This document shows positions 1 to 64,000 of a stretch of DNA of 64,000 nt, one piece after another. Numbering within the stretch: position 1 is the first letter of the stretch; the number at the start of each line of letters is the position of its first letter. The position numbers and the translations under genes are program-made. The notes beneath the pieces were generated by a model. The model searched no databases and was not told the origin of the DNA. It saw nothing but the letters and a program-made list of their open reading frames with translations. Origin of the DNA: an uncultured Acidobacteriota bacterium. GTDB taxonomy: Bacteria > Acidobacteriota > Thermoanaerobaculia > Multivoradales > UBA5704. Location of the stretch: the NCBI GenBank assembly GCA_963770895.1, contig CAVYRF010000002.1, positions 1,888,001-1,952,000 of the forward strand, written 5' to 3'.

Positions 1-71
1 GCTCGCTCTCAAATGCGAATGTCCGTCAGAAGAAAGATCGCGGACCAATCCGTACCTGCTCAAAATATAGA

Positions 72-101
72 TTGACACATCTGAGCTGATACCGGTAGGC
101 T
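72..101 (+). promoter_or_regulatory. Putative sigma70-type promoter of the surface-protein operon
   Basis: TTGACA at 72-77, 18-nt spacer, TAGGCT at 96-101, with an AT-rich tract just upstream; about 130 nt before the likely start at 235. Confidence 0.5.
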
Positions 102-234
102 GTATTCCGCTTCAGAGCTTCAGACGCCGGAATTAGCAAACGCGCGGGCATGGCGCTCGACCGCTGTCGAGAATGTACTCGGCGGCCGGCGCCTGACCGT
201 CCGCAGGTTTCTCACTGACTTGCCGGAGGTGGCA

Positions 235-3200
235 ATGCGGCACGTGGTTCGAGCGCCCGTGCGGTTCCGTTTCGGTACATCGAGTGCGGCCCGAGCCGGC
301 ATAAGGCTCGTTTTCGCAGCATGCTTCCTCGCAGCTCTGGCCACCACCATGCTGGCCGCCCAGGCCGTGACGCTTCAGGCGAGCGCGGACACCACTCTTA
401 AGCAGGGCAGTCCTGACAAGAGCTTTGGCAGTGAGACGACCCTGACTATCAAGGAAGGCGGCAGCCGCGTTCCCCTCCAGTTCGACGGAGGCGCCATCGC
501 TGCGGCGGTGGGCGGCGGCAGCCTGGCCTCGGCAGCACTTCAAGTCTACGTGGGCGCCAACGCGGGGAATTGGGGTACCACCGGCCGCACCGTGGACATC
601 TATCAGCTCACAACCGCGTGGACGGAAGCCGGAGCGACCTGGAACTGCGCCGCCGATCCGAACCCTGGGCATGCCGGTGTCGGCTGTACGAGTCCCTGGT
701 CCGGCGGCACCCCCGCACAGGGCGCCAACGGCGCGAGCGGAGACGGCGAGGCGACCGACACGGCGCTCATCACGAACGGCACAAGCGGCTGGGTAACGTT
801 CGACGTGACCTCGGATGTCGCGGCGTTTCTCACCGGCACGGCCAATAACGGATGGCTTCTCCAGAAGACGGACGAGGGCCAGGCGGGCCAGATCGATCTC
901 GTCTCGCGGGAGGGAACGGCGGGCCTCGGCCCGAGGCTTGTCCTGGTCAGCCAAAGCGCCACCTCCGATACGGTGCCGCCGTCCCTCGCCATCGTGTCGC
1001 CGTCAGAGCCGGTCTTAGTGAACGTGCCCGCACCAGCGGTCGGCCTCGCCTATCAGGACCCCGGCTCGGGCGTCGACACCTCGACACTTCGAGTCGCAAT
1101 CGACGGTCAGGATTTCACCTCGGGATGCAGCATCGGAGCGCAGGCGGCGAGTTGTCAGGCACCAGTGCTGGCCGCCGGCGTGCACACCATCATGGCGAGC
1201 GTGAGCGATCATGCGGGCAACGTTGCCACGGCCACGACGAACTTCCAGCTACTCCTCGGTCCCGGCATCTCAAGCCTCACTCTCCCAGTGAGTGCCGACA
1301 CCTTCATCACCGCCACGAGCCCCGACCGTGAGCACGGGCGCGCCGCAGTGCTGCGGGTCGAAAAGAGCGGCCCGAGCCGGGCACTGGTCGGGTTCGCCCC
1401 GGGAAGCCTCGCGGCCGCGGTAGCCGGCAACCAGGTGCTTGCGGCCCAGCTTCAGCTCGGAGTCGCCGCGAATGCCAAGAATTGGGGAGCGGCCGGGCGC
1501 ACCATCGGCGCCTACCGGTTGACCACCGCATGGTCCGAGGCGGCGGCGACCTGGGACTGCCCCGCCGACACCAACTTGGACAATGCCGTGCCCGACTGTG
1601 CGGCTCCGTGGAGCGGCGGCTCCTTCGTGGCCGCACCGACTGCAACGGCGCTCATCACGCGGCAGACGACGGGCAGCGTAAGCTTCGATGTGACCGCTGA
1701 CGTGACTGCCTTCTTCGCCGGAACTGCGACCGACGGTTGGCTGATTGCCAAGACCGGCGAAGGGCTTGCGGGGCGGATCGACTTCACCTCGCGGGAGGCG
1801 AGCTCAGGCCAGGCGGCGCAGCTTATCGTCGAGGTGCAGGTTCCGTCGGGCGGTACCACACCGCCGGTGCCCTTGCCCTCCGTTGTGCTCACCCTTCCTG
1901 TCGATGGCGCGGTGGTCAGTCAGCCAACAATAACCGCTACTGGCACGGTAGTCTGCACCAAGCCTCTTGCCAGCGTAACCGTCAACGGTCAGCCGGTGAG
2001 TTTGGCGGGCAACGCTTTCTCCGTGCCGGTAAGCTTGGGCGCCGGCCCGAACGTGGTCCTGGTGCTGGCTACCGATGTCGACGGCAATGTAGGGACTGCC
2101 TCCGCTGGGGTAACACTCGATACCACTCCTCCGATCGTCACGATTCTCCAGCCGCTGGCGGGGGCGCTAATCAATTCCGCGAGCGCATTGGTCCAAGGGC
2201 AGGTGAGCGACGACACCGGAGTCGCCAGCCTTAGCGTCGCCGGCACACCGGTCACGGTCAACAGCGAAGGTAGCTTCCAGGCGCAGGTTGCACTGAACGA
2301 AGGCAACAATTTGATTCCGTTCGAGGCCACCGACGTTGCGGGCAACAAGACGGACCAGGCCCTCAATGTCATCCGCTTCTCGCTGCCGCAGGTCGCGATC
2401 ACCTCGCCGCCCGATCTCAGTTATATTGCCGCCACCACCGTCGCCGTTTCAGGCACGGTCAGTGATCCGGCAGCAACCGTCTCCGTCAACGGCCAGCCAG
2501 CCCAGGTGAGCGGCGGCTCGTTCATGGCACCGGGTGTGCCGCTTCTCGAAGGCGGCAACGTGCTCACCGCCACTACCACCGATTCCAACGGCCATGTGAA
2601 CACTGCCACCATCAATGTGGTTCGCGACCTGACGGCACCCGTCCTGTCGATCGCCTATCCGCAAGACGGTGCCACGGTGTTCAGCCCGACACTCACGGTT
2701 TCCGGGCTCGTAAACGACATCGTCGCGGGGACGGTGAATGCCTCCCAGGTCACGGTGACTGTCAACGGCCAGCCTGCGGCGGTGGCGAACCGTTCCTTCT
2801 CCGCCACACTCTCCCTGATCGCCGGTGAGAACCTGCTTACGGTACGGGCGACGGATGTGAGCGGCAACACTTCGCAGGCCACGGTCACCGTGCAGTTAAA
2901 GCCTGCAACGGTGCCGCGGGTGACGCTCGTCGCCGGCGCCGGCCAGTCGGCACCAATCGGTACGCTTCTCGGCTCTCCTCTCGTGGCGGCGCTGCTGGAT
3001 GGGAACGGGCAGCCGGTGGCGGGACAGAGCCTCTATTTCCGAGTGCGCGGCAACGATGGCACGCTCAACGGCGGACAGCGCGGCGTGACCATGACCACGA
3101 ATGCATCAGGGCAGGCGACCGTTAACTTCACGCTCGGCAGGCACGCCGGCACCGGCAACCAGGTGGTCGAGGCGTTTGCCCCCGGTTTCCAAGGTCCAGC

Positions 3201-4878
3201 CGTTTTTCAGGAGACCGCCGTGCCCGGCAGTCCGTCGCTAATCGTTGTCGACTCAGGAGACCAGCAGGTGGGAATCCCGGGGCAATTGGCGCCGCGTCCT
3301 CTGGTTGTCGTAGTGACCGACAGCGGCTTCAACCGCCTGCCAGGAGTTGCAGTGCAGTTCGGCACCGTCAAAGGCCAAGGGAGCTTTCCGAATGGCGACC
3401 AGGTCACGACCGCCATCACCGACTCCGATGGACGCGCGATCGTAAACTTCACGTTGGACCCGAGCGAGGGCATTTCCAACAACGCCGTGCGCGCGATAAT
3501 CGCCGGTCTTTCCGGCGGCTCCGCCGCTAACTTTGTGCTTTCGGGGCGCGCCGCAGGAAACCCGGCGGCCACTACGGTGAGCGGCGTCGTGTTGGATAAC
3601 GCCAACCATCCAGTGCCCGGCGTCACCGCCAGCATCCGCGGCACTGCGATCACGGCACAGACCGATGCCGCCGGACACTTTCAGCTGACCGGCGTTGCGC
3701 CGGGCACTCCTACGCTGATTATTGACGGCAGCACTGCGCAACTTCCCGGCGCATGGCCTGACCTTGAATACTTGGTCACGGTAATTGCCGGCCGCGACAA
3801 CACCGTCAATATGCCGATCTACATGTTGCCGCTCGATCAGACCCATGGCATCCAGGTAAGCGAGACTGTTGGTGGCACCCTGACGCTGCCGCAGGTCCCC
3901 GGTTTCGCACTGACTATTACGCCGGGCTCCGTCACCTTTCCCAATGGTGCACGCAGCGGCTTGGTTAGCGTGACCGTCGTTCATGGCGACAAGGTTCCGA
4001 TGGTGCCAAATTTCGGCCAGCAGCCGCGCCTCATCGTCACCATCCAACCGGCCGGTGCGCGCTTCGATCCGCCTGCGCGCCTCACCTTTCCCAATGTCGA
4101 AGGTCTTGTGCCGGGATCGACGACCGAGATGTACTCGTTCGATCACGATCTTGGACACTTCGTCAGCATTGGTCCGGCGACGGTCAGCGACGACGGTGCC
4201 ACGGTGACCGCCAACCCCGGCGTAGGCGTGATCAAGGCGGGCTGGCACTGTTGCGGAAATCCAGCGACGTCAGGAGTGCCGTTCGATTGCCCGCAGTGCA
4301 AGACCTGCGACGGCGGGCTGGGAATTCTCTGCGTTCCCGACCCGACGTTCGAAGGCAAAGCTTGCCCTGACGTGCCACCGAACATCTGTCGCGGCGGTGA
4401 TTGCGTGTGTGCAATCCCCACGAACTTCCAACAGACCTTGGGGCACGCCCTGATAGCCCAATTGAATTTCATTTACCAATGGGGCTCCAGTACAGGACAT
4501 ATGGAAGATCTTGCGGGCTGCCAAGTTGCCGAACTCATCTTCCTGCCGAGTGACCCCTACACATTCCCGAAGCCCTGGGTGGGAAAGTCGGGCTCGCCTT
4601 ACACTACAGCGATCGTGCCGGGCTCAAATGGCGTCCTCAACGATACCAATACGCTGACCGGACCGCTGTTGCCGATCGGCAGGCCGATCGTTCCGGGTCA
4701 GATTAGCGTGACCCAATACTTCACATTCAAGTGCCCGTGCTATACATCGTCAGGGCTGCCCAGGCTTTTCGGCCCTATAGCGATCGTTCGCAGCGTGGCA
4801 CCGAACGCCGATGGTTCCTGGAACGGCTGCATTCAGAAGTCGGGCCTGACCTCGTGCGTCACATTGCCGCCCAACTGA
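235..4878 (+). CDS. Giant secreted multidomain protein: two DNRLRE/CBM96-like domains, multiple Ig-like repeats, carboxypeptidase-regulatory-like domain, Cys-rich linker and a distinct C-terminal domain
   Basis: ORF 220..4878; ATG at 235 follows GGAGGT; signal peptide ending AAQA; duplicated 'GRT..Y.LTTAW.E..ATW.C..D' domain; repeated 'D.aGN' and 'V.VNG' Ig motifs; 'VSGVVLDNANHPVPGVT'; GWHCCGNP then CxxC/CxC cluster. Confidence 0.85.
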   Translation: MRHVVRAPVRFRFGTSSAARAGIRLVFAACFLAALATTMLAAQAVTLQASADTTLKQGSPDKSFGSETTLTIKEGGSRVPLQFDGGAIAAAVGGGSLASAALQVYVGANAGNWGTTGRTVDIYQLTTAWTEAGATWNCAADPNPGHAGVGCTSPWSGGTPAQGANGASGDGEATDTALITNGTSGWVTFDVTSDVAAFLTGTANNGWLLQKTDEGQAGQIDLVSREGTAGLGPRLVLVSQSATSDTVPPSLAIVSPSEPVLVNVPAPAVGLAYQDPGSGVDTSTLRVAIDGQDFTSGCSIGAQAASCQAPVLAAGVHTIMASVSDHAGNVATATTNFQLLLGPGISSLTLPVSADTFITATSPDREHGRAAVLRVEKSGPSRALVGFAPGSLAAAVAGNQVLAAQLQLGVAANAKNWGAAGRTIGAYRLTTAWSEAAATWDCPADTNLDNAVPDCAAPWSGGSFVAAPTATALITRQTTGSVSFDVTADVTAFFAGTATDGWLIAKTGEGLAGRIDFTSREASSGQAAQLIVEVQVPSGGTTPPVPLPSVVLTLPVDGAVVSQPTITATGTVVCTKPLASVTVNGQPVSLAGNAFSVPVSLGAGPNVVLVLATDVDGNVGTASAGVTLDTTPPIVTILQPLAGALINSASALVQGQVSDDTGVASLSVAGTPVTVNSEGSFQAQVALNEGNNLIPFEATDVAGNKTDQALNVIRFSLPQVAITSPPDLSYIAATTVAVSGTVSDPAATVSVNGQPAQVSGGSFMAPGVPLLEGGNVLTATTTDSNGHVNTATINVVRDLTAPVLSIAYPQDGATVFSPTLTVSGLVNDIVAGTVNASQVTVTVNGQPAAVANRSFSATLSLIAGENLLTVRATDVSGNTSQATVTVQLKPATVPRVTLVAGAGQSAPIGTLLGSPLVAALLDGNGQPVAGQSLYFRVRGNDGTLNGGQRGVTMTTNASGQATVNFTLGRHAGTGNQVVEAFAPGFQGPAVFQETAVPGSPSLIVVDSGDQQVGIPGQLAPRPLVVVVTDSGFNRLPGVAVQFGTVKGQGSFPNGDQVTTAITDSDGRAIVNFTLDPSEGISNNAVRAIIAGLSGGSAANFVLSGRAAGNPAATTVSGVVLDNANHPVPGVTASIRGTAITAQTDAAGHFQLTGVAPGTPTLIIDGSTAQLPGAWPDLEYLVTVIAGRDNTVNMPIYMLPLDQTHGIQVSETVGGTLTLPQVPGFALTITPGSVTFPNGARSGLVSVTVVHGDKVPMVPNFGQQPRLIVTIQPAGARFDPPARLTFPNVEGLVPGSTTEMYSFDHDLGHFVSIGPATVSDDGATVTANPGVGVIKAGWHCCGNPATSGVPFDCPQCKTCDGGLGILCVPDPTFEGKACPDVPPNICRGGDCVCAIPTNFQQTLGHALIAQLNFIYQWGSSTGHMEDLAGCQVAELIFLPSDPYTFPKPWVGKSGSPYTTAIVPGSNGVLNDTNTLTGPLLPIGRPIVPGQISVTQYFTFKCPCYTSSGLPRLFGPIAIVRSVAPNADGSWNGCIQKSGLTSCVTLPPN

Positions 4879-4892
4879 CGAGGACCCAGCAC

Positions 4893-5717
4893 ATGTTTGC
4901 CTTGACCTTCTCGATCATAGCTCTGGCGACAACCCCTTCAGCAGCGCCGTTAGGCGATCCTGCAAGGCAGGTTTGGTGCACGGCCGCGGCCGAGCAGACG
5001 GCGGTGACGGTGAATGAGCCGATCTGGATGCGCTTGGAATGCGAAAACCGCGGCACGACCGAAGCCTCCTTGGATTTTTTCACTGGTAGCGGCGTTGGCT
5101 GGCGGGTTGTTCCGAACGACGGCACGATCGGGTGCTTCACCAAAGATGATGCGCAAAATGTGCCGCCCAATCGGGTGGCGCTTGCGCCCGGCGATCACGC
5201 TGCCGTGCGCGTGCTGCTGAACCGTTGGACCGGCAGGTTGCAAGCGGGAATGTACCGGACCCGGCTGGTCAGCTGCGCTGGGGCCTATACGATTGACGCG
5301 AAGGGAGGGCAGGACCTGAGTGACGAGGTCACGGTCACAGTCGGCCCTCTCGACGAAAAGCGTCTCGAAAAAGCATGCAAGGATTTGACGAGCCAAGCTC
5401 TCAATCCTGCCGCCGCCGAAAGTGCCAGGCTCCAGGCTGCCGAGGGGCTTTCTTGGATCAATCACCCGCTTGCCGTGCCGTATCTTCAAGAGGTCATGTT
5501 GAAGGGTAGGACGGCCGAGCACCTCGCCGTGCAGGGGCTCAGCCGTATACGAACTCCGGAGGCGGTGCGGGTCCTGGTCGATGCGTTCGACCGAGACACC
5601 TTCTTAGCCATCGAGGTCCGCAACGCACTGTTCAAGATGCATCCTATAGGACTGGACGCAGACCTGCAGAAGCGTGTCACCAACATTTTGAACCATGAGT
5701 TCAAGGTGGCGCAATGA
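4893..5717 (+). CDS. Exported protein with N-terminal beta domain and C-terminal HEAT-like repeats (candidate partner or immunity protein)
   Basis: ATG at 4893 after GAGGA, 14 nt after the previous stop; signal-like N-terminus MFALTFSIIALA; HEAT-like 'RLQAAEGLSWI..PLAVPYL' and 'AVQGLSRI.TPEAVRVL'; ATGA overlap with the next gene. Confidence 0.7.
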   Translation: MFALTFSIIALATTPSAAPLGDPARQVWCTAAAEQTAVTVNEPIWMRLECENRGTTEASLDFFTGSGVGWRVVPNDGTIGCFTKDDAQNVPPNRVALAPGDHAAVRVLLNRWTGRLQAGMYRTRLVSCAGAYTIDAKGGQDLSDEVTVTVGPLDEKRLEKACKDLTSQALNPAAAESARLQAAEGLSWINHPLAVPYLQEVMLKGRTAEHLAVQGLSRIRTPEAVRVLVDAFDRDTFLAIEVRNALFKMHPIGLDADLQKRVTNILNHEFKVAQ

Positions 5718-8700
5718 AAGGGCGCTCGCGACGGTGGATCATCCTCGCGGCATTGACTAGCTCTTTCGCGGCTGTGCCAGCAAACGCGCAGCTCGACAAC
5801 ACCTGCATGGTGAGCGCTCTCAACCGCACAGCCCTGGTGGATGATAGCGGCACCTGGCTGCTTGCAAACGTCCCTGCCGACCTGGGACCCTTGCGCATTC
5901 GCGCCACCTGCGTAGCTCCCGATGGCACCGTGCGCTCTGGCGCCTCTGTGAGTCTCTACACGCTGTCGGCGAACGGTACCGTGAGCGTCAAGGACATCTT
6001 ATTTGCAAGTCCGCCGGCGGTGCCCGAGTCTCTTGGGCTCTCATCGCCAGTGAGCAGCTTCGCATCTCGGGGGCAGACGGCGCAGCTCACGGTGATCGCG
6101 AGCAATCCAGATGGCACCACAACCGATGTTTCTGCCGCAGGGCTCGGTACCGACTACCGAACGAGCAATCCGGCCATCGCCACCGTCGACTCCGACGGTG
6201 TGGTCACAGCGCTGGCCAGCGGCAACATCATCATCAGCGCTACCAACGAAGGGTCGCTGGCGGTCCTCCAGCTTCAGGTGGTCCTCTCCGGCAGCACGGT
6301 GGGAGACGGCATCCCGGACGACTGGAAAATCGCCCATGGCCTTAACCCCAATGATCCTCTGGTCGCCTACGAGGACCCCGACAACGACGGACTGACCAAT
6401 CTGGAGGAGTACCAGAACGGCACCGATCCGAACAATCCCGACACGGATGGCGACGGGCTGTCGGACGGCGACGAGGTGCACCTCTATCACACGAACCCGC
6501 TCCTATGGGACACGGACGGGGACGGGATCTCGGACGGGGTCGAGGTGCGGACAGGCAGCGATCCGCTCGACATGCACAGCTTCAACCTGGCGGCGGCGCT
6601 CTCTTCGATCACGGTCTCTCCGGCCGCGTTCACCTTGGTTTTCAATACGGTGAGCGGCCAGGCGTCGCGGCAGCTCGTCGCCACAGGCAACGTCGTCGAC
6701 GGCCGCACCATCGACCTCTTCAATCCGCTCTACCAGACCCAGGTCGCATCGAGCAACCTCGCGGTCGCGAGCTTCGGAGTGCAAGCAGGGCAGGTGTTCG
6801 CTGGGCAGAGCGGCACGGCGACGGTCACGGTGAGCAACGGCGGCTGGTCGGCCGCGTCCACCGTGACGGTGACGACGTTCTCGCCCACGGCCCTGGCTTT
6901 CCTGCCGCTTCCTGGATTTCAGAATGCGGTGGAGGCGGCAGGCGACTTCGTGTTCGTGGCCTCCGGCGGCTTCGGACTGTCGGTTGTGGATGTGACGAAC
7001 CTGCGAGCGCCGGTGCTCGTCGCTCAGGCGCCCACTCCGGGGAGTGCGAACGACGTGCGGGTTTCTGGCACGGTGGCGTATGTGGCCGAGGATGTCGGCC
7101 TGCAACTCATGGACGTGAGCGATCCGGCCCACCCGGCGCGGCTCGGCAGCCTGAGCCTCCCCGACGGCGACCAAGTGCGTCTGGCGGTAGCCGGCAACCT
7201 GGTCTACCTCGCCGACATGAACTTCGGCCTCCGCGTGGTGGATGTGACGAACCCCATGCAACCGGTCGAGGTCGGCTCGCTCGCGCTCGGAGGCACGCCG
7301 CGGTCGGTCGGTCTTGGCGGCACCGGGCTCGGCGGGTTCGCTCTCACCGGATCGTATGCGGTGGTCGCTTGCGGCGATGGGGGCGTGGCGGTGGTGGACG
7401 TGAGCGATCCGACGGCGCCGGCCCTCGTGGGCGCCACGCCGGACGATGCACCGCGCGCCGGCAGCGTCACGGTGCGCGGCCACTACGCCTACGTGGCCGC
7501 CGGCGAGGAGGCGGTCTACGGCGGCCTGCACGTCGTGGAGCTTGCCGACCCGACGAACCCCGTGGAAGTGGGGGCGAGCGAGGACGACCTCGGGGTGACC
7601 CGTGCGGTGCTCCAAGACGGGTTTGCCTTGGGCGCGCAGTTCTTTCTCGCCGCGCAGGTGGCGATCTTCGATGTTAGCGCCGTGCCTCCGGCCTATACGG
7701 CCGTGCTCGACCTCACGACCTTGCCCGGCGGCGAGGCGGTCGTCGCGCCGCGTGCCAATGACATCGCGGTGCGCAACGGCGCGGTCTTCCTGGCGGCCAA
7801 CGGCGAGCAGCTCGGCGAGTTCGCGAGCTATGCGATCGAGCAGGGCGGTCTCTACACGGGCCTCTTCGAGCTGCCGAACGACGGTGACACGACTCCTCCG
7901 ACCGTGGCCCTCTCCGCGCCGACGGCCGGGTCCTCGGTGATGGAGCGGCTGCCCGTGACGGTGACCATGGCGGCACAGGATGAGGTCTCGGTCACCTCCG
8001 TCGGCATCCTGGTGAATGGCGCCCTGGTCGAAACCCTCTACAAGCCGCCGTACCAGGGGACCGTCCACGTGCCGGCCGGGCAGCCGACCATGACGCTTGG
8101 AGCGGTGGCGACAAACATCAGCGGCGTCCAGGCGACGACCACGGAGACGCTCACCGTCCAGCCGTATCCCTTGCCCGTCGCGACGCTCCTTGCGCCCGTG
8201 CCCGGCCAGGTTTTAATCGACGGCACGCCGCTCACGATCGCGGTTGCGGCGAGCGACGCCGTGGCGGTCACGCGGGTCGAGGTCTATGTGAACGGCGCTC
8301 TCGTCGGCACGGCCTTGACGCCGCCGTACCTCTTTCAGGTCACGCTGCCGCGCGGCTCGGCGACGCTCGCGGCGACGGCGTTCGCATACAACGCTCTGGG
8401 GCCGGGCGCGATGTCGGCGCCGGTCGCGGTGACGGTCCAGCCGGACGTGCCGCCCACGGTTGCGATCTTCTCGCCGGCCGACGGCGCGCAGGTGACCGAG
8501 GGAAGCGTGGTCTCGATCGTCGCAGGCGCGAGCGACCTGACCGGAATCGCAAGCGTGCTCTTTGACCTCAACGGCGTCGAGTTCCAGGGCACCGCCACCG
8601 CACCCTACGTTGCCCAGGTCGTGGCGCCGCCGGCGGGCCAGACCATGGTGCTCGATGTCGTCGCGACCGATGCCGTGAACCTGGCGGCGCAGTCAGCACC

Positions 8701-9730
8701 GGCCACCATCACGAGCGTGGTCGATCCGGGAACGGCCGTGAGCGGCACGGTGCTCGATCCGACCGGCGCCCCGGTCTCGGGAGCGAGCATCGTCGTGGTC
8801 GCGGGCGCTTCCTCGGCGAACGCCACCTCCGCTGCGGACGGGTCGTTTACAGTGAGCGGCCTGCCGACCGGGAGCGGCACCTTCGAGGTGAGCGCGGTCG
8901 CCACGGTGGGCGGCTGCCAGGCGGAGGCCGATGCCGAAGTGCCGCCGCCCCCGCCGGGCCGCAATGAATCGCTCGGCAACCTGACGCTCGTCCGGCCTCC
9001 GGCACCGGAGCCCACGGCCGTGACCGGCGTCGTTGTCGGCGCCGACGGCCAGGGGCTCTCCGGCGTCACGGTGACGGTATCGAGCGTCGACCTGGCGGAC
9101 ACCGCCACCGTCCTGAGCGGTCCCGGCGGCGCCTTCCTGGTGCCGGCCTTCCCCGCGCGGGCCTGGACCCTCCAGGCCGAAGCGACGGCCGTGAGCGGCG
9201 GTGTTCTGCTCTCCGCCGCAAGCGGCCTGCATGGCCCGCACGCGGTCGCGGGCGGCACGACGGACCTTGGCACCCTGACCTTGAGCCCCTATCCCTTCAC
9301 CGGTCCCGATCCCTTGACGACGGTCACCGGCCAGGCCACGAACCTCGACGGCTCACCGGCCGCCGGCGCCCAGGTGGTGATCGACGTAGGTGACGGCCAG
9401 ATCGTCGCGATCTCCGCCTCCGACGGAAGCTTCGCCGTTTCCGGCGTGCCCACCCTGCAAGGCGCGCTGAAGATCACCGCCTCGCTCCACCTGCCGTGCA
9501 ACGTGCTCCTGGTTGCCGGCCCCATGACGGTGAGCGAGCTTGTGGCCGGCGGCCAGACCGCCGCGGGTCTCCCGCAGCTCGTGCCCGACCCAGGGCCGCC
9601 GCCGCCGATCATCTTCGCGATGGCGCCGGTCGAAGGGTGGCCCGGGGAGGGGGAGCGGTGCGTAGCCGCTCCGAGCGCCGCCGACGGATGGCTTGCGACG
9701 CTCACGAGCGCGGCGGAGTTCCTGCGTTGA
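5714..9730 (+). CDS. Giant secreted protein: Big_2 Ig domains, Ca-binding DxDxDG (thrombospondin type-3-like) repeats, LVIVD repeats, Ig-like and carboxypeptidase-regulatory-like domains
   Basis: Signal peptide ending ANA; 'DPDNDGL', 'DTDGDGL', 'DTDGDGI'; 'GLSVVDVTN', 'GLRVVDVTNP', 'GVAVVDVSDP'; 'VSGTVLDPTGAPVSGA' type repeats. Confidence 0.85.
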   Translation: MKGRSRRWIILAALTSSFAAVPANAQLDNTCMVSALNRTALVDDSGTWLLANVPADLGPLRIRATCVAPDGTVRSGASVSLYTLSANGTVSVKDILFASPPAVPESLGLSSPVSSFASRGQTAQLTVIASNPDGTTTDVSAAGLGTDYRTSNPAIATVDSDGVVTALASGNIIISATNEGSLAVLQLQVVLSGSTVGDGIPDDWKIAHGLNPNDPLVAYEDPDNDGLTNLEEYQNGTDPNNPDTDGDGLSDGDEVHLYHTNPLLWDTDGDGISDGVEVRTGSDPLDMHSFNLAAALSSITVSPAAFTLVFNTVSGQASRQLVATGNVVDGRTIDLFNPLYQTQVASSNLAVASFGVQAGQVFAGQSGTATVTVSNGGWSAASTVTVTTFSPTALAFLPLPGFQNAVEAAGDFVFVASGGFGLSVVDVTNLRAPVLVAQAPTPGSANDVRVSGTVAYVAEDVGLQLMDVSDPAHPARLGSLSLPDGDQVRLAVAGNLVYLADMNFGLRVVDVTNPMQPVEVGSLALGGTPRSVGLGGTGLGGFALTGSYAVVACGDGGVAVVDVSDPTAPALVGATPDDAPRAGSVTVRGHYAYVAAGEEAVYGGLHVVELADPTNPVEVGASEDDLGVTRAVLQDGFALGAQFFLAAQVAIFDVSAVPPAYTAVLDLTTLPGGEAVVAPRANDIAVRNGAVFLAANGEQLGEFASYAIEQGGLYTGLFELPNDGDTTPPTVALSAPTAGSSVMERLPVTVTMAAQDEVSVTSVGILVNGALVETLYKPPYQGTVHVPAGQPTMTLGAVATNISGVQATTTETLTVQPYPLPVATLLAPVPGQVLIDGTPLTIAVAASDAVAVTRVEVYVNGALVGTALTPPYLFQVTLPRGSATLAATAFAYNALGPGAMSAPVAVTVQPDVPPTVAIFSPADGAQVTEGSVVSIVAGASDLTGIASVLFDLNGVEFQGTATAPYVAQVVAPPAGQTMVLDVVATDAVNLAAQSAPATITSVVDPGTAVSGTVLDPTGAPVSGASIVVVAGASSANATSAADGSFTVSGLPTGSGTFEVSAVATVGGCQAEADAEVPPPPPGRNESLGNLTLVRPPAPEPTAVTGVVVGADGQGLSGVTVTVSSVDLADTATVLSGPGGAFLVPAFPARAWTLQAEATAVSGGVLLSAASGLHGPHAVAGGTTDLGTLTLSPYPFTGPDPLTTVTGQATNLDGSPAAGAQVVIDVGDGQIVAISASDGSFAVSGVPTLQGALKITASLHLPCNVLLVAGPMTVSELVAGGQTAAGLPQLVPDPGPPPPIIFAMAPVEGWPGEGERCVAAPSAADGWLATLTSAAEFLR

Positions 9731-9765
9731 CCTCCGGGGATGGAGGGCCGCCGCCGAGCTTACCT

Positions 9766-11349
9766 ATGGGCATCAGCCGGCGGCGCTTGCTCGAAGGCAC
9801 CGCCGCGCTCACGGGCCTCATCGTGGCGCACGGGGCTGGTGCGAGCCCGGTCGATCGAGCGCCCGGCGGCGGCGCCAGGGAATCGGCGCGCGCCGCCGCA
9901 GCACGGCTCGAGGCGGAGCTGCCAGAGCCCACCCACGCCACAAACGGCGACGAAACCGCGCTGCCAGGCTGGATCGCCTGCTATTCCAAGGGACTGCCTC
10001 ACAATGCGGAAGGCGAGGTGGACCCAGCGGCCTATCGGCTGCTCCTGCGGGCGATCGCAAGCCGCGACCCGGCCGACTTCGAGTCCATCCCGCTCGGTGG
10101 CTTCGTGAAGCTCGCGAACCCCCAGGCCGCCCTGGCCGAGAACCTCATCGGCCCCGATCCGGGCCGCCTCGATCTCGTCCCTCCGCCGCGCTTTGCGAGC
10201 GCCGAGCAAGCATCCGAGCTCATCGAGCTTTACTGGCAGGCGCTCCTGCGCGACGTGGCCTTCGAGGACTACGAAACCCACCCCTTGGCTCAGCGGGCGG
10301 CGGCGGACCTGTCGCGCCTGGCCGATTTCAAGGGACCGCGGGCGGCGGGCGGCGCGGTCACGCCGCGCACGCTCTTCCGCGGCGCCGGTGCGGGTTCTTT
10401 GACCGGCCCCTACCTCTCGCAGTTCCTCTACCGCGACGTCTTCCTGCCACCGGTGTGGGTGAAGCAACAGGAGCGCACGGCCGCCGCCGGCATCGACTTC
10501 ATGACCCGGCACGACACGTGGCTCGATTGCCAGAACGGCGCCCTGACCGGGGTGAACCGCTTCGACCCGCACCCGCGCTTCGTCCGCAACGGCCGCGATC
10601 TCGGCGAATGGGTGCACCGCGACTTCACCTACCAGGCGGCGCTCGACGCCTGCCTGGTGCTCCAGAAGCTCGGCGCGCCCCCGAGCGGCGCCAACCCCTA
10701 CAAGCACTCGCGCACCCAGACCGGCTTTGCCACCTTCGGCGCGCCCTACCTCTTCTACCTGCTCGCCGTGGTCACGCAGGTGGCGCTCACCGCCTCCTGG
10801 TATCAGAAGTGGTGCGTGCACCGCAGGCTGCGCCCGGAGGAGTTCGCCGGCAGGGTGGAGATGGTCCGCGCCGGCCGCGCCGCCTACCCGATCGCGCCGG
10901 CGGTTTTGGACAGCGAAGCGCTGGCCGAAACGCTCCGGCGCCACGGCGCGGCGCTCCTGCCGCAGGCGTACCCGGAGGGCGCGCCCACGCACCCCTCCTA
11001 CCCGGCCGCGCATGCGGTGATCGCCGGCGCCGGCGTCACCGTGCTGAAGGCTCTCTTCGACGATTCGCACGAGTTGCCGAATTCCGTGGTCGCCGCCCCC
11101 GATGGCCTCAGCCTCACGCCCTACGCCGGGCCACCTCTTACCGTCGGCGGCGAGCTCGACAAGCTCGCCTGGAACGTTGGCATGGGACGCGATTTCGCCG
11201 GCATCCACTGGCGCTCCGACGTGGCGGCCGGGATCGAGTTTGGCGAACGGGCCGCGGTCGCGGTATTGCGTGAGATGAAGCTCACCGGACACGAGGTCTT
11301 CGCCGGGTTCACCCTGCGGCAATTCGACGGCCGGCGCGTGGCGATCTGA
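9766..11349 (+). CDS. Tat-exported vanadium-dependent haloperoxidase (bromoperoxidase-like)
   Basis: MGISRRRLL twin-arginine signal; vanadate-site motifs WYQKWCVHRRLRPE, HPSYPAAH, GRDFAGIHWRSD; 'ELIELYWQALLRDVAF' typical of the algal/cyanobacterial-type family. Confidence 0.9.
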   Translation: MGISRRRLLEGTAALTGLIVAHGAGASPVDRAPGGGARESARAAAARLEAELPEPTHATNGDETALPGWIACYSKGLPHNAEGEVDPAAYRLLLRAIASRDPADFESIPLGGFVKLANPQAALAENLIGPDPGRLDLVPPPRFASAEQASELIELYWQALLRDVAFEDYETHPLAQRAAADLSRLADFKGPRAAGGAVTPRTLFRGAGAGSLTGPYLSQFLYRDVFLPPVWVKQQERTAAAGIDFMTRHDTWLDCQNGALTGVNRFDPHPRFVRNGRDLGEWVHRDFTYQAALDACLVLQKLGAPPSGANPYKHSRTQTGFATFGAPYLFYLLAVVTQVALTASWYQKWCVHRRLRPEEFAGRVEMVRAGRAAYPIAPAVLDSEALAETLRRHGAALLPQAYPEGAPTHPSYPAAHAVIAGAGVTVLKALFDDSHELPNSVVAAPDGLSLTPYAGPPLTVGGELDKLAWNVGMGRDFAGIHWRSDVAAGIEFGERAAVAVLREMKLTGHEVFAGFTLRQFDGRRVAI

Positions 11350-11409
11350 GAAGCCGCGACCCGGCAGCGCGCAAGGGTCGACGGCAAAATCGACGTCGGG
11401 GGTCCGGCG

Positions 11410-11655
11410 CTCGGTAGCGGTTCGCGGCCTCCACGGTGCGGCTGTCGCCGACAGCCAGCAGATCGGCGTAGGCGAGGACGGCCGGCATCACGCCGCGCTC
11501 CTCCCCGGCGTCGGCGAAGTGCCAGAGCTTCTTCAGCACCTCGACCTGGCCGTCCTCCGCTCCTTTGAGGCGCTGGTGGATCAGCAGCTTTGCCGGGACC
11601 GCATCCGCGTACAAGGTCAGCGTCCCCGGTTTCAGGAAGCCCGTCAGCCGCGCGC
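11410..11655 (-). pseudogene. C-terminal fragment of a type IV TA AbiEi-family antitoxin
   Basis: Translation 'LTGFLKPGTLTLY...GQVEVLKKLWHF...PAVLAYADLLAVGDSRTVEAA' resembles the AbiEi_2 C-terminus; N-terminal part and cognate AbiEii toxin absent; boundaries approximate. Confidence 0.6.
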
Positions 11656-11911
11656 ACGGCGGGCACATCGCCGAGCACCGCCGCTGCTGAAGTTGCCCCG
11701 ATCGCGACGCGCCTGACGGCGCGTGCGCAATCGGGCCGGGGGGGCGGACGAGGCGTCTTGCCACGCAAGAGGGTTTGCGGCGATGAGGGCGTAGGGAATC
11801 TGGCCGAACGGCCGCCGGGCGAAGGAGGCCGCCGTCGACGTGCTCATCGAGCGCTTGTTTGGCCCGCCGCCACCTGCTGATCCGGCTGCTGACTCGACGG
11901 CTGGATCGCAC

Positions 11912-13426
11912 TCAGGGTGCAGGGACCCCAAGATGGGGTGAGCGACCGAGGAGTCGCAGCGCTGCGCGCGCTTGCTCGACCGTGGCCGCCTCCTTACGGG
12001 CCGCGTCCAGGAAGAGCCGCAAGCTCACCAGGGTTTCGCGCTCGATCCCCGCAGCGGCTAGGACCCAGCTCATTTCCGCTGCCAAGCGGCGCACTTCGTT
12101 GAGGCGCCCTTCCTCCAGGTTGAGGATGGCCAGCTCAAGCGACACGATCGCCCTGGCAAGGCTATTCCGGTGCGCCGCAAGCTGGTTGCGCACCTCCTCG
12201 AAGGCAGCGCATGCTTCCTCGCGGCGTCCGCAGCCTGCAGCCACGCGTCCGCTCAGCCACCTGACGCGAACCAGATCGAGGTCGTTCCCGTGGTCGAGAG
12301 CCACCTGGTGGAGGCGAGACAGCTTGGCCTCGACCTCGGCATGTAGGCCCAGGTGGCACAGGTTGACGCAAAGGTTGAAGTCCAGCGACCAGGCAAGATG
12401 AGGCTCGCCGCCGTTCGCGATCAGCGGCGCAGCTTCGCGCAGGACCTCGACGGCGGCGGCCGCGTCTCCGGTCTGCTCCAGCATAACGGCGCGGCTAAGG
12501 AGGATCCGGCCTACCGCAATGGGCGGCGCCAACGTTGCGGCGCGGTCCAGCAGGTCGAAGGCCGCCTCGAACTGGCGCGCGTCGCGCCGCAGCGAGGCTT
12601 CCAGATCGAGCAGGCGCCACTCTTCGAGAAGACCGCTGCTTTCCTTCGCGCCCTCGCGCCACAACCGCCAGACGGCTGCAAACTCCGCCCCTGCTCCCGC
12701 AAGGTCGCCTGCCACGCGCCGCGCATTGCCGACAAACGCCCGCGCGTAGGCCAGCAGCCTTCGACGCCAATGCTCGTCAACCGGAGCGAGCTCTGCCACC
12801 AAAAGGGCGAGGTGGGCCAGGTCGAGGGCTGCCGCTGGCGTCTTCAGGGCTGCCCGCGCGCTCTCATCGCACAGCCGCTCTGCCAGCGCCCAGGTCTGGA
12901 ACTCGCTCCCCTGCTCGACCAGCCAGCGGCGCTCGGCGGCAGCGCAAGGGGCGAGCCTGTCCCAGGCGCGCGCCGCGTCCTCGCGGTCGCGTGGCGACGG
13001 CTCCTTGCGGTGCATCGCCGCGACCTGTGCAGCCTCTGCGGAGCCGGTGAGCGCCTCGAAGCGGGCAAAGGCCGTAGCGATGGCGCCGCGGACGGCGGCC
13101 TCCAGAGCTGGCTGGTCTTCCGGTTCAAGGTCATCGCCGGGTTGAAGGTGGTCCAGCGGCGGGCGGCCATCCGGCGCGGCGGTGGCTTTCTCGCGGGCGG
13201 CGCGCAGGATGGGCAGCAGTCGGCGCTCGACCCATGGGATGGGTAGGCCCACGGCAGCCGTGATCCGCTCCAGGGCGTCCGGGGTCAGGGTGTCGCCCGC
13301 CTCGTATCGTGACACCGAGTTCTGCGAAAGGCCGGCCGCCCTTGCAAGGTTTGTCTGATCCCAGCCGCGCAAGGCGCGCAGCACCTGCACCAGCAGCCGT
13401 CCTTCCTCGTCTCGATAGGGGGGCAT
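11912..13426 (-). CDS. XRE-HTH plus TPR-like helical repeat transcriptional regulator (paralog A)
   Basis: ATG at 13426 preceded by GAGGAGG; HTH 'LRALRGWDQTNLARAAGLSQNSVSRYEAG'; helical repeats 'TWALAERL', 'GNARRVAGDL', 'EWRLLDLEASLRRD', 'SLELAILNLEEG'. Confidence 0.85.
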   Translation of the reverse strand: MPPYRDEEGRLLVQVLRALRGWDQTNLARAAGLSQNSVSRYEAGDTLTPDALERITAAVGLPIPWVERRLLPILRAAREKATAAPDGRPPLDHLQPGDDLEPEDQPALEAAVRGAIATAFARFEALTGSAEAAQVAAMHRKEPSPRDREDAARAWDRLAPCAAAERRWLVEQGSEFQTWALAERLCDESARAALKTPAAALDLAHLALLVAELAPVDEHWRRRLLAYARAFVGNARRVAGDLAGAGAEFAAVWRLWREGAKESSGLLEEWRLLDLEASLRRDARQFEAAFDLLDRAATLAPPIAVGRILLSRAVMLEQTGDAAAAVEVLREAAPLIANGGEPHLAWSLDFNLCVNLCHLGLHAEVEAKLSRLHQVALDHGNDLDLVRVRWLSGRVAAGCGRREEACAAFEEVRNQLAAHRNSLARAIVSLELAILNLEEGRLNEVRRLAAEMSWVLAAAGIERETLVSLRLFLDAARKEAATVEQARAALRLLGRSPHLGVPAP

Positions 13427-13570
13427 GGCGTCGCCTCCTCGGCGGTATAGGGTCCTATTCACGGAAAAAGTGTATTTTTAACCTCTATCATCGACCGGGA
13501 TCGTCATGGAGCAGGCCCCGCTCGCGCCACTTCCGGCCGCGAGCGGCGGTGCCACAGGAAAGGACTTCTC

Positions 13571-13996
13571 ATGTGCTACAGGAACTCCCGTCGCATTCTC
13601 GCCTCCGCGGTCGTACTTGCCCTGGCTGTGTGGGCGGGCGCGCCCACCTTGCTGACAGCTGCCCCAGCTTCCGCCTTCGGCCTCCCGGCGGCCCAGAGCG
13701 CTCAAGGTCTCGACGTTCTGAACCAGGTGCGCCTCTGGCTGAGCACCAGATGGCCTTGGACGGGGTCCAGCGCCGATGGTGCTGCATCGCGACATGCCGC
13801 TAGCGTGAAGCCGCAGAATTCTTGCTCGTCTGACCCGAACGGCCAGCATTGCACCAATGCCGTCATCCCGCAGAACGCCTGCGCGTCGGATCCGAGCGGC
13901 CAGCATTGCACCAACGCCCTCATCCCGCAGAACTCCTGCGCGTCCGACCCGGACGGCCTGCAATGCAGCAATGCTGTCAGGCCACATCATTCTTGA
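13571..13996 (+). CDS. Small exported precursor peptide with three tandem Cys-x8-Cys 'DPxG' cassettes
   Basis: AGGAAAGGA RBS; basic then hydrophobic N-terminus with A-x-A sites; cassettes VKPQNSCSSDPNGQHCTNA, VIPQNACASDPSGQHCTNA, LIPQNSCASDPDGLQCSNA; divergent from paralog A. Confidence 0.8.
   Translation: MCYRNSRRILASAVVLALAVWAGAPTLLTAAPASAFGLPAAQSAQGLDVLNQVRLWLSTRWPWTGSSADGAASRHAASVKPQNSCSSDPNGQHCTNAVIPQNACASDPSGQHCTNALIPQNSCASDPDGLQCSNAVRPHHS
13805..13975 (+). repeat. Three imperfect 57-bp coding tandem repeats
   Basis: CCGCAGAA recurs at 13811, 13868 and 13925 (period 57); many differences are at third codon positions. Confidence 0.9.
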
Positions 13997-14133
13997 GGCT
14001 CGGACCCGAGCGGCAGTCAGCGGTGCCCGGATTAGCTGAAGCAGCATGCGAGTGCGGCGCATAGGGTCTGACGCAGCGCCCTGACGGTGAACGCGTCCCT
14101 TGTGGCAGCCATCCTCGATTCCTCGCCGCACCA

Positions 14134-14158
14134 GCCGGAGCCCGGTTGCGGCTCCGGC
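14134..14158. terminator. Hairpin between the convergent peptide and regulator genes
   Basis: GCCGGAGCC, 7-nt loop, GGCTCCGGC; no U tract. Confidence 0.35.
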
Positions 14159-14173
14159 GCCTCGGCTGGTCTC

Positions 14174-16030
14174 TCACGGTACGCGCCCCCAAAGGCGCGG
14201 TGATCGACCGAGGAGACGCAGCGCCGCGCGTGCCTGGTCGATCGTCGCCACCTCGCGGCGCGCAGCCTCGCAAAAGAGCCGCAGGCTCGCCAGGACTTCG
14301 CGCTCGACGCCCTCGGCGGCGACGATCCAGCTCATCTCCTTCGCCAGGCGGCGAACCTCGGCGAGCTGCCCGTCCTCCAAGCAGAGGACGGCGAGCTCAA
14401 GCGACACGATCGCAGAGGCAAAACCGTTGCGATGGGTCGCAAGCTGCTCCCGCACTCGCTCGAAGGCGGCACGTGCCTCCTGCCTGTCACCCATGCCCCC
14501 CGCGACACGGCCGCTCAGCCAGCCGATACGCACAAGATCCAACTCGTTGCCGAGATCGAGCGTTAGCCGCTTCAGGCCCGGCAGCTGAGCCGCCGCCTCG
14601 GCGAATTGACCGAGGTGGCAGAGATTGACGCTCCAATTGAATGCCAGCGACCATTCCAACGCTGGCTCGCCGAGTGCGCGCACCAGGGGTGCGGCCTTTT
14701 GCAGCGTGACCAATGCGGCAGTCGCCTCACCTGCCTGCTCCAAAGTGACGGCGCGCTTGAGCAGTATGCGCCCAGCGGCGATCGGCGGAGCCCCGGCCAT
14801 GGCCCGGTCGAGGAGGTCGAGAGCTGCTGCGAAGCTCCGCGTATCGCGGCGCAAGGATGCCTCCAGATCGAGCAGGCGCCATTCGGGAAGGATGGCGGTC
14901 GGGTCTCCGGTGGCACCTTCGCTCCAGAGCCGCCAGACAGACTGCCACTCGGCGCCGGCCTGTGCCAGGTGGCCCTCGACGCGTAGTGCATTGGCCAGAA
15001 ATGCTCGGGTAAAGCCTTCCAGCCGGCTGCGCCATGCGTCCGAGCCGGTGATTATCCGCGCCGCGGCGCTTGCAAGCCGCGCCAGCTCCAGCGCCATGGC
15101 AGCGCTTCTGCGCGCGCAACGCGCGCTCTTTTCGGCCAGCCGCTCGGCGAGTGCCCAGGTTCGATACTCCAGGCTGTGCCCGACAAGCAGCCGGCGCTCC
15201 TGGGATGTGCTCCGCTCCAGCCGCTGCCACAACCTGCCGGCCTCGGCGCGAGCGCGGGCAATACGGTGGGTGGCGGCCTGGGCGCGGATGCAGGACTGCG
15301 TGAGGATGGCGACCTCGGTCGCCAAGTGGGCCGCAGCCTCCCGCCCACGGCAGGCTTGCAGCGGTGCGGTGGCTCCGGCGACGGCACTGCCGTTCACACC
15401 TGGACGAGCAAGGCCGAGGGCCGCGATGGCGGCGAGCGCAAGATCGGCTTCGGCCGGGGTGTAGTCCATTGCACCCACCAGGCCCTCGAACCGCGCGCGC
15501 TTCAGCTTGCGACTGCCGCGCTCATAACCCGAGATTTGGGAGTTTGGCACACCGGCCGCCTCTGCCAGGTCCTGTTGGGTCCAGGCCAAGCGCTGGCGTA
15601 ACCAGCTGAGGGCGATCCCTAGCGCCTGCGACGGGCGGGCCAGCGCGTCCTGGCCGGGCGCGCGGCGGGCCTGGAACAAGGGTTGGGCCAAGCCGGCGAC
15701 CTCAACCGCGAGATGCGCCGCGGTCTGGCGGAGGTAGCGGACTTCCAGCGGCGGCGCGGCGGCTGGATGGGACGGTTCGCAGGCTTCGGCTTCACGGCCG
15801 ACCGCGACCACGACCATGTGTACGAGGTCGACTTCGGAGGGAGTGTAGCCCATGATCTCGGCGAGCTGCCGGAGGCGCCGGCAACTGAGCTGACGGGTGC
15901 CCCGCTCGTAGGCCGAGGAGTGGGCCTTGGAAATGCCAGCGGCCTTTGCCAGCTGCCGCTGCGTCCATCCGGCGTGCTCGCGTAGCCAGGTCAGGACGAT
16001 GCAACGGGACTGCGGGGGAGTCCTAGTCAT
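14174..16030 (-). CDS. Double XRE-HTH plus TPR-like regulator (paralog B)
   Basis: Two HTH units 'WLREHAGWTQRQLAKAAG..AYERG' and 'WLRQRLAWTQQDLAEAAG..GYERG'; C-terminal half closely parallels paralog A (EWRLLDLEASLRRD, LDLVRIGWLSGRVAGG, LRLLGRSP). Confidence 0.85.
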   Translation of the reverse strand: MTRTPPQSRCIVLTWLREHAGWTQRQLAKAAGISKAHSSAYERGTRQLSCRRLRQLAEIMGYTPSEVDLVHMVVVAVGREAEACEPSHPAAAPPLEVRYLRQTAAHLAVEVAGLAQPLFQARRAPGQDALARPSQALGIALSWLRQRLAWTQQDLAEAAGVPNSQISGYERGSRKLKRARFEGLVGAMDYTPAEADLALAAIAALGLARPGVNGSAVAGATAPLQACRGREAAAHLATEVAILTQSCIRAQAATHRIARARAEAGRLWQRLERSTSQERRLLVGHSLEYRTWALAERLAEKSARCARRSAAMALELARLASAAARIITGSDAWRSRLEGFTRAFLANALRVEGHLAQAGAEWQSVWRLWSEGATGDPTAILPEWRLLDLEASLRRDTRSFAAALDLLDRAMAGAPPIAAGRILLKRAVTLEQAGEATAALVTLQKAAPLVRALGEPALEWSLAFNWSVNLCHLGQFAEAAAQLPGLKRLTLDLGNELDLVRIGWLSGRVAGGMGDRQEARAAFERVREQLATHRNGFASAIVSLELAVLCLEDGQLAEVRRLAKEMSWIVAAEGVEREVLASLRLFCEAARREVATIDQARAALRLLGRSPRLWGRVP

Positions 16031-16507
16031 CAGTCACCACGGCCAGCAGGAGTGCCCCCCGGGCGCCAGCTCCACTTGGGAAGTCCTCATTTGCGAACCT
16101 GCGCGACCAGAACAAAGATCCTCCATGGCGATGCAGAGGATTTTACGCGAATGCTCTCGTTGCGCAAGAGCAACCAAATGCTTTTTCGTTGCAAACAGAT
16201 ACATCTCCTGGTCATCAAGGTCAAAAATTCTCCTCTTGCGTGTATGGCAAACCTTGCGCAGTACTGAGTGGGGCGTGCGGGACGTAGAGGCTTCTTCATC
16301 TGGGGTAGAGCGTCGCGGGTGGAAACCTCGATACCTCACCGGCGGGCGCCTACCGCTGGGGCGTCAATTTGCGTGAATATGTGTATTGCAAACTTTTTTA
16401 GGCTTTGCGAGCGCGCCAGGTCGTCGCCTCACTATTCTCCGTGGCGGGTAGACATCGGTGGCGGTTATCGGGGCCGCGACTCTCGTCTGCCATAAGGATG
16501 CCCTGAG

Positions 16508-17134
16508 ATGCGCGACCATGATCCACGAAACGAATGCGCCGGCCACGTCGAAATCGACCTCATGGCGCGGCTGCTGACCGCTCACGCGCAGGACGAGGAC
16601 GTCTACCAACGCTTGCTGCCGCACATGGTCGGCCAGTGTCCCGAGTGCAGGCAGCTCCTTGTCGAGTTGGAAGAGCTGCGCCGTGAAGCGGCGGCGCCGG
16701 ATGCCCTGATTGCCGCGACCGAGTGGCCGGCGGCACCCGGCCTGTGGGGGCGGCTGGCGCCGCTCCCCTTCGAGGAACAGCTGCGGGCAGCCGCTGCGGA
16801 CGAAACCCTTCACACCTGGGGGCTCTGCCGCCTGCTCCAGGTCAAGAGCGGCGGCGAGGCGCGCGAGCATCCGGCGGCGGCCGGCCGGCTTGCCCAGCTG
16901 GCCTTGGTGATCTCCGAGCACCTGGCCAAGGCGCAGGAGACCGCGGAGCTGGCCAAGGAGCTGAGGGCCATGCCGCGGGTGGACCGCCTGCATGCTGCCG
17001 CCCCAGCGCGCCCTGACCGACCGTCTGCTGAAGCACCACGGCGAGTTCGAAGACCCGATCGGTGCCGCACGCGCATGAGCGAGGAGCTGCACTTCCGCCG
17101 CGGCCAGATGGTGCTGAGCGATGGGCGCTCCTGA
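16508..17134 (+). pseudogene. Truncated anti-sigma-type Zn-finger plus TPR-like protein (paralog C)
   Basis: 'HMVGQCPEC' H-x4-CxxC finger; 'LWGRLAPL...LHTWGLCRLL...AGRLAQLALVIS' matches the first helical block of paralogs A, B and D, after which similarity stops; may still be a short functional gene. Confidence 0.55.
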
Positions 17135-19214
17135 ATCCGTATCAGGCGACGCCTGTCCCGCCAACGGCGCTACGCCCACGCCCAACCACGCAGGCAAGGG
17201 ACGTCATCGCGAGCGGCCCGGTGCTGCCCAGGGCTTAGTGGCGCAGGCACTGACGCGCCGCCATCGCCCACCGTTGGGCCTTGCGCTTTCGACCTTGCGG
17301 GCCATTATGGGATGGTCGCAAACGGCTCTTTCCAAGGCCAGCGGCGTCGCCACCAGCCAGATCTCGCAATACGAAAGTGGCGCAATACGCTTGACTCGCG
17401 CTCGCTTCAACGAATTCGGCGCGGTCATGGGTGCCAGGGAGGGACTTGGCGAGTGCGCAGTCGCGACCTGCGCGCTGTTGGCTGCCGTAGCTGCCCCGGC
17501 GGGCTCAGTGCCGCCAGGCGATCTGACCCATGACGAGCGGCAGCAAGTCGACGCGTTCGTATTAAACATGTTGCCTGCGTTGGCGGAACTTGTTCAGGAG
17601 CACGCCACCGCAACGATCATGATGCGGCGCGTCGACGTAGCGCAGCAGGAAGCTGAAGCACATTGGCACGCGCTGGCGACGCTCTCCCATCAGCAGCGGC
17701 GCCAACGATTGGAAACCGGTTTGCATCTACAAACCTGGGCCATGTGCCTACGCCTGTGCGACGCGAGCGTTGCCGCCGGCGCGCACGGCGCCGCAGAAGC
17801 CATGCAGCTTGCTGAGCTGGCCGTGCGCGCAGCGCAACTGGCGCGGGGTGACGCTGGCTGGCTGTTGCGCTTGCACGGCTACGCGCGCGGATTCCTTGCC
17901 AATGCGTTTCGGTTGAGAGGGGATCTTGCGGCGGCCGATGCAGAGTTCGCTGCGGCAACGCGCCAGTGGGAGGACGGGCATCAGCCCGCGGAATTCGCGC
18001 TGCCGGAATGGCGATTCCTCGACCTGGAATCGTCCCTCCGCCTTGCGCAAAGAAATGGGCCTGCCACAGTGACCCTGCTCGACCGAGCCATCGCCCTTGC
18101 TCCCGCAGGGCAAACTGGCCGGTTGCTGGTCAAGAAAGCGACGGCCTTACGGCTCGCCGGCCAGGTCGACGCTGCGCTCGTTGCATTGGACGCGGCGGCG
18201 CCCCTGGTCAAGTTGCGGCCAGACGTGCAGTGGATGGTGCAGTATCACCAGGTAGCGTGTTTGTGCCAGATCGGGCGCTACCGAGAGGCCGACGAGTGCC
18301 TGGAGAACGTGGGTGGTGCGCTTGTCGGTGAGTCGACTTTGGACATCCTCCGGCGAATGTGGCTCACGGCACGTGTGACCGCAGGTCAGGGCGATCCGCG
18401 ACAAGCGATCGCCGATCTGGAATGGGCGCATACGGAGCGCATGCAGTTCGCCGGTCGCTATGAGTTGGTCCTGGTGTCGATCGAGCTGGCGATTCTCTAT
18501 CTTGACGAAAGGGTGGGGGACTCGGAAAAGATTCATCGCTTGGTTCAAGATGCCTTGGAAATCGTCCAATCTCGATGGAGCTCGCGAGGCCTGACCACCA
18601 GCCTTGGCGACTTAAGTCAGTCAGCTGGGAAGCTACGTCAGCTTCACGAAGCCGTGGAGCTTCTGAGGGTGGAAAATTGGGTCTTCGAGCCCTTGACGGC
18701 GGGCGGTAGCCAGCGCATGGCGCACATCCCCCTTCTGGAACAGGCCGATACGGTTTCGATTCCCGACGAAATGAGCGTCCTGGTGCGCTTGGTGCGCGCA
18801 ATCCCTGGAATGAGCCAGGAGGGGATGGGCACCGCAGCGTCGATCGACCGCACTACGATCAGCCGCTACGAGACGGGCGACATGATTCCCTCGCGGGTGC
18901 ATCTCGGGCGCCTTGCCTCTGCTGCTGGTATCTCACTCCCGCTGTTGGAGGGTGTGCTGCTGCCGATGGTCCGCGTTGTGTGTGCCAGGAGGGCCTGTTT
19001 GCACAGACCCTGGTTGCTGGCGCAGCAAGCTGGTGAGGTGGCTGCTGCGTTCGATCGGCAATTGGTTGCCACCATGCGCGCAGCCGTCGCCACGTTTGCA
19101 GCGACTCTTCGGTGTCGTCCTGCTGTGGCTGCTCAACCTTGCCGGCCATCGGATGTACCGCCGTGCGACGCACAGCAGGCGCCGGCGCAAGGCGCGGGCG
19201 AGATGGCCAGATGA
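17121..19214 (+). CDS. XRE-HTH plus TPR-like plus second C-terminal HTH regulator (paralog D)
   Basis: HTH 'LRAIMGWSQTALSKASG..SQYESG'; 'QTWAMCLRLCDAS', 'EWRFLDLESSLR', 'SIELAILYLDE'; second HTH 'GMSQEGMGTAASIDRTTISRYETG'; start uncertain. Confidence 0.75.
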   Translation: MGAPESVSGDACPANGATPTPNHAGKGRHRERPGAAQGLVAQALTRRHRPPLGLALSTLRAIMGWSQTALSKASGVATSQISQYESGAIRLTRARFNEFGAVMGAREGLGECAVATCALLAAVAAPAGSVPPGDLTHDERQQVDAFVLNMLPALAELVQEHATATIMMRRVDVAQQEAEAHWHALATLSHQQRRQRLETGLHLQTWAMCLRLCDASVAAGAHGAAEAMQLAELAVRAAQLARGDAGWLLRLHGYARGFLANAFRLRGDLAAADAEFAAATRQWEDGHQPAEFALPEWRFLDLESSLRLAQRNGPATVTLLDRAIALAPAGQTGRLLVKKATALRLAGQVDAALVALDAAAPLVKLRPDVQWMVQYHQVACLCQIGRYREADECLENVGGALVGESTLDILRRMWLTARVTAGQGDPRQAIADLEWAHTERMQFAGRYELVLVSIELAILYLDERVGDSEKIHRLVQDALEIVQSRWSSRGLTTSLGDLSQSAGKLRQLHEAVELLRVENWVFEPLTAGGSQRMAHIPLLEQADTVSIPDEMSVLVRLVRAIPGMSQEGMGTAASIDRTTISRYETGDMIPSRVHLGRLASAAGISLPLLEGVLLPMVRVVCARRACLHRPWLLAQQAGEVAAAFDRQLVATMRAAVATFAATLRCRPAVAAQPCRPSDVPPCDAQQAPAQGAGEMAR

Positions 19215-19232
19215 CACGTGTGCGCAATTTGG

Positions 19233-22200
19233 TCAGGAGCGCGGCGGCGGGGTCGCGGCCGGCGGGCGCGCTGCCCGGACCGCCGTCAGCCGGTGCAAGC
19301 CTCGCGGCGCGTCGTTCCATTCGACCAGCAGCTGGTGGCGCTCCGCCGGCGCCAGCAGCGGCAGCTCCGCCAGCGGCCGGCCCGGCGCGGCGGCGCCGGC
19401 CCGCAGCAGGCTTTCGAGATGCGCCAGCAGGCGTGCCATGGTCGCGGCGTCGAACAGGTCCGTGCTGTACTCCAGGTAGAAGTCGACGCCGGCGCCGGCC
19501 TCGGAGGCGAACAGCGCCAGGTCGAACTTGGCGGACCCGGTGTCCGGCACCGCGGCGTTCCTGGTGGTGATGGCCAGGCCGGGAATCCCGGTGCCCGGGC
19601 GCGGAAAGTTCTGGAACGTGAACATCACCTGGCATAGCGGGTTGCGGCCGAGGTCGCGTTCCACCTGGAGTTTTTCGACCAGCATCTCGAACGGCAGGTC
19701 CTGGTGCGCGAAGGCGCCCAGCGCCACGTCCCGCACCCGGCCCACCAGCTCGCCGAAACCGGGGTCGCCGGCCAGGTCGGTGTGCATCACCACCACGTTG
19801 ACGAAAAAGCCGATCAGCGCTTCGGTTTCGCTGCGCCGGCGGTTGGCGACCGCCGAACCGACGACGATCCGCGTCTGGCCGCTGTAGCGGGACAGCAGCG
19901 CCTTCCAGCCGGCGAGCAGCACCATGTACAGGGTCGCCCCCTGTGCCCGCGCCAGCTCCCTGAGGCTGGCGACCAGGGATGCCGGGATCGTCAGCCGGGT
20001 CCCCCTGCCGCGAAACCTCTCCACGGCCGGCCGCGGGCGGTCGTGCGGCAGCTCGAGATCGGCCGGGGCCCCGGCCAGGTGGTGCAGCCAGTAGCCGAGC
20101 CGGTAAGCGAGCGCTTCCCCCTGCAACCAGCCGCGCTGCCAGACGGCGAAGTCGCCGTACTGGATCGGCAGCTCGGGCAGCGGCGAGGGCGCCCCCTGGG
20201 CAAACGCCTGGTACAGCGCGACCAGCTCGCGCTCGAAGACGCCGATCGACCAGCCGTCGCAGGCGACGTGATGCACGTTGAGCAGCAGCACGTGCCGCTC
20301 CGCCGCCAGGCGCAGAAACTGGGCGCGCACCATCGGTCCGCAAGCGAGATCGAACGGCCGCGCCGCCTCCTGCCGCGCCAGCCGCGCCACCTCGGCCGCG
20401 GCCGCCGCGGCCGGCAACGCTTCCAGGTCGACCCGCGGGACGTCGAGGCCCGCGGCCAGCACGACCTGGAGCGGCGCCCCCTGCGCTTCCCGGAAGACGG
20501 TGCGCAGCGCCTGGTGGCGGCGCACGATCTCGCGCAGCGCGGCGGCGAAGGCGGACAGGGAGATGGCTCCGGCCAGGTCGAAGGCGTGAAACATGTTGTA
20601 GAAGGGGTTGTCCGGCACCAGGCGATCCAGGAACCAGAGGCGCTGCTGGGCGAACGACAGCACCCGATCGCCGGGTTCCGCGAGCGGTACCAGGGGCGGC
20701 ACCGCGCCGACCCCGCCGCTGCCGCGGATCGCCTCCGCCATCGCCGCCAGGGTAGGCGCCTCGAACACCCGCTGCAGCGGCAGCTCGCTGCCGCAGGCGT
20801 CGCGGACCCGCGACACCAGCTGGGTGGCGAGCAGCGAGTGGCCGCCCAGCGCGAAGAAATCGTCGTCGATCGAGACCGCGGGCAGCTCGAGCAGGCTGCA
20901 CCAGATCGCCGCCAGCATCTCCTCCACGGCATCGCGCGGCGGCGTCAGCTCGCCGCCGGCCGCGTCCGTCGCATCGCCGGCGCCGACCGCCGCCAGGTCC
21001 GCCAGCGCCTGGCGGTCGATCTTGCCGTTCGCGGTCAGCGGCACCCCCCCCGGCAACACCCGGACCACCGGCACCATCGGCTCGGGGAGCCGGGCGCGCA
21101 GGGTGCGGGTGATGTGGGCGGCGTCGAGCTCGGCGTCCTGTTCGCCGGCCAGGTACGCCACCAGGCGGCGGTTGCCGCTCGGGTCCTCGCGCGCCTCCAC
21201 CACCGCCTGGCTCACCCCAGGCAGCTGTTCGAGCACCGCTTCGATCTCCGCCGGCTCGACGCGCATGCCGCGCACCTTGATCTGGCGGTCGCTGCGGCCC
21301 AGCAGCTCCAGGCTGCCGTCCGGCCGCCAGCGCGCCAGGTCGCCGGAGCGGTACAGCCGCTCGCCCGGCGCCGCGGCGTGGGGGTCCGGGACGAACCGCT
21401 CGGCGGTGAGCCTGGGCTGCCGCAGATAGCCGCGGGCCAGCGGCGGGCCGCCGATCGCGAGCTCGCCCGCCACCCCGATGGGCACCGGCTCGCGGCGGGC
21501 GTCCAGGACCTGGATGCGCGCGCCGGGCACCGGCCGGCCGATGGCGGGCAGCTGCGGCCAGTCGCGGCTGGCGCCTGCCAGGCGCAGCGCCGTCACCACG
21601 TGGCTTTCGCTGGGACCGTAGTGGTTGTGCAGCGTGCAGCCGGGCATGCGCGCCAGCCACTCGGCCACCGGCGGCGTGATGCGCAGCGTCTCGCCGGCGG
21701 CGACCACGTCGCGCAGCGCGCCGGCCGCCGGCGTGACGCGCCTGGCGGCCGCCGCCAGGGATTGCAGCGCCACCATCGGCAGGAAGATGCGCGCCACCTG
21801 CTCTTCGTCGATCAGGCGCAGCAGCCGCTCGGGGTCGCGCCGCACCTCCTCGGGAATCACCACCAGCTCGCCGCCGGAGCACAGGGTCGACAGGTCTTCC
21901 TGCAGCGAGACGTCGAAGCCGGGGGCGGCAAACTGCAGCGTCCTGGCGGCGCCGGGCAGCTGGCCCGGATGCCACCGCAGCAGGCAGTCGAGCGTGCGCC
22001 GAGGCAGCGCCACCCCCTTGGGAGCGCCGGTCGAGCCCGAGGTGTAGATGACGTAGGCCAGGCTCTCCGCCACGGCCGCCGCCGCGCCCTCCTCCTGCTC
22101 CGCCGCGGCCTCCTCCTCCGTGGGCTGATCGCCCGGCGGGTCGGACGCCGCCTCCTGGCGCCAGGTCTCCCAATCCACCTGCGGCCCCTGCTGCCAGTCC

Positions 22201-24164
22201 AGCTCCGCCATCGCCGCCTGGCGGCCGACCAGCACCGAGACGCCGGCGTCCGCCAGGATGAGCAGCAGGCGCTGGCGGGGGTGCAGCGGGTCCAGCGGCA
22301 CGTAGACGCCCCCGGCCGCCAGCACCGCGAGCAGGGCGGCGACCCTCTCCGGCGCGCGCTCCGCCAGCACCCCGACGCGCACGTCCGGCCCCACCCCGAG
22401 CCGGCGCAGGCGCCGGGCGAGCAGGCCGGCGCAGGTGGCGAGGTCGCCATAGGTCCAGCCGTCGCGGCCGCCACCGTCCAGCACGGTCAGCACGGTCAGC
22501 GCCGGCGCCTGCGGGTGCATCCGCACCTGCTGCCGGAAGCGCGCCAGCACGTCCTGGCCCTGCCCGCGGCCGGCCGGCGGGCTGGCGTCGGGCGTGTCGT
22601 TCCACTCCCACAGCAGCTGCGCCCGCTCCGCGTCGCCCAGCATCGGCAGCTCGCCGACGCTGGTTTCCGGGTCGGCGACGGCGGCCGCCAGCAGCGCCGT
22701 CAGATGCCCGAGCAGGCGCTCGATGGTGGCCCGCTCGAACAGGTCGGTGGCAAACTCGAGCCCGCCGGCCAGGCCGCCGTCCAGCTCGATGACGTCGAGC
22801 ATCAGGTCGAACTTGGCGACGCCCGGTTCGACGTCCAGCCGTGCGACGTTCAGGCCCGCCACCTCCAGGGCGGACCGGGTCGCGTTCTGCAGCACCAGCA
22901 TGACCTGGAAGAGGGGCGAGCGCCTGAGCTCGCGCCCCGGTTGCAGCTCCTCGACCAGGCGCTCGAAGGGCAGGTCCTGGTGCGCATAGGCGGCTTGCGC
23001 CGTGGCGCGCGCCTGGCCCAGCAGGACGCGGAACGGCGGCGCCGCGCGCAGGTCCAGGCGCAGCACCAGGGTGTTGGCGAAATAGCCGATCAGCCCCTCG
23101 ATCTCGGACCGCTTGCGGTTGGCGACCGGCGTACCGATCAGGACGTCGGGCTGCCCGCTGTGGCGGTAGAGCACGGTGCCGAAGATCGCCACCAGCGCCA
23201 TGAAGAGCGTCGCCCCCTCCGCCCTGGCCAGCGCGCGCAGACCGTCGACCGTCCGGGCCGGGATCCGCACCGGGTGGAAGCGGCCGCGATGACTTTCGAC
23301 CGGCGGCCGCGGGTGGTCGGCGGGCAGCTCCAGCGCCGGCGGGCTGCCGGCGAGCTGCTGCCGCCAGTAGCTCAGCTGGCCGGCCAGCCGCCCGTCCTCG
23401 AGCCACTGCCGCTGCCACTCGGCGTAGTCGGCGTACTGGATCGGCAGCTCGGCGAGCGGCGAAGGCCGGCCGGCGACGCCGGCGGCGTACAGGGTCGTCA
23501 CCTCGTGGACCAGGACGGCGCTCGACCAGCCGTCGAAGATGACGTGGTGCAGGGTGAGCAGGAACGCGTGCTCGCCGGCGCCCAGGCGCAGCAGGGTGCT
23601 GCGCATCAGCGGGCCCTTCGCCAGGTCGAAGGGGCGCCGGGCCTCGGTTTGCGCCAGGCGCCGGGCTTCCGCCCGCGAGCGGCCGGCGGCCAGGCCCGCC
23701 AGGTCGACCAGCCGCAGCCGGCTGGCCGCGCCGCTCGCGGCGACGACCTGCAGCGGCTTGCCGCCCTGCTGGGGAAAGGTGGTGCGCAACGTCTCATGCC
23801 GTCGCACGACCGCATCCAGCGCCCCGGCGAGCGCCGCAACCTCCAGCCGGCCGCTCAGCTGGAGCGCCACGACCACGTTGTAGAAGGCGCTGCCGCCGGC
23901 CAGCTGGTCGATCACCCACAGCCGCTGCTGTGCGTACGACAGCGGGGCAGGGCCCTTGCCGCGGCGGCGCGGGATGGTTTCCAGGTGATCGATGCGCAGC
24001 CCTTCGTCGCGCAGCCGCCCGGCCACCACGTCGCGCTGCGCGGCGGAGAGCGGGCGCAGCGGCTTCTGCCGCCGCGCCTTCGGAGGGGCGGCAGCCGCAA
24101 CCTTCACGGCGTCCGGGGCGTTGCCGCCGTCGCCCTGCTTGGCCATCGGTTGCCGTTCGTCCAT
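19233..24164 (-). CDS. NRPS C-A(Pro-like)-T-C, apparently truncated at the start of the next A domain
   Basis: HHVIFDGWS, YTSGSTGAPKG, NHYGPSE, GGHSLLA, HHVACDGWS; ends 'LLVEWNDAPRGLHRL' plus an unrelated tail; hand-read code about DVQFVAHVVK. Confidence 0.9.
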   Translation of the reverse strand: MDERQPMAKQGDGGNAPDAVKVAAAAPPKARRQKPLRPLSAAQRDVVAGRLRDEGLRIDHLETIPRRRGKGPAPLSYAQQRLWVIDQLAGGSAFYNVVVALQLSGRLEVAALAGALDAVVRRHETLRTTFPQQGGKPLQVVAASGAASRLRLVDLAGLAAGRSRAEARRLAQTEARRPFDLAKGPLMRSTLLRLGAGEHAFLLTLHHVIFDGWSSAVLVHEVTTLYAAGVAGRPSPLAELPIQYADYAEWQRQWLEDGRLAGQLSYWRQQLAGSPPALELPADHPRPPVESHRGRFHPVRIPARTVDGLRALARAEGATLFMALVAIFGTVLYRHSGQPDVLIGTPVANRKRSEIEGLIGYFANTLVLRLDLRAAPPFRVLLGQARATAQAAYAHQDLPFERLVEELQPGRELRRSPLFQVMLVLQNATRSALEVAGLNVARLDVEPGVAKFDLMLDVIELDGGLAGGLEFATDLFERATIERLLGHLTALLAAAVADPETSVGELPMLGDAERAQLLWEWNDTPDASPPAGRGQGQDVLARFRQQVRMHPQAPALTVLTVLDGGGRDGWTYGDLATCAGLLARRLRRLGVGPDVRVGVLAERAPERVAALLAVLAAGGVYVPLDPLHPRQRLLLILADAGVSVLVGRQAAMAELDWQQGPQVDWETWRQEAASDPPGDQPTEEEAAAEQEEGAAAAVAESLAYVIYTSGSTGAPKGVALPRRTLDCLLRWHPGQLPGAARTLQFAAPGFDVSLQEDLSTLCSGGELVVIPEEVRRDPERLLRLIDEEQVARIFLPMVALQSLAAAARRVTPAAGALRDVVAAGETLRITPPVAEWLARMPGCTLHNHYGPSESHVVTALRLAGASRDWPQLPAIGRPVPGARIQVLDARREPVPIGVAGELAIGGPPLARGYLRQPRLTAERFVPDPHAAAPGERLYRSGDLARWRPDGSLELLGRSDRQIKVRGMRVEPAEIEAVLEQLPGVSQAVVEAREDPSGNRRLVAYLAGEQDAELDAAHITRTLRARLPEPMVPVVRVLPGGVPLTANGKIDRQALADLAAVGAGDATDAAGGELTPPRDAVEEMLAAIWCSLLELPAVSIDDDFFALGGHSLLATQLVSRVRDACGSELPLQRVFEAPTLAAMAEAIRGSGGVGAVPPLVPLAEPGDRVLSFAQQRLWFLDRLVPDNPFYNMFHAFDLAGAISLSAFAAALREIVRRHQALRTVFREAQGAPLQVVLAAGLDVPRVDLEALPAAAAAAEVARLARQEAARPFDLACGPMVRAQFLRLAAERHVLLLNVHHVACDGWSIGVFERELVALYQAFAQGAPSPLPELPIQYGDFAVWQRGWLQGEALAYRLGYWLHHLAGAPADLELPHDRPRPAVERFRGRGTRLTIPASLVASLRELARAQGATLYMVLLAGWKALLSRYSGQTRIVVGSAVANRRRSETEALIGFFVNVVVMHTDLAGDPGFGELVGRVRDVALGAFAHQDLPFEMLVEKLQVERDLGRNPLCQVMFTFQNFPRPGTGIPGLAITTRNAAVPDTGSAKFDLALFASEAGAGVDFYLEYSTDLFDAATMARLLAHLESLLRAGAAAPGRPLAELPLLAPAERHQLLVEWNDAPRGLHRLTAVRAARPPAATPPPRS

Positions 24165-24171
24165 GCTGCCG

Positions 24172-27100
24172 CTATTCGGTGCCGTCGTCGGCTGCCTCGT
24201 CGACTTCGAGGAGGATCTGGGCGATGCGCTCGATCTCGCCGCGCGCCGGTCCGGCGAGGACGGCCAGGCGGGCCGCCTGCTGGGTCAGGGTGGGCGCCTC
24301 GAACAGCGTGCGCAGCGGCACCTCCAGAGGCAGCACCTCGGCCAGCCGGGTGACGACGCGGGTGGCGAGCAGCGAGTGGCCGCCCAGGTCGAAGAAGTCG
24401 TCGTGGGCCCCGACCTGCTCGACGCCCAGCACGTCGAGCCAGATGCCGGCAAGCAGATTTTCCAGCGGACCCTGGGGAGCGACGAAGGCCTCTTCGGTGC
24501 CGGCGCGCTCGGCGGGAGCGGGCAGCGCGGCGCGGTCGAGCTTGCCGTTGGGAGTCAGCGGCAGCGCCGCGATCACCATCACCGCGGCGGGCACCATGTA
24601 GCCGGGCAGGCTCTGCCGCAGGCTGTCCTTGAGCTCCGCGGCGGCGAAGGTCGCGTCCGCCGCCGGCACCACGTAGGCGACCAGGCGGCGCTCTCCGCGG
24701 CCGTCCGGCCGCGCCGTCACCACCGCCTCGCGCACTCCGGGCAGCCGGCGCAGGGTGGCCTCGATCTCGCCGACTTCGACCCGCAGGCCGCGGATCTTGA
24801 TCTGGTTGTCGAGGCGGCCGAGCAGCTCGACGGTGCCGTCGGCGAAGGTGCGCGCCAGGTCGCCGGTCTTGTAGAGCCGGTCGCCGGGCGTTCCCGCCAG
24901 CGCGTCGGGCACGAAGCGGGCGGCCGTCAGTCCGGCCTGCCTCAGGTAGCCCCAGCCCACGCCGGCGCCGCCCAGGTGCAGCTCGCCGACCACTCCGACC
25001 GGCACAGGCTCCAGCTCGGGGTCCAGCACGTAGGCGGTTTGATTGGCCATCGGCCGGCCGTAGGGAATGCTGCGCCATCCCGGCGCCACGTCGCCGACGC
25101 GGTAGATCACCGAATCCATCGACACTTCGGTCGCGCCCCCCAGGCTGATGACCTCGATCCCGGTGCCGTGCCGGCGCACCCGGTCGGGCATCGTCACCGG
25201 GATCCAGTCCCCTCCCAGCAGCACCAGGCGCAGCGGCGCCAGCGACTGCCCCGGGTGCACCGCCAGGTGGTCGAGCAGCATCTCCAGCATGGCCGGCACC
25301 GAGTGCCACAGGGTCACCCGGTGGCGCGCGATCAACTCCGCCCACGCCGCCGGCTCTCGCGCCTCCTCGGGCCCCGGCAGCACCACGGTGGCGCCGGCGG
25401 CCAGCACCCCGAGCAGGTCGTAGGCCGACATGTCGAAGCTCAGCGACGACAGGGCCAGCAGCCGGTCGCCGGGTCCGACCGCGAAGCGCCGGTTGAAATC
25501 GGTGAAATTGTTGACCCTGCCGCGATGGTCCAGCAGCACCGCCTTGGGCTGGCCGGTGGAGCCCGAGGTGAAGATGGCATAGATCAGGTCCGCGGGTCCG
25601 ACCCCGCCGCCCACGTCGCCCGCATCGCCCGCCGTCCCTGCCGCCGCCGGCATCTCGCCGGTCGGGTCCGCCGCCGCGCCGAGCACCACCGCGTGCGGCC
25701 CCAGACCGGCGAAGCGCGCCGCCAGGCTCTCTTCGGTGACCAGCACGCGCGTGGCGGTCTGCGCCAGCATGCCGGCCAGGCGCTGCTCCGGGTAGGCAGG
25801 GTCCAGCGGCAGGTAGGCGGCGCCGGCCTTGAGGATGCCGAGCAGCGCCACCGCCACCCGCGGCGAGCGGTCGAGCGCCACGCCGACCAGCTCGCCGCGC
25901 CGCACCCCCAACCCGGCCAGGTGGCGCGCCAGGCGATCGGCGCGCCGCGCAAGCTCGCCGTAGGCGAGCGTAGAGCCGGTGAAGACGACCGCCGGCGCCT
26001 CGGGCTGCCGCGCCGCCTGGGCCGCGAACAGGTGGTGCAGGCAGTCGTCGCCCGGCAGCGGCGCGGCGGTCTGGTTCCACTCCAGCACCGCCTGCTGCCG
26101 CTCCGCCGGGCCGAGCATCGGCAGCGCCGCGACCGGCCGGTCCAGGTCGGCGCCGCAGCGCGCCAGCAGCAGGGCGAAGTGGCCGAGCAGCCGCGCCACG
26201 GTGGCGCGGTCGAACAGGTCGGTGCTGTACTCCGCGTAGCCGGACAGGCCTCCCGCGTCCTCGGTCAGGTAGAGGGTGAGGTCGAACTGGGTGGTGCCGC
26301 GCTCCACGGCGACCCCCGAAAAGCGCAGCTCACCCGTGTCGACCGTCTGGGCCGGCACGTTGAGCAGCACCAGCATCACCTGCGCCAGCGCGCTATAGCT
26401 GGCGTCGCGCTCCGGGCGCAGGTGCTCGACCAGCGCCTCGAAGGGCAGATCCTGGTGCGCGTAGGCGTCCAGCACCGAGCGGCGGGTGTCGCGCAGCAGC
26501 TGGCGCACGGTGGGGTTGGCGGCAAAGTCCGCGCGCAGCAGCAGCATGTTGATGAAGCAGCCGATGAGCGGTTCGGTTTCGGCCCGCGAGCGGCTGCCGA
26601 TGCCGGTCGAGACGACCAGGTCGGGCTGGCCGCTGTAGCGGTGCAGCACGGTCTGGAGGTTGGCGAGGAGCGCCATGAACAGGGTCAGGCCCTCCGCCCG
26701 GCACAGGGCGCCGAGCGCCGCGCTGGCATCCGCCGCCAGCGCGAACGGCAGCTGGGCGCCGCGGAAGCTCTGCTGCGGCGGCCGCGGCCGGTCGGTGGGG
26801 AGGGTGAGGACCGGCGGGGCGTCGCGCAGGCGTTCGCGCCAGTAGGCCAGGTGCCCGGCGAGCGTCTCACCGGTCAGCGTTTCACGCTGCCACTGCGCGA
26901 AGTCGCCGAACTGGATCGGCAGCGGGGGGAGCGGCGAAGCGGCCCCGGCGGCGAAGGCGGCATACAGGTCCGCGACCTCGCGCAGGAAGATGCGCAGCGA
27001 CCACTCGTCGGCGGCGATGTGGTGCAGCACCGCGACGAACAGATGTCGCCGGCGCTCCAGCTGGAACAGGGCGGTGTGCAGCAAGGGGCCGCGCGCCAGG

Positions 27101-30100
27101 TCGAACGGCTGCCGGATCACGGCGATCGCCAGGCGCCGCGCTTCCGCCTCCCGGCGCGCCGCGGCGAGCCCCGCCAGGTCGACCAGCGGCAGCGGCGTGG
27201 CGTGGCCGGGCAGGACGACCTGCACCAGGCCGCCGGGACCGTCGGCAAAGCAGGTGCGCAGGATCTCGTGGCGGCGCACCACCTCTTCCAGGGCCTGTGC
27301 CAGGCTCCGCGCGTCCAGGCGGCCGTCCAGCTGGACGGCGACGGGGTTGTTGTAGGCGATCAGGCCCGGCGTGAGCTTGTCGACGAACCAGAAGCGCTGC
27401 TGGGCAAACGATGCCGGCGCCCAGCCCGCGGACCGCCGGCGCTCGATGCGCTGCGACGGGCCACCCGCCGTCGGCGCCGCCAGCTCCGCCGCCTGCTTGA
27501 GCTCCAGGACGACCCGGCCCAACTCCGCCACGGTCGGTGCGGCGAACAGCTTTTCCACCGGCAGCTCGACGCCATGGATCTCCCGCACCCGCGCGGCCAG
27601 CTGGGTGGCCAGCAGCGAGTGCCCGCCGAGCGCGAAGAAGTCGTCCTGCGCCCCCACCTGGGCGATCCCCAGCAGCTCCTGCCAGATGCCGACCAGCGTC
27701 TCTTCCACCGCGTTGCCAGGGGCGACGTAAGGATGCAGCAGGTTCGGCCGTCCGTAGGTGGTGGTGGTCGCCCGCGGGCTGTCCGCCGGTCCGGCGTCGG
27801 GTTGGCCTGCGTCCGGCTCCACCCAATAGCGGCGGCGCTCGAACGGATAGGTGGGCAGCCGCAGCCGGTGCCGCCGCTCGCCGCCGCGAAAGCCCTCCCA
27901 ATCCACCCGCGCGCCGGCCAGCCAGAGCTTGCCCAGGGTGGTGAGCAGGTGTCCGGCGTCGCCCTCCGGGCCGGCGCTCGACGGCAGCGACGCCAGCGCC
28001 AGCCGCTCGGCTCCGGCGGGCGCCAGCTGCAGGGCCAGGCTGGTCAACGCCGCGCCGGGGCCGACTTCGAGCACCACGCGGTCGGGTTCCTGCCAGAGCG
28101 TCGTCATCGCCTGCTGGAACTGGATGGGCTGGCGGAGGTGGCGGACCCAGTAGGCCGGTGCCGTCACCTCCTCGGCCGTGACCCAGCGGCCGGTGACCGT
28201 CGACATCCAGGGGATCTCCGGCGGCCGCAGCGACACCGCGCCCACCAGCTGCTCGAAGCGCTCGGCGAGCGGCGTCATCATCGGCGAATGGAAGGCGTGG
28301 CGGGCGCGCAGCCGCCGGCTGGGCACGCCCTCGGCATGCAGCTGTTGCGCGAGCTGCGAGACCGCCGCGGCCGGACCTGCGACGACGCTGATCTGCGGCC
28401 CGTTGCAGGCCGCCACCACCAGCTCGGCGCCCAGGCGGCCGCCCAGGTCCGCTTCGCCCAGCGGCACCGCCAGCATCGCGCCGGCCGGCAGCTCGTCGAT
28501 CATGCGGGCGCGCCGGGCGACCAGCAGCAGGGCGTCTTCGAGCGACAGGACGCCGGCCAGGCAGGCAGCCAGAAACTCGCCGACGCTGTAGCCGACCACG
28601 CCCTGCGGCCGCACCCCCCACTGCTGCCACAGGCCCGCCAGCGCGTAGCCGACGACGAACGCCGCGGGCTGGGCGAGCGCGGTGCGGTCCAGCTCGTCCT
28701 GGCCGTCCTGGCCGCCCGGGTCGCCGCCGGCCGCCTGGTCGCGCCCCGGGAACAGCCGCCGCGGGCCTGCCGCCGGCGGGGCCGCCGGCGCCGGGGCGGC
28801 CGGGTAGAGCACGGTGCGCAGGTCCACGCCGAGCTCCGGGGCGAGCAGCTGGGCGCAGCGGTCGACCCGCTCGCGGAAGGCCGGTTCCCCTTCGTAGAGG
28901 GCACGCCCCATCTGCGCGTGCTGCTCGCCCAGGCCGGAGAACAGGAAGACGACCGGGCGGTCGACGGCCTCCTGCCAGGTGGTCACCAGGTGCGCCGGGT
29001 CGCGCTCGGCGAGCGCCCGCCGCGCCTCTTCGACCCCCTGGCACAGCAGCATCCGGCGATGCTCGAAGCGCTGGCGCCCCCGTTGCAGCGTCGAGGCCAG
29101 GTCGGCCAGCGACAGCTGCGGGTGGGCGGCCAGGTGGGCCGCCAGGCGGTCGGTTGCGGCTTCCAGGGCGCCGGCGGTGCGGGCCGACAGCACCAGCAGC
29201 TGGCGGTCCCGCGCCGGCGGGTCCGCCGCGCCGGCCGCCGGCGCCTCTTCGAGCACCACGTGCGCGTTGGTGCCGCCCATGCCGAACGAGCTGACCCCGG
29301 CCCGGCGGGGCCCTCCCTGCGCCGGCCACGCGACCGTCTCGGTGTTGACGTAGAAGGGCGAGCCGGCGAAATCGATCTTCGGGTTGGGACGCTGAAAATG
29401 CAGGCTGGGCACCAGCGTCCGGTGCTCCAGCGCCAGCACCGTCTTGATCAGGCCCGCGACTCCCGCCGCCGCGTCGAGATGGCCGATGTTGGTCTTGACC
29501 GAGCCCACCGCGCAGCGGCCGCGGCCGGCGTCGCCTTCGCCAAAGGCCAGGGTCATGGCGGCGATCTCGATCGGGTCGCCGAGCGCCGTGCCGCTGCCGT
29601 GCGCCTCGAGGTAGCTGATGGCCTCCGGCTCCAGCCCGGCGACGGCGAGCGCCTCGGCGATGACTTCGGCCTGCCCCTCCAGGCTGGGCGCGGTGAAGCC
29701 CACCTTCTGCGCGCCGTCGTTGTTGACCGCCGAGCCGCGAATCACGGCGCGCACCGCGTCGCCCGCCGCGAGGGCGTCTTCGAGCCGGCGCAGGACCACC
29801 ACCCCGGCGCCGCTGCCGCCCACCGCGCCGCTGGACGCCGCGTCGAAAGCGCGGCAGTGGCCGTCGGCGGAGGCGATCCCTCCCGGCTGGTAGACGTACC
29901 CCATCGCCTGCGGCACCGCGACCGCCACGCCGCCGGCCAGCGCCAGGTCGCACTCGCCGTTGAGCAGGCTCTGGCAGGCCACGTGCACCGCCACCAGGGA
30001 CGTCGAACACGCGGTCTGCAGGGTCATGCTCGGGCCCCGCAGGTTCAACTTGTAGGAGACGCGGCTGGCCAGAAAGTCTTTTTCCTGGCCGACCAGGGTC

Positions 30101-30558
30101 TGCAAGGCGCCGGTGCCCGCCAGCAGGTCGCGGCGGGAAAAGAGGTGGAACAGAAAATAGCTGTTGGTACTGGCGCCGGCAAAGACCCCGATGCGTCCGG
30201 CGAAGGTTGCGGGATCGCTGGCGGCGTCTTCCAGCGCCTCCCAGGCGCACTCCAGGAAGAGGCGCTGCTGCGGATCGAGCAGCGCCGCGTCGCGGGCGCT
30301 GAAGCCGAAGAAGGCGGCGTCGAAGCGGTCCACGTCGGCCAGCGCCCCCCGCGCTTTGACATAGTCCGGCCGGGCGAGCACAGAGGCGTCGACGCCGGAC
30401 GCCGCCAGCGCTTCGTCGCTGAAAAAGGTGATCGCGTCCAGCCCTTCGCGCAGGTTGCGCCAGAAGTGCTCCAACGTCGGCGCCTGCGGGAAGCGCCCGC
30501 TCATGCCGGTGACGGCAATGGCATTGGCGAGCTCGGCGGGGAGGGTCTGGTCGGTCAT
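24172..30558 (-). CDS. Hybrid PKS-NRPS KS-AT-ACP-C-A-T
   Basis: Likely start MTDQTLP at 30558 overlapping the upstream stop; KS TACSTS, EAHGSGT, KTNIGH; AT GYSVGE and HAFHS; carrier GGHSLL twice; C HHIAADEWS; A FTSGSTGQPK; no KR or DH. Confidence 0.92.
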   Translation of the reverse strand: MTDQTLPAELANAIAVTGMSGRFPQAPTLEHFWRNLREGLDAITFFSDEALAASGVDASVLARPDYVKARGALADVDRFDAAFFGFSARDAALLDPQQRLFLECAWEALEDAASDPATFAGRIGVFAGASTNSYFLFHLFSRRDLLAGTGALQTLVGQEKDFLASRVSYKLNLRGPSMTLQTACSTSLVAVHVACQSLLNGECDLALAGGVAVAVPQAMGYVYQPGGIASADGHCRAFDAASSGAVGGSGAGVVVLRRLEDALAAGDAVRAVIRGSAVNNDGAQKVGFTAPSLEGQAEVIAEALAVAGLEPEAISYLEAHGSGTALGDPIEIAAMTLAFGEGDAGRGRCAVGSVKTNIGHLDAAAGVAGLIKTVLALEHRTLVPSLHFQRPNPKIDFAGSPFYVNTETVAWPAQGGPRRAGVSSFGMGGTNAHVVLEEAPAAGAADPPARDRQLLVLSARTAGALEAATDRLAAHLAAHPQLSLADLASTLQRGRQRFEHRRMLLCQGVEEARRALAERDPAHLVTTWQEAVDRPVVFLFSGLGEQHAQMGRALYEGEPAFRERVDRCAQLLAPELGVDLRTVLYPAAPAPAAPPAAGPRRLFPGRDQAAGGDPGGQDGQDELDRTALAQPAAFVVGYALAGLWQQWGVRPQGVVGYSVGEFLAACLAGVLSLEDALLLVARRARMIDELPAGAMLAVPLGEADLGGRLGAELVVAACNGPQISVVAGPAAAVSQLAQQLHAEGVPSRRLRARHAFHSPMMTPLAERFEQLVGAVSLRPPEIPWMSTVTGRWVTAEEVTAPAYWVRHLRQPIQFQQAMTTLWQEPDRVVLEVGPGAALTSLALQLAPAGAERLALASLPSSAGPEGDAGHLLTTLGKLWLAGARVDWEGFRGGERRHRLRLPTYPFERRRYWVEPDAGQPDAGPADSPRATTTTYGRPNLLHPYVAPGNAVEETLVGIWQELLGIAQVGAQDDFFALGGHSLLATQLAARVREIHGVELPVEKLFAAPTVAELGRVVLELKQAAELAAPTAGGPSQRIERRRSAGWAPASFAQQRFWFVDKLTPGLIAYNNPVAVQLDGRLDARSLAQALEEVVRRHEILRTCFADGPGGLVQVVLPGHATPLPLVDLAGLAAARREAEARRLAIAVIRQPFDLARGPLLHTALFQLERRRHLFVAVLHHIAADEWSLRIFLREVADLYAAFAAGAASPLPPLPIQFGDFAQWQRETLTGETLAGHLAYWRERLRDAPPVLTLPTDRPRPPQQSFRGAQLPFALAADASAALGALCRAEGLTLFMALLANLQTVLHRYSGQPDLVVSTGIGSRSRAETEPLIGCFINMLLLRADFAANPTVRQLLRDTRRSVLDAYAHQDLPFEALVEHLRPERDASYSALAQVMLVLLNVPAQTVDTGELRFSGVAVERGTTQFDLTLYLTEDAGGLSGYAEYSTDLFDRATVARLLGHFALLLARCGADLDRPVAALPMLGPAERQQAVLEWNQTAAPLPGDDCLHHLFAAQAARQPEAPAVVFTGSTLAYGELARRADRLARHLAGLGVRRGELVGVALDRSPRVAVALLGILKAGAAYLPLDPAYPEQRLAGMLAQTATRVLVTEESLAARFAGLGPHAVVLGAAADPTGEMPAAAGTAGDAGDVGGGVGPADLIYAIFTSGSTGQPKAVLLDHRGRVNNFTDFNRRFAVGPGDRLLALSSLSFDMSAYDLLGVLAAGATVVLPGPEEAREPAAWAELIARHRVTLWHSVPAMLEMLLDHLAVHPGQSLAPLRLVLLGGDWIPVTMPDRVRRHGTGIEVISLGGATEVSMDSVIYRVGDVAPGWRSIPYGRPMANQTAYVLDPELEPVPVGVVGELHLGGAGVGWGYLRQAGLTAARFVPDALAGTPGDRLYKTGDLARTFADGTVELLGRLDNQIKIRGLRVEVGEIEATLRRLPGVREAVVTARPDGRGERRLVAYVVPAADATFAAAELKDSLRQSLPGYMVPAAVMVIAALPLTPNGKLDRAALPAPAERAGTEEAFVAPQGPLENLLAGIWLDVLGVEQVGAHDDFFDLGGHSLLATRVVTRLAEVLPLEVPLRTLFEAPTLTQQAARLAVLAGPARGEIERIAQILLEVDEAADDGTE

Positions 30559-32042
30559 CCGGGGGCGCTCTCCTTGGCAGACGGGTGCGGCGAAAGGTCG
30601 CTGTCGCGCCGCCGCCGGGTGAGCGTGCGGCGCATCGCGGCACGTTCGCGGCCGGCGGCGAGCGGCGCCGCGCCGCCCTGGGCTCGCGGCCGGCCGCCGG
30701 CGATCAGGTCGGCCACCAGGCATTCCGGGTCGCCGGCGACCTGGGCGAGCAGCGCCACGTGGCGGCTGGACAGTGCGGCGACCGTTTCAGCGGCGAAGAG
30801 AGCGGCGTCGTACTGCCAGCCGAACGACAGCGAGTCGCCGGTCGCGGCGGCGATCAGGCTGAGATCGAGCATCGCAGCCTGCTGGCGCAGGCGGTACGCT
30901 TCGAGCTGCAGGCCGCCGACCTCGATCCCGACGCCCGCGACGCCTTGCAGCAGGCGCGAGACTCTCTGCTGGCCGCCCTCGTAGAGGACGCACAGCACCT
31001 GGAAGAGCGGCGATTGGCCGGCGTTGCGCGGCGGTTGCAGCCGCTCCACCAGCAGCGGGAAGGGGTAGTCCTGGTGCGCCAGCGCCTCCTCCAGCGCCCC
31101 GCTCACCCGCGCCAGCAGCTGCCGGAAGGAAGCGTCCGGCGCGACCTCCGCGCGCACCACGACCGGATTGACGAAGTAGCCCACCACCTGGTCCAGCTCC
31201 GGCAGCCCCCGCCCCGGCGCCGGCCATCCCACCGAAATGTCCTGCTGGCCGGTCATCTCGTGCAGGAGGACGAACAGGGCGGCCAGCAGCAGCGCTCCCA
31301 TGTGCGTCCCTTCGCCCTGTGCCAGGGCGGCGAGCGCGGCGTGCACGGCCGGGTCCAGCTGGCCGCCGTGGGTGGCGCCGCGGAAACTCTGCACCAGGGG
31401 CCGCGGGTAGTCGGTGGGCAGCGCCAGGGGCGGTGCACCGTGCAACCGCTGGCTCCAGTGCCGCCACAGCCGCTCTCCCTCCGGTCCGTCGAGCAGCTCC
31501 GCCTGCCAGCGCACGAACTGGTCGTAGCCCGCGGTGGCCTCCGGCAGCCGGGCGGCGCCGCCGTCGCGCTCGGCGGCGTAGAGCTCGCCCAGCTCGCCCA
31601 CCAGCTGCGCCATGGAAGCGAAGTCCACCGTGATGTGATGCAGCACCAGCAGCATGAGGTGGTCGGCGGCGCCCAGGCTGAGCAGGTGCAGGCGCACCAG
31701 CGGCCCGCGCTCCAGGTCGAAAGGCCGGTGGGCGCGGGCCGCCATCCATTCGTCGACCTGGTCGCCGTCCCAGCCGGAGGCTTCGACCACTTCGATGTCC
31801 GGCGCGGCGGCCGGCTGCACCGCCCGTACCGGCGCTCCGCTCGACGCGGGGAAGAGGGTGCGCAGCGCCGCGTGGCGCGCCACCAGCGCCGTGCAGGCGC
31901 GCACCATCGCGTCGGCGGCGAGCGGCGAGCGCAGGCGCGCCGGCACGATCACGTTATAGGCGGCGCTGCGCGGCGCCAGACGCTGCAGGAACCACAGCGC
32001 CCGCTGGCCGTACGACAGCGCCGGCCGCGCCTCGCCGCTCAT
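30555..32042 (-). CDS. Stand-alone condensation-domain protein
   Basis: ATG at 32042 overlaps the stop of the upstream NRPS; LSYGQRALWFL, RPFDLERGP, HHITVDFAS, GYFVNPV, HQDYPF; the longer 34244 start in the track is a shadow extension. Confidence 0.88.
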   Translation of the reverse strand: MSGEARPALSYGQRALWFLQRLAPRSAAYNVIVPARLRSPLAADAMVRACTALVARHAALRTLFPASSGAPVRAVQPAAAPDIEVVEASGWDGDQVDEWMAARAHRPFDLERGPLVRLHLLSLGAADHLMLLVLHHITVDFASMAQLVGELGELYAAERDGGAARLPEATAGYDQFVRWQAELLDGPEGERLWRHWSQRLHGAPPLALPTDYPRPLVQSFRGATHGGQLDPAVHAALAALAQGEGTHMGALLLAALFVLLHEMTGQQDISVGWPAPGRGLPELDQVVGYFVNPVVVRAEVAPDASFRQLLARVSGALEEALAHQDYPFPLLVERLQPPRNAGQSPLFQVLCVLYEGGQQRVSRLLQGVAGVGIEVGGLQLEAYRLRQQAAMLDLSLIAAATGDSLSFGWQYDAALFAAETVAALSSRHVALLAQVAGDPECLVADLIAGGRPRAQGGAAPLAAGRERAAMRRTLTRRRRDSDLSPHPSAKESAPG

Positions 32043-35000
32043 GGTGTGTCCCGTCCCGGATCGGCGCCGGCTGCCGCGCCGGCGCGGCGGCGGTGGGTGC
32101 GGCTCTGGCGCACCTGCGCCCGCTCCCCCGCCCTCTTCACCACCGGCTCGCCGCCCCCGCCCTGGTCTTGCCGCAGAAATCCGGCCAGGCCTGCGATGGT
32201 CGGATAGCGGAACAGCGTCAGCAGGGGAATCCGCTGCCGCAGCGTCTCTTCCAGCCGGGCGTGCAGCTTGACCAGCAGGATGGAGTGGCCGCCGAGCTCG
32301 AAGAAGCTGTCGTGGATGCCGACCCTGGGCAGTTGCAGCAGCTCCGACCAGAGCGCCGCCAGGGACTGCTCCAGCTCGCTGCGCGGCGGCTCGAACGCGG
32401 TGGCCAGCTGCGGCCGCTGGCTCTCCCAGGGGGGCAGGGCCCCGCGGTCGACCTTGCCGCCTAAGGTCTGCGGCAGCACCGGCAGCAGGGCGTAGTCCGC
32501 CGGCACCATCGGCTCCGGCAGCAGGGTGCTCAGGTGGGCGCGCAGCTCCCAGGCCGGCAGCGGCCCGTCTGTCGCCGCCACGTAGGCGATCAGCCGGTGC
32601 TCCGAGGGAGTCGCCTTCCAGAGCAGGACCGCCGCCTGCCGCACCCGCGGATGGCGCAGCAGCGCCGCCTCGATCTCGCCCAGCTCCACCCGGTGTCCAC
32701 GCACCTTGATCTGGCGGTCGATGCGGCCCAGGTACTCCAGCTCGCCGTTCGGCAGGTGGCGGCCGAGGTCGCCGCTGCGATAGAGCCGCGATCCCGCCTT
32801 GTCGCTGTAGGGATGGGGCACGAAGCGCGCGGCGGTCGTGCCGGGCACGCCGCGGTAGCCGCGCGCCACGCCGGGGCCCGCCACGCACAGCTCGCCGGGC
32901 ACGCCGATGGGCACCGGCTGCTGGTGGCGGTCCAGCACGTGGATCTCGAGATCCTGCAGCGGGCGGCCGATCCAGCTGCCGAGCGGCGGCGTCAGGTCGG
33001 CGAGCCGCATGCGCCGCAGGGTGGAGTGCACCGTCGTCTCGGTGATGCCGTACATGTTGTAGAGCCACGGCTCGCCGGCCGCTTCGCCGCCGCAGCTGTC
33101 GAACCACCAGCCCAGGCCGCCCACGTCCACCGCTTCGCCGGCCAGGATGATCAGGCGCAGGGAACCGCGCTGCAAGGGCGCCAGCGCCAGCTGGCCGAAG
33201 GCCGACGGCGTCTGGTTGAGCACCGTCACCCGTTCGCTCACCAGCAGCTCGGCCAGGGCGCCCGGCGACTGGCGGATCGACTGCGGCACCACCACCAGCC
33301 GGCCGCCGAACGCCAGGGCGCCCCAGAGCTCCCAGACCGCAAGATCGAAGGCGTAGGAATGGAACAGGGTCCACACGTCGGCGGCGCCCATGGCCAGCTC
33401 GCCGGCGTCCGCGGTGAGCAGCCGCGCCACGTTGCCGCGCGTCACCTCGACCCCCTTGGGGCGGCCGGTAGAGCCCGAGGTATGGATCAGGTAGGCCGCG
33501 GACTCGGCCTCGAAGCTTGCCGCGGGCGGGGGGGCGTGCCCGCTCACGCCGCTCGCGGGCGGCGGCATGTCGCCGTCGACCACCAGCAGCGCGCAGCGTT
33601 GCAACGGCAGCTGCGCCGCCAGCGCCGGCTGGGCGATCAGCACGCGTGCACCGCACTCCCCCAGCAGCGAGGCCAGGCGCGCCGGCGGGTTGGCAGGGTC
33701 GAGCGGCACGTAGGTGCCGCCGGCATCGAGCACCGCCAGGATGGACCAGACCAGCTCCGCCGAGCGCTCCAGGCAGAGAGCGACGCGCACCTCCGGACCG
33801 ACGCCGAGCCGGCGCAGGCGGGCCGCCAGCTCGAAGGCGCGGGCGCCCAGCTGGGCGTAGGTCAGCCGCTCGACCTGCCCCCGCCGCCAATAGGTCACCG
33901 CCTCCGCGTCCGGCCGCAGGGCGACCTGGTCGCGGAAGAGCAGCGATACGTCGATCGCCGGCGGCGCCGGCCGGTCCGGCCGCAGGGTGACGTCGGCCCA
34001 CTCCCGCAGCAGCTGGTGGCGCTGCACAGGGTCGAGCAGCACGGCGTCGGCAAGGCGGCGCTCGGGCGCCGCGACAAGATCGTCGAGCAGCACCGCGTAC
34101 TGCGCCGCCATCCGGCCGCAGGTCGCGGCGGTGAAGAGGTCGGAGTTGTACTCCAGCCAGCCGGCGACCGCGTGCCCGCTGTCGGACAGCTCGAGCGCCA
34201 GGTCGAACTGCGCGGTGCCGGGCGCGACCTCCACGGGGTGCCACGCGAGGCCGGCCGCCTCGGCTCCGGAGAAGGGGTCGCTCTCCAAGCTGAACAGCAC
34301 CTGAAACACCGGTGTGCGGCTGGGGTCGCGCTCGTGCTGCAGCTCGTGGACCAGCTTGGCGAACGGCAGATCCTGGTGGTCAAAGGCGGCGAGCGATGCC
34401 TGCCGCACCCGCCCCAGCAGCTGCCGCAGCGTGGGATCCCCGGCGCACTCGATGCGCACCGCCAGGGTATCGGCAAAAGGGCCGATGAGGTCCCTGGTCT
34501 CCGCCCGGCCGCGGTTGGCGACGCCGGCGCCGACCACCAGGATGTCGCCGGCGCCGACGCCGACGCGTGCGAGCAGGGCGCTCCACGCGGTCAGCAGCGT
34601 CATGAACAGGGTGGCGCCTTCCTGCCGTCCGAGCTGGTGCAGCGCCTCGACCGCCGGTCGCGCCAGCGCCAGCCGGCGGCGCTCGCCGCGCTGCGTCTGC
34701 ACTTCGGGCCGGCGGCAGGTGGGCAGCTCGAGGGTCACGGCCTGGGCGTGCAGCTCGCGCCAGTAGGCGAGCTGGCGCTCGAGCCGCTCGCCCGCCAGCC
34801 AGGCGCGTTGCCAGGCGGCGAAGTCGCCGTACTGCAGGGCAAGCTCGCGCAGCGGTGACGCGCCGCCGCCGGCGAACGCCTGGTAGAGCGCCGCCAGCTC
34901 GCGAAAGAAAATCCCCAGCGAGCGGCCGTCGAAGGCGATGGCGTGAACGTGCAGCAGCAGGACGTGATCGGCGGCGCCAGCGCGGAGCAGCGCGACGCGC

Positions 35001-35407
35001 AGCAGCGGGCCGCGTTCCAGGTCGAAAGGCCGCGCGGCCAGCTGCCGCGAGATGCGCTGGACCTGCGCCTGGCGCGCGCCGGACGGCAGGTCTCCAAGAT
35101 CGACTGCCGCGAGCGGCGGCGCCTGCACGGGATCGATGTGCTGCACCGGCTCCCCCGCCTGGCTGCGGAAGCGCGCCCGCAGCACCTGGTGGCGCGACAC
35201 GATCTCGCGCAGACCGCGATGCAGCGCCGCCACCTGCAGCCGGCCCGCCAGGCGGACGCCGCCGGCGATGCCATAGGCCGTGGCCAGCGGGTTGAGCTGG
35301 TGGAGGAGCCAGAGGCGCTGCTGGGCAAAGGAGAGCGGCCAGGAGCTGCCGGGGCGGCGTGGGATCGGCGCGTTGCCGGGGCCGTCCGCAGTACTTGTGA
35401 TGACCAC
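32039..35407 (-). CDS. NRPS C*(His-less)-A(Thr-like)-T
   Basis: C motif reads HAIAFDG; A motifs HTSGSTGRPKG, FDLAVWELWG, NMYGITETTVH; T GGHSILL. Confidence 0.9.
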   Translation of the reverse strand: MVITSTADGPGNAPIPRRPGSSWPLSFAQQRLWLLHQLNPLATAYGIAGGVRLAGRLQVAALHRGLREIVSRHQVLRARFRSQAGEPVQHIDPVQAPPLAAVDLGDLPSGARQAQVQRISRQLAARPFDLERGPLLRVALLRAGAADHVLLLHVHAIAFDGRSLGIFFRELAALYQAFAGGGASPLRELALQYGDFAAWQRAWLAGERLERQLAYWRELHAQAVTLELPTCRRPEVQTQRGERRRLALARPAVEALHQLGRQEGATLFMTLLTAWSALLARVGVGAGDILVVGAGVANRGRAETRDLIGPFADTLAVRIECAGDPTLRQLLGRVRQASLAAFDHQDLPFAKLVHELQHERDPSRTPVFQVLFSLESDPFSGAEAAGLAWHPVEVAPGTAQFDLALELSDSGHAVAGWLEYNSDLFTAATCGRMAAQYAVLLDDLVAAPERRLADAVLLDPVQRHQLLREWADVTLRPDRPAPPAIDVSLLFRDQVALRPDAEAVTYWRRGQVERLTYAQLGARAFELAARLRRLGVGPEVRVALCLERSAELVWSILAVLDAGGTYVPLDPANPPARLASLLGECGARVLIAQPALAAQLPLQRCALLVVDGDMPPPASGVSGHAPPPAASFEAESAAYLIHTSGSTGRPKGVEVTRGNVARLLTADAGELAMGAADVWTLFHSYAFDLAVWELWGALAFGGRLVVVPQSIRQSPGALAELLVSERVTVLNQTPSAFGQLALAPLQRGSLRLIILAGEAVDVGGLGWWFDSCGGEAAGEPWLYNMYGITETTVHSTLRRMRLADLTPPLGSWIGRPLQDLEIHVLDRHQQPVPIGVPGELCVAGPGVARGYRGVPGTTAARFVPHPYSDKAGSRLYRSGDLGRHLPNGELEYLGRIDRQIKVRGHRVELGEIEAALLRHPRVRQAAVLLWKATPSEHRLIAYVAATDGPLPAWELRAHLSTLLPEPMVPADYALLPVLPQTLGGKVDRGALPPWESQRPQLATAFEPPRSELEQSLAALWSELLQLPRVGIHDSFFELGGHSILLVKLHARLEETLRQRIPLLTLFRYPTIAGLAGFLRQDQGGGGEPVVKRAGERAQVRQSRTHRRRAGAAAGADPGRDTP

Positions 35408-35438
35408 TAGGTTACCAGCTTACATGCACAAAAAAACA

Positions 35439-43652
<8,214 letters not shown>

Positions 43653-43947
43653 GTTTCTATGACTAGCGTAACCCGTAAGGCCACCCGGCGCTGCCGGGTG
43701 GCAAGAACCGATTCGGCGATGCAGCAGAAGGTGCGGCAGCGCAACCCCACCATGTTTGGTGTACCTGCCGGTTGCGTCGTGACAAGAGCTCCGATTCGAA
43801 TTGCCCCCGGGGGGACGATGGCGACGGAGCGTAACCTTGTCGGCGCCGCTCGCGTAGTAGGACACGCAGCGCCCGCCGGCGGGCGGCCCGCACGACGCGG
43901 CGGGCGCTCGTCGCAATGGCGGCGACTTTGGCGGAGGGATCGAGCGG

Positions 43948-46572
43948 ATGAACCCATCGGATGGCGCTCAGCGCGGGGTGCCGGCGCTGGAAAGCCTGGC
44001 GCAGGATCTGCGGTACGCGGTGCGCATGCTGGGCAAGAGCCCGGGCTTCACCGCCGTCGCGCTGCTGTCGCTCGCCTTCGGCATCGGCACCAACAGCGCC
44101 ATCTTCAGCGTCGTCGACGCCCTGCTGCTCAAGAGCCTGCCGGTGGCGGGCGCCGATCAGCTGGTCATCCTGCAGCACACCGCGCCGTCGGACTCCGAGC
44201 GGCATGAGCTCTTCACCTACCGCGGCTTCGAGCAGCTGCGCCAGGCGAGCGACGTGGTCGCCGGCATCTTCGCGCTCACCCGCCAGTTCACCGCGGTGGT
44301 GCGGCCGATGGGCGGCGGCGGCCTGCCGGAGGGCGACGCGGCGGCGGGGGCCGAAGCTACCGAGAAGGCCACGGCGCAGCTGGTCTCCGGCAACTTCTTC
44401 GCCGTCCTGGGTGCCGGCGCCGCCCGCGGGCGGACCTTCGACCAGACCGAGGACGTGCCGCCGCGGATGCACCCGGTGGCGGTGCTCAGCGACGGCTACT
44501 GGCGGCGGCGTTTCGGCGGCGACCCGCGCGTCGTCGGCGCCACGGTGAGCGTCAACGGCGCTCCGGTCACCGTGCTCGGGGTCATGCCGAAGGGCTTCTT
44601 CGGCGTGCTGGTCGACGTGGCGCCCGACGTCTACCTACCGCTCAGCCTGCGCGAGGCGGTGCACTACAACGGCGACACCGACACCAACGGTCCCGATCAC
44701 TTCGAGATGCCCGTCTGGCAGCGGCCGCACACCCAATGGCTGGAGCTGATGGCGCGGCGCCGGCCCGGCGTCACGCCGCAGCGCGCCACCGCCGTGCTGG
44801 ACGTGCTGTTCCATCGCGAGATCGTGGCGGCGCTGGCCGACATCAAGGACGCGAGCGACCGTCGCGACGAGCTCGCCCGGCGGCTGGTGCTCCTGCCGGG
44901 TGGGCGCGGCCTGTCCAACCTCCGCGAGCGGATCACCCAGCCGCTGTTCATCCTGATGGGAGTGGCCGCGCTGGTGCTGCTCATCGCCTGCGCCAACATC
45001 GCCAACCTGCTGCTGGCGCGCGCCGACCGGCGGCGCAAGGAGATGGCCGTGCGGCTGGGGATCGGCGCCGCCCGCGGCCGGCTGGTGCGCCAGCTGCTCA
45101 CCGAGAGCCTGCTGCTTTCCGGGCTGGGCGCCGTCCTGGGCCTGCTGTTCGCCTTCTGGGGCAGCCGCTTCCTGTTCACCCTGCTGGCGCGCGGCGACGT
45201 GCCAGTGCAGCTCGACGCGGTGCTCGACCTGCGGCGTCTGGGGTTCGCCGCCGCCGTGGCGCTCGCGACCGGCGTCTTTTTCGGCCTGGCGCCGGCCCTG
45301 CAAGCGACGCGGGTCGATCTCAGCGCCACCCTCAAGGATGCCGCCCGCTCCGTCGGCGCCGCCAGGCGAGGCCGCGGCGGGGGGTTCCACCTGCCGCTCG
45401 GCAGCCTGCTGGTGGTGCTGCAGATCGGGCTGTCGCTGGTGCTGCTGGTCGGCGCCGGCCTGTTCGTGCGCAGCTTGCGAAATCTGCTGAGCGTCGATCC
45501 CGGCTTCGATCGCGAGGCGCTGTTCCAGGTGCAGATCAACCCGCGCCTGCTGGCGCTCAGCGAACCGCGGCTGCTCGACCTCTACCGCCGGCTCGAGGAC
45601 CGCATGGGCGCCCTGCCCGGCGTGCGCTCGGTGAGCCTGTCGCTGGACGGTCAGCTGGGCACCCACGTGCGCTCCGAGGGCTTTTCCGTGCCGGGCTACG
45701 ACCAGCATCGCCTCAACGACAACGAGCAGGTGACCCATGTCGGGCTGGTGACGCCGGCCTACTTCGCCACCGTCGGCGTGCCGCTCCTCCGTGGGCGCGC
45801 CTTCACCGCCGCCGACCGCGCCGGCGCCCCCAAGGTCGCGATCATCAACGAAACCCTGGCGCGCCGCTTCTTTCCGCACGGCCCGGTGATCGGCGAGCAC
45901 CTGGGCTTCGGCGACGCCGCGCACGCGCGGGACTTCGAGATCGTCGGCCTGGCCCGCGACTCCAAGTACAACACCCTGCGCGAGACCACCCCCTTCATGG
46001 TCTACCGCCCCGTCGCGCAGGCACCCGACAACCTCGAGTACGTCGAGGTCCGCTCGACCCCCCAGGCCGCCGTCGCCGTGGCGTCGCGCCTGCGCCGGAC
46101 AGTCGCCGAAGTCGAGCCCGCCCTTGCCGTGTTCGACGTGTCCGCCACCGACCAGCAGGTCGCCCGCTCCCTCGCCAGGGAGCAGGCCATCGCCCGCCTC
46201 ACCGGCTTCTTCGGCGTGCTCGCCCTGCTGCTGGCCGCCATCGGCCTCTACGGCGTCCTGTCCTATGGGGTCGCTCGCCGCACCAACGAAATCGGCCTCC
46301 GCATGGCCCTGGGCGCGCCGCGCGCCAACGTCCTCTCCCTGGTCCTGCGCGACAGCTGTCAGCTCGTCGCCTTGGGTCTTGGCGCCGGGCTCCTGGCCGC
46401 ACTCGCCGCCACCCGCCTCGCCGCCAGCCAACTCTACGGGCTCGCCGCCAACGACCCTCTCACCTTCGCCGTCGCCACCGCCGCCATGGCCCTGGTCGCC
46501 CTCTTCGCCGGCTATCTTCCCGCCCGCCGCGCCGCCGACACCGACCCGATGACCGCGCTGCGGCACGAGTAG
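43948..46572 (+). CDS. Duplicated MacB/FtsX-type ABC permease (Acidobacterial ADOP-like)
   Basis: 'QDLRYAVRMLGKSPGFT', 'LLIACANIANLLLAR', 'EIGLRMALGA', 'DPMTALRHE'; no adjacent ATPase. Confidence 0.9.
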   Translation: MNPSDGAQRGVPALESLAQDLRYAVRMLGKSPGFTAVALLSLAFGIGTNSAIFSVVDALLLKSLPVAGADQLVILQHTAPSDSERHELFTYRGFEQLRQASDVVAGIFALTRQFTAVVRPMGGGGLPEGDAAAGAEATEKATAQLVSGNFFAVLGAGAARGRTFDQTEDVPPRMHPVAVLSDGYWRRRFGGDPRVVGATVSVNGAPVTVLGVMPKGFFGVLVDVAPDVYLPLSLREAVHYNGDTDTNGPDHFEMPVWQRPHTQWLELMARRRPGVTPQRATAVLDVLFHREIVAALADIKDASDRRDELARRLVLLPGGRGLSNLRERITQPLFILMGVAALVLLIACANIANLLLARADRRRKEMAVRLGIGAARGRLVRQLLTESLLLSGLGAVLGLLFAFWGSRFLFTLLARGDVPVQLDAVLDLRRLGFAAAVALATGVFFGLAPALQATRVDLSATLKDAARSVGAARRGRGGGFHLPLGSLLVVLQIGLSLVLLVGAGLFVRSLRNLLSVDPGFDREALFQVQINPRLLALSEPRLLDLYRRLEDRMGALPGVRSVSLSLDGQLGTHVRSEGFSVPGYDQHRLNDNEQVTHVGLVTPAYFATVGVPLLRGRAFTAADRAGAPKVAIINETLARRFFPHGPVIGEHLGFGDAAHARDFEIVGLARDSKYNTLRETTPFMVYRPVAQAPDNLEYVEVRSTPQAAVAVASRLRRTVAEVEPALAVFDVSATDQQVARSLAREQAIARLTGFFGVLALLLAAIGLYGVLSYGVARRTNEIGLRMALGAPRANVLSLVLRDSCQLVALGLGAGLLAALAATRLAASQLYGLAANDPLTFAVATAAMALVALFAGYLPARRAADTDPMTALRHE

Positions 46573-46733
46573 CAGCGGCGGCCTGCCTGGCCGCCGAGGC
46601 CGAGGCCGAGCCAGGAGTCGAGCGCGGTCGCGGCGAACGAAGCTGTCGAGGTCTGCGATAATCGCCAACTCCCAGATTGTGTCCCGCAGCCAGGGAACAT
46701 TTCACTGCTCTGCCGACAGGAGGATGGCCCAAG

Positions 46734-47696
46734 ATGCTCCGCCAGACCTGTGTAGCTCTGCTGCTGGTCTCTGCCGCGGCCCTCGGTGCCGCGGCGCCGA
46801 GCACCGCGCATGCGGCCGCCAAGGCCGCGATCACCACCCTGGAGCCCGGCACGCTCAAGGTCTGCCTGTACGCCGGCTTCGCGCCGTTTGCCTCGAAAGT
46901 GAACGGTCAGTGGCAGGGCTGGGACGTGGATTACCTCGCCGCCTTCGCGGCCGCCAATTCTCTTAAGTTTGTGGTGGTCGAGCACGATTTCAACGGCATC
47001 TGGCTGGCCCCCGGTCAGAAGCTGTGCGACGTTGCGGGCACGGGAATCTCCGACATCGCGGAGCGCCGCCAGGCCGCGGGCAAGGACGCCGTATGGTCGA
47101 ATACCTACTACGGCGTGGTGCGGACCTTCCTGGTGCGCACCGAGCAGTTCGCCAATCTTGCCAAGGTGGAAGATCTGCGCGGCAGGAAGGCCATCATCAC
47201 CAAGGGCTCGACCGCCAATACCGATCTCTGCTATCGCATGGCGGCCAGCAAGCTGCATCCGTGCGTCAAGCCCGGCGGCGACCAGCCGTGCAGCTTCCCA
47301 GGCTTCGATCTGAAACCCACCACCGACAAGTCGTGCGTCGACATTCAGTACCCGCAAGACAACGACGAAGGCAAGGCCGCGGCGGCGGTCGCCAACAGCG
47401 GCAGCGATTACTCTCCCTTCGCCTACGGCGGCGGCTATGGCAGCATTCAGACGCTGGTCTGCCAGTGGTCGTCCACCCAGCGGCTGGCCACCGTCTGGCC
47501 GCATTGCAACATGTCGAGCAACGGCGTGAACGCCTACGCCGAGCCCTTCTCCTTCGTCGTGCGCGCTGCCGATGCGGGCCTGGCGAACGCCATCAACTGC
47601 TTCATCGGCGCCAACAAATACGCGGGAACGCCGATCCCCGACCTCGGCTGCCAGCGTCCATCCTGGACGCCGCCGCCCGCCGCCTGTACCAGGTAG
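46734..47696 (+). CDS. Family-3-like periplasmic substrate-binding protein, Cys-rich
   Basis: AGGAGG upstream; signal peptide; 'TLEPGTLKV...FAPF....GWDVDYL', 'TGIS...ERR', 'KGST'. Confidence 0.7.
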   Translation: MLRQTCVALLLVSAAALGAAAPSTAHAAAKAAITTLEPGTLKVCLYAGFAPFASKVNGQWQGWDVDYLAAFAAANSLKFVVVEHDFNGIWLAPGQKLCDVAGTGISDIAERRQAAGKDAVWSNTYYGVVRTFLVRTEQFANLAKVEDLRGRKAIITKGSTANTDLCYRMAASKLHPCVKPGGDQPCSFPGFDLKPTTDKSCVDIQYPQDNDEGKAAAAVANSGSDYSPFAYGGGYGSIQTLVCQWSSTQRLATVWPHCNMSSNGVNAYAEPFSFVVRAADAGLANAINCFIGANKYAGTPIPDLGCQRPSWTPPPAACTR

Positions 47697-47762
47697 GCCG
47701 AACGGCCTGGCACAAAGGAGCCCGCCGCCAGGCCAGCCCGGAAGGGAACGCCTGGCTGCCGA

Positions 47763-48416
47763 TCAGCCGATCCGGGTGGGCTGCGACCTGTAGCTGATGA
47801 GCGTCTCGGCGATGTTGGCCGCGAGGTCGGCCATAGCCTCCAGCTCGTCGGTAATGGCGCCATGCAGCTCCAGCTGAAGCGGAGTCAGCAGAGGGCCTAT
47901 CCATTCTGGGTCGACCACGGTTCGCTGGAACAGCGCCGTGGTCTCGTACCGATTGGTGAGGACCTGCTGAAGTCGGAGGGTGATCTCGTTGTTTGGCTCG
48001 GCGCACCGCAGATCCAGCTGATCGAGAGCTCCAAAGCACTCCGCGAGCAGTCTCTGGGTCAGAAGAACCAGCTGCAGCAGACTCGGCGAGGGAGGCCCCA
48101 TGCCCTGGGTGCGAAAGCGAATCCTGTTGCTGCAGGCCAGGATGTACACGATGTCGCTACCGACGATGATCATCGTTCGCAGCAGATGAAGGTCAGCGGC
48201 CGCCGGTGTGAACCGGGCAAAGGCGTAGCAGATGTCCTCCTGCAACCTGCGCATGTGCAAATCGGCCTGGCGATCATCGAGATCGTTGCCCAAGGGAAAG
48301 CTGGGCTCTTTTAACTTGATGAGGGTATCGGTCACGAAACCCTCGACCCTGCGCCCAAAGACGCGCAGGCGGTCCAGCTCATGCTTGATAGACGCTTCAA
48401 AGATCACTCTGCTCAT
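47763..48416 (-). CDS. Divergent PhoU-like helical protein
   Basis: 'FEASIKHEL...', 'ARFTPAAADL', 'ELEAMADLAANIAE' resemble the two PhoU repeats; no pst genes nearby. Confidence 0.55.
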   Translation of the reverse strand: MSRVIFEASIKHELDRLRVFGRRVEGFVTDTLIKLKEPSFPLGNDLDDRQADLHMRRLQEDICYAFARFTPAAADLHLLRTMIIVGSDIVYILACSNRIRFRTQGMGPPSPSLLQLVLLTQRLLAECFGALDQLDLRCAEPNNEITLRLQQVLTNRYETTALFQRTVVDPEWIGPLLTPLQLELHGAITDELEAMADLAANIAETLISYRSQPTRIG

Positions 48417-48793
48417 ACCAATGCTCCAAAGATCTACCAGAGAGAATACTCAATTCGCCCGCGCAGGTCCTCGACGATGTGTGACAGCCGTGTTACGGAG
48501 TCCGGGCAATGTGACAACACGCTGGCGCCAGTTCGTAAGTAGAAGAAAGAAAGGCTCCTTAGGACCACACATGGGCACCGCAACGTCGCTCTCGGCGCCT
48601 GTCGAGTCGAGGAGCGCCTCGCCAGCCGGTTGGCGTAACGGGTGCCGAGATGGCCGGGCTGATCGCCGCCCCCCAATGCCGCCTGGGTTTCAGCTCGGGG
48701 CCGCTGCAAGCGTGCGAGGCGGCCGAGAAATCCGTAGACTGTGGAGACGCAATCGCTTCGATGATCTCCCGCGACCCGCCCATGAGGTGAGCC

Positions 48794-49342
48794 ATGGTAT
48801 CCGACCCTTCGACACCTTCGTCTGCCGCTCGCAAGTCCAACCATCATATGCGCTTCCACGTCCCGCACCTGCACCTGGCGCCGGTGTTCGGGGAGGGGTG
48901 GTTCGGCGCCAAGGCCGAAGCGTTTGCGCGCTTCTTCGGCACGCCGACCTTCCTGGTCGCGCAGTCGCTGATCGTCGGCGTCTGGATCGCGGTGAACGTC
49001 GTCGGCTGGACGAAGTTCGACGTCTACCCCTTCATCTTGCTGAACCTCGCGTTCAGCCTGCAGGCAGCCTACGCCGCACCGCTCATCCTGCTCGCCCAGA
49101 CCCGTCAGGCCGACCGCGACAAGGCGCTGGCCGAGGCCGACGCACAACACCGCGAGGCCCTGGCAACCGCCAGCCTGGAGCGCCAGGAGGTGGCGGCCAG
49201 CCAGGGTGAGCAGCTGCTGGTGCTCCTGCGTCAGAACACCGAGCTGACGCGGCTCACCCAGGAGCTCACCGCCCAGATCCGCCTGCTGACCGAGGAGATC
49301 CACAGCCGCACCTGCCCCGGAGGATGTGACGAAGTGCCGTAG
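48794..49342 (+). CDS. DUF1003-family membrane protein
   Basis: 'FDVYPFILLNLAFSLQAAYAAPLILLAQTRQADRD' signature followed by a coiled-coil tail. Confidence 0.85.
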   Translation: MVSDPSTPSSAARKSNHHMRFHVPHLHLAPVFGEGWFGAKAEAFARFFGTPTFLVAQSLIVGVWIAVNVVGWTKFDVYPFILLNLAFSLQAAYAAPLILLAQTRQADRDKALAEADAQHREALATASLERQEVAASQGEQLLVLLRQNTELTRLTQELTAQIRLLTEEIHSRTCPGGCDEVP

Positions 49343-49351
49343 TCTGGGATC

Positions 49352-50044
49352 TCACCCCGGATGGACGTTGAAGAATCGTGCCGACTGCGGCGAGGGGTTG
49401 TCGAAGGAGATCACGTTGCCATCGACTTTCATCTTGTCGATCGTCAGCAGGCTGCCTTCGCCGGCGCCGCTGCCCTGGGCGGGCAGTTGGATTTGCAGGA
49501 TGACAAAGCGCGAGCTGCGGGTCAGGGTGGAAAAGCTCAGAAAGGGGCTGATGGCCAGCGGCGGGCGGTTGAGGACCGCCAGCAGCTGCCGCCCCTTCGG
49601 CGTCTCCTGGATGGCGGCGGCGGCCAGTGGATAGGTCATCTGGTCGTCCAGGCTATGGCCGATGACCAGGCTGCCGGCGCTGGCTTTCCACTGTGCGTCG
49701 CGGAGCGGATAGGCGCCTGAGCTGTCGACGTCATCGACAACGGCATCGTCGATCTTGGCGATGCGGCCCAGCGCCGCCGCCAGCTGCGTCATCTCTCCGT
49801 TGTCGGCAAAGTGATTCACCGACAGGGTGAACGTGGCGCGCGCCCGGCTGGTGACGTTCACCACGTCGCCGCTCCAGTGCGTCGCACGCTCCGGTGCCGC
49901 GGGGAGAGCTGGCGCAGCGGCGGCAGCCGGGGGCATGGAGGCGGTGGAAGCCGTGGAGGCAGCCGGCAGGGCAGTCGCGGCCAACGAGCCATAGATTGCA
50001 GCGGCGGCGGCCAGCCCGAGAATGCGTGAAGCCCAGAAATTCAT
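49352..50044 (-). CDS. Exported hypothetical protein
   Basis: ATG at 50044 after GAAGGAGA; signal peptide, Ala/Pro linker, beta-rich body with 'GSGAGEGSL'. Confidence 0.65.
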   Translation of the reverse strand: MNFWASRILGLAAAAAIYGSLAATALPAASTASTASMPPAAAAAPALPAAPERATHWSGDVVNVTSRARATFTLSVNHFADNGEMTQLAAALGRIAKIDDAVVDDVDSSGAYPLRDAQWKASAGSLVIGHSLDDQMTYPLAAAAIQETPKGRQLLAVLNRPPLAISPFLSFSTLTRSSRFVILQIQLPAQGSGAGEGSLLTIDKMKVDGNVISFDNPSPQSARFFNVHPG

Positions 50045-50365
50045 TGCATCTCCTTCCCCAATGGACGGAGCCGTTGCGGCTCCGCTCGAAACCACCCCAT
50101 TGCAACCGCAATACCATTCTAAGGGAATGGCTAAGGCATTGATCCACATTGGTTTGTGATTGCCACCGGGAGCTGTGGAGGCGTTTGGATAACGGCAGTG
50201 TGCTCTAGAGTGGACGCCGCGAGGGATTGGCGTGCCTGCCGGGCGCGAGCGATCAGAATCTTCGATGTCATGCGAAGTGCGCTACCATCAAACAAAGTTT
50301 CACCTCTGCCGCGCTGGACAGCGACCGGCGTGGCAACTCGACCGATATTCGGCTGGAGGAGTCAA

Positions 50366-51412
50366 GTGCGAAACCATCCTGCGGCCGGGGTGCTGCTTTG
50401 CGCACTATCGGCGATCGCCTTGCCGTCCCGCGGCGATACGCCGCTCGTGCGCAGCTTCGAACTCCACTACCAGGCCCGCATCCAGGTCCCCGCCGGCGCC
50501 GGCAGCGTCGAGGCATGGCTGCCCTATCCCACCTCCGATGCCCACCAGCAGATCTCCGAGGTGCACGTCGACGCCCCGGTTGCTTTCACCGTCGTCGCCG
50601 GTGACCCGGTGCTGGGCAATTCGATGCTCCACCTGATGGCCCCTGGCGGTTCTGCGGCGCGATCGCTGGCCATTGAAATGGTTTTCAAAGTCGATCGCCA
50701 AGAATATGTGCACCGGGATTTCGCCGCGGCTGCGCCGCCGCCGCCGGGCGTCCTGCCGGACGAGGTTGCGCGCTGGCTGCGTCCCGACCGCCTGGTGCCG
50801 CTCGACGACACCATTCGCCAGCTCGCCAACTCAGTCACCGCCGGCTCTCGCACCGACCTCGACAAGGCGCGCGCGATCTACGACTACGTGGTGGCGACCA
50901 TGGCCTACGACAAGAGCGGCACCGGCTGGGGCAACGGTGACATCTATTGGGCCTGCAGCGCCAAGCGCGGCAACTGCACCGACTTTCACGCTCTCTTCAT
51001 CGGCCTCTGCCGCGCCGCCGGCCTGCCGGCCAAGTTCGAGATCGGCCTGCCGCTCCCGCCCGGCCGCGGCACGGGCGAGATCGCCGGCTATCACTGCTGG
51101 GCTGAGTTCTACCTGCGCGGCTATGGGTGGGTGCCGGTGGACGCCTCAGAAGCCAAAAAGCACCTTGAAAAGAAGGACTACTTCTTCGGCGCCCACGACG
51201 AGAACCGCGTGCAGCTTTCGGCCGGCCGCGACCTGGTTCTGAGCCCCAAGCAGGCGGGCGCTCCGCTCAACTACTTCGTCTATCCCTACGTCGAGGTCGA
51301 TGGCAAACCGTTGCCTGCCCTGGCTGCCGTGTCCGCGGTGGGCGCCGGGGCGGCCAGCGCCACGGCGACCGCCGGTGTTGCCACCACGATCCGTTTCCGT
51401 GACTTGCCCTGA
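50366..51412 (+). CDS. Exported transglutaminase-like cysteine protease domain protein
   Basis: GGAGGAG then GTG at 50366; triad motifs GNCTDF, YHCWAEFY, WVPVD. Confidence 0.88.
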   Translation: MRNHPAAGVLLCALSAIALPSRGDTPLVRSFELHYQARIQVPAGAGSVEAWLPYPTSDAHQQISEVHVDAPVAFTVVAGDPVLGNSMLHLMAPGGSAARSLAIEMVFKVDRQEYVHRDFAAAAPPPPGVLPDEVARWLRPDRLVPLDDTIRQLANSVTAGSRTDLDKARAIYDYVVATMAYDKSGTGWGNGDIYWACSAKRGNCTDFHALFIGLCRAAGLPAKFEIGLPLPPGRGTGEIAGYHCWAEFYLRGYGWVPVDASEAKKHLEKKDYFFGAHDENRVQLSAGRDLVLSPKQAGAPLNYFVYPYVEVDGKPLPALAAVSAVGAGAASATATAGVATTIRFRDLP

Positions 51413-51533
51413 AATCCGGCCGCCGGGCGCGGCGCGCCGAGCAGCGGCAGATAGCGTTTCGGCGACAACGCCTGCGCAGACCGCGGATCGACGCCCGCCA
51501 GGCCGGTATCTATCGTATGACGAAGACACACCG

Positions 51534-51604
51534 ATCCACCTCCGCCGCGAGGTGGATGAGCCCGACCGGCGGGCGGCGCTTGATGAGCGCCCCGGTCAGG
51601 GCTC
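51534..51604. terminator. Two adjacent hairpins between convergent genes
   Basis: ATCCACCTC, 6-nt loop, GAGGTGGAT (51534-51557), then GAGCCCGACCGG...CCGGTCAGGGCTC enclosing GGCGCT/AGCGCC. Confidence 0.45.
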
Positions 51605-51778
51605 GCAATGCGTTGCGCAGGAGGTGATCGTACCGCCATCGCAAATACAGCAGTCAATGCATTCCCCGGTCTCGTAGCAGGCCAGGCACCAGTTCAGCGC
51701 CGACGCCTTGGGTGCAGAGGCGAGAAGCGCCGCGCCGGCGATCAGGACGACCAGGGCGAACTTGGCCATTCTCTTCAT
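51596..51778 (-). CDS. 60-aa secreted peptide with an 8-Cys mature part
   Basis: GAGGAGGAAA RBS; signal MKRMAKFALVVLIAGAALLASAPKASA; mature LNWCLACYETGECIDCCICDGGTITSCATHCEP. Confidence 0.8.
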   Translation of the reverse strand: MKRMAKFALVVLIAGAALLASAPKASALNWCLACYETGECIDCCICDGGTITSCATHCEP

Positions 51779-51964
51779 GATTTCCTCCTCAAATCGGCGC
51801 ACCCTGCACCAGTGGCGATCCCGGTCCAGGCGGCCTTGGTTTCGACCTCGATTGTGACTCCACTCAATTGGGTAAGTGCTGCTGGTCGGAGGCATGGCGA
51901 CAGGCGCCGACATGGGCCACCGTTCCCCGCAGCACAGCTTTCGACCGGGGCGCAGTCAGCGTAG

Positions 51965-52022
51965 GCAGACAACTAGTCTGCTCTGCAGACTTATTGACAT
52001 CGCCTTAGTAGTCTGCGATGAT
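51965..52022 (+). promoter_or_regulatory. Promoter bracketed by GCAGAC/GTCTGC inverted repeats
   Basis: GCAGAC at 51965 and 51985, GTCTGC at 51976 and 52011; TTGACA 51994-51999, 17-nt spacer, GATGAT 52017-52022. Confidence 0.55.
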
Positions 52023-52028
52023 GCATCC

Positions 52029-52823
52029 ATGCGCGGACGAGCGACGCAACCCGTGGACCTCGGCAAGATCGCCTTCCTGACTCGCCGCTTCCGGCACCTG
52101 CAGGGGCTGCGATTGGCGGTTCCGCAGGCGCTTTTGCTCGCGGCTATCAGCTTGCCCCATGCGCGCATCCTGCCGGTAACGTCCGCAGTGCTCCTTGATT
52201 CCACTCTCCTGATCGCCTACCTCGCGCTAAGCCGTTACGGCGCAAAGTACTACGCTGCGCGGCTGGGCGTCGTGCTCCCTCACCGCTCTCCGCTGGACGG
52301 CATCCCGCAGGCGGCCGTGGCAGGCGTACCCTCGCGCCGGCAAGGCGCCGAGGGGGCGGGCTCTCTGCAGATCGATGTGGGGGCCCTTGCGGCGATGGCG
52401 ATCCAGGTGGGCGGATTCAGCCTCTCGATCCTGGCGTTCGGCTTTTTGCTCGCGTTTTTCTACCTCGATCTGGCGCCCAGGTACGATCCCGCGGTCCTGG
52501 CCGCGACGAAAGCCTTCTATCTGCTGGGAGCTACCGCCTTTCTGGGCGACTGGTGCCTGAGCCGGGAGCGCCGCCTCGACCAGATCCATGTGGCTCTTCT
52601 GGGCCTGGGCATCCTGGCCATGGCCGCCTTCAGCGGCCAGCTGCACCTGTTCGATGCCCGGACACCGCATGTGGACTTCTGCTCGGCCGTGCTGATCCTG
52701 AGCGCCGCCGTTGCCATCCGCGGAACCTGCGACCTCCTGCAGCTGCTGCGCGCCTTCCCGCTATCGCCAGATGACGGCGCGGCGGGAGGAGCGCGCTCCG
52801 CCGCAAGCAGCTCGAAGTCCTGA
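52029..52823 (+). CDS. Hypothetical integral membrane protein
   Basis: About six hydrophobic segments; N-terminal 'FLTRRFRHLQGLR'; ATG 6 nt after the putative -10. Confidence 0.65.
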   Translation: MRGRATQPVDLGKIAFLTRRFRHLQGLRLAVPQALLLAAISLPHARILPVTSAVLLDSTLLIAYLALSRYGAKYYAARLGVVLPHRSPLDGIPQAAVAGVPSRRQGAEGAGSLQIDVGALAAMAIQVGGFSLSILAFGFLLAFFYLDLAPRYDPAVLAATKAFYLLGATAFLGDWCLSRERRLDQIHVALLGLGILAMAAFSGQLHLFDARTPHVDFCSAVLILSAAVAIRGTCDLLQLLRAFPLSPDDGAAGGARSAASSSKS

Positions 52824-52913
52824 GCCCACCCCCTCGTGCCGCCCACCCCCGCCCTGGGGCTCGCCGCGGGCCAGGAATTGTGCTGCTCAGGAGCGTCGAG
52901 AAGTGCCTCTATA

Positions 52914-53966
52914 TCAGCCTTCGGCGGGGAGGTACGAGAAGGTCGGACCCGCGTTGGCTCCCGGGTGTCCTGACAGGGGGTTGCGGATCAGCTCCAGCGC
53001 TTTGTACTTGAGCTCGAACATCGTGCCGACAGCCGGCAGGAGAAGGTCCGGGCGGCCGTCGAAGGCGCCCTGGAGCTGGCGCAGGAGATGCGAGTAGATA
53101 CGGTCGAACGCCTGCGAGGCGTCGCGCAGCTCGCCGGGGGGGAAGTCGTCCGGCCGCAGGTCGTGGAGCATCGGGTAGACGGCGGTGTAGTCGACTGGAA
53201 AGGGTTCTCCCCTGGGCTCGTCGAAGCGGCCGTCGTGGACTGCGTGCCGCTGGTCCGCGGCATAGCGGCGCTGGTATTTGATCTCCATGAAGCGGAAGAA
53301 GTGTGCGAGGTCGCCGTCGCCGTCGTACATCGAGTGGGTGTCGCCCTCGCCCTGGTCGATGATCTGATCGAGGGCTTGCCTGGCGGCGGTGAGGTCGTGG
53401 ACCGGGATCACGGAGCCGCCGCCGCCGTAGTAGTGCTCGGGAGCGACCTGGCGCGCGGGGTCGCCGGCGAAGACTGTGCGCTCGCCGAGCCGCTGCACCA
53501 GGGTTGCCAGTCCGTCGACGATCGCCTGGTAGAACTCGCCCACGGTCCGGTAGGGTCCGAGCTCGGCGACCCACAGCGGGGTGGCCGCGTGGCGCTCGGC
53601 GAGCGCCGGCTCGACGTGCGGACGCGAGGGCTCTTCGATCTTCAGAAAGGTTTCGATCGCCGCTGCGGAAAAAGGGAGCAAATGAACCATGAACTGCCGC
53701 TCGCCGTCCGGGAGGTAGGCGGGATAGCGAGGGACGAAGCCGGGCTCGTCGATCCGCAGGCGGCCGTCGACGGCGTTGAGAACGTTGGCCGCAAGGGTCA
53801 TGTGGAGCATCTCCTCGACCAGGACCGAGCGGAGGATCTGCCCCACCTCGTCGTTGCTCCCCGGTTGCAGGGTGTAGTAGGCGCAGAGGTAAGGCGGCAG
53901 CACCGCCAGCTCCAGCTGGACGGCGGCTTTGAGGTGCCGGCGGAGGTCCTCCAGGGTTTCGATCAT
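52914..53966 (-). CDS. Ferritin-like (VioB/RebD C-terminal type) domain protein
   Basis: 'HLKAAVQLELAVLPPYL', 'VEEMLHM', 'FLKIEEP', 'IIDQGEG', 'AHFFRF'; ATGA overlap with the GMC gene. Confidence 0.85.
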   Translation of the reverse strand: MIETLEDLRRHLKAAVQLELAVLPPYLCAYYTLQPGSNDEVGQILRSVLVEEMLHMTLAANVLNAVDGRLRIDEPGFVPRYPAYLPDGERQFMVHLLPFSAAAIETFLKIEEPSRPHVEPALAERHAATPLWVAELGPYRTVGEFYQAIVDGLATLVQRLGERTVFAGDPARQVAPEHYYGGGGSVIPVHDLTAARQALDQIIDQGEGDTHSMYDGDGDLAHFFRFMEIKYQRRYAADQRHAVHDGRFDEPRGEPFPVDYTAVYPMLHDLRPDDFPPGELRDASQAFDRIYSHLLRQLQGAFDGRPDLLLPAVGTMFELKYKALELIRNPLSGHPGANAGPTFSYLPAEG

Positions 53967-55825
53967 TGCCCGTTGCTCCTTGCCTGCGCCGGTTCCAGGT
54001 CGCGCAGGATCGACCGCGCCGTCCGGAAGGAGAGGGCGGCCAGGGTGAGCGTGGGGTTCGAGGTGCCGATCGTGGGGAAGCTGCCGCAGCCGACTGCGTA
54101 CAGGTTCGAGTGGTCCCAGGTACGCTGCCAGGAGTCGACCACCGAGCTCCCCTGGGAGGTCCCCATGATGTGGGTGCCGGCGAAGTGGCCGGCGCCGCCC
54201 CACAGCAGCTCCTGGTTGCGCCAGGTGTAGGAGCTGACGAAGCTTCCCGCCGGATTGGTGCGGTCGTCGACTCCCAGCCACTGGAAAAGCCGGGTCGCCA
54301 GCTCGTTGCCCGCCGCCATGCCCGCCGCGACGTAGTCCGAGAAGGCGTATTGGATGACCGGCCGGTAGTTGCCCAGCGGGTCCAGGTATTGCGGGTCGAT
54401 GGTGACCCGGTTGCCGGGATCGGGGGTCTGCTCGATCAGGAACCCGAGGCGCATCTGGCGGGGCACGGTGTCGGCCAGGAAGGCGCGCAGGCGGGGACCG
54501 AACAGGTTGCCCGGATCGACGGCCTGGTCGATCCAGGTTGCCGGCGCGCCGGTGGGCCAGGTCCAGCCGTCGTTGCCGATCTCGATGCGAAACGCCGAGA
54601 GGTCGCGCCGGAAGTCGCCGCCCCGCAGGTCCTCGATCCCGGAGGTCGAGAGCGGACCGCGGTAGGCGCCCGCCGGCTCGGGCAGCAGCCCCCAGCGCAA
54701 GACGACCGGATGGTCCATGAGGTTGCGGCCGACCAGCCCTGAGGATCGTGCCAGGTTCGAGGCGAGGAGCAGCTTGGCGTTTTCGACCGCGTGGGCGGCG
54801 AGCACGTAGATCCGCCCCCTCGCCGTCCGCGTCGTGTGCGCGGGCGAGCTTGGATCGGCGTAGGCCTGGTACTCGATCCCGGTCACCCGGCCGCCGTCGG
54901 GTTCCACCAGGACCCGCGCCGCAACCGCCTGCACCGCGACCGTCAGGCGGTCCCCGTCCGCCTGCGCCAGGCTCTTGAGGGCGTTGTACTTCGCCTGGAT
55001 GGGGCAGATCGGGACGCAGGCGCTGTTGCCGGCGCAGCGCTGGCCGAGGTCCCTGGCCAGATCCTGACCGCGCCGCCGTGGATCGACCGCGCCGACCGGC
55101 CGGTAGCCGCGAGCGCCGTCCGGCGGTCCGTAGCCCTCCGGGTAGCGGTAGTCGGGGTTGGGGATCGAGTTCCGCCCCTGTGGGGTGCTGCGCACCTGGA
55201 GCGCTCGGCGCACGCCGCCGAGCTCGACCGTCCGGCCGTCGATCGTGCGGCCGAGGACCTGGTCGAGCCAGCTCTGGGGAATCTTGCGCATGGGGAAGAC
55301 GTAGTCCTGCGGAAAGCGGATCCCCAGGTACTCCTGCTCGCCGACGTCGGCCGATACGCCGATCTCCATTTCGGCCAGCGCGTAGTCGGCCTGCAGCTCG
55401 TCGTAGCCCAGCGGCCAGTCCAGCCCGACCCCGAAGCGGCTGCGCAGCGCGAAGTCCTCTGGCAGCATGCGCAGGCAGGTGCCCAGCCAGTGGAGCGTCG
55501 TGCCCCCCGCGGTCCGGGTGTAGGTGCTGCCGAAGGTCACCGGTCCCTGCTGTACGAAGTAGCCGGTCCCTGGAATGCCGATGTCGAGCACGTTGGGCTG
55601 CGGCGCGTCGGGGTTGTAGGGGTACGGCGACTCCGGGGTCTTGGCGTTCGCGGTATAGAAGCTCTCGAGGTTGCTCTGGTAGCCGCCCCAGGTCCGGGCG
55701 GTGCCGGTGCCGGCCTCCAGCACCAGCACGCTTTTGCCCGCCCGGGTCAGCGCCCGGGCCAGGATGGCGCCGGCGATCCCGGCGCCGACGATGACGACGT
55801 CGTAGTCCTCTCGGTGGCTGTCCAT
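53963..55825 (-). CDS. GMC-family FAD oxidoreductase large subunit
   Basis: DVVIVGAGIAG, GGTTLHW, C-x5-C-x3-C (CAGNSACVPICP), GRNLMDH, HIMGT, SNPTLT. Confidence 0.9.
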   Translation of the reverse strand: MDSHREDYDVVIVGAGIAGAILARALTRAGKSVLVLEAGTGTARTWGGYQSNLESFYTANAKTPESPYPYNPDAPQPNVLDIGIPGTGYFVQQGPVTFGSTYTRTAGGTTLHWLGTCLRMLPEDFALRSRFGVGLDWPLGYDELQADYALAEMEIGVSADVGEQEYLGIRFPQDYVFPMRKIPQSWLDQVLGRTIDGRTVELGGVRRALQVRSTPQGRNSIPNPDYRYPEGYGPPDGARGYRPVGAVDPRRRGQDLARDLGQRCAGNSACVPICPIQAKYNALKSLAQADGDRLTVAVQAVAARVLVEPDGGRVTGIEYQAYADPSSPAHTTRTARGRIYVLAAHAVENAKLLLASNLARSSGLVGRNLMDHPVVLRWGLLPEPAGAYRGPLSTSGIEDLRGGDFRRDLSAFRIEIGNDGWTWPTGAPATWIDQAVDPGNLFGPRLRAFLADTVPRQMRLGFLIEQTPDPGNRVTIDPQYLDPLGNYRPVIQYAFSDYVAAGMAAGNELATRLFQWLGVDDRTNPAGSFVSSYTWRNQELLWGGAGHFAGTHIMGTSQGSSVVDSWQRTWDHSNLYAVGCGSFPTIGTSNPTLTLAALSFRTARSILRDLEPAQARSNGQ

Positions 55826-55842
55826 CGGTCCCTCGCCGCGGG

Positions 55843-56307
55843 TCAGACGTTGGAATCGTTGCGCGGAGGCTGCGCCCAGGTGCCATAGCCGGGCTGGTTG
55901 GCACCCTGGGCGTGGGTTCCGCCGGCAATCCACATCAGACCCTGCGGGTAGGACTGCGGGGACACCACGCGGGTGACGTCGCCGGGCGACACGCCGTGGG
56001 CATCGCGCCAAGCCTGCGGGAGCTCGTTCCAGCTCCCCACATACCAGAGCGTGATCAGGTTGCGGGCGACAGGTCCGAGCCGGGGATCGCCCAGGATGCG
56101 GGTGCGGATGCCCATGTCGAGGTCCCCTGCCTGCTCGATTTCCGAGAAGGTCCGCAGGAGGTCGGAGGTGACGCCGTCCCCCACCACCTCGATCAGGGTC
56201 TGGAAGTAGGTCTGACCCACGCCGGTGCCCTGGAGCTCGACGGCGGAGAAGCCGGTCAGGGCCACCGAGAGCTCATGGAACGTTTGCAACCGAGGATCGT
56301 CCGCCAT
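55843..56307 (-). CDS. Sorbitol/sugar dehydrogenase small-subunit-like protein
   Basis: 'F..LS..LTG', 'ARNLITLWYVG', 'GLMW', 'PGYGTWAQPP'; lies directly upstream of the GMC gene. Confidence 0.75.
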   Translation of the reverse strand: MADDPRLQTFHELSVALTGFSAVELQGTGVGQTYFQTLIEVVGDGVTSDLLRTFSEIEQAGDLDMGIRTRILGDPRLGPVARNLITLWYVGSWNELPQAWRDAHGVSPGDVTRVVSPQSYPQGLMWIAGGTHAQGANQPGYGTWAQPPRNDSNV

Positions 56308-56423
56308 GCCTCGCCACCTCCCCGTCGAGCGTCGGGCGCGCCAGCGCCGGCCTGCAGCGTAACGCTGGGAGCCTAGCCGTCGCCTTATTTATTTGCAATG
56401 CCTTATTGCTAAAGGAGGTGCCT

Positions 56424-57884
56424 ATGCGGTTCCGCGGCAAGCTTTTGGGTCTGATCCTGTTGCTGGCTGCCGATGTGATGGCGGGCTGCACCATGAACAA
56501 CGTCCCCGTCACCGGCGGCGGCGGGCCGACCGCCCAGGAAGGTCAATCGGAAACGTCGGTTACTGTCGGGTCGGCGGGCAAGCAGAGCATCGTCAATGTC
56601 AGCTTCAACGACGAGACCGGCACCGAGTCGACGATTCAGTACACCCCCACTTCCCGTATCGTGCAGAGCGGCGCCAGCCTGATGGGCTGGTCCTATTCGA
56701 CCGACGGCGGCAACACCTGGGCCTACGGCGGCAAGGTGAGCCCGCCCAAGGACTGGCCCATCCTGTGGGGCGATCCGGCAAGCACCACCTCGCGCACCAA
56801 CCCGGCCGCGGTCTTCATTTCAAACCTCGCCGTTCCGGCTGCCAACTATCCGGCGGGTGGCGTGGTGAGCCAGAACGGCGGCAGCGGCTTCTACACCGCT
56901 CTCGGCGGCGCCTGCATCGCGAAGTCGAAGGACGGCGGCAAGACCTTCGCCATCTACCAGTGCATCGACAACGCCCAGCACTTCTACGATGGAGGCAGCA
57001 TGGCGGCCGGCCCGGACGGCTCCATCTACGCTGCCTATGTCGATACGGTCACCAGCCAGATCGACGTCTGGAAGGCTGCCAACGAAAACGGCGTCTTCAC
57101 CCTGATGCCGCCGCCCTTCCCCAATCTCGCGATCGGTACCCATCCTCGCCTGCGCGTCGACCAGAACGGCTCCCAGCTCTACGTCGCGGCCCAGGCCGAG
57201 AACCAGGTCGTTTTCATCACCCGCTTCCTCGGACCAGGCTGGGACAGCCCGGTGCCTGCCAGCAACCCGATCGCCTGGTACCCGACGATCAACCTTGCCG
57301 ACCGCGTCCTCCGCACCGGACCGCAGTTCACCTTCGACGTGTCGTCCGCCAGCGTCCTCGGCGGCGACGAAGTGCGCGTGATCTATACCGCCTTCGACTC
57401 CAAGAGCAACCGCTACGTCCTCATGGGGTCGCGCTGCCCGCTGGCCCTCGGCACCTGCTTCGATGTCCCACCCTGGGCCACCACCAACGCCAACTTCACC
57501 ACCCTCCAGGGCGACCAGTTCAACCCCTCTCTCCGCGCCTTCGCCGGCACTTCCCCCAACACGCCCGCGGAGTGGAAGCTCACCTACCTCTCGCGACAAG
57601 AGGACCCCACCGGCAACAGCGTCATCGTCCAGCAGGGCAACCTCGCGGTTATCGGCACCGGCACCCCGGTGCGCATCCTCTTCCCCTTCAAGCTCATCAA
57701 CCCGCTCACCGTGTGCCCCGACACCCGCGGCTACTGGGGCGACTACGAAGGTCTCGAGTTGCTCGGCGTCAATCAAAACGCCCCAACCTTCCTCGCCGCC
57801 TTCACCGACTCCTCGCAGGGCTGCACCCAGCAGTGGGAGTACACCTCCTCCCAGGTCCACGTCAGCGCCACTCCCTTCCAGTGA
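56424..57884 (+). CDS. Lipoprotein with Asp-box/BNR (sialidase-like propeller) repeats
   Basis: AAGGAGG RBS; lipobox-like MAGC; YSTDGGNTW and SKDGGKTF; C-terminal WGDY. Confidence 0.75.
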   Translation: MRFRGKLLGLILLLAADVMAGCTMNNVPVTGGGGPTAQEGQSETSVTVGSAGKQSIVNVSFNDETGTESTIQYTPTSRIVQSGASLMGWSYSTDGGNTWAYGGKVSPPKDWPILWGDPASTTSRTNPAAVFISNLAVPAANYPAGGVVSQNGGSGFYTALGGACIAKSKDGGKTFAIYQCIDNAQHFYDGGSMAAGPDGSIYAAYVDTVTSQIDVWKAANENGVFTLMPPPFPNLAIGTHPRLRVDQNGSQLYVAAQAENQVVFITRFLGPGWDSPVPASNPIAWYPTINLADRVLRTGPQFTFDVSSASVLGGDEVRVIYTAFDSKSNRYVLMGSRCPLALGTCFDVPPWATTNANFTTLQGDQFNPSLRAFAGTSPNTPAEWKLTYLSRQEDPTGNSVIVQQGNLAVIGTGTPVRILFPFKLINPLTVCPDTRGYWGDYEGLELLGVNQNAPTFLAAFTDSSQGCTQQWEYTSSQVHVSATPFQ

Positions 57885-57920
57885 CGCCGCGATCTGCTCG
57901 AAGCCAAGGAGATCCAGGTC

Positions 57921-58349
57921 ATGAACCCGACCGTTCGGCTCAACCACCGCCGCCACCAGGCCGCCGTCCTCGCCCAGATCCTGGCCGGCGCCCTCGCCCT
58001 CCTCGCCCTGGCCTGCGCGCAGAACCCGCCACCGCAGAGCGTCGCCCCCACAGCCGGCGGGCGTCCGCCAGTCCAGGTCGCCGAAAGACCCATCGGCCCG
58101 GGACCTGAAGTGCCGAAGATGGACATCGCGCCCAGCCACGGCACCTGCGCCCCCGAGAAGAAGACGCCCTTCGCCCTGGTCGCCTGCTGCAACGGCAAAG
58201 AGGCCTGTTCCGGCCAGTGCGTCCACACCGTCGCCGGCGAGGTCGCCTGTGCCTGCTACGAAACTCCCGGCGGCTGCCGCGAAGGCCAGGTCTGCTGCCG
58301 CTTCCGGCACGCCTGCACCGCGGCCCTGGACTGCGCGCCTCCCGAGTGA
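57921..58349 (+). CDS. Cys-rich small lipoprotein
   Basis: AAGGAGA RBS; LALAC lipobox; Pro-rich linker; 12 further Cys in the C-terminal ~70 aa. Confidence 0.75.
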   Translation: MNPTVRLNHRRHQAAVLAQILAGALALLALACAQNPPPQSVAPTAGGRPPVQVAERPIGPGPEVPKMDIAPSHGTCAPEKKTPFALVACCNGKEACSGQCVHTVAGEVACACYETPGGCREGQVCCRFRHACTAALDCAPPE

Positions 58350-58519
58350 TCCACCCGGCCCGCGAGCGGCCCCACCTTCACGAGTCGTCGCGCGGTTTGC
58401 TCCCAGGGTCAGTCTTCGATCGCCGTCATCGTGATGCGCAGGCGGGGGCAGGGGTCGCCTCTCGCCTGGCACGTCAAGCAGGTATGCTGGCGGCAGCCAT
58501 CCCTTGGAAGGAGCTACCC

Positions 58520-58945
58520 GTGTCGAGAATCGCTCGGAGCATCCGCCGCGTCATCCTCCCGTCGCTCGCCCTGGTCGCCGTCGTCGCCGTAAGCGCGATC
58601 GCCGGCAGCCTGCTGTCCGCAAGAGCCGCCGCCGGTCAGGACGCCGCTGCCGTCAGCCCGACCGTCGTCAAGGTGAAGTTCGCAAACGCCCGCGTCCGCG
58701 TGCTCGAAACCATCAGCCACCCCGGCGACCACGAAGGCTGGCATTCCCATCCCGCCAACATCGTCTACGTGATCGCCGGCGGCAAGCTGCGCATCACTAC
58801 CCCCGACGGCAAGTCCAACGAAGTGGAGTTCAAGACCGGCGATACCCTCTACCGAGATCCCGTCATCCATGCCGCCGAAAACATCGGCACCACCACCCTG
58901 CACGCCATCATCGTCGAGCTCGAGCCGGCCGCGGAAGTCAGGTAG
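58520..58945 (+). CDS. Exported cupin-domain protein
   Basis: AAGGAG then GTG at 58520; 'PGDHEGWHSHP..VYV..GG' and 'HAAENIG'. Confidence 0.75.
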   Translation: MSRIARSIRRVILPSLALVAVVAVSAIAGSLLSARAAAGQDAAAVSPTVVKVKFANARVRVLETISHPGDHEGWHSHPANIVYVIAGGKLRITTPDGKSNEVEFKTGDTLYRDPVIHAAENIGTTTLHAIIVELEPAAEVR

Positions 58946-59041
58946 CGATTGCCGATACCGACCCGAGCCGCGACCGGTCCACATGGCGCCGCCAGCTCGT
59001 TGCTCCCGGTTAGCGCCCGCCTCCATGTGCGCTTGGCTTTG

Positions 59042-59071
59042 CGACCCCCTCTCTCGGTCGAGAGGGGGTCG
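59042..59071. repeat. 12-bp perfect inverted repeat (terminator or REP-like)
   Basis: CGACCCCCTCTC, 6-nt loop, GAGAGGGGGTCG. Confidence 0.6.
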
Positions 59072-59097
59072 GTGCAAGGTGGGTTGGAGGAGCGGCC

Positions 59098-60288
59098 TTG
59101 AAAGCTCCGACGGGCCTGCTCGCCACCGCGGGCATGGCCTTCCTGCTGCTTGCGGCCCTGGAAAGCGCCGGCGCCCCTGCTTCGTCTGCGCCCGCCCGGC
59201 CGCGTCTGCGCGAGCTGGGGAGTGCGCCAGGCGTCCTGCCTCCAGGGTCGCTCGACGCCATCACCGATGTCGTCGGCGTGCGGGTCGGGCATCAGACACT
59301 GGTGCGCGGTGACGGGGTGCGCACCGGCGTCACCGCCATCCTCCCGCATGGCGGCAACCTCTTCCAGCAGAAGACCCCGGCCGCGGTCTACGTCGGCAAC
59401 GGCTTCGGCAAGGCGGCGGGCTTCCTGCAAGTCCAGGAGCTGGGGAACCTGGAAACCCCGATCGTCCTCACCAACACCCTGGCTGTCGGCACCGCGGTCG
59501 AGGCGGTCGTCGGCTGGACCCTGGAGCAGCCCGGCAACGCCGATGTGCGCTCGGTCAATGCCCTGGTCGGCGAGACCAACGACGGCTACCTGAACGACAT
59601 CCGCGGCCGCCAGGTCACCGCGGCCGACGTGCGCGCCGCCATCGCCGCCGCGCGGCCCGGCCCGGTCGAAGAAGGGAGCGTGGGGGCGGGCACCGGCACC
59701 GCGGCGCTCGGCTGGAAGGGCGGCATCGGCACCGCCTCGCGAGCGCTTCCCAAGAGCCTCGGCGGCTACACGGTGGGAGCGCTCGTGCAATCCAACTTCG
59801 GCGGCATCTTGACCATCGACGGCGTGCCCGTCGGCCGGCGCCTGGGCCGCTACGATTTCCGCCAGCAGCTGGGGGAGGGAGGAGCACCGCCGGCGGGCGA
59901 CCGCGCCGGCTCGTGCATGATGATCGTTGCCACCGACGCCCCCCTGTCGTCGCGCAACCTGGAGCGTCTGGCCCGCCGCGCCCCGCTGGGCCTGGCGCGC
60001 ACCGGCTCCTACCTGGCCAACGGCTCGGGCGACTTCGTGATCGCCTTCTCCACCCGCAACCTCGTCCCCCACGAGGCAACGACCGCGACCCTCACCGTCG
60101 AGGATCTTCCCAACGACGCCATGAGCCCCCTCTTCCTGGCCACCGTCGAAGCGGTCGAAGAGGCCGTCTACAATTCCCTCCTGAAGGCGACGACGGTGAC
60201 CGGCTTCCAGGGCCACACCGTCGAAGCCATCCCCATCGATCCACTGCGCAACCTGCTAGCCGAGGCCGGACGCCTCAAGGCGCCCTGA
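59098..60288 (+). CDS. DmpA-like (P1/S58) aminopeptidase, exported
   Basis: GGAGGAG then TTG; 'AITDV.GV.VGH', 'NGFGK', 'ETNDGYLND', 'GAGTG', 'QSNFG', G/S autocleavage site 'GSCMMIVATDAP'. Confidence 0.9.
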   Translation: MKAPTGLLATAGMAFLLLAALESAGAPASSAPARPRLRELGSAPGVLPPGSLDAITDVVGVRVGHQTLVRGDGVRTGVTAILPHGGNLFQQKTPAAVYVGNGFGKAAGFLQVQELGNLETPIVLTNTLAVGTAVEAVVGWTLEQPGNADVRSVNALVGETNDGYLNDIRGRQVTAADVRAAIAAARPGPVEEGSVGAGTGTAALGWKGGIGTASRALPKSLGGYTVGALVQSNFGGILTIDGVPVGRRLGRYDFRQQLGEGGAPPAGDRAGSCMMIVATDAPLSSRNLERLARRAPLGLARTGSYLANGSGDFVIAFSTRNLVPHEATTATLTVEDLPNDAMSPLFLATVEAVEEAVYNSLLKATTVTGFQGHTVEAIPIDPLRNLLAEAGRLKAP

Positions 60289-60387
60289 CTCGCATCCGCA
60301 CTGTCCGCCGTAGCAGACGGCGCGGCGGTTGAACGCGCGTTGTCGCAAATCGGACTTCGTGATCTCCGGCTGATCGAGCCGAAGGGA

Positions 60388-61047
60388 TTAGGCGGGCCGC
60401 CGGCGCGTTTCCGCGTCGAGCAGCATCGCCGCGGCGACGAGCGGCTTGGCCCAGGCGGGGGTGGCGCTCAGGTCGCGCGGAGCCACGATCCTCCCGCGCC
60501 TCACGTGCAGGAGGAGCACCAGGATGGGGGCTGCGCCGGCGTGGGGGTCGGCGTCGCCGCTGTTGTCGTAGACGCGCAGCTCCGTCAGCGTGGGTAGGAG
60601 GCGGATCACGTTCAGCCGGCCCGTTTCCCAGCGCCGGCGGATGTCAGCCTCGGCAATGTCGTGCCCGCCCTTGGCGACCCTCGCACGGACGCGCGCCATG
60701 TGCAGCTCCGGGCTGATCAAACCCACGTACCAGACGCGAACTTCGATCCCGAGGGCAGCAGCTCTGGCGAGGAGACCAGGAATGGTAGTCGCGCCAAGCG
60801 TAGACTCGAAGGCGAAGTCGAGCCGGTCGGCGATCGCTCGCTCCAAGAGCCGCCGCCCTTGGTGCCACGCGGCACTGTTCGCCTCGGCTTGGGTCACGCC
60901 AGGATCGGTCGATCGGATCCGCTGCGCGGCCTCGTCCGGGTTGAAGTAGTCCGCGCCGGCCTCGTGGAGCATGGCGCCGCCGAGGCTGCTCTTGCCGGCG
61001 CCGTTCGTCCCGCCGAGGACGTAGATCCGGGGAGGCCGACTAGCCAC
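60388..61047 (-). CDS. Zeta-toxin-like P-loop kinase/ATPase (putative toxin)
   Basis: GTG at 61047 overlaps the antitoxin stop; GGTNGAGKS, NPDE, FAFESTL, RVRARVAKGGHDI, YDNS. Confidence 0.8.
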   Translation of the reverse strand: MASRPPRIYVLGGTNGAGKSSLGGAMLHEAGADYFNPDEAAQRIRSTDPGVTQAEANSAAWHQGRRLLERAIADRLDFAFESTLGATTIPGLLARAAALGIEVRVWYVGLISPELHMARVRARVAKGGHDIAEADIRRRWETGRLNVIRLLPTLTELRVYDNSGDADPHAGAAPILVLLLHVRRGRIVAPRDLSATPAWAKPLVAAAMLLDAETRRRPA

Positions 61048-61390
61048 GTTTCTTCGCCGCCGCGACCGCGGACCTGCCGAGCCGGACGGGTGGAGCGTTG
61101 AAGGCGTCGGCCATCCCCTTGCGCGCGGCCGGTGTCTGCATCCGGGCCAGGAGCTCGTCGAACTCGGCGGTGAGTGTGTCGAGCTTCCGCTCACCGGCCG
61201 CCACCAGAGCGTCGAACTCTTTGATTGAAAGCAGTACCGCCCTCGGGGTGTCGCGCCGGGTGATCGCGACGGCGCCCTTCTCGACGGCGGTGTCGAGGAC
61301 GCGACCGAACTCGTTCTTGGCCTCCGTCGCCGTGAACGTCGGCATCGCGACCCGTTCGCCCCCACGATCGTGAAATACTGATTTAGCCAT
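61040..61390 (-). CDS. Phd/YefM-family antitoxin
   Basis: 'FTATEAKNEFGRVLD...GAVAITRRDTPRAVLLS'; alternative start at 61345. Confidence 0.85.
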   Translation of the reverse strand: MAKSVFHDRGGERVAMPTFTATEAKNEFGRVLDTAVEKGAVAITRRDTPRAVLLSIKEFDALVAAGERKLDTLTAEFDELLARMQTPAARKGMADAFNAPPVRLGRSAVAAAKKRG

Positions 61391-61407
61391 GATGGCTATT
61401 ATAGCCA
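61384..61407. promoter_or_regulatory. Overlapping palindromes, putative TA operator
   Basis: TAGCCAT-G-ATGGCTA overlapping TGGCTA-TTA-TAGCCA at the antitoxin 5' end. Confidence 0.55.
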
Positions 61408-61487
61408 ATCTGGACGATATGCGCCCACGAAAGCTGGACGCGGCATTATGCGAATCGTACGATTGGCCACGTGACCGGGGATCCGCG

Positions 61488-62555
61488 ATGACACGTGAAA
61501 ACCGATTCCTCTCCAGGGCCGCTGCAGGGCTCCTCTTCGCCGTCGCGGCACTCGCCGCGCCGGCTCCGCCAGTGACTTGGCCCGCTTCGCCCGCCAGCCT
61601 CGCAATCCGAGCGGCCGGGCACGGGGATGCGCTGGTGCACAGTGCGATCACCCCGGAGGCGCGCGATCGTGCGGTCGACGCGGTGGCCAAGGGGGTCGCC
61701 GACAACTATGTCTACCCGGAGAAGGGTCGAGCGATGGCGGAGGCGCTGCGCCGGAACCAAGTGCACGGCGACTATGCGGCGATCACCGACGACGGCAAGC
61801 TCGCCGAACGCCTCACGGAGGACCTCCGGTCGGTGAACCACGACCTCCATCTCTCGGTACAGGTCGAGCCTCCGGAGGCTGGAGCTCCGACACCTGGATC
61901 AGGTCCTGATGACGACGGAGCGCGTGACAACTTTGGATTCCGGCGGGTCGAGCTGCTGGACGGCAATATCGGTCTCGTGCGCTTCGACGGCTTCATGAAC
62001 GGGCCGGAGGCGATGCAGACTGCGGACGCCGCGATGGCATTTCTCAAGCACGCCGATGTGCTGATCTTCGATTTGCGGTGGAACCACGGCGGCGATCCAG
62101 TCATGATCCAACGTCTCGCAGGATACCTGTTCAGCAACCGCACCCACCTCAACAGCATGGTCGACCGGACTGGCGCCGTGGTCGATGATTTTTGGACCGG
62201 CAACGTTCCCGGGAAACGCTTCCGCGCCGATCTGCCGGTCTACGTTCTCACCAGCTCGGATACCTTCTCGTGTGCCGAGGAGTTCACCTACGACCTCAAG
62301 AACCTGCGGCGCGCCACGATCGTGGGCGAGACGACGGGCGGCGGCGCGCATCCCGTGATGCCCGTCCGGGTGGATGGCCGCTTCGTCGTGATGGTGCCGT
62401 TTCTCCGCGCCCTCAACCCGGTCACCAAGACGAACTGGGAAGGCGTCGGCGTAGAACCCGACGTCAAGACAACCGCGGACGCAGCCCTCGACAGGGCGCT
62501 TGTCCTCGCACGGGCGGCAGCCCACCCGCAGAGAAGTCCGGCACCTAGGGAATGA
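61488..62555 (+). CDS. Exported S41-family (IRBP-like) peptidase
   Basis: Signal peptide; 'NYVYPE', 'DLHL', 'DLRWNHGG', 'TFSCAEEF', 'VGETTGGGA', 'WEGVGVEPD'. Confidence 0.9.
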   Translation: MTRENRFLSRAAAGLLFAVAALAAPAPPVTWPASPASLAIRAAGHGDALVHSAITPEARDRAVDAVAKGVADNYVYPEKGRAMAEALRRNQVHGDYAAITDDGKLAERLTEDLRSVNHDLHLSVQVEPPEAGAPTPGSGPDDDGARDNFGFRRVELLDGNIGLVRFDGFMNGPEAMQTADAAMAFLKHADVLIFDLRWNHGGDPVMIQRLAGYLFSNRTHLNSMVDRTGAVVDDFWTGNVPGKRFRADLPVYVLTSSDTFSCAEEFTYDLKNLRRATIVGETTGGGAHPVMPVRVDGRFVVMVPFLRALNPVTKTNWEGVGVEPDVKTTADAALDRALVLARAAAHPQRSPAPRE

Positions 62556-62599
62556 GCCCCCTCTTGCTGGCCACCGTCGAAGCGGACGCGAGCGGTCCG

Positions 62600-64000
62600 T
62601 TATCGGCGCCATGTGCCGGCTGTCAGCTCTTCCAGGCGACGATGCGGGTCGGAGGGGAAGGCGCGCAGCTGGGCCGCGACGCCTTGCAACATGCTGGCGA
62701 CGGCGGCCTCGTCGAAGCGGCGCGCATGGTAGAAGAGCTGCAGCCGCAGGCGGTCGCCGGGGATCACCATCAGGGTGATGGGGTAGTGGGTGCGATCGTG
62801 CGCCTGGATGTCCGAGATCGCGAGGTCCGGCAGGGGGCCGAGGATCGCGGCGTCCACCGGATAGTTCTCGAAGACCAGAACGCTGTCGAAGAGCGGCGCG
62901 CTCTCCGGCGAGCCGCTCCACCGGAGCACCAGATCGCGCGGCGCGTGCTCGTGGCCGCGGGCCTCCGCCTGGGATCGCTGCAGATCCGCGAGCCAGGTCG
63001 CCAGGGGCCGCTCGCCGGGCAGGTGGACGCGCACGGGCAGGGTCGCGATGAAGGGACCGACGATCGCTTCCGCTCCCGGGAGATCGGGCGGCCGGCCCGC
63101 CGTGGTGGCGCCGAAGAGCACCTCCCGCTGGCCGGTGGCGCCGGCGAGGACCAGCGACCAGGCGCCCTGCACCAGGGTGTTCACGGTCAGGCGGTGGCGG
63201 CGGGCGAAGTCGCCGAGCGCCGCCGTCTCGCACGCTTCGAGGACCACCTGCAGCCGGCCGTAGTCGGCGGAGCGCGCCGGGGCAGGCGCCTGCGGGCACG
63301 CGGCGGCGAGCGCTGACGCGCCACAGCCGTCCAAGTGGCCGCGCCAGAAGACTTCCGCCGGCCCCCTGCCGGGCGTGCCGGCACTGGCGACGGCGCCGCT
63401 CGCTGCCTCGTGCCGCGCCAGCCAGGCGATGTGGTCGTGGAAGGGGCGGGCTGGCGGGAGATCGGGCGCGCGCCCGGCGGCAAACGCCGCGTAGCAGGCG
63501 AAGAGCTCTTTGATGAGAATGCCGTACGACCAGCCGTCGATCAACAGGTGGTGCAGGGTCGAGACCAGCTGCCAGGCGCCGTCCGGCAGCTCGATCACCG
63601 CCAGCCGGAGCAGGGGCGGTACCGCGAAATCGAAGCCGCGCTCGCGCTCGGCCAGCTGGTAGGCGTCGAGACGGGCGCGCGCCGCGTCGGGTGCGAGGCC
63701 GCGCCAGGATTCGTGCGCCGGCTCGCAGGCGGCCGCCCGATGGACGACCTGCAGCGGCCGGCGGAGGCCGCGGGCATGGAACCCGGTGCGCAGGATCTCG
63801 TGTCTTTCGACCAGCAGCTGCCAGGAGCGCGTCAAGGCGGCGGCGTCGAGCTCGCCGGTCAGCCGCAGGCTGAGCTGCACGACGTAGACGCCCGACGCCG
63901 GGGCGGCCAGGCTGTGGCCGAGCATGACCTGCTGGGCCGGCGACAGCGCGCAGACGCGCTCGATGCCGCGCAGCGCGCCGGCGCCGAGACCCGCCGCCAG
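62600..64000 (-). CDS. Terminal DCL-type condensation domain of an NRPS-related protein, partial (continues beyond the window)
   Basis: Frame open to the window edge; 'LSPAQQVMLGHSL', HHLLIDGWS, 'GPFIATLPVR', 'VFENYP', 'THYPIT'; stop follows the C domain. Confidence 0.85.
   Translation of the reverse strand: MAAGLGAGALRGIERVCALSPAQQVMLGHSLAAPASGVYVVQLSLRLTGELDAAALTRSWQLLVERHEILRTGFHARGLRRPLQVVHRAAACEPAHESWRGLAPDAARARLDAYQLAERERGFDFAVPPLLRLAVIELPDGAWQLVSTLHHLLIDGWSYGILIKELFACYAAFAAGRAPDLPPARPFHDHIAWLARHEAASGAVASAGTPGRGPAEVFWRGHLDGCGASALAAACPQAPAPARSADYGRLQVVLEACETAALGDFARRHRLTVNTLVQGAWSLVLAGATGQREVLFGATTAGRPPDLPGAEAIVGPFIATLPVRVHLPGERPLATWLADLQRSQAEARGHEHAPRDLVLRWSGSPESAPLFDSVLVFENYPVDAAILGPLPDLAISDIQAHDRTHYPITLMVIPGDRLRLQLFYHARRFDEAAVASMLQGVAAQLRAFPSDPHRRLEELTAGTWRR

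Follow-up and report, generated by a model that had tools for sequence, protein, structure and literature searches.

The window, the whole 64,000-nt stretch of DNA that was analysed, contains a compact three-gene unit in which two paralogous, predicted cytoplasmic XRE-HTH/TPR transcription factors, here termed regulators A and B, flank an opposite-strand gene for a putative Sec-exported pre-pro-peptide. As originally predicted, the 141-aa peptide ORF is divergent from A, with a gap of 144 nt when the start of A is placed at 13426, and convergent with B, with a gap of 177 nt. Two further genes, C and D, lie beside this module (Table 1).

Table 1. Coordinates of the module, its control elements and the adjoining genes (positions in the window)
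Feature	Position	Strand	Description
Regulator A	11912..13426	-	XRE HTH + long-helix linker + TPR superhelix (predicted)
Divergent control region	13427..13570	.	144 nt, between A and peptide gene
AT-rich element GGAAAAAGTGTATTTTTAACC	13463..13483	+	21 nt, candidate promoter or operator
Inverted repeat CCGCTCGCG-N11-CGCGAGCGG	13518..13546	+	9-bp perfect arms
Ribosome-binding site GGAAAGGA of peptide gene	13557..13564	+	conserved GAAAGGA
Peptide precursor	13571..13996	+	141 aa; putative signal peptide, Trp-rich helix, three cassettes
Tandem repeats	13811..13979	+	three 57-nt copies = cassettes aa 81-137
Regulator B	14174..16030	-	two XRE HTH domains + TPR domain (predicted); 618 aa
C	16508..17134	+	208 aa; remnant of longer H/C-rich N-terminus + TPR paralog
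Regulator D	17121..19214	+	HTH, TPR, then C-terminal HTH (predicted)

The longest ORF for regulator A spans 11912-13462 and encodes 516 aa; M13, which is preceded by a GGAGG ribosome-binding site, is the likely start, and the database gene call is 504 aa long. In the numbering of the 516-aa ORF, the HTH occupies aa 28-77 and the predicted TPR superhelix aa ~157-506. The Pfam model HTH_3 (PF01381, gathering cut-off 23 bits) matches A in one stretch (28-77; E 3.5e-9, 37 bits), B in two (E 4e-22, 78.3 bits) and D in two, one at each terminus (54.1 bits). With all three proteins above the gathering score, A, B and D are identified at the sequence level as XRE-family HTH transcription factors. A shares 52% identity with B over 486 aa (E 1e-120) and 36% with D over 444 aa (E 4e-44). 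The earlier claim of four paralogs with a common sensor domain holds for these three but not for C, which BLASTP matches to none of them (E 0.4-0.7). Residues 74-139 of C alone can be aligned, to columns 1-66 of the sensor domain (hhalign probability 95%, E 2.6e-8), and ~1.3 kb is missing internally relative to its paralogs elsewhere in the genome. C is thus a deletion remnant with no more than the initial ~66 residues of the sensor domain, leaving three intact paralogs rather than four. Likewise, the proposed fusions to one (A), two (B) and terminal (D) HTH domains are borne out by HTH_3, whereas the "Zn finger" ascribed to C, an H-x4-C-x2-C stretch, matches no Pfam or NCBIfam model. Regulator D has no adjacent peptide gene and has three paralogs elsewhere in the genome at 72-75% identity.

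The consensus of 27 paralogs contains the sensor-domain motifs that had been named from the window, in the form LQTWA..ERLC, ANALRV.GDL, EWRLLDLEASLRRD and VSLELA..YL. An AlphaFold2 (AF2) model of regulator A (pLDDT 86.6) displays paired helices from residue 157 to residue 506, and the sensor domain is accordingly predicted to fold as a TPR superhelix. The top structural matches of this model, at Z 21-22 over ~290 residues, include Rap, NprR and LGN. They include Rap-pheromone complexes (8rsv, 4gyo and 4i9c) and NprR structures (5dbk and 4gpk), with scores tied with those of eukaryotic TPR proteins such as LGN. Indeed, the best fold score belongs to the LGN/Pins TPR domain (Z 22.2, 287 residues, rmsd 4.5), which is also a peptide-binding TPR superhelix but comes from an unrelated organism, serves an unrelated function and shares 14% identity, so that this match shows only a generic peptide-binding TPR solenoid fold. 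Precomputed annotations place the TPR-type models PF13424, PF17874 and PF07719 on many regulator homologues; in regulator A itself, Pfam finds TPR_8 at a sub-threshold score only (E 0.017).

The precursor has, by inspection, a signal-like segment at aa 1-35, with RR at 7-8, a hydrophobic core and ASA/F at 33-36, and its hydropathy reaches a maximum KD(19) of 2.04 at residue 9, in keeping with the exported character first attributed to it. A Trp-rich helix follows at aa 44-60 (LNQVRLWLSTRWPW). Tandem Repeats Finder (TRF) reports a period of 57 in the gene (3.0 copies, 82% matches), and each of the encoded cassettes, PQN(S/A)C(S/A)SDPxGxxC(T/S)NA(V/L)x, places two Cys around a DPxG turn. In the AF2 model of the precursor, built from 142 rows, helices are predicted at 3-23 and 44-60 with little order elsewhere; the cassette region has a pLDDT of 50-58 and no predicted globular fold.

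A profile search places this peptide in a family of 2,205 clusters at E<=0.001, for which we found no Pfam or NCBIfam model and no paper in the literature. Typically, a predicted signal peptide is followed by a Trp-rich helix and by three rings of the form G-C-x-(I/L)-D-P-x-G-x-C. Among 148 small representatives (median 121 aa, range 97-201), the N-terminus is signal-like by a crude rule in 142, the last cassette ends within 5 residues of the C-terminus in 134, and the number of cassettes is three in 99 and four in 36. The signal-like N-termini, the C-terminal position of the cassettes, the absence of a predicted globular fold in the cassette region and the lack of a recurrent enzyme or transporter in the flanks together suggest a propeptide. 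The NCBIfam model NF047412 (sig_GCG_CRPN_rpt) also describes small secreted proteins in which a prefix precedes short Cys-containing repeats. It gives one weak match among eight family members (E 0.002, 18 bits against a cut-off of 24) and none to the other seven; the window peptide matches 0 families, and the matches in the genome are not at peptide loci. We therefore rejected membership in NF047412, on which we found no paper in the literature.

The control region between A and the peptide gene carries elements that recur with the module. At up to four mismatches, GGAAAAAGTGTATTTTTAACC has only four copies in the genome, all of them in divergent gaps between an A-type regulator and a peptide gene, and its core GTGTATTTT is found again upstream of peptide genes in other genomes. 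The inverted repeat overlaps a GGCCA(A/C)T..GGCC-like motif conserved ~45 nt 5' of the ATG, and GAAAGGA precedes the ATG in all five listed peptide paralogs of this genome and in most orthologs. A comparison of the upstream regions of paralogs and orthologs predicted no consensus RNA structure.

The module is not confined to the window. The genome contains ~39 regulator loci, 11 identified peptide genes and ~9 triads. Across the six frames of its 8.16 Mb, only five ORFs carry at least two cassettes, and all five lie 144-211 bp from a regulator locus; a single-cassette regular expression matches 113 times genome-wide, and 20 of these matches have one of the 39 regulator loci within 800 bp. Peptide loci fetched from related genomes adjoin such a regulator in 11 of 11 cases, as do all 14 loci of the related genome G018, and in genomes without a hit to the first profile, a peptide lies in six of six gaps between paired regulators. 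In 35 of 36 modules a regulator converges on the peptide gene, 25-290 bp from its 3' end, and 22 have a divergent one as well. When 185,579 species genomes were scanned blindly for a DNA pattern, 73 of the 80 stretches listed fell in family ORFs; a regulator lies no more than 785 bp away from 69 of these 73, but from none of six chance matches in other phyla. Within one genome, much of this adjacency stems from duplication, and such within-genome counts are not independent. The homologues carry the name Thermoanaerobaculia (Acidobacteriota). By these sequence comparisons, the regulator-peptide-regulator triad is a conserved unit present in many copies in one soil bacterial family. The enrichment of DPxG peptides beside homologous regulators, on which the original prediction had staked itself, is very strong, and the layout of an HTH+TPR receptor beside a small, putatively Sec-exported propeptide is real and strongly conserved across loci.

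Such multiplication could in principle be that of a selfish or recombination-prone repeat unit, with the triad a by-product of a duplicating cassette and its peptide and regulators functionally uncoupled. The direct-repeat geometry, with same-strand paralogs on both sides of a small gene, would fit this, as would the high copy numbers and a quick tree in which, for 10 of 16 modules, the two flanking regulators pair as sisters. Against it, genera whose proteins are 30-50% identical retain the triad geometry, the ORFs, the ribosome-binding site and the cassette motif, which requires purifying selection on all three genes, and no transposase or integrase tied to the modules was seen in their flanks. 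We consider this explanation highly improbable. The sister relationship of the two regulators also fits their joint adaptation to one ligand.

The surroundings of the modules bear on a second alternative, in which the precursor is a RiPP-like or bacteriocin-like multi-core substrate, its maturation enzymes are encoded elsewhere and the flanking regulators control the pathway. A leader with a conserved helix, followed by repeated cores that are bracketed by Cys and highly variable at the ring positions between precursors, would suit such a product. Around the window module and eight other regulator clusters of this genome, however, we saw no recurrent modifying enzyme or transporter, and no dedicated protease or exporter in the flanks examined. 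The predicted signal peptide of the precursor is of the ordinary Sec type, unlike typical RiPP leaders, and the mature region is, by inspection, neither cationic nor amphipathic beyond the Trp helix. We judge a RiPP-like precursor improbable, and a RiPP biosynthetic gene cluster at this locus was rejected: no enzyme recurs in the flanks, and the NRPS/PKS of the window is absent beside the other copies. The neighbours of other modules in the genome are unrelated (GNAT, GDSL lipase, CoaE, asparagine synthase, DinB and MacB-like genes), with no NRPS seen among them, and the proposal that the module controls the neighbouring NRPS/PKS or surface operon consequently loses its footing.

The module most closely resembles the HTH-TPR receptors of the RRNPP/RRNPPA group (NprR-NprX, PlcR-PapR, AimR-AimP and Rgg-SHP, from Bacillota and their phages), which are likewise cytoplasmic and join an XRE-type HTH at the N-terminus to a TPR superhelix at the C-terminus. 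Both also share a directly adjoining small gene for a propeptide, here putatively Sec-exported, with its conserved motif at the C-terminal end, many paralogous pairs per genome and the lack of dedicated processing or export genes; NprR itself matches the model of regulator A at Z 20.7-21.3. The present modules differ in belonging to a diderm phylum, Acidobacteriota, in having two paralogous receptors per peptide, one convergent and one divergent, and in the 3-4 Cys-bracketed DPxG rings and conserved Trp-rich pro-helix of the peptide. The RRNPP signature, as given in an excerpt of PMC10075063, calls for a propeptide of 10-100 aa and a receptor of 250-500 aa. Both sizes are exceeded here (141 aa, with a family median of 121, and 504 and 618 aa), whereas the TPR-bearing receptor of that signature has its counterpart in our models and its propeptide-receptor neighbourhood in the 144 nt that separate the peptide gene from A and the 177 nt that separate it from B. 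According to an excerpt of PMC11343458, the Rap-Phr systems of phi3T and phi105 have tandemly duplicated pheromone propeptides, comparable to the several near-identical candidate pheromones in tandem within one putatively exported precursor here. Rap is also a TPR receptor and a top structural match (8rsv, 8rst and 8rtc; Z 21-22), but Rap proteins, which have no HTH, target response regulators, and Phr signals are linear penta- or hexapeptides without cysteines, from Bacillota and their phages.

These likenesses do not extend to sequence. Against solved structures, the 27-paralog profile detects no sequence-level homology to RRNPP receptors: its HTH matches are to ClgR (9e-8) and HipB, and the marginal matches to RapH (E 0.007) and PlcR (E 0.009) reflect weak generic TPR similarity and the HTH only, respectively. 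No RRNPP-specific Pfam or NCBIfam model matched the window proteins. With no detectable receptor similarity, membership in the RRNPPA family (Rap, Rgg, NprR, PlcR, PrgX and AimR) by sequence was rejected. The best reading is therefore of a module that is RRNPP-type in function and, by detectable sequence homology, a member of no RRNPP family. By analogy, A, B and the peptide would form an RRNPP-like peptide/receptor system, a reading to which we give not quite even credence, and the recurrence of the three-gene unit points to peptide signalling of an undescribed kind in diderm bacteria.

The main competitor is one-way control, in which the HTH/TPR pair governs the exported peptide in response to another cue, such as a different ligand or a TPR-bound protein partner, and the peptide acts outside the cytoplasm with no feedback on the regulators; it could there be a multivalent factor of the surface or matrix or one that binds metals or glycans, or else an inter-bacterial effector. 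Regulator-target pairs would account just as well for the tight adjacency and the conserved upstream elements, and the MalT-type TPR domains (PF17874) precomputed on some homologues bind non-peptide ligands. Across all modules, the DPxG core and the G-C beside it hardly vary, which would favour cross-talk or a structural or maturation role over a code, and the fixing of cassette number at 3-4 means that the intact array could be the functional unit. The motif is also not limited to small precursors, since two ~750-aa proteins bear ~30 xDPxG(R/K) repeats. Further points against the signalling reading are that a disulfide ring would not survive reduction in the cytoplasm and that general porins offer no free passage to peptides of 1-2 kDa. 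On the other hand, AF2 gives the cassette array no folded domain, and some peptide paralogs of this genome have one Cys-less C-terminal DEGxxADPYGG motif, which looks less like a multivalent array than like a short signal at the C-terminus. Genes for immunity, transport or modification do not recur next to the modules, and two regulators for a product of ~120 aa, at least nine times per genome, would be unusual for simple target control. On balance, we find one-way control rather unlikely.

For the signalling reading, the architecture, exported-type N-terminus, cassettes, TPR fold, HTHs, adjacency and upstream elements are directly supported, and a plausible course of events can be outlined from them. 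The peptide gene would be transcribed from the conserved 144-nt divergent region, and export would remove the signal peptide. In the periplasm, each Cys pair may close to form a 9-10-residue ring around the DPxG turn; proteases could then cleave the spacers to release three near-identical short cyclic peptides, with the Trp-rich helix serving as a pro-region. The cyclic peptides would build up outside the cell and might re-enter via an oligopeptide permease; the genome has two matches to OppA-type binding proteins, which are necessary for re-import and not specific to it. Inside, they may occupy the concave TPR groove of both flanking regulators and alter DNA binding by the HTH, with feedback on the promoter of the module and on a further regulon. 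Each of the ~9 triads found here could then be one channel, told apart by variable ring positions. Two cassettes of one precursor agree at ring position x1 in 54% of pairs, those of different precursors in 9.8%, a difference reached by none of 500 shuffles. Together with the many modules per genome, this likeness within precursors and variation between them suggests channel-like diversity.

More tentatively still, and as a possibility that we hold below the signalling reading itself, these diderm bacteria (Acidobacteriota, Thermoanaerobaculia) might communicate from cell to cell by peptides and cytoplasmic HTH-TPR receptors that arose separately from the RRNPP systems of Bacillota or have changed too far to be recognised as their relatives. 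Their signals would be disulfide-closed DPxG nonapeptide rings in triplicate per precursor, with a co-evolving receptor pair for each signal and 10 or more parallel channels per genome.

The island lies between genes for large surface proteins (220-9730) and an NRPS/PKS cluster (19233-43916), and its GC3 of 0.70-0.81 compares with 0.93-0.94 in the adjoining NRPS genes. It comprises three paralogous regulators with XRE-type HTH and TPR domains (A, B and D), a small ORF beside D (C) and a peptide gene between A and B. The peptide gene is real. A ribosome-binding site, GGAAAGGA, precedes it at 13557-13564, and the gene product combines an N terminus that by inspection is Sec-export-like (RR at residues 7-8, a hydrophobic core and ASA|F) with a Trp-rich helix (aa 44-60). 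Three 57-nt tandem repeats (13811-13979) within the gene encode the unit PQN(S/A)-C-(S/A)-S-D-P-x-G-x-x-C-(T/S)-N-A-(V/L)-x. The genome containing the window (G000) holds more copies of the gene, each flanked by two regulator genes, in a module with a divergent (A-type) and a convergent (B-type) regulator. A six-frame regular-expression search of the 8.16-Mb genome for ORFs with at least two cassettes, the Cys-bracketed DPxG repeats, returned five, all of them 144-211 bp from a regulator locus; in total, we found 11 peptide genes and some 39 regulator loci in this genome. Among the 11 are three Cys-less variants, which carry a single C-terminal DEGxxADPYGG with the signal peptide and Trp helix unchanged, and two of the three are arranged in tandem.

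Features of the island (window positions) and Cys-less peptide variants elsewhere in G000
Feature	Position	Strand	Remarks
A	ORF 11912-13462, likely start M13 at 13426	-	504 aa per protein-database call
Peptide	13571-13996	+	141-aa ORF
B	14174-16030	-	618 aa
C	16508-17134	+	208 aa
D	17121-19214	+	697 aa
Cys-less variants	G000:C2:502517-502900, 1826438-1826791, 1827035-1827415	-	between regulator pairs, usual geometry

The adjacency of DPxG peptides and homologous regulators, proposed from the window alone, recurs in related genomes. A profile built from four peptide paralogs had matches in 17 of the family's 24 genomes and in none of 16 genomes taken from the order's other families, and each of the 11 peptide loci fetched has a regulator homologue within its 1.5-kb flank. 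This profile under-counted, because in three of the genomes it missed (G002, G009 and G011) all six gaps between paired regulators encode a family peptide. In a phylum-wide sample of 300 genomes, the sole match at E ≤ 1e-6 was the one genome of this family (G018), whose 14 peptide loci all adjoin a regulator. The convergent regulator ends 25-290 bp from the peptide stop codon in 35 of 36 modules, and the divergent regulator is also seen in 22 of the 36 within the sequence stretches compared. The regulator family itself occurs in all 24 genomes of the family, with 7 to at least 50 matches each, and in 11 of the 16 genomes from sister families (1-13 per genome).

We also scanned 185,579 species genomes blindly with a degenerate DNA pattern for one typical cassette (G-C-x-I-D-P-N-G-x-C), which gave 115 stretches; the figures that follow come from the 80 matches listed. 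Acidobacteriota-lineage labels, mostly Thermoanaerobaculia, are borne by 73 of these 80. Of the 80, 73 fall inside ORFs that fit the peptide HMM, with a regulator within 785 bp in 69 of the 73; two of the four regulator-less family ORFs among the matches listed are close to the end of their stretch. The last match listed, from Thermoanaerobaculia (L115), falls at the edge of its stretch, with a regulator 460 bp away. The six matches from other phyla among those listed lie outside family ORFs, and none has a regulator nearby. A non-functional association of peptide and regulators appears highly improbable. One match (L086) is a family peptide on a contig labelled Chloroflexi, near the end of a stretch in which no regulator was seen, and may reflect misbinning or a transfer.

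Queried with the window peptide, a word index of 5.8 billion proteins returned no match, not even the peptide itself, and a profile later showed a large family. The ESM Atlas returned Acidobacteriota clusters only, at 0.86-0.88, under the level that counts. Built from 16 rows, the profile matched, out of 1.84 billion, 2,205 representatives of clusters defined at 50% identity (E ≤ 0.001); 784 of them reach E ≤ 1e-10. No Pfam or NCBIfam model scored above cut-off for the window peptide and eight family representatives; membership in NF047412 was considered and rejected, as a single weak match was not borne out. Among 148 small proteins from the best 150 of the 2,205 matches, the median length is 121 aa, and 99 peptides carry three cassettes and 36 carry four. 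The ring spans nine residues (C-x-x-D-P-x-G-x-C) in 412 of 473 instances, with a Gly after DPx in all 473 and a Gly before the first Cys in nearly all, and the last ring lies within 5 residues of the C terminus in 134 of the 148 proteins. Cassettes of one precursor share the residue at ring position x1 in 54% of pairs, versus 9.8% for pairs from different precursors, a level reached by none of 500 shuffles. With a 142-row alignment, AF2 predicts for the peptide no more than its signal and Trp helices, and the cassettes score pLDDT 50-58. A RiPP-like product seems improbable to us. Two long secreted-type metagenome proteins from the family search, P0205 (783 aa) and P0223 (731 aa), have an N-terminal domain, then about 30 tandem x-DP-(N/D)-G-(R/K) units, mostly Cys-less, and finally VDEWDGEVVKR repeats at the C terminus; neither matches Pfam or NCBIfam.

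Pfam places one XRE-type HTH_3 domain in A, two in B and one at each end of D, and finds no domain in C or in the 141-aa ORF; NCBIfam contributes no more than generic XRE and antitoxin-like HTH models for these genes. Identity between A and B is 52% over 486 residues; D shares 36% with each. The AF2 model of A (27-row alignment, pLDDT 86.6) consists of the HTH, a long linker helix and a paired-helix superhelix at 157-506. The proposed resemblance to RRNPP receptors, the quorum-sensing class of Bacillota, holds in part: fold searches with A (Foldseek, VIA-align) do match Rap-pheromone complexes (Z 21-22) and NprR (Z 20.7-21.3), but generic peptide-binding TPR solenoids rank first, and LGN (Z 22.2) is tied with the Rap and NprR structures. 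We found no link of the regulators to RRNPP families at the sequence level. Because neither A nor B has a convincing membrane segment, we read both as cytoplasmic; the most hydrophobic window of A falls within a TPR helix of the AF2 model. D has an Ala-rich hydrophobic stretch (residues 112-130, KD 1.90) between its first HTH and the TPR domain, and D-type regulators (HTH-TPR-HTH) occur in four copies, 72-75% identical, without an adjacent peptide gene. Co-folding of the A TPR domain (155-516) with the three cassettes (79-141), run without controls, gave no answer (0.01 against a mark of 0.32) and counts neither for nor against binding. Regulators that act in one direction only, controlling an extracellular product, are a possible explanation that we hold to be on the unlikely side; we tentatively favor the peptide as the ligand of its flanking regulators, at a little under an even chance, and a small share of the probability goes to none of the readings named.

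A quick maximum-likelihood tree joins the two regulators of a module as sisters in 10 of 16 cases; in the remaining six modules, the divergent copies of closely related modules cluster together, as do the convergent copies. This pattern suggests that local duplication or gene conversion has recurred within modules between the direct-repeat regulator genes. A division of divergent and convergent regulators into two ancient clades was rejected, as the labels require 13 changes on this tree versus 14.5 when shuffled.

C, counted in the original prediction as a fourth paralog, shows no BLASTP similarity to A, B or D. A profile comparison aligns its residues 74-139 with sensor-domain columns 1-66 (95%, E 2.6e-8). 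Its paralogs elsewhere in G000 run on into a long helical domain; the window copy retains only the N-terminal ~150 residues and, in a different frame (16992-17066), a C-terminal trace of 25 residues. C is therefore a remnant, with about 1.3 kb lost internally. The C family is a separate paralog family with an H/C-rich N terminus (LPHMVGQCPEC) followed by the helical domain; copies lie at 16508-17134 in the window and at L004:5509-7529 and L009:5994-7082, in stretches around other regulator clusters of G000. The L004 copy is apparently frameshifted, and C-type genes stand beside D-type genes in both the window and L004.

The 144-nt gap between A and the peptide gene contains a 21-nt AT-rich element (13463-13483) that has only four copies in G000, all in gaps between an A-type regulator and a peptide gene; its core, GTGTATTTT, is found again upstream of peptides in other genera. 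Most of 15 aligned upstream regions also have a GGCCA(A/C)T...GGCC motif or short palindrome ~45 nt before the start codon. Both features are candidate promoter or operator sites. RNAalifold found no consensus structure in the 15 regions, and scans of 13380-14220 for sigma-70 promoters and intrinsic terminators gave 0 sites. A sequencing-run search with 11900-16100 listed 0 RNA runs and 6 DNA-type runs that contain 0.08-0.37 of the sampled words.

As originally predicted, the module fits the logic of an RRNPP pair: an HTH-TPR receptor-type regulator adjoins a Sec-type propeptide gene, a conserved motif closes the C-terminal end of the propeptide, and there are many paralogous pairs. It differs in the phylum and cell envelope of its hosts, in the paired receptor-type regulators around each peptide, and in the Cys-closed DPxG rings and conserved pro-helix of the peptide. 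Protein sizes of the module also fall outside the published RRNPP signature (PMC10075063). Rap-Phr offers a precedent for tandem pheromone copies (PMC11343458). Genetically encoded peptide signals sensed by TPR receptors in the cytoplasm are presented as a hallmark of Bacillota and their mobile elements (PMC10075063, PMC9765709); the large surveys were confined to these groups. Searches for RRNPP in Acidobacteria or peptide quorum sensing in Thermoanaerobaculia, supplements aside, found no paper on this system, and those for RRNPP, TPR or propeptides in Gram-negatives returned Bacillota work only.

The host lineage inhabits soil, has an outer membrane and is abundant yet poorly studied; a module of RRNPP-like logic is among its most expanded gene families, and the peptide family, 2,205 clusters strong, has neither a family model nor a paper that we could find. 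If the peptides are signals, they would open up peptide quorum sensing in diderms, raise the question of how the outer membrane is crossed and provide ready-made orthogonal pairs of receptor and peptide. Otherwise, they still form a large family of secreted cyclic-loop peptides that lacks annotation and has paired regulators dedicated to it.

Control of the neighboring NRPS/PKS, which the original prediction envisaged, is unsupported because other modules in G000 adjoin unrelated genes, and we reject such a link as a general feature. Two regulator clusters (L001:6189-8711; L005:55-945, 6199-7614) have a GNAT acetyltransferase (PF13302) and an ORF of ~470 aa without annotation nearby, and two others (L002, L009) have GDSL lipases. 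In the window, 220-9730 encodes two very large exported proteins, one with CBM96, Glucodextran_B and Big_13 domains and the other with LVIVD repeats, bacterial TSP3 repeats and Big_7 domains. The region at 19233-46572 has, on the minus strand, four large hybrid NRPS/PKS genes with C-A-T modules and a single KS-AT module; a MacB/FtsX-type permease (43948-46572) comes next. An ORF that abuts the stop of A (11309-11911, minus strand) matches the C-terminal half of AbiEi_2 (PF09952, E 1.4e-17), with conservation limited to residues 84-168. An 88% identical fragment lies beside another module (G000:C2:4266977-4267231), on the strand opposite to its regulator.

Follow-up and report, generated by a model that had tools for sequence, protein, structure and literature searches.

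A small multi-cassette protein paired with XRE-HTH/TPR regulators in Thermoanaerobaculia: a candidate peptide signal and receptor module in Acidobacteriota

Organisation of the locus

The window, by which we mean the whole 64-kb stretch of DNA analysed, contains a small gene (hereafter the precursor gene) whose product carries three tandem copies of a short cysteine-bracketed motif, and which has regulator genes on both sides. The features of this region are the following, the last two being given for context only.

11912..13462, minus strand: regulator A, 516 aa as the longest ORF (504 aa in its database form, P0001), divergent from the precursor gene
13504..13559, plus strand: stem-loop in the precursor 5' leader, MFE −30.5 kcal/mol, z −1.0 against shuffles
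13571..13996, plus strand: precursor gene, ATG start, 141 aa and a TGA stop
13571..13675, plus strand: signal-peptide-like N-terminus (residues 1-35), with a basic n-region containing RR, a hydrophobic core and A-S-A before F36
13703..13759, plus strand: LDVLNQVRLWLSTRWPW, a conserved amphipathic helix rich in Trp, located after the signal peptide and before cassette 1
13811..13979, plus strand: tandem repeat with a period of 57 bp, 3.0 copies, coding for 19-aa units (Tandem Repeats Finder)
13823..13852, plus strand: cassette 1, CSSDPNGQHC, residues 85-94
13880..13909, plus strand: cassette 2, CASDPSGQHC, residues 104-113
13937..13966, plus strand: cassette 3, CASDPDGLQC, residues 123-132
13994..14035, plus strand: decayed fourth cassette, in which TGA replaces the first Cys codon; in frame it reads GSDPSGSQRC, PD and a second stop (14033-14035)
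14174..16030, minus strand: regulator B, 618 aa, with two XRE-type HTH (Pfam HTH_3 twice) and a C-terminal TPR-like domain; the regulator HMM covers residues 135-613
16508..17134, plus strand: 208-aa ORF without HTH, alignable to the beginning of the C-terminal domain of the regulators
17121..19214, plus strand: regulator D, a 697-aa paralogue with two HTH, the first N-terminal and the second close to the C-terminus

Regulator B is convergent with the precursor gene across a gap of 177 bp and is thus its partner in the conserved arrangement described below. Regulator A, 108 bp away (144 bp with the database start), occupies the position of the 'second regulator' in a common three-gene layout. 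No separate precursor accompanies regulator D in the window, all three cassettes lying in one ORF. The 208-aa ORF bears an H-x3-C-x2-C motif near its N-terminus; no Pfam family was found in it and it was missed by the regulator HMM at E≤1e-5.

Among the window ORFs of at least 250 aa, Pfam identifies NRPS/PKS, ABC, transglutaminase-like, ferritin-like, zeta-toxin-like and S41 peptidase domains. The S41 peptidase (61389-62555), 47 kb from the precursor gene, is the only peptidase seen among them, and a 25-kb NRPS-PKS cluster starts 5 kb from the precursor module. No RiPP maturase family is found in these ORFs and the immediate flanks are XRE/TPR regulators, in agreement with an earlier note on this DNA, made from the sequence alone, according to which no RiPP modifying enzyme is adjacent.

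Architecture of the precursor

The same note had described three 19-aa Cys-loop cassettes of the form C-x2-DP-x-G-x2-C, and these are evident both from the translation of the ORF and from the 57-bp repeat, which is the sole array reported by Tandem Repeats Finder (82% matches, 0 indels, score 233). A strict pattern, C x1-3 [DE]P [NDSGH] G x0-3 C, has three matches in the six-frame translation of the whole window, all of them in the precursor ORF. The conserved linkers noted earlier, TNAVIPQNA and TNALIPQNS, are likewise recovered, as is the partial fourth unit in the tail SNAVRPHHS, to which we add the decayed cassette beyond the stop. The cassettes of the window protein are flanked as PQNxC...CTNAxI, and those of most relatives as [DKE]-x-G-C. 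In a 70-sequence alignment (A4), C85, D88, P89, G91 and C94 of cassette 1 are nearly invariant; in cassette 3 the same is true of C123, D126 and C132, and P127 and G129 are fully invariant.

At the N-terminus the hydrophobic core spans about 20 residues, and the protein would be cleaved at the A-S-A/F36 boundary. The AF2 model places helices at residues 2-23 and 45-60; the latter block has a pLDDT of about 81 and contains W56, which is nearly invariant in alignment A3. The cassette region is modelled with no regular secondary structure (pLDDT 47-66, pTM 0.26), suggesting that it has no compact fold.

Translation through the TGA at 13994-13996 would give GSDPSGSQRC, PD and a stop, and therefore a fourth cassette persists in the DNA. 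Four cassettes, all intact, are found in P0121, a paralogue from the same genome that ends in ...CSHS. It may be asked whether the TGA encodes selenocysteine, yielding a four-cassette protein whose last loop would be closed by a selenylsulfide: the codon lies exactly at a Cys position, and what comes after it, in frame, is a cassette complete in all other respects and then a short tail typical of the family. However, no other cassette in the window or in 64 related loci has a stop in place of a Cys next to intact cassettes, a single base change suffices to turn TGC into TGA, and the linker before it has drifted too (PHHS versus PQNS). Moreover, no RNA family, SECIS elements included, reaches the Rfam threshold in the window, and the small hairpin 3' of the TGA is a product of the SDPS codons themselves. 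We thus judge selenocysteine at this codon very unlikely.

The 5' leader

Upstream of the ATG, a possible ribosome-binding site (AAGGA, 13560-13564) lies at a distance of 6 nt. It follows the leader stem-loop, the core of which is a perfect 9-bp inverted repeat, CCGCTCGCG at 13518-13526 with CGCGAGCGG at 13538-13546. A comparable hairpin, which as a long structure was specified by hand from single-sequence folds, is found 5' of most relatives, and in most of them it encloses the ribosome-binding site. From the raw 54-sequence leader alignment RNAalifold retrieved 4 pairs only, and from 26 hand-picked sequences a partly different structure. Rfam gave no match in the window or in 8 related loci, and a promoter and terminator scan of 13300-14300 gave none either.

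A large family of small proteins

The precursor gene is a real gene. A full HMMER scan recovered 18 small relatives at E≤1e-3, the best at 57% identity, and all of these have 112-172 aa even though the scan imposed no length restriction. The profile search for related short ORFs that had been proposed earlier proved productive, extending the family to at least 592 protein clusters. Among the family clusters listed, those named for function are all "hypothetical protein" and those with a taxon label all belong to Thermoanaerobaculia. Judged from these sequence searches, the family appears large and unnamed, and so far confined to one group of Acidobacteria.

Known families offer little by way of a name. 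The window precursor has no Pfam or NCBIfam match, nor any match in PHROGs or PADLOC; the precursor and its profile find no PDB sequence at E<0.5 (best E 0.59); and a protein atlas returns only unnamed Acidobacteriota clusters, with scores of 0.86-0.88, under that tool's evidence level. A word-index search with the single protein yielded 230 candidates, none at E≤10, and the exact 141-aa sequence is absent from a collection of 15 billion proteins, the gene having been either not called or called with another start. One homologue, P0131, matches Pfam DUF6799 (PF20606) over two cassettes (E 2e-7, 31.1 bits against a cut-off of 26.8), a match which may rest on the D-G spacing alone. DUF6799, whose own function is unassigned, is a precomputed domain in 1 of the 120 family clusters listed, and the window protein and 10 of the 11 scanned homologues do not match it. 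DUF6799, Defensin_5 (copsin) and NF033413 were rejected as family names, their matches being sporadic or below threshold and restricted to few homologues.

Across 194 distinct proteins, the median length is 119 aa (range 84-183, some relatives having fewer than 100 aa) and the number of cassettes varies from 0 to 5, with 2-5 in 188. The N-terminus passes a signal-peptide rule in 189 of the 194, this being a simple ad hoc rule and not a dedicated predictor; RR is present in the n-region of 147 of 193, and a canonical Tat motif in only 5. Upstream of the first cassette, a W..L...W-type motif is found in 166/194. The last cassette ends within 5 residues of the C-terminus in 172/193, with a median of 2 residues after it in the relatives. 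Among 436 cassettes, G occupies position −1 in 427, and 404 have D, K or E at position −3; within the window subfamily the linkers are conserved as C-[TS]-N-x-[VL]-x-P-[QK].

The earlier note had stressed that the residue in DP-x-G differs in every copy, but this residue is nearly as variable within proteins as between them (identical in 0.36 and 0.28 of pairs, respectively). The residue after the first Cys is, on the other hand, identical in 0.46 of within-protein pairs versus 0.15 between proteins and is therefore protein-specific, which is the pattern expected of a private signal. Nevertheless, since genes that lie next to each other have a shared ancestry, the similarity of cassettes within a protein may reflect only recent duplication.

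Strict pairing with a regulator

To analyse the genomic context, 64 related loci were fetched through the regulator and examined as stop-to-stop segments. In this set, in which linkage is consequently measured regulator-first, 65 of 67 cassette genes have a convergent (tail-to-tail) XRE-HTH/TPR regulator within 400 bp, and 38 of 67 adjoin an additional, divergent one. Tandem arrays of regulator-precursor pairs occur, many loci have an added short regulator paralogue, and most regulator relatives have 485-530 aa. A contig equal in length (5.83 Mb) to the one that bears the window's own regulators carries four or more additional regulator paralogues and one additional precursor (P0121).

In an all-against-all clustering of the six-frame segments within 6 kb, no further independent family exceeded 10 of the 64 loci, the commonest neighbours being a histidine kinase/response regulator (10 loci), and a Ser/Thr kinase-TPR protein and an ABC ATPase (4 loci each). 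Neither a protease, nor a maturase, nor a transporter is conserved within this distance, and the absence of any other conserved neighbour indicates that the regulator-precursor module is self-contained.

It had also been suggested that each cassette serves one receptor paralogue. The numbers of regulators and cassettes are uncorrelated over 35 loci of at least 12.5 kb (Spearman 0.005, p 0.98), which lends this idea no support, and an apparent orthologous locus has two cassettes (P0122). What is conserved is the pairing of a single regulator with a single precursor, irrespective of cassette number.

Fold of the regulators

The AF2 model of regulator A (pLDDT 86.2, pTM 0.70) comprises an HTH followed by TPR-like helices at residues 147-494. 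Foldseek comparison with the PDB returned 40 matches at E≤0.001, which are TPR proteins; peptide-binding ones are found, including LGN/Pins and Rap proteins solved with Phr peptides. The Rap matches have TM scores by target of 0.65 (4gyo), 0.62 (4i9c) and 0.63 (phage phi3T Rap, 8rst), and generic eukaryotic TPR proteins score on a par with them. The regulator is thus predicted to be a TPR superhelix resembling peptide-bound Rap proteins.

At the sequence level only the HTH is matched by Pfam, NCBIfam, PHROGs and PADLOC. No Pfam TPR family is found in A, B or D at E≤0.01, and many regulator relatives have precomputed TPR_12, TPR_16 or MalT-like TPR domains. No RNPP, Rgg, ComR or AimR model of Pfam, NCBIfam or PHROGs matches the regulators, and among the top 60 PDB hits by sequence for the regulator profile there is no RRNPP chain, only generic HTH and TPR proteins.

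A possible signal-receptor module and its alternatives

The reading that we favour, and to which we give somewhat less than an even chance, is that of a self-contained propeptide-receptor module operating like RRNPP quorum sensing, with 2-5 copies of the signal per precursor. The pro-protein would be the exported carrier of several copies of one short Cys-bracketed loop peptide, and the adjacent XRE-HTH/TPR regulator its dedicated receptor, here regulator B with A as a second adjacent paralogue. The N-terminal signal would export the pre-protein; outside the cytoplasm each cassette would form a disulfide-bridged hairpin, and proteases would cut the Pro-rich linkers. The last cassette would need almost no trimming, since relatives end a median of 2 residues after it. 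Peptides of about 1 kDa would then build up, be taken back into the cell and dock on the concave side of the TPR superhelix, altering the action of the HTH at operators that probably include the promoter of the precursor itself. The secreted-type protein, the range of 0 to 5 cassettes and the regulator linkage all fit the earlier suggestion of a multi-copy precursor, which would be cleaved into ligands that bind these regulators.

Several observations count against this signal-receptor reading. It assigns no role to the Trp-rich helix, and Acidobacteria have two membranes, while a disulfide would be reduced once in the cytoplasm. The convergent gene order is also unusual for RRNPP pairs. Further points against it are the length of the precursor, the lack of sequence relation between the regulators and RRNPP receptors in the profile searches above, and the equal fold scores of generic eukaryotic TPR proteins. 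We hold more tentatively its most specific form, namely an undescribed pheromone system of Thermoanaerobaculia, which would have arisen independently of the Firmicute families: disulfide-cyclised loops of about nine residues, in 2-5 copies per exported precursor, would act on a private, tail-to-tail encoded cytoplasmic XRE-TPR receptor, with many 'pherotypes' per genome set mainly by the residue after the first Cys.

The pairing would be explained equally well if the regulator simply controlled the expression of its neighbour while sensing another ligand, and the small protein acted uncut, as an effector in the periplasm or after secretion. It would then be a string of autonomous hairpin loops, each closed by a disulfide and joined to the next by a flexible linker, and might serve as an inhibitor with several heads, as a binder, or as part of a surface or matrix. 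Indeed, conservation of the Trp-rich helix and of the residues preceding the loops suggests a constraint beyond the bare loop, as does conservation of the linkers in the window subfamily, and a conserved leader hairpin, in most relatives including the ribosome-binding site, points to tight control of the product. Tandem nine-residue disulfide-closed loops are also reminiscent of the loops of Bowman-Birk-type inhibitors. Such an effector nevertheless leaves unexplained why each small gene should have its own TPR regulator of about 500 aa, in tandem and in many paralogues, and it sits uneasily with the AF2 result, with the lack of a sequence match to any solved protein at E<0.5, and with a cassette number that shifts freely among close relatives, the window gene having survived the loss of one to a stop. 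On balance we consider an intact effector rather unlikely.

Less probable again is that the protein is a multi-core RiPP precursor, with cassettes modified or excised by enzymes encoded elsewhere in the genome, either in the manner of cyanobactins or by other Cys-directed chemistry. Repeated Cys-containing cores with conserved flanks between them are compatible with this, the helix upstream of the cores could act as a recognition element, and the NRPS-PKS cluster is close by. To our knowledge, however, RiPP leaders do not look like the cleavable export signals that the N-termini of this family resemble, and the cyanobactin-style variant put forward in the earlier note loses ground for this reason as well as for want of any conserved protease or maturase within 6 kb in the 64 loci. 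Furthermore, the window ORFs of at least 250 aa include no RiPP enzyme family, the sole RiPP model touched, NF033413, is noise (E 0.42, in one homologue), and the constant partner is a transcription factor instead of an enzyme. In its favour, Thermoanaerobaculia are described as rich in RiPP and other biosynthetic clusters (PMC13083261). Taken together, we regard a RiPP precursor as improbable.

Relation to known systems and implications

Among multi-copy precursors, those of the cyanobactin PatE type share with the window protein several cores with conserved flanks and, possibly, cyclic end products. Cyanobactin maturation requires PatA/PatG-type proteases encoded alongside, and the precursors begin with a leader and not with an export signal; no PatA/PatG-type subtilisin protease or maturase was detected in the window ORFs of at least 250 aa, and none is conserved within 6 kb in the 64 loci. 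Fungal pheromone precursors of the alpha-factor type have in common with it an exported precursor in which several tandem short signals are separated by spacers, with variable copy number and sequence. They are eukaryotic, have Kex2-type processing sites and act on a membrane receptor, and we know of no disulfide loop or linked transcription factor gene in that type. Their multi-copy nature is mentioned in a work on Rap-Phr systems (PMC5199041), in which some Phr pre-peptides are described as carrying several identical or diverged autoinducer copies.

Peptide signalling through a cytoplasmic TPR receptor encoded beside its propeptide is regarded as characteristic of Firmicutes and their phages, and our literature search found no paper joining RRNPP and Acidobacteria. 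The precursor and regulator described here may thus form a pair of peptide signal and receptor, of which the phylum has no known example: at least 592 clusters, in a soil and sediment phylum with few cultured members, follow the same two-gene logic without sequence homology. If this is true, RRNPP-like intracellular peptide sensing would for the first time be extended beyond Firmicutes and to a bacterium with an outer membrane, and cell-cell peptide signalling would have arisen independently in two-membrane bacteria; the social behaviour of Acidobacteria could then be probed simply, with synthetic peptides of about 1 kDa and one regulator. Given the adjacent NRPS-PKS cluster, control of secondary metabolism by cell density is conceivable, but no such link is conserved in the related loci. 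Should the protein act intact, it would still represent a new family, namely exported proteins built of repeated mini-hairpins and provided with a dedicated regulator.

The closest parallel is with the RRNPP systems of Firmicutes and their phages (Rap-Phr, NprR-NprX, PlcR-PapR, Rgg-SHP and AimR-AimP). The five-criterion signature used by RRNPP_detector, a large survey tool run on Firmicutes and viruses, comprises a propeptide of 10-100 aa with a secretion signal and, in a neighbouring gene, a receptor of about 250-500 aa with TPR-type repeats (PMC10075063). Against this signature, the window protein is too long at 141 aa, and the regulators have 504-516 aa (A), 618 aa (B, with its duplicated HTH) and 697 aa (D). 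TPR-type repeats are present in the AF2/Foldseek model and as precomputed domains in relatives, and the precursor lies beside B. Homology to a known receptor subfamily is absent, the resemblance being in fold only. The window module thus differs from RRNPP pairs in receptor sequence, in its convergent genes and in belonging to a two-membrane phylum, and its family differs in the longer precursors (84-183 aa), the Trp-rich helix, the short regulator paralogue added in many loci and a Cys-bracketed loop in place of a linear peptide. What they have in common is a self-contained pair of genes, which in the window would encode a small exported pro-peptide and a TPR-type cytoplasmic receptor. The regulators have an XRE-type HTH, as do PlcR, NprR and Rgg, and the regulator model can be superposed on Rap-Phr complexes at TM 0.62-0.65; paralogous modules are numerous in each genome, and the candidate signal is located at the C-terminal end of the precursor.

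The precursor gene and its cassettes

The earlier note had described an ORF carrying three Cys-bracketed cassettes of the form C-x2-DP-x-G-x2-C, and ORF, repeat and six-frame pattern checks agree with both the description and its placement:

13571-13996 (+): precursor ORF, ATG start, 141 aa; possible ribosome-binding site (AAGGA, from the sequence) 6 nt 5' of the ATG
13811-13979: tandem array, period 57 bp, 3.0 copies, 82% matches, 0 indels; the sole array reported by Tandem Repeats Finder

The protein has a basic n-region (RNSRR), followed by some 20 mostly hydrophobic residues and by A-S-A at positions 33-35, after which come a spacer, LDVLNQVRLWLSTRWPW, a second spacer and three 19-aa units (PQN-x-C-x-S-D-P-x-G-x-x-C-T/S-N-A-x-x) with loops at C85-C94, C104-C113 and C123-C132. 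Across all six reading frames of the window, the strict cassette pattern is found three times, always inside this ORF.

The partial fourth linker that had also been noticed is present, but it is really the start of a fourth unit: the TGA at 13994-13996 occupies the exact position of the first Cys codon of a further cassette, and therefore SNAVRP begins a unit truncated by a nonsense change. Reading through this codon yields GSDPSGSQRC, PD and a second stop at 14033-14035. In P0121, the closest relative, all four cassettes are intact and the C-terminus is ...CSHS. The position of the TGA is also that expected for selenocysteine read-through; however, neither the window nor the 64 related loci contain another stop at a Cys position beside intact cassettes, for which reason we read the codon as decay of the fourth cassette and regard selenocysteine as very improbable, well behind the propeptide and intact-protein readings considered below.

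A large family of unannotated precursors

The window precursor has no match in Pfam or NCBIfam, nor at E≤10 in a word-index search, and its exact sequence is absent from a collection of 15 billion proteins. Scanning 1.84 billion representatives in full with HMMER gave 18 proteins at E≤1e-3, of which 6 reach E≤1e-10 and 1 reaches E≤1e-30; each is 112-172 aa long and has the layout of the window precursor. A 70-sequence alignment was built from the window protein, 17 of these 18 matches and 52 of 67 relatives derived from the related loci, leaving out P0134 and those locus genes whose start was doubtful. The profile search for short ORFs with DPxG cores that had been proposed as a check, run with this alignment, scored 8000 candidates and gave 592 clusters at E≤1e-3; in the 120 clusters listed, every function name is 'hypothetical protein' and every taxon given is Thermoanaerobaculia. 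Matches in the protein atlas are confined to unnamed Acidobacteriota clusters with scores below the atlas's evidence level. The reading frame is real and belongs to a large, unannotated family.

The anatomy of the family was analysed in 194 distinct proteins, comprising P0121-P0258, ATG-started locus genes and the window protein.

Anatomy of the precursor family
Cassettes per protein (n=194): none in 1, one in 5, two in 66, three in 82, four in 37, five in 3
9-residue loop, Cys to Cys: 452/546 cassettes
10-residue loop, the window's form: 39/546 cassettes
Residues beyond the last cassette: median 2; at most 5 in 172/193 proteins
Signal-peptide-like N-terminus, by a simple rule of our own: 189/194 proteins
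Trp-rich motif ahead of the first cassette: 166/194 proteins
RR pair within the n-region: 147/193 proteins, commonly S-[FLI]-R-R-[KT]
Canonical Tat pattern: 5/193 proteins

The commonest unit is [D/K/E]-x-G-C-x-[I/L]-D-P-[N/D/S]-G-x-C, while the subfamily of the window has P-Q-x-x preceding the Cys and T/S-N following it. The hydrophobic cores of the putative signal peptides are Sec-like in appearance. The window precursor has its twin arginine (S-R-R) at 13586-13594.

Linkage to regulator paralogues

The precursor lies among three paralogous regulators, each with an XRE-type HTH and a long helical C-terminal domain:

11912-13462 (-): regulator A, paralogue of B and D
14174-16030 (-): regulator B, 54% identity to A, two XRE-type HTH domains
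17121-19214 (+): regulator D, 33% identity to A, two XRE-type HTH domains

Of 8000 candidates scored against regulator A, 557 are relatives at E≤1e-3, from Thermoanaerobaculia wherever named. The genome of the window apparently encodes at least four more paralogues (P0003, P0007, P0008 and P0009) and the four-cassette precursor P0121; these are placed with A and B of the window, and the genome therefore has further modules.

With an alignment that took in 34 of the 120 regulators listed, 64 loci were fetched from the species genomes of GTDB; they all come from Thermoanaerobaculia or Acidobacteriota MAGs (36-61% identity; 656 kb in total, analysed in six frames). The cassette pattern was found in 76 segments, 65 of them with at least two cassettes, giving 67 precursor genes after filtering. 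In these loci, which were chosen through the regulator so that linkage counts are regulator-first, an opposite-strand regulator ends within 400 bp of the 3' end of 65 of the 67 precursors, and a second regulator diverges from the 5' end in 38 of 67; tandem arrays of regulator-precursor pairs are also present. The window repeats this layout on the minus strand as B, the convergent precursor (177-bp gap) and A. A short paralogue, about 255-310 aa long, serves as the second regulator in many loci and recurs as the third gene of the module; its match is confined to profile positions 3-270, which comprise the HTH and the initial portion of the helical domain. In the window, full-length A takes its place. 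Examples divergent from the precursor are:

L007:7821-8759 (+)
L015:7907-8743 (+)
L055:7969-8805 (+)

All-against-all clustering of six-frame segments yielded no further independent family in more than 10 of the 64 loci. Next in size are clusters from 31 and 11 loci, which are out-of-frame segments within a regulator gene, judging from their listed members only. Histidine kinase/response-regulator proteins come after these with 10 loci, ahead of two families without a name (in 9 and 5 loci) and of Ser/Thr kinase-TPR proteins and ABC ATPases, each in 4 loci.

The window also contains, at 16508-17134 (+), a 208-aa ORF without Pfam match that aligns to the opening part of the C-terminal domain of the regulators and has, where these have the HTH, an H-x3-C-x2-C motif (HMVGQCPEC) like that of zinc-binding anti-sigma factors.

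Leader hairpin and upstream palindrome

Directly 5' of the start codon most precursor genes have a hairpin of about 60 nt whose stem base contains the ribosome-binding site, an upstream UUUCC tract and a GGAGAG arm pairing with CUCUCC and the Shine-Dalgarno GGGAG in most relatives:

L037:7745-7814 (-)
L040:9635-9704 (-)
13504-13559 in the window: perfect 9-bp core, ribosome-binding site outside the stem

A structure of 22 pairs was specified by hand and applied to 26 of 53 usable leaders, which were picked by eye because they aligned well; 87.4% of the cells are paired, versus 41-55% with the partners slid, and 10 of the 22 pairs show changes on both sides; the observed values were reached by 3-6 of 500 shuffles. 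These results lend moderate support to a conserved leader hairpin, whose role may be to control translation, unless it is a palindromic site acting as DNA. No Rfam family matches the leader in the window and eight loci scanned. Further upstream, the palindrome CATA-N3-TATG lies at a fixed distance, about 80-91 bp, 5' of the precursor start in nine loci, accounting for 9 of its 12 occurrences across the 64 loci, and looks like a putative operator for a dimeric HTH protein; the exact site is missing from the window.

L005:7961-7971; L019:7907-7917; L034:1714-1724
L036:7864-7874; L037:7825-7835; L038:5496-5506
L039:1254-1264; L043:5951-5961; L055:7939-7949

Cassette number and residue identity

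The proposal of one cassette per receptor finds no support in the 35 of 64 loci of at least 12.5 kb, where regulator and cassette numbers are uncorrelated (Spearman 0.005, p 0.98; rho -0.30, p 0.12 in the 28 with a single precursor). P0122 (55% identity, two cassettes) apparently lies on one contig with P0002, which is 70% identical to A, and P0017, which is 69% identical to B; this is probably the orthologous locus, with one cassette fewer. The variable DP-x-G residue does not behave as a discriminator either: in 156 proteins with 436 nine-residue cassettes among them, a set without the window protein because its loops have 10 residues, it is identical in 0.36 of within-protein pairs versus 0.28 between proteins. 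Diversity is greatest at the residue following the first Cys (H, N, R, G, I, M, Y, Q and others), which is identical in 0.46 of within-protein pairs versus 0.15 between proteins, a sameness that recent duplication could also produce.

Other genes in the window

Two very large exported-type proteins precede the regulator cluster. One of them has CBM96, glucodextranase-B, Ig-like and CarboxypepD_reg domains, and the other LVIVD repeats, bacterial TSP3 repeats, Big_7 and CarboxypepD_reg. The NRPS-PKS assembly line begins 19 bp beyond the end of regulator D, and such a cluster beside the module is not conserved among the 64 loci. The zeta-toxin-like, S41, transglutaminase-core and ferritin-like ORFs are, as far as seen, unrelated to the precursor module.

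220-4878 (+) and 5714-9730 (+): the two large proteins
9496-11349 (+): PAP2-like protein, below the curated Pfam cut-off
19233-43916 (-): hybrid NRPS-PKS cluster (condensation, adenylation, carrier-protein, ketosynthase and acyltransferase domains), then a MacB-type permease
50156-51412 (+): transglutaminase-core ORF
52914-55928 (-): ferritin-like ORF
60388-61365 (-): zeta-toxin-like/AAA_33 ORF
61389-62555 (+): S41 peptidase ORF
62600-63925 (-): further condensation-domain ORF, at the window's end

Possible function and comparison with known systems

The AlphaFold2 model of regulator A, computed with the 34-regulator alignment (pLDDT 86.2, pTM 0.70), comprises an N-terminal HTH, two long helices and a regular helix-turn-helix array at 147-494. 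All 40 Foldseek matches in the PDB at E≤0.001 are TPR proteins, including TTC7B, Tom71 and LGN/Pins in complex with partner peptides, as well as RapJ with PhrC (4gyo, TM by target 0.65), RapF with PhrF (4i9c, 0.62, rmsd 4.8) and the pheromone-bound Rap of phage phi3T (8rst, 0.63). In sequence searches only generic HTH and TPR proteins match the regulators (in the PDB, among the best 60 listed), and PHROGs and PADLOC add nothing beyond the HTH.

We tentatively favour a propeptide-receptor module working like RRNPP quorum sensing, with several signal copies per precursor: the precursor would be exported, its loops closed by disulfides and its Pro-rich linkers cleaved, so that peptides could accumulate, be taken up into the cell and bind the TPR groove of the cognate regulator. 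The main rival, which we hold to be somewhat less likely, is an exported mini-hairpin repeat protein functional when intact, the regulator merely controlling its gene. With the 70-sequence alignment, the AlphaFold2 model of the precursor has just two helices (residues 2-23 and 45-60) and a cassette region without regular structure (mean pLDDT 63.7, pTM 0.26), which weakly disfavours a compact domain. Maturation in trans as a RiPP is improbable in comparison with both: the cassettes had suggested cyanobactin-style processing, yet no supporting enzyme was detected by Pfam among window ORFs of at least 250 aa or in the neighbourhoods of the 64 loci, and no protease, maturase or transporter is conserved near the module across these loci.

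In the open full-text literature searched, we found no description of the module, nothing on peptide quorum sensing in Thermoanaerobaculia and nothing relevant on tandem-repeat disulfide signalling-peptide precursors in Acidobacteria, and matches for Acidobacteriota XRE/tetratricopeptide regulators with a secreted peptide all concern Firmicutes; the same literature contains no paper on RRNPP in Acidobacteria. The regulators have no detected homology to any RRNPP subfamily, and because of this the module is not a member of that family. Set against the five-point RRNPP signature, as given in PMC10075063, the window module shares the adjacency and the TPR domain and the precursor plausibly has the secretion signal, whereas the length limits are exceeded by the precursor and by receptors B and D. 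Several partly diverged signal copies in one precursor are documented for Phr (PMC5199041).
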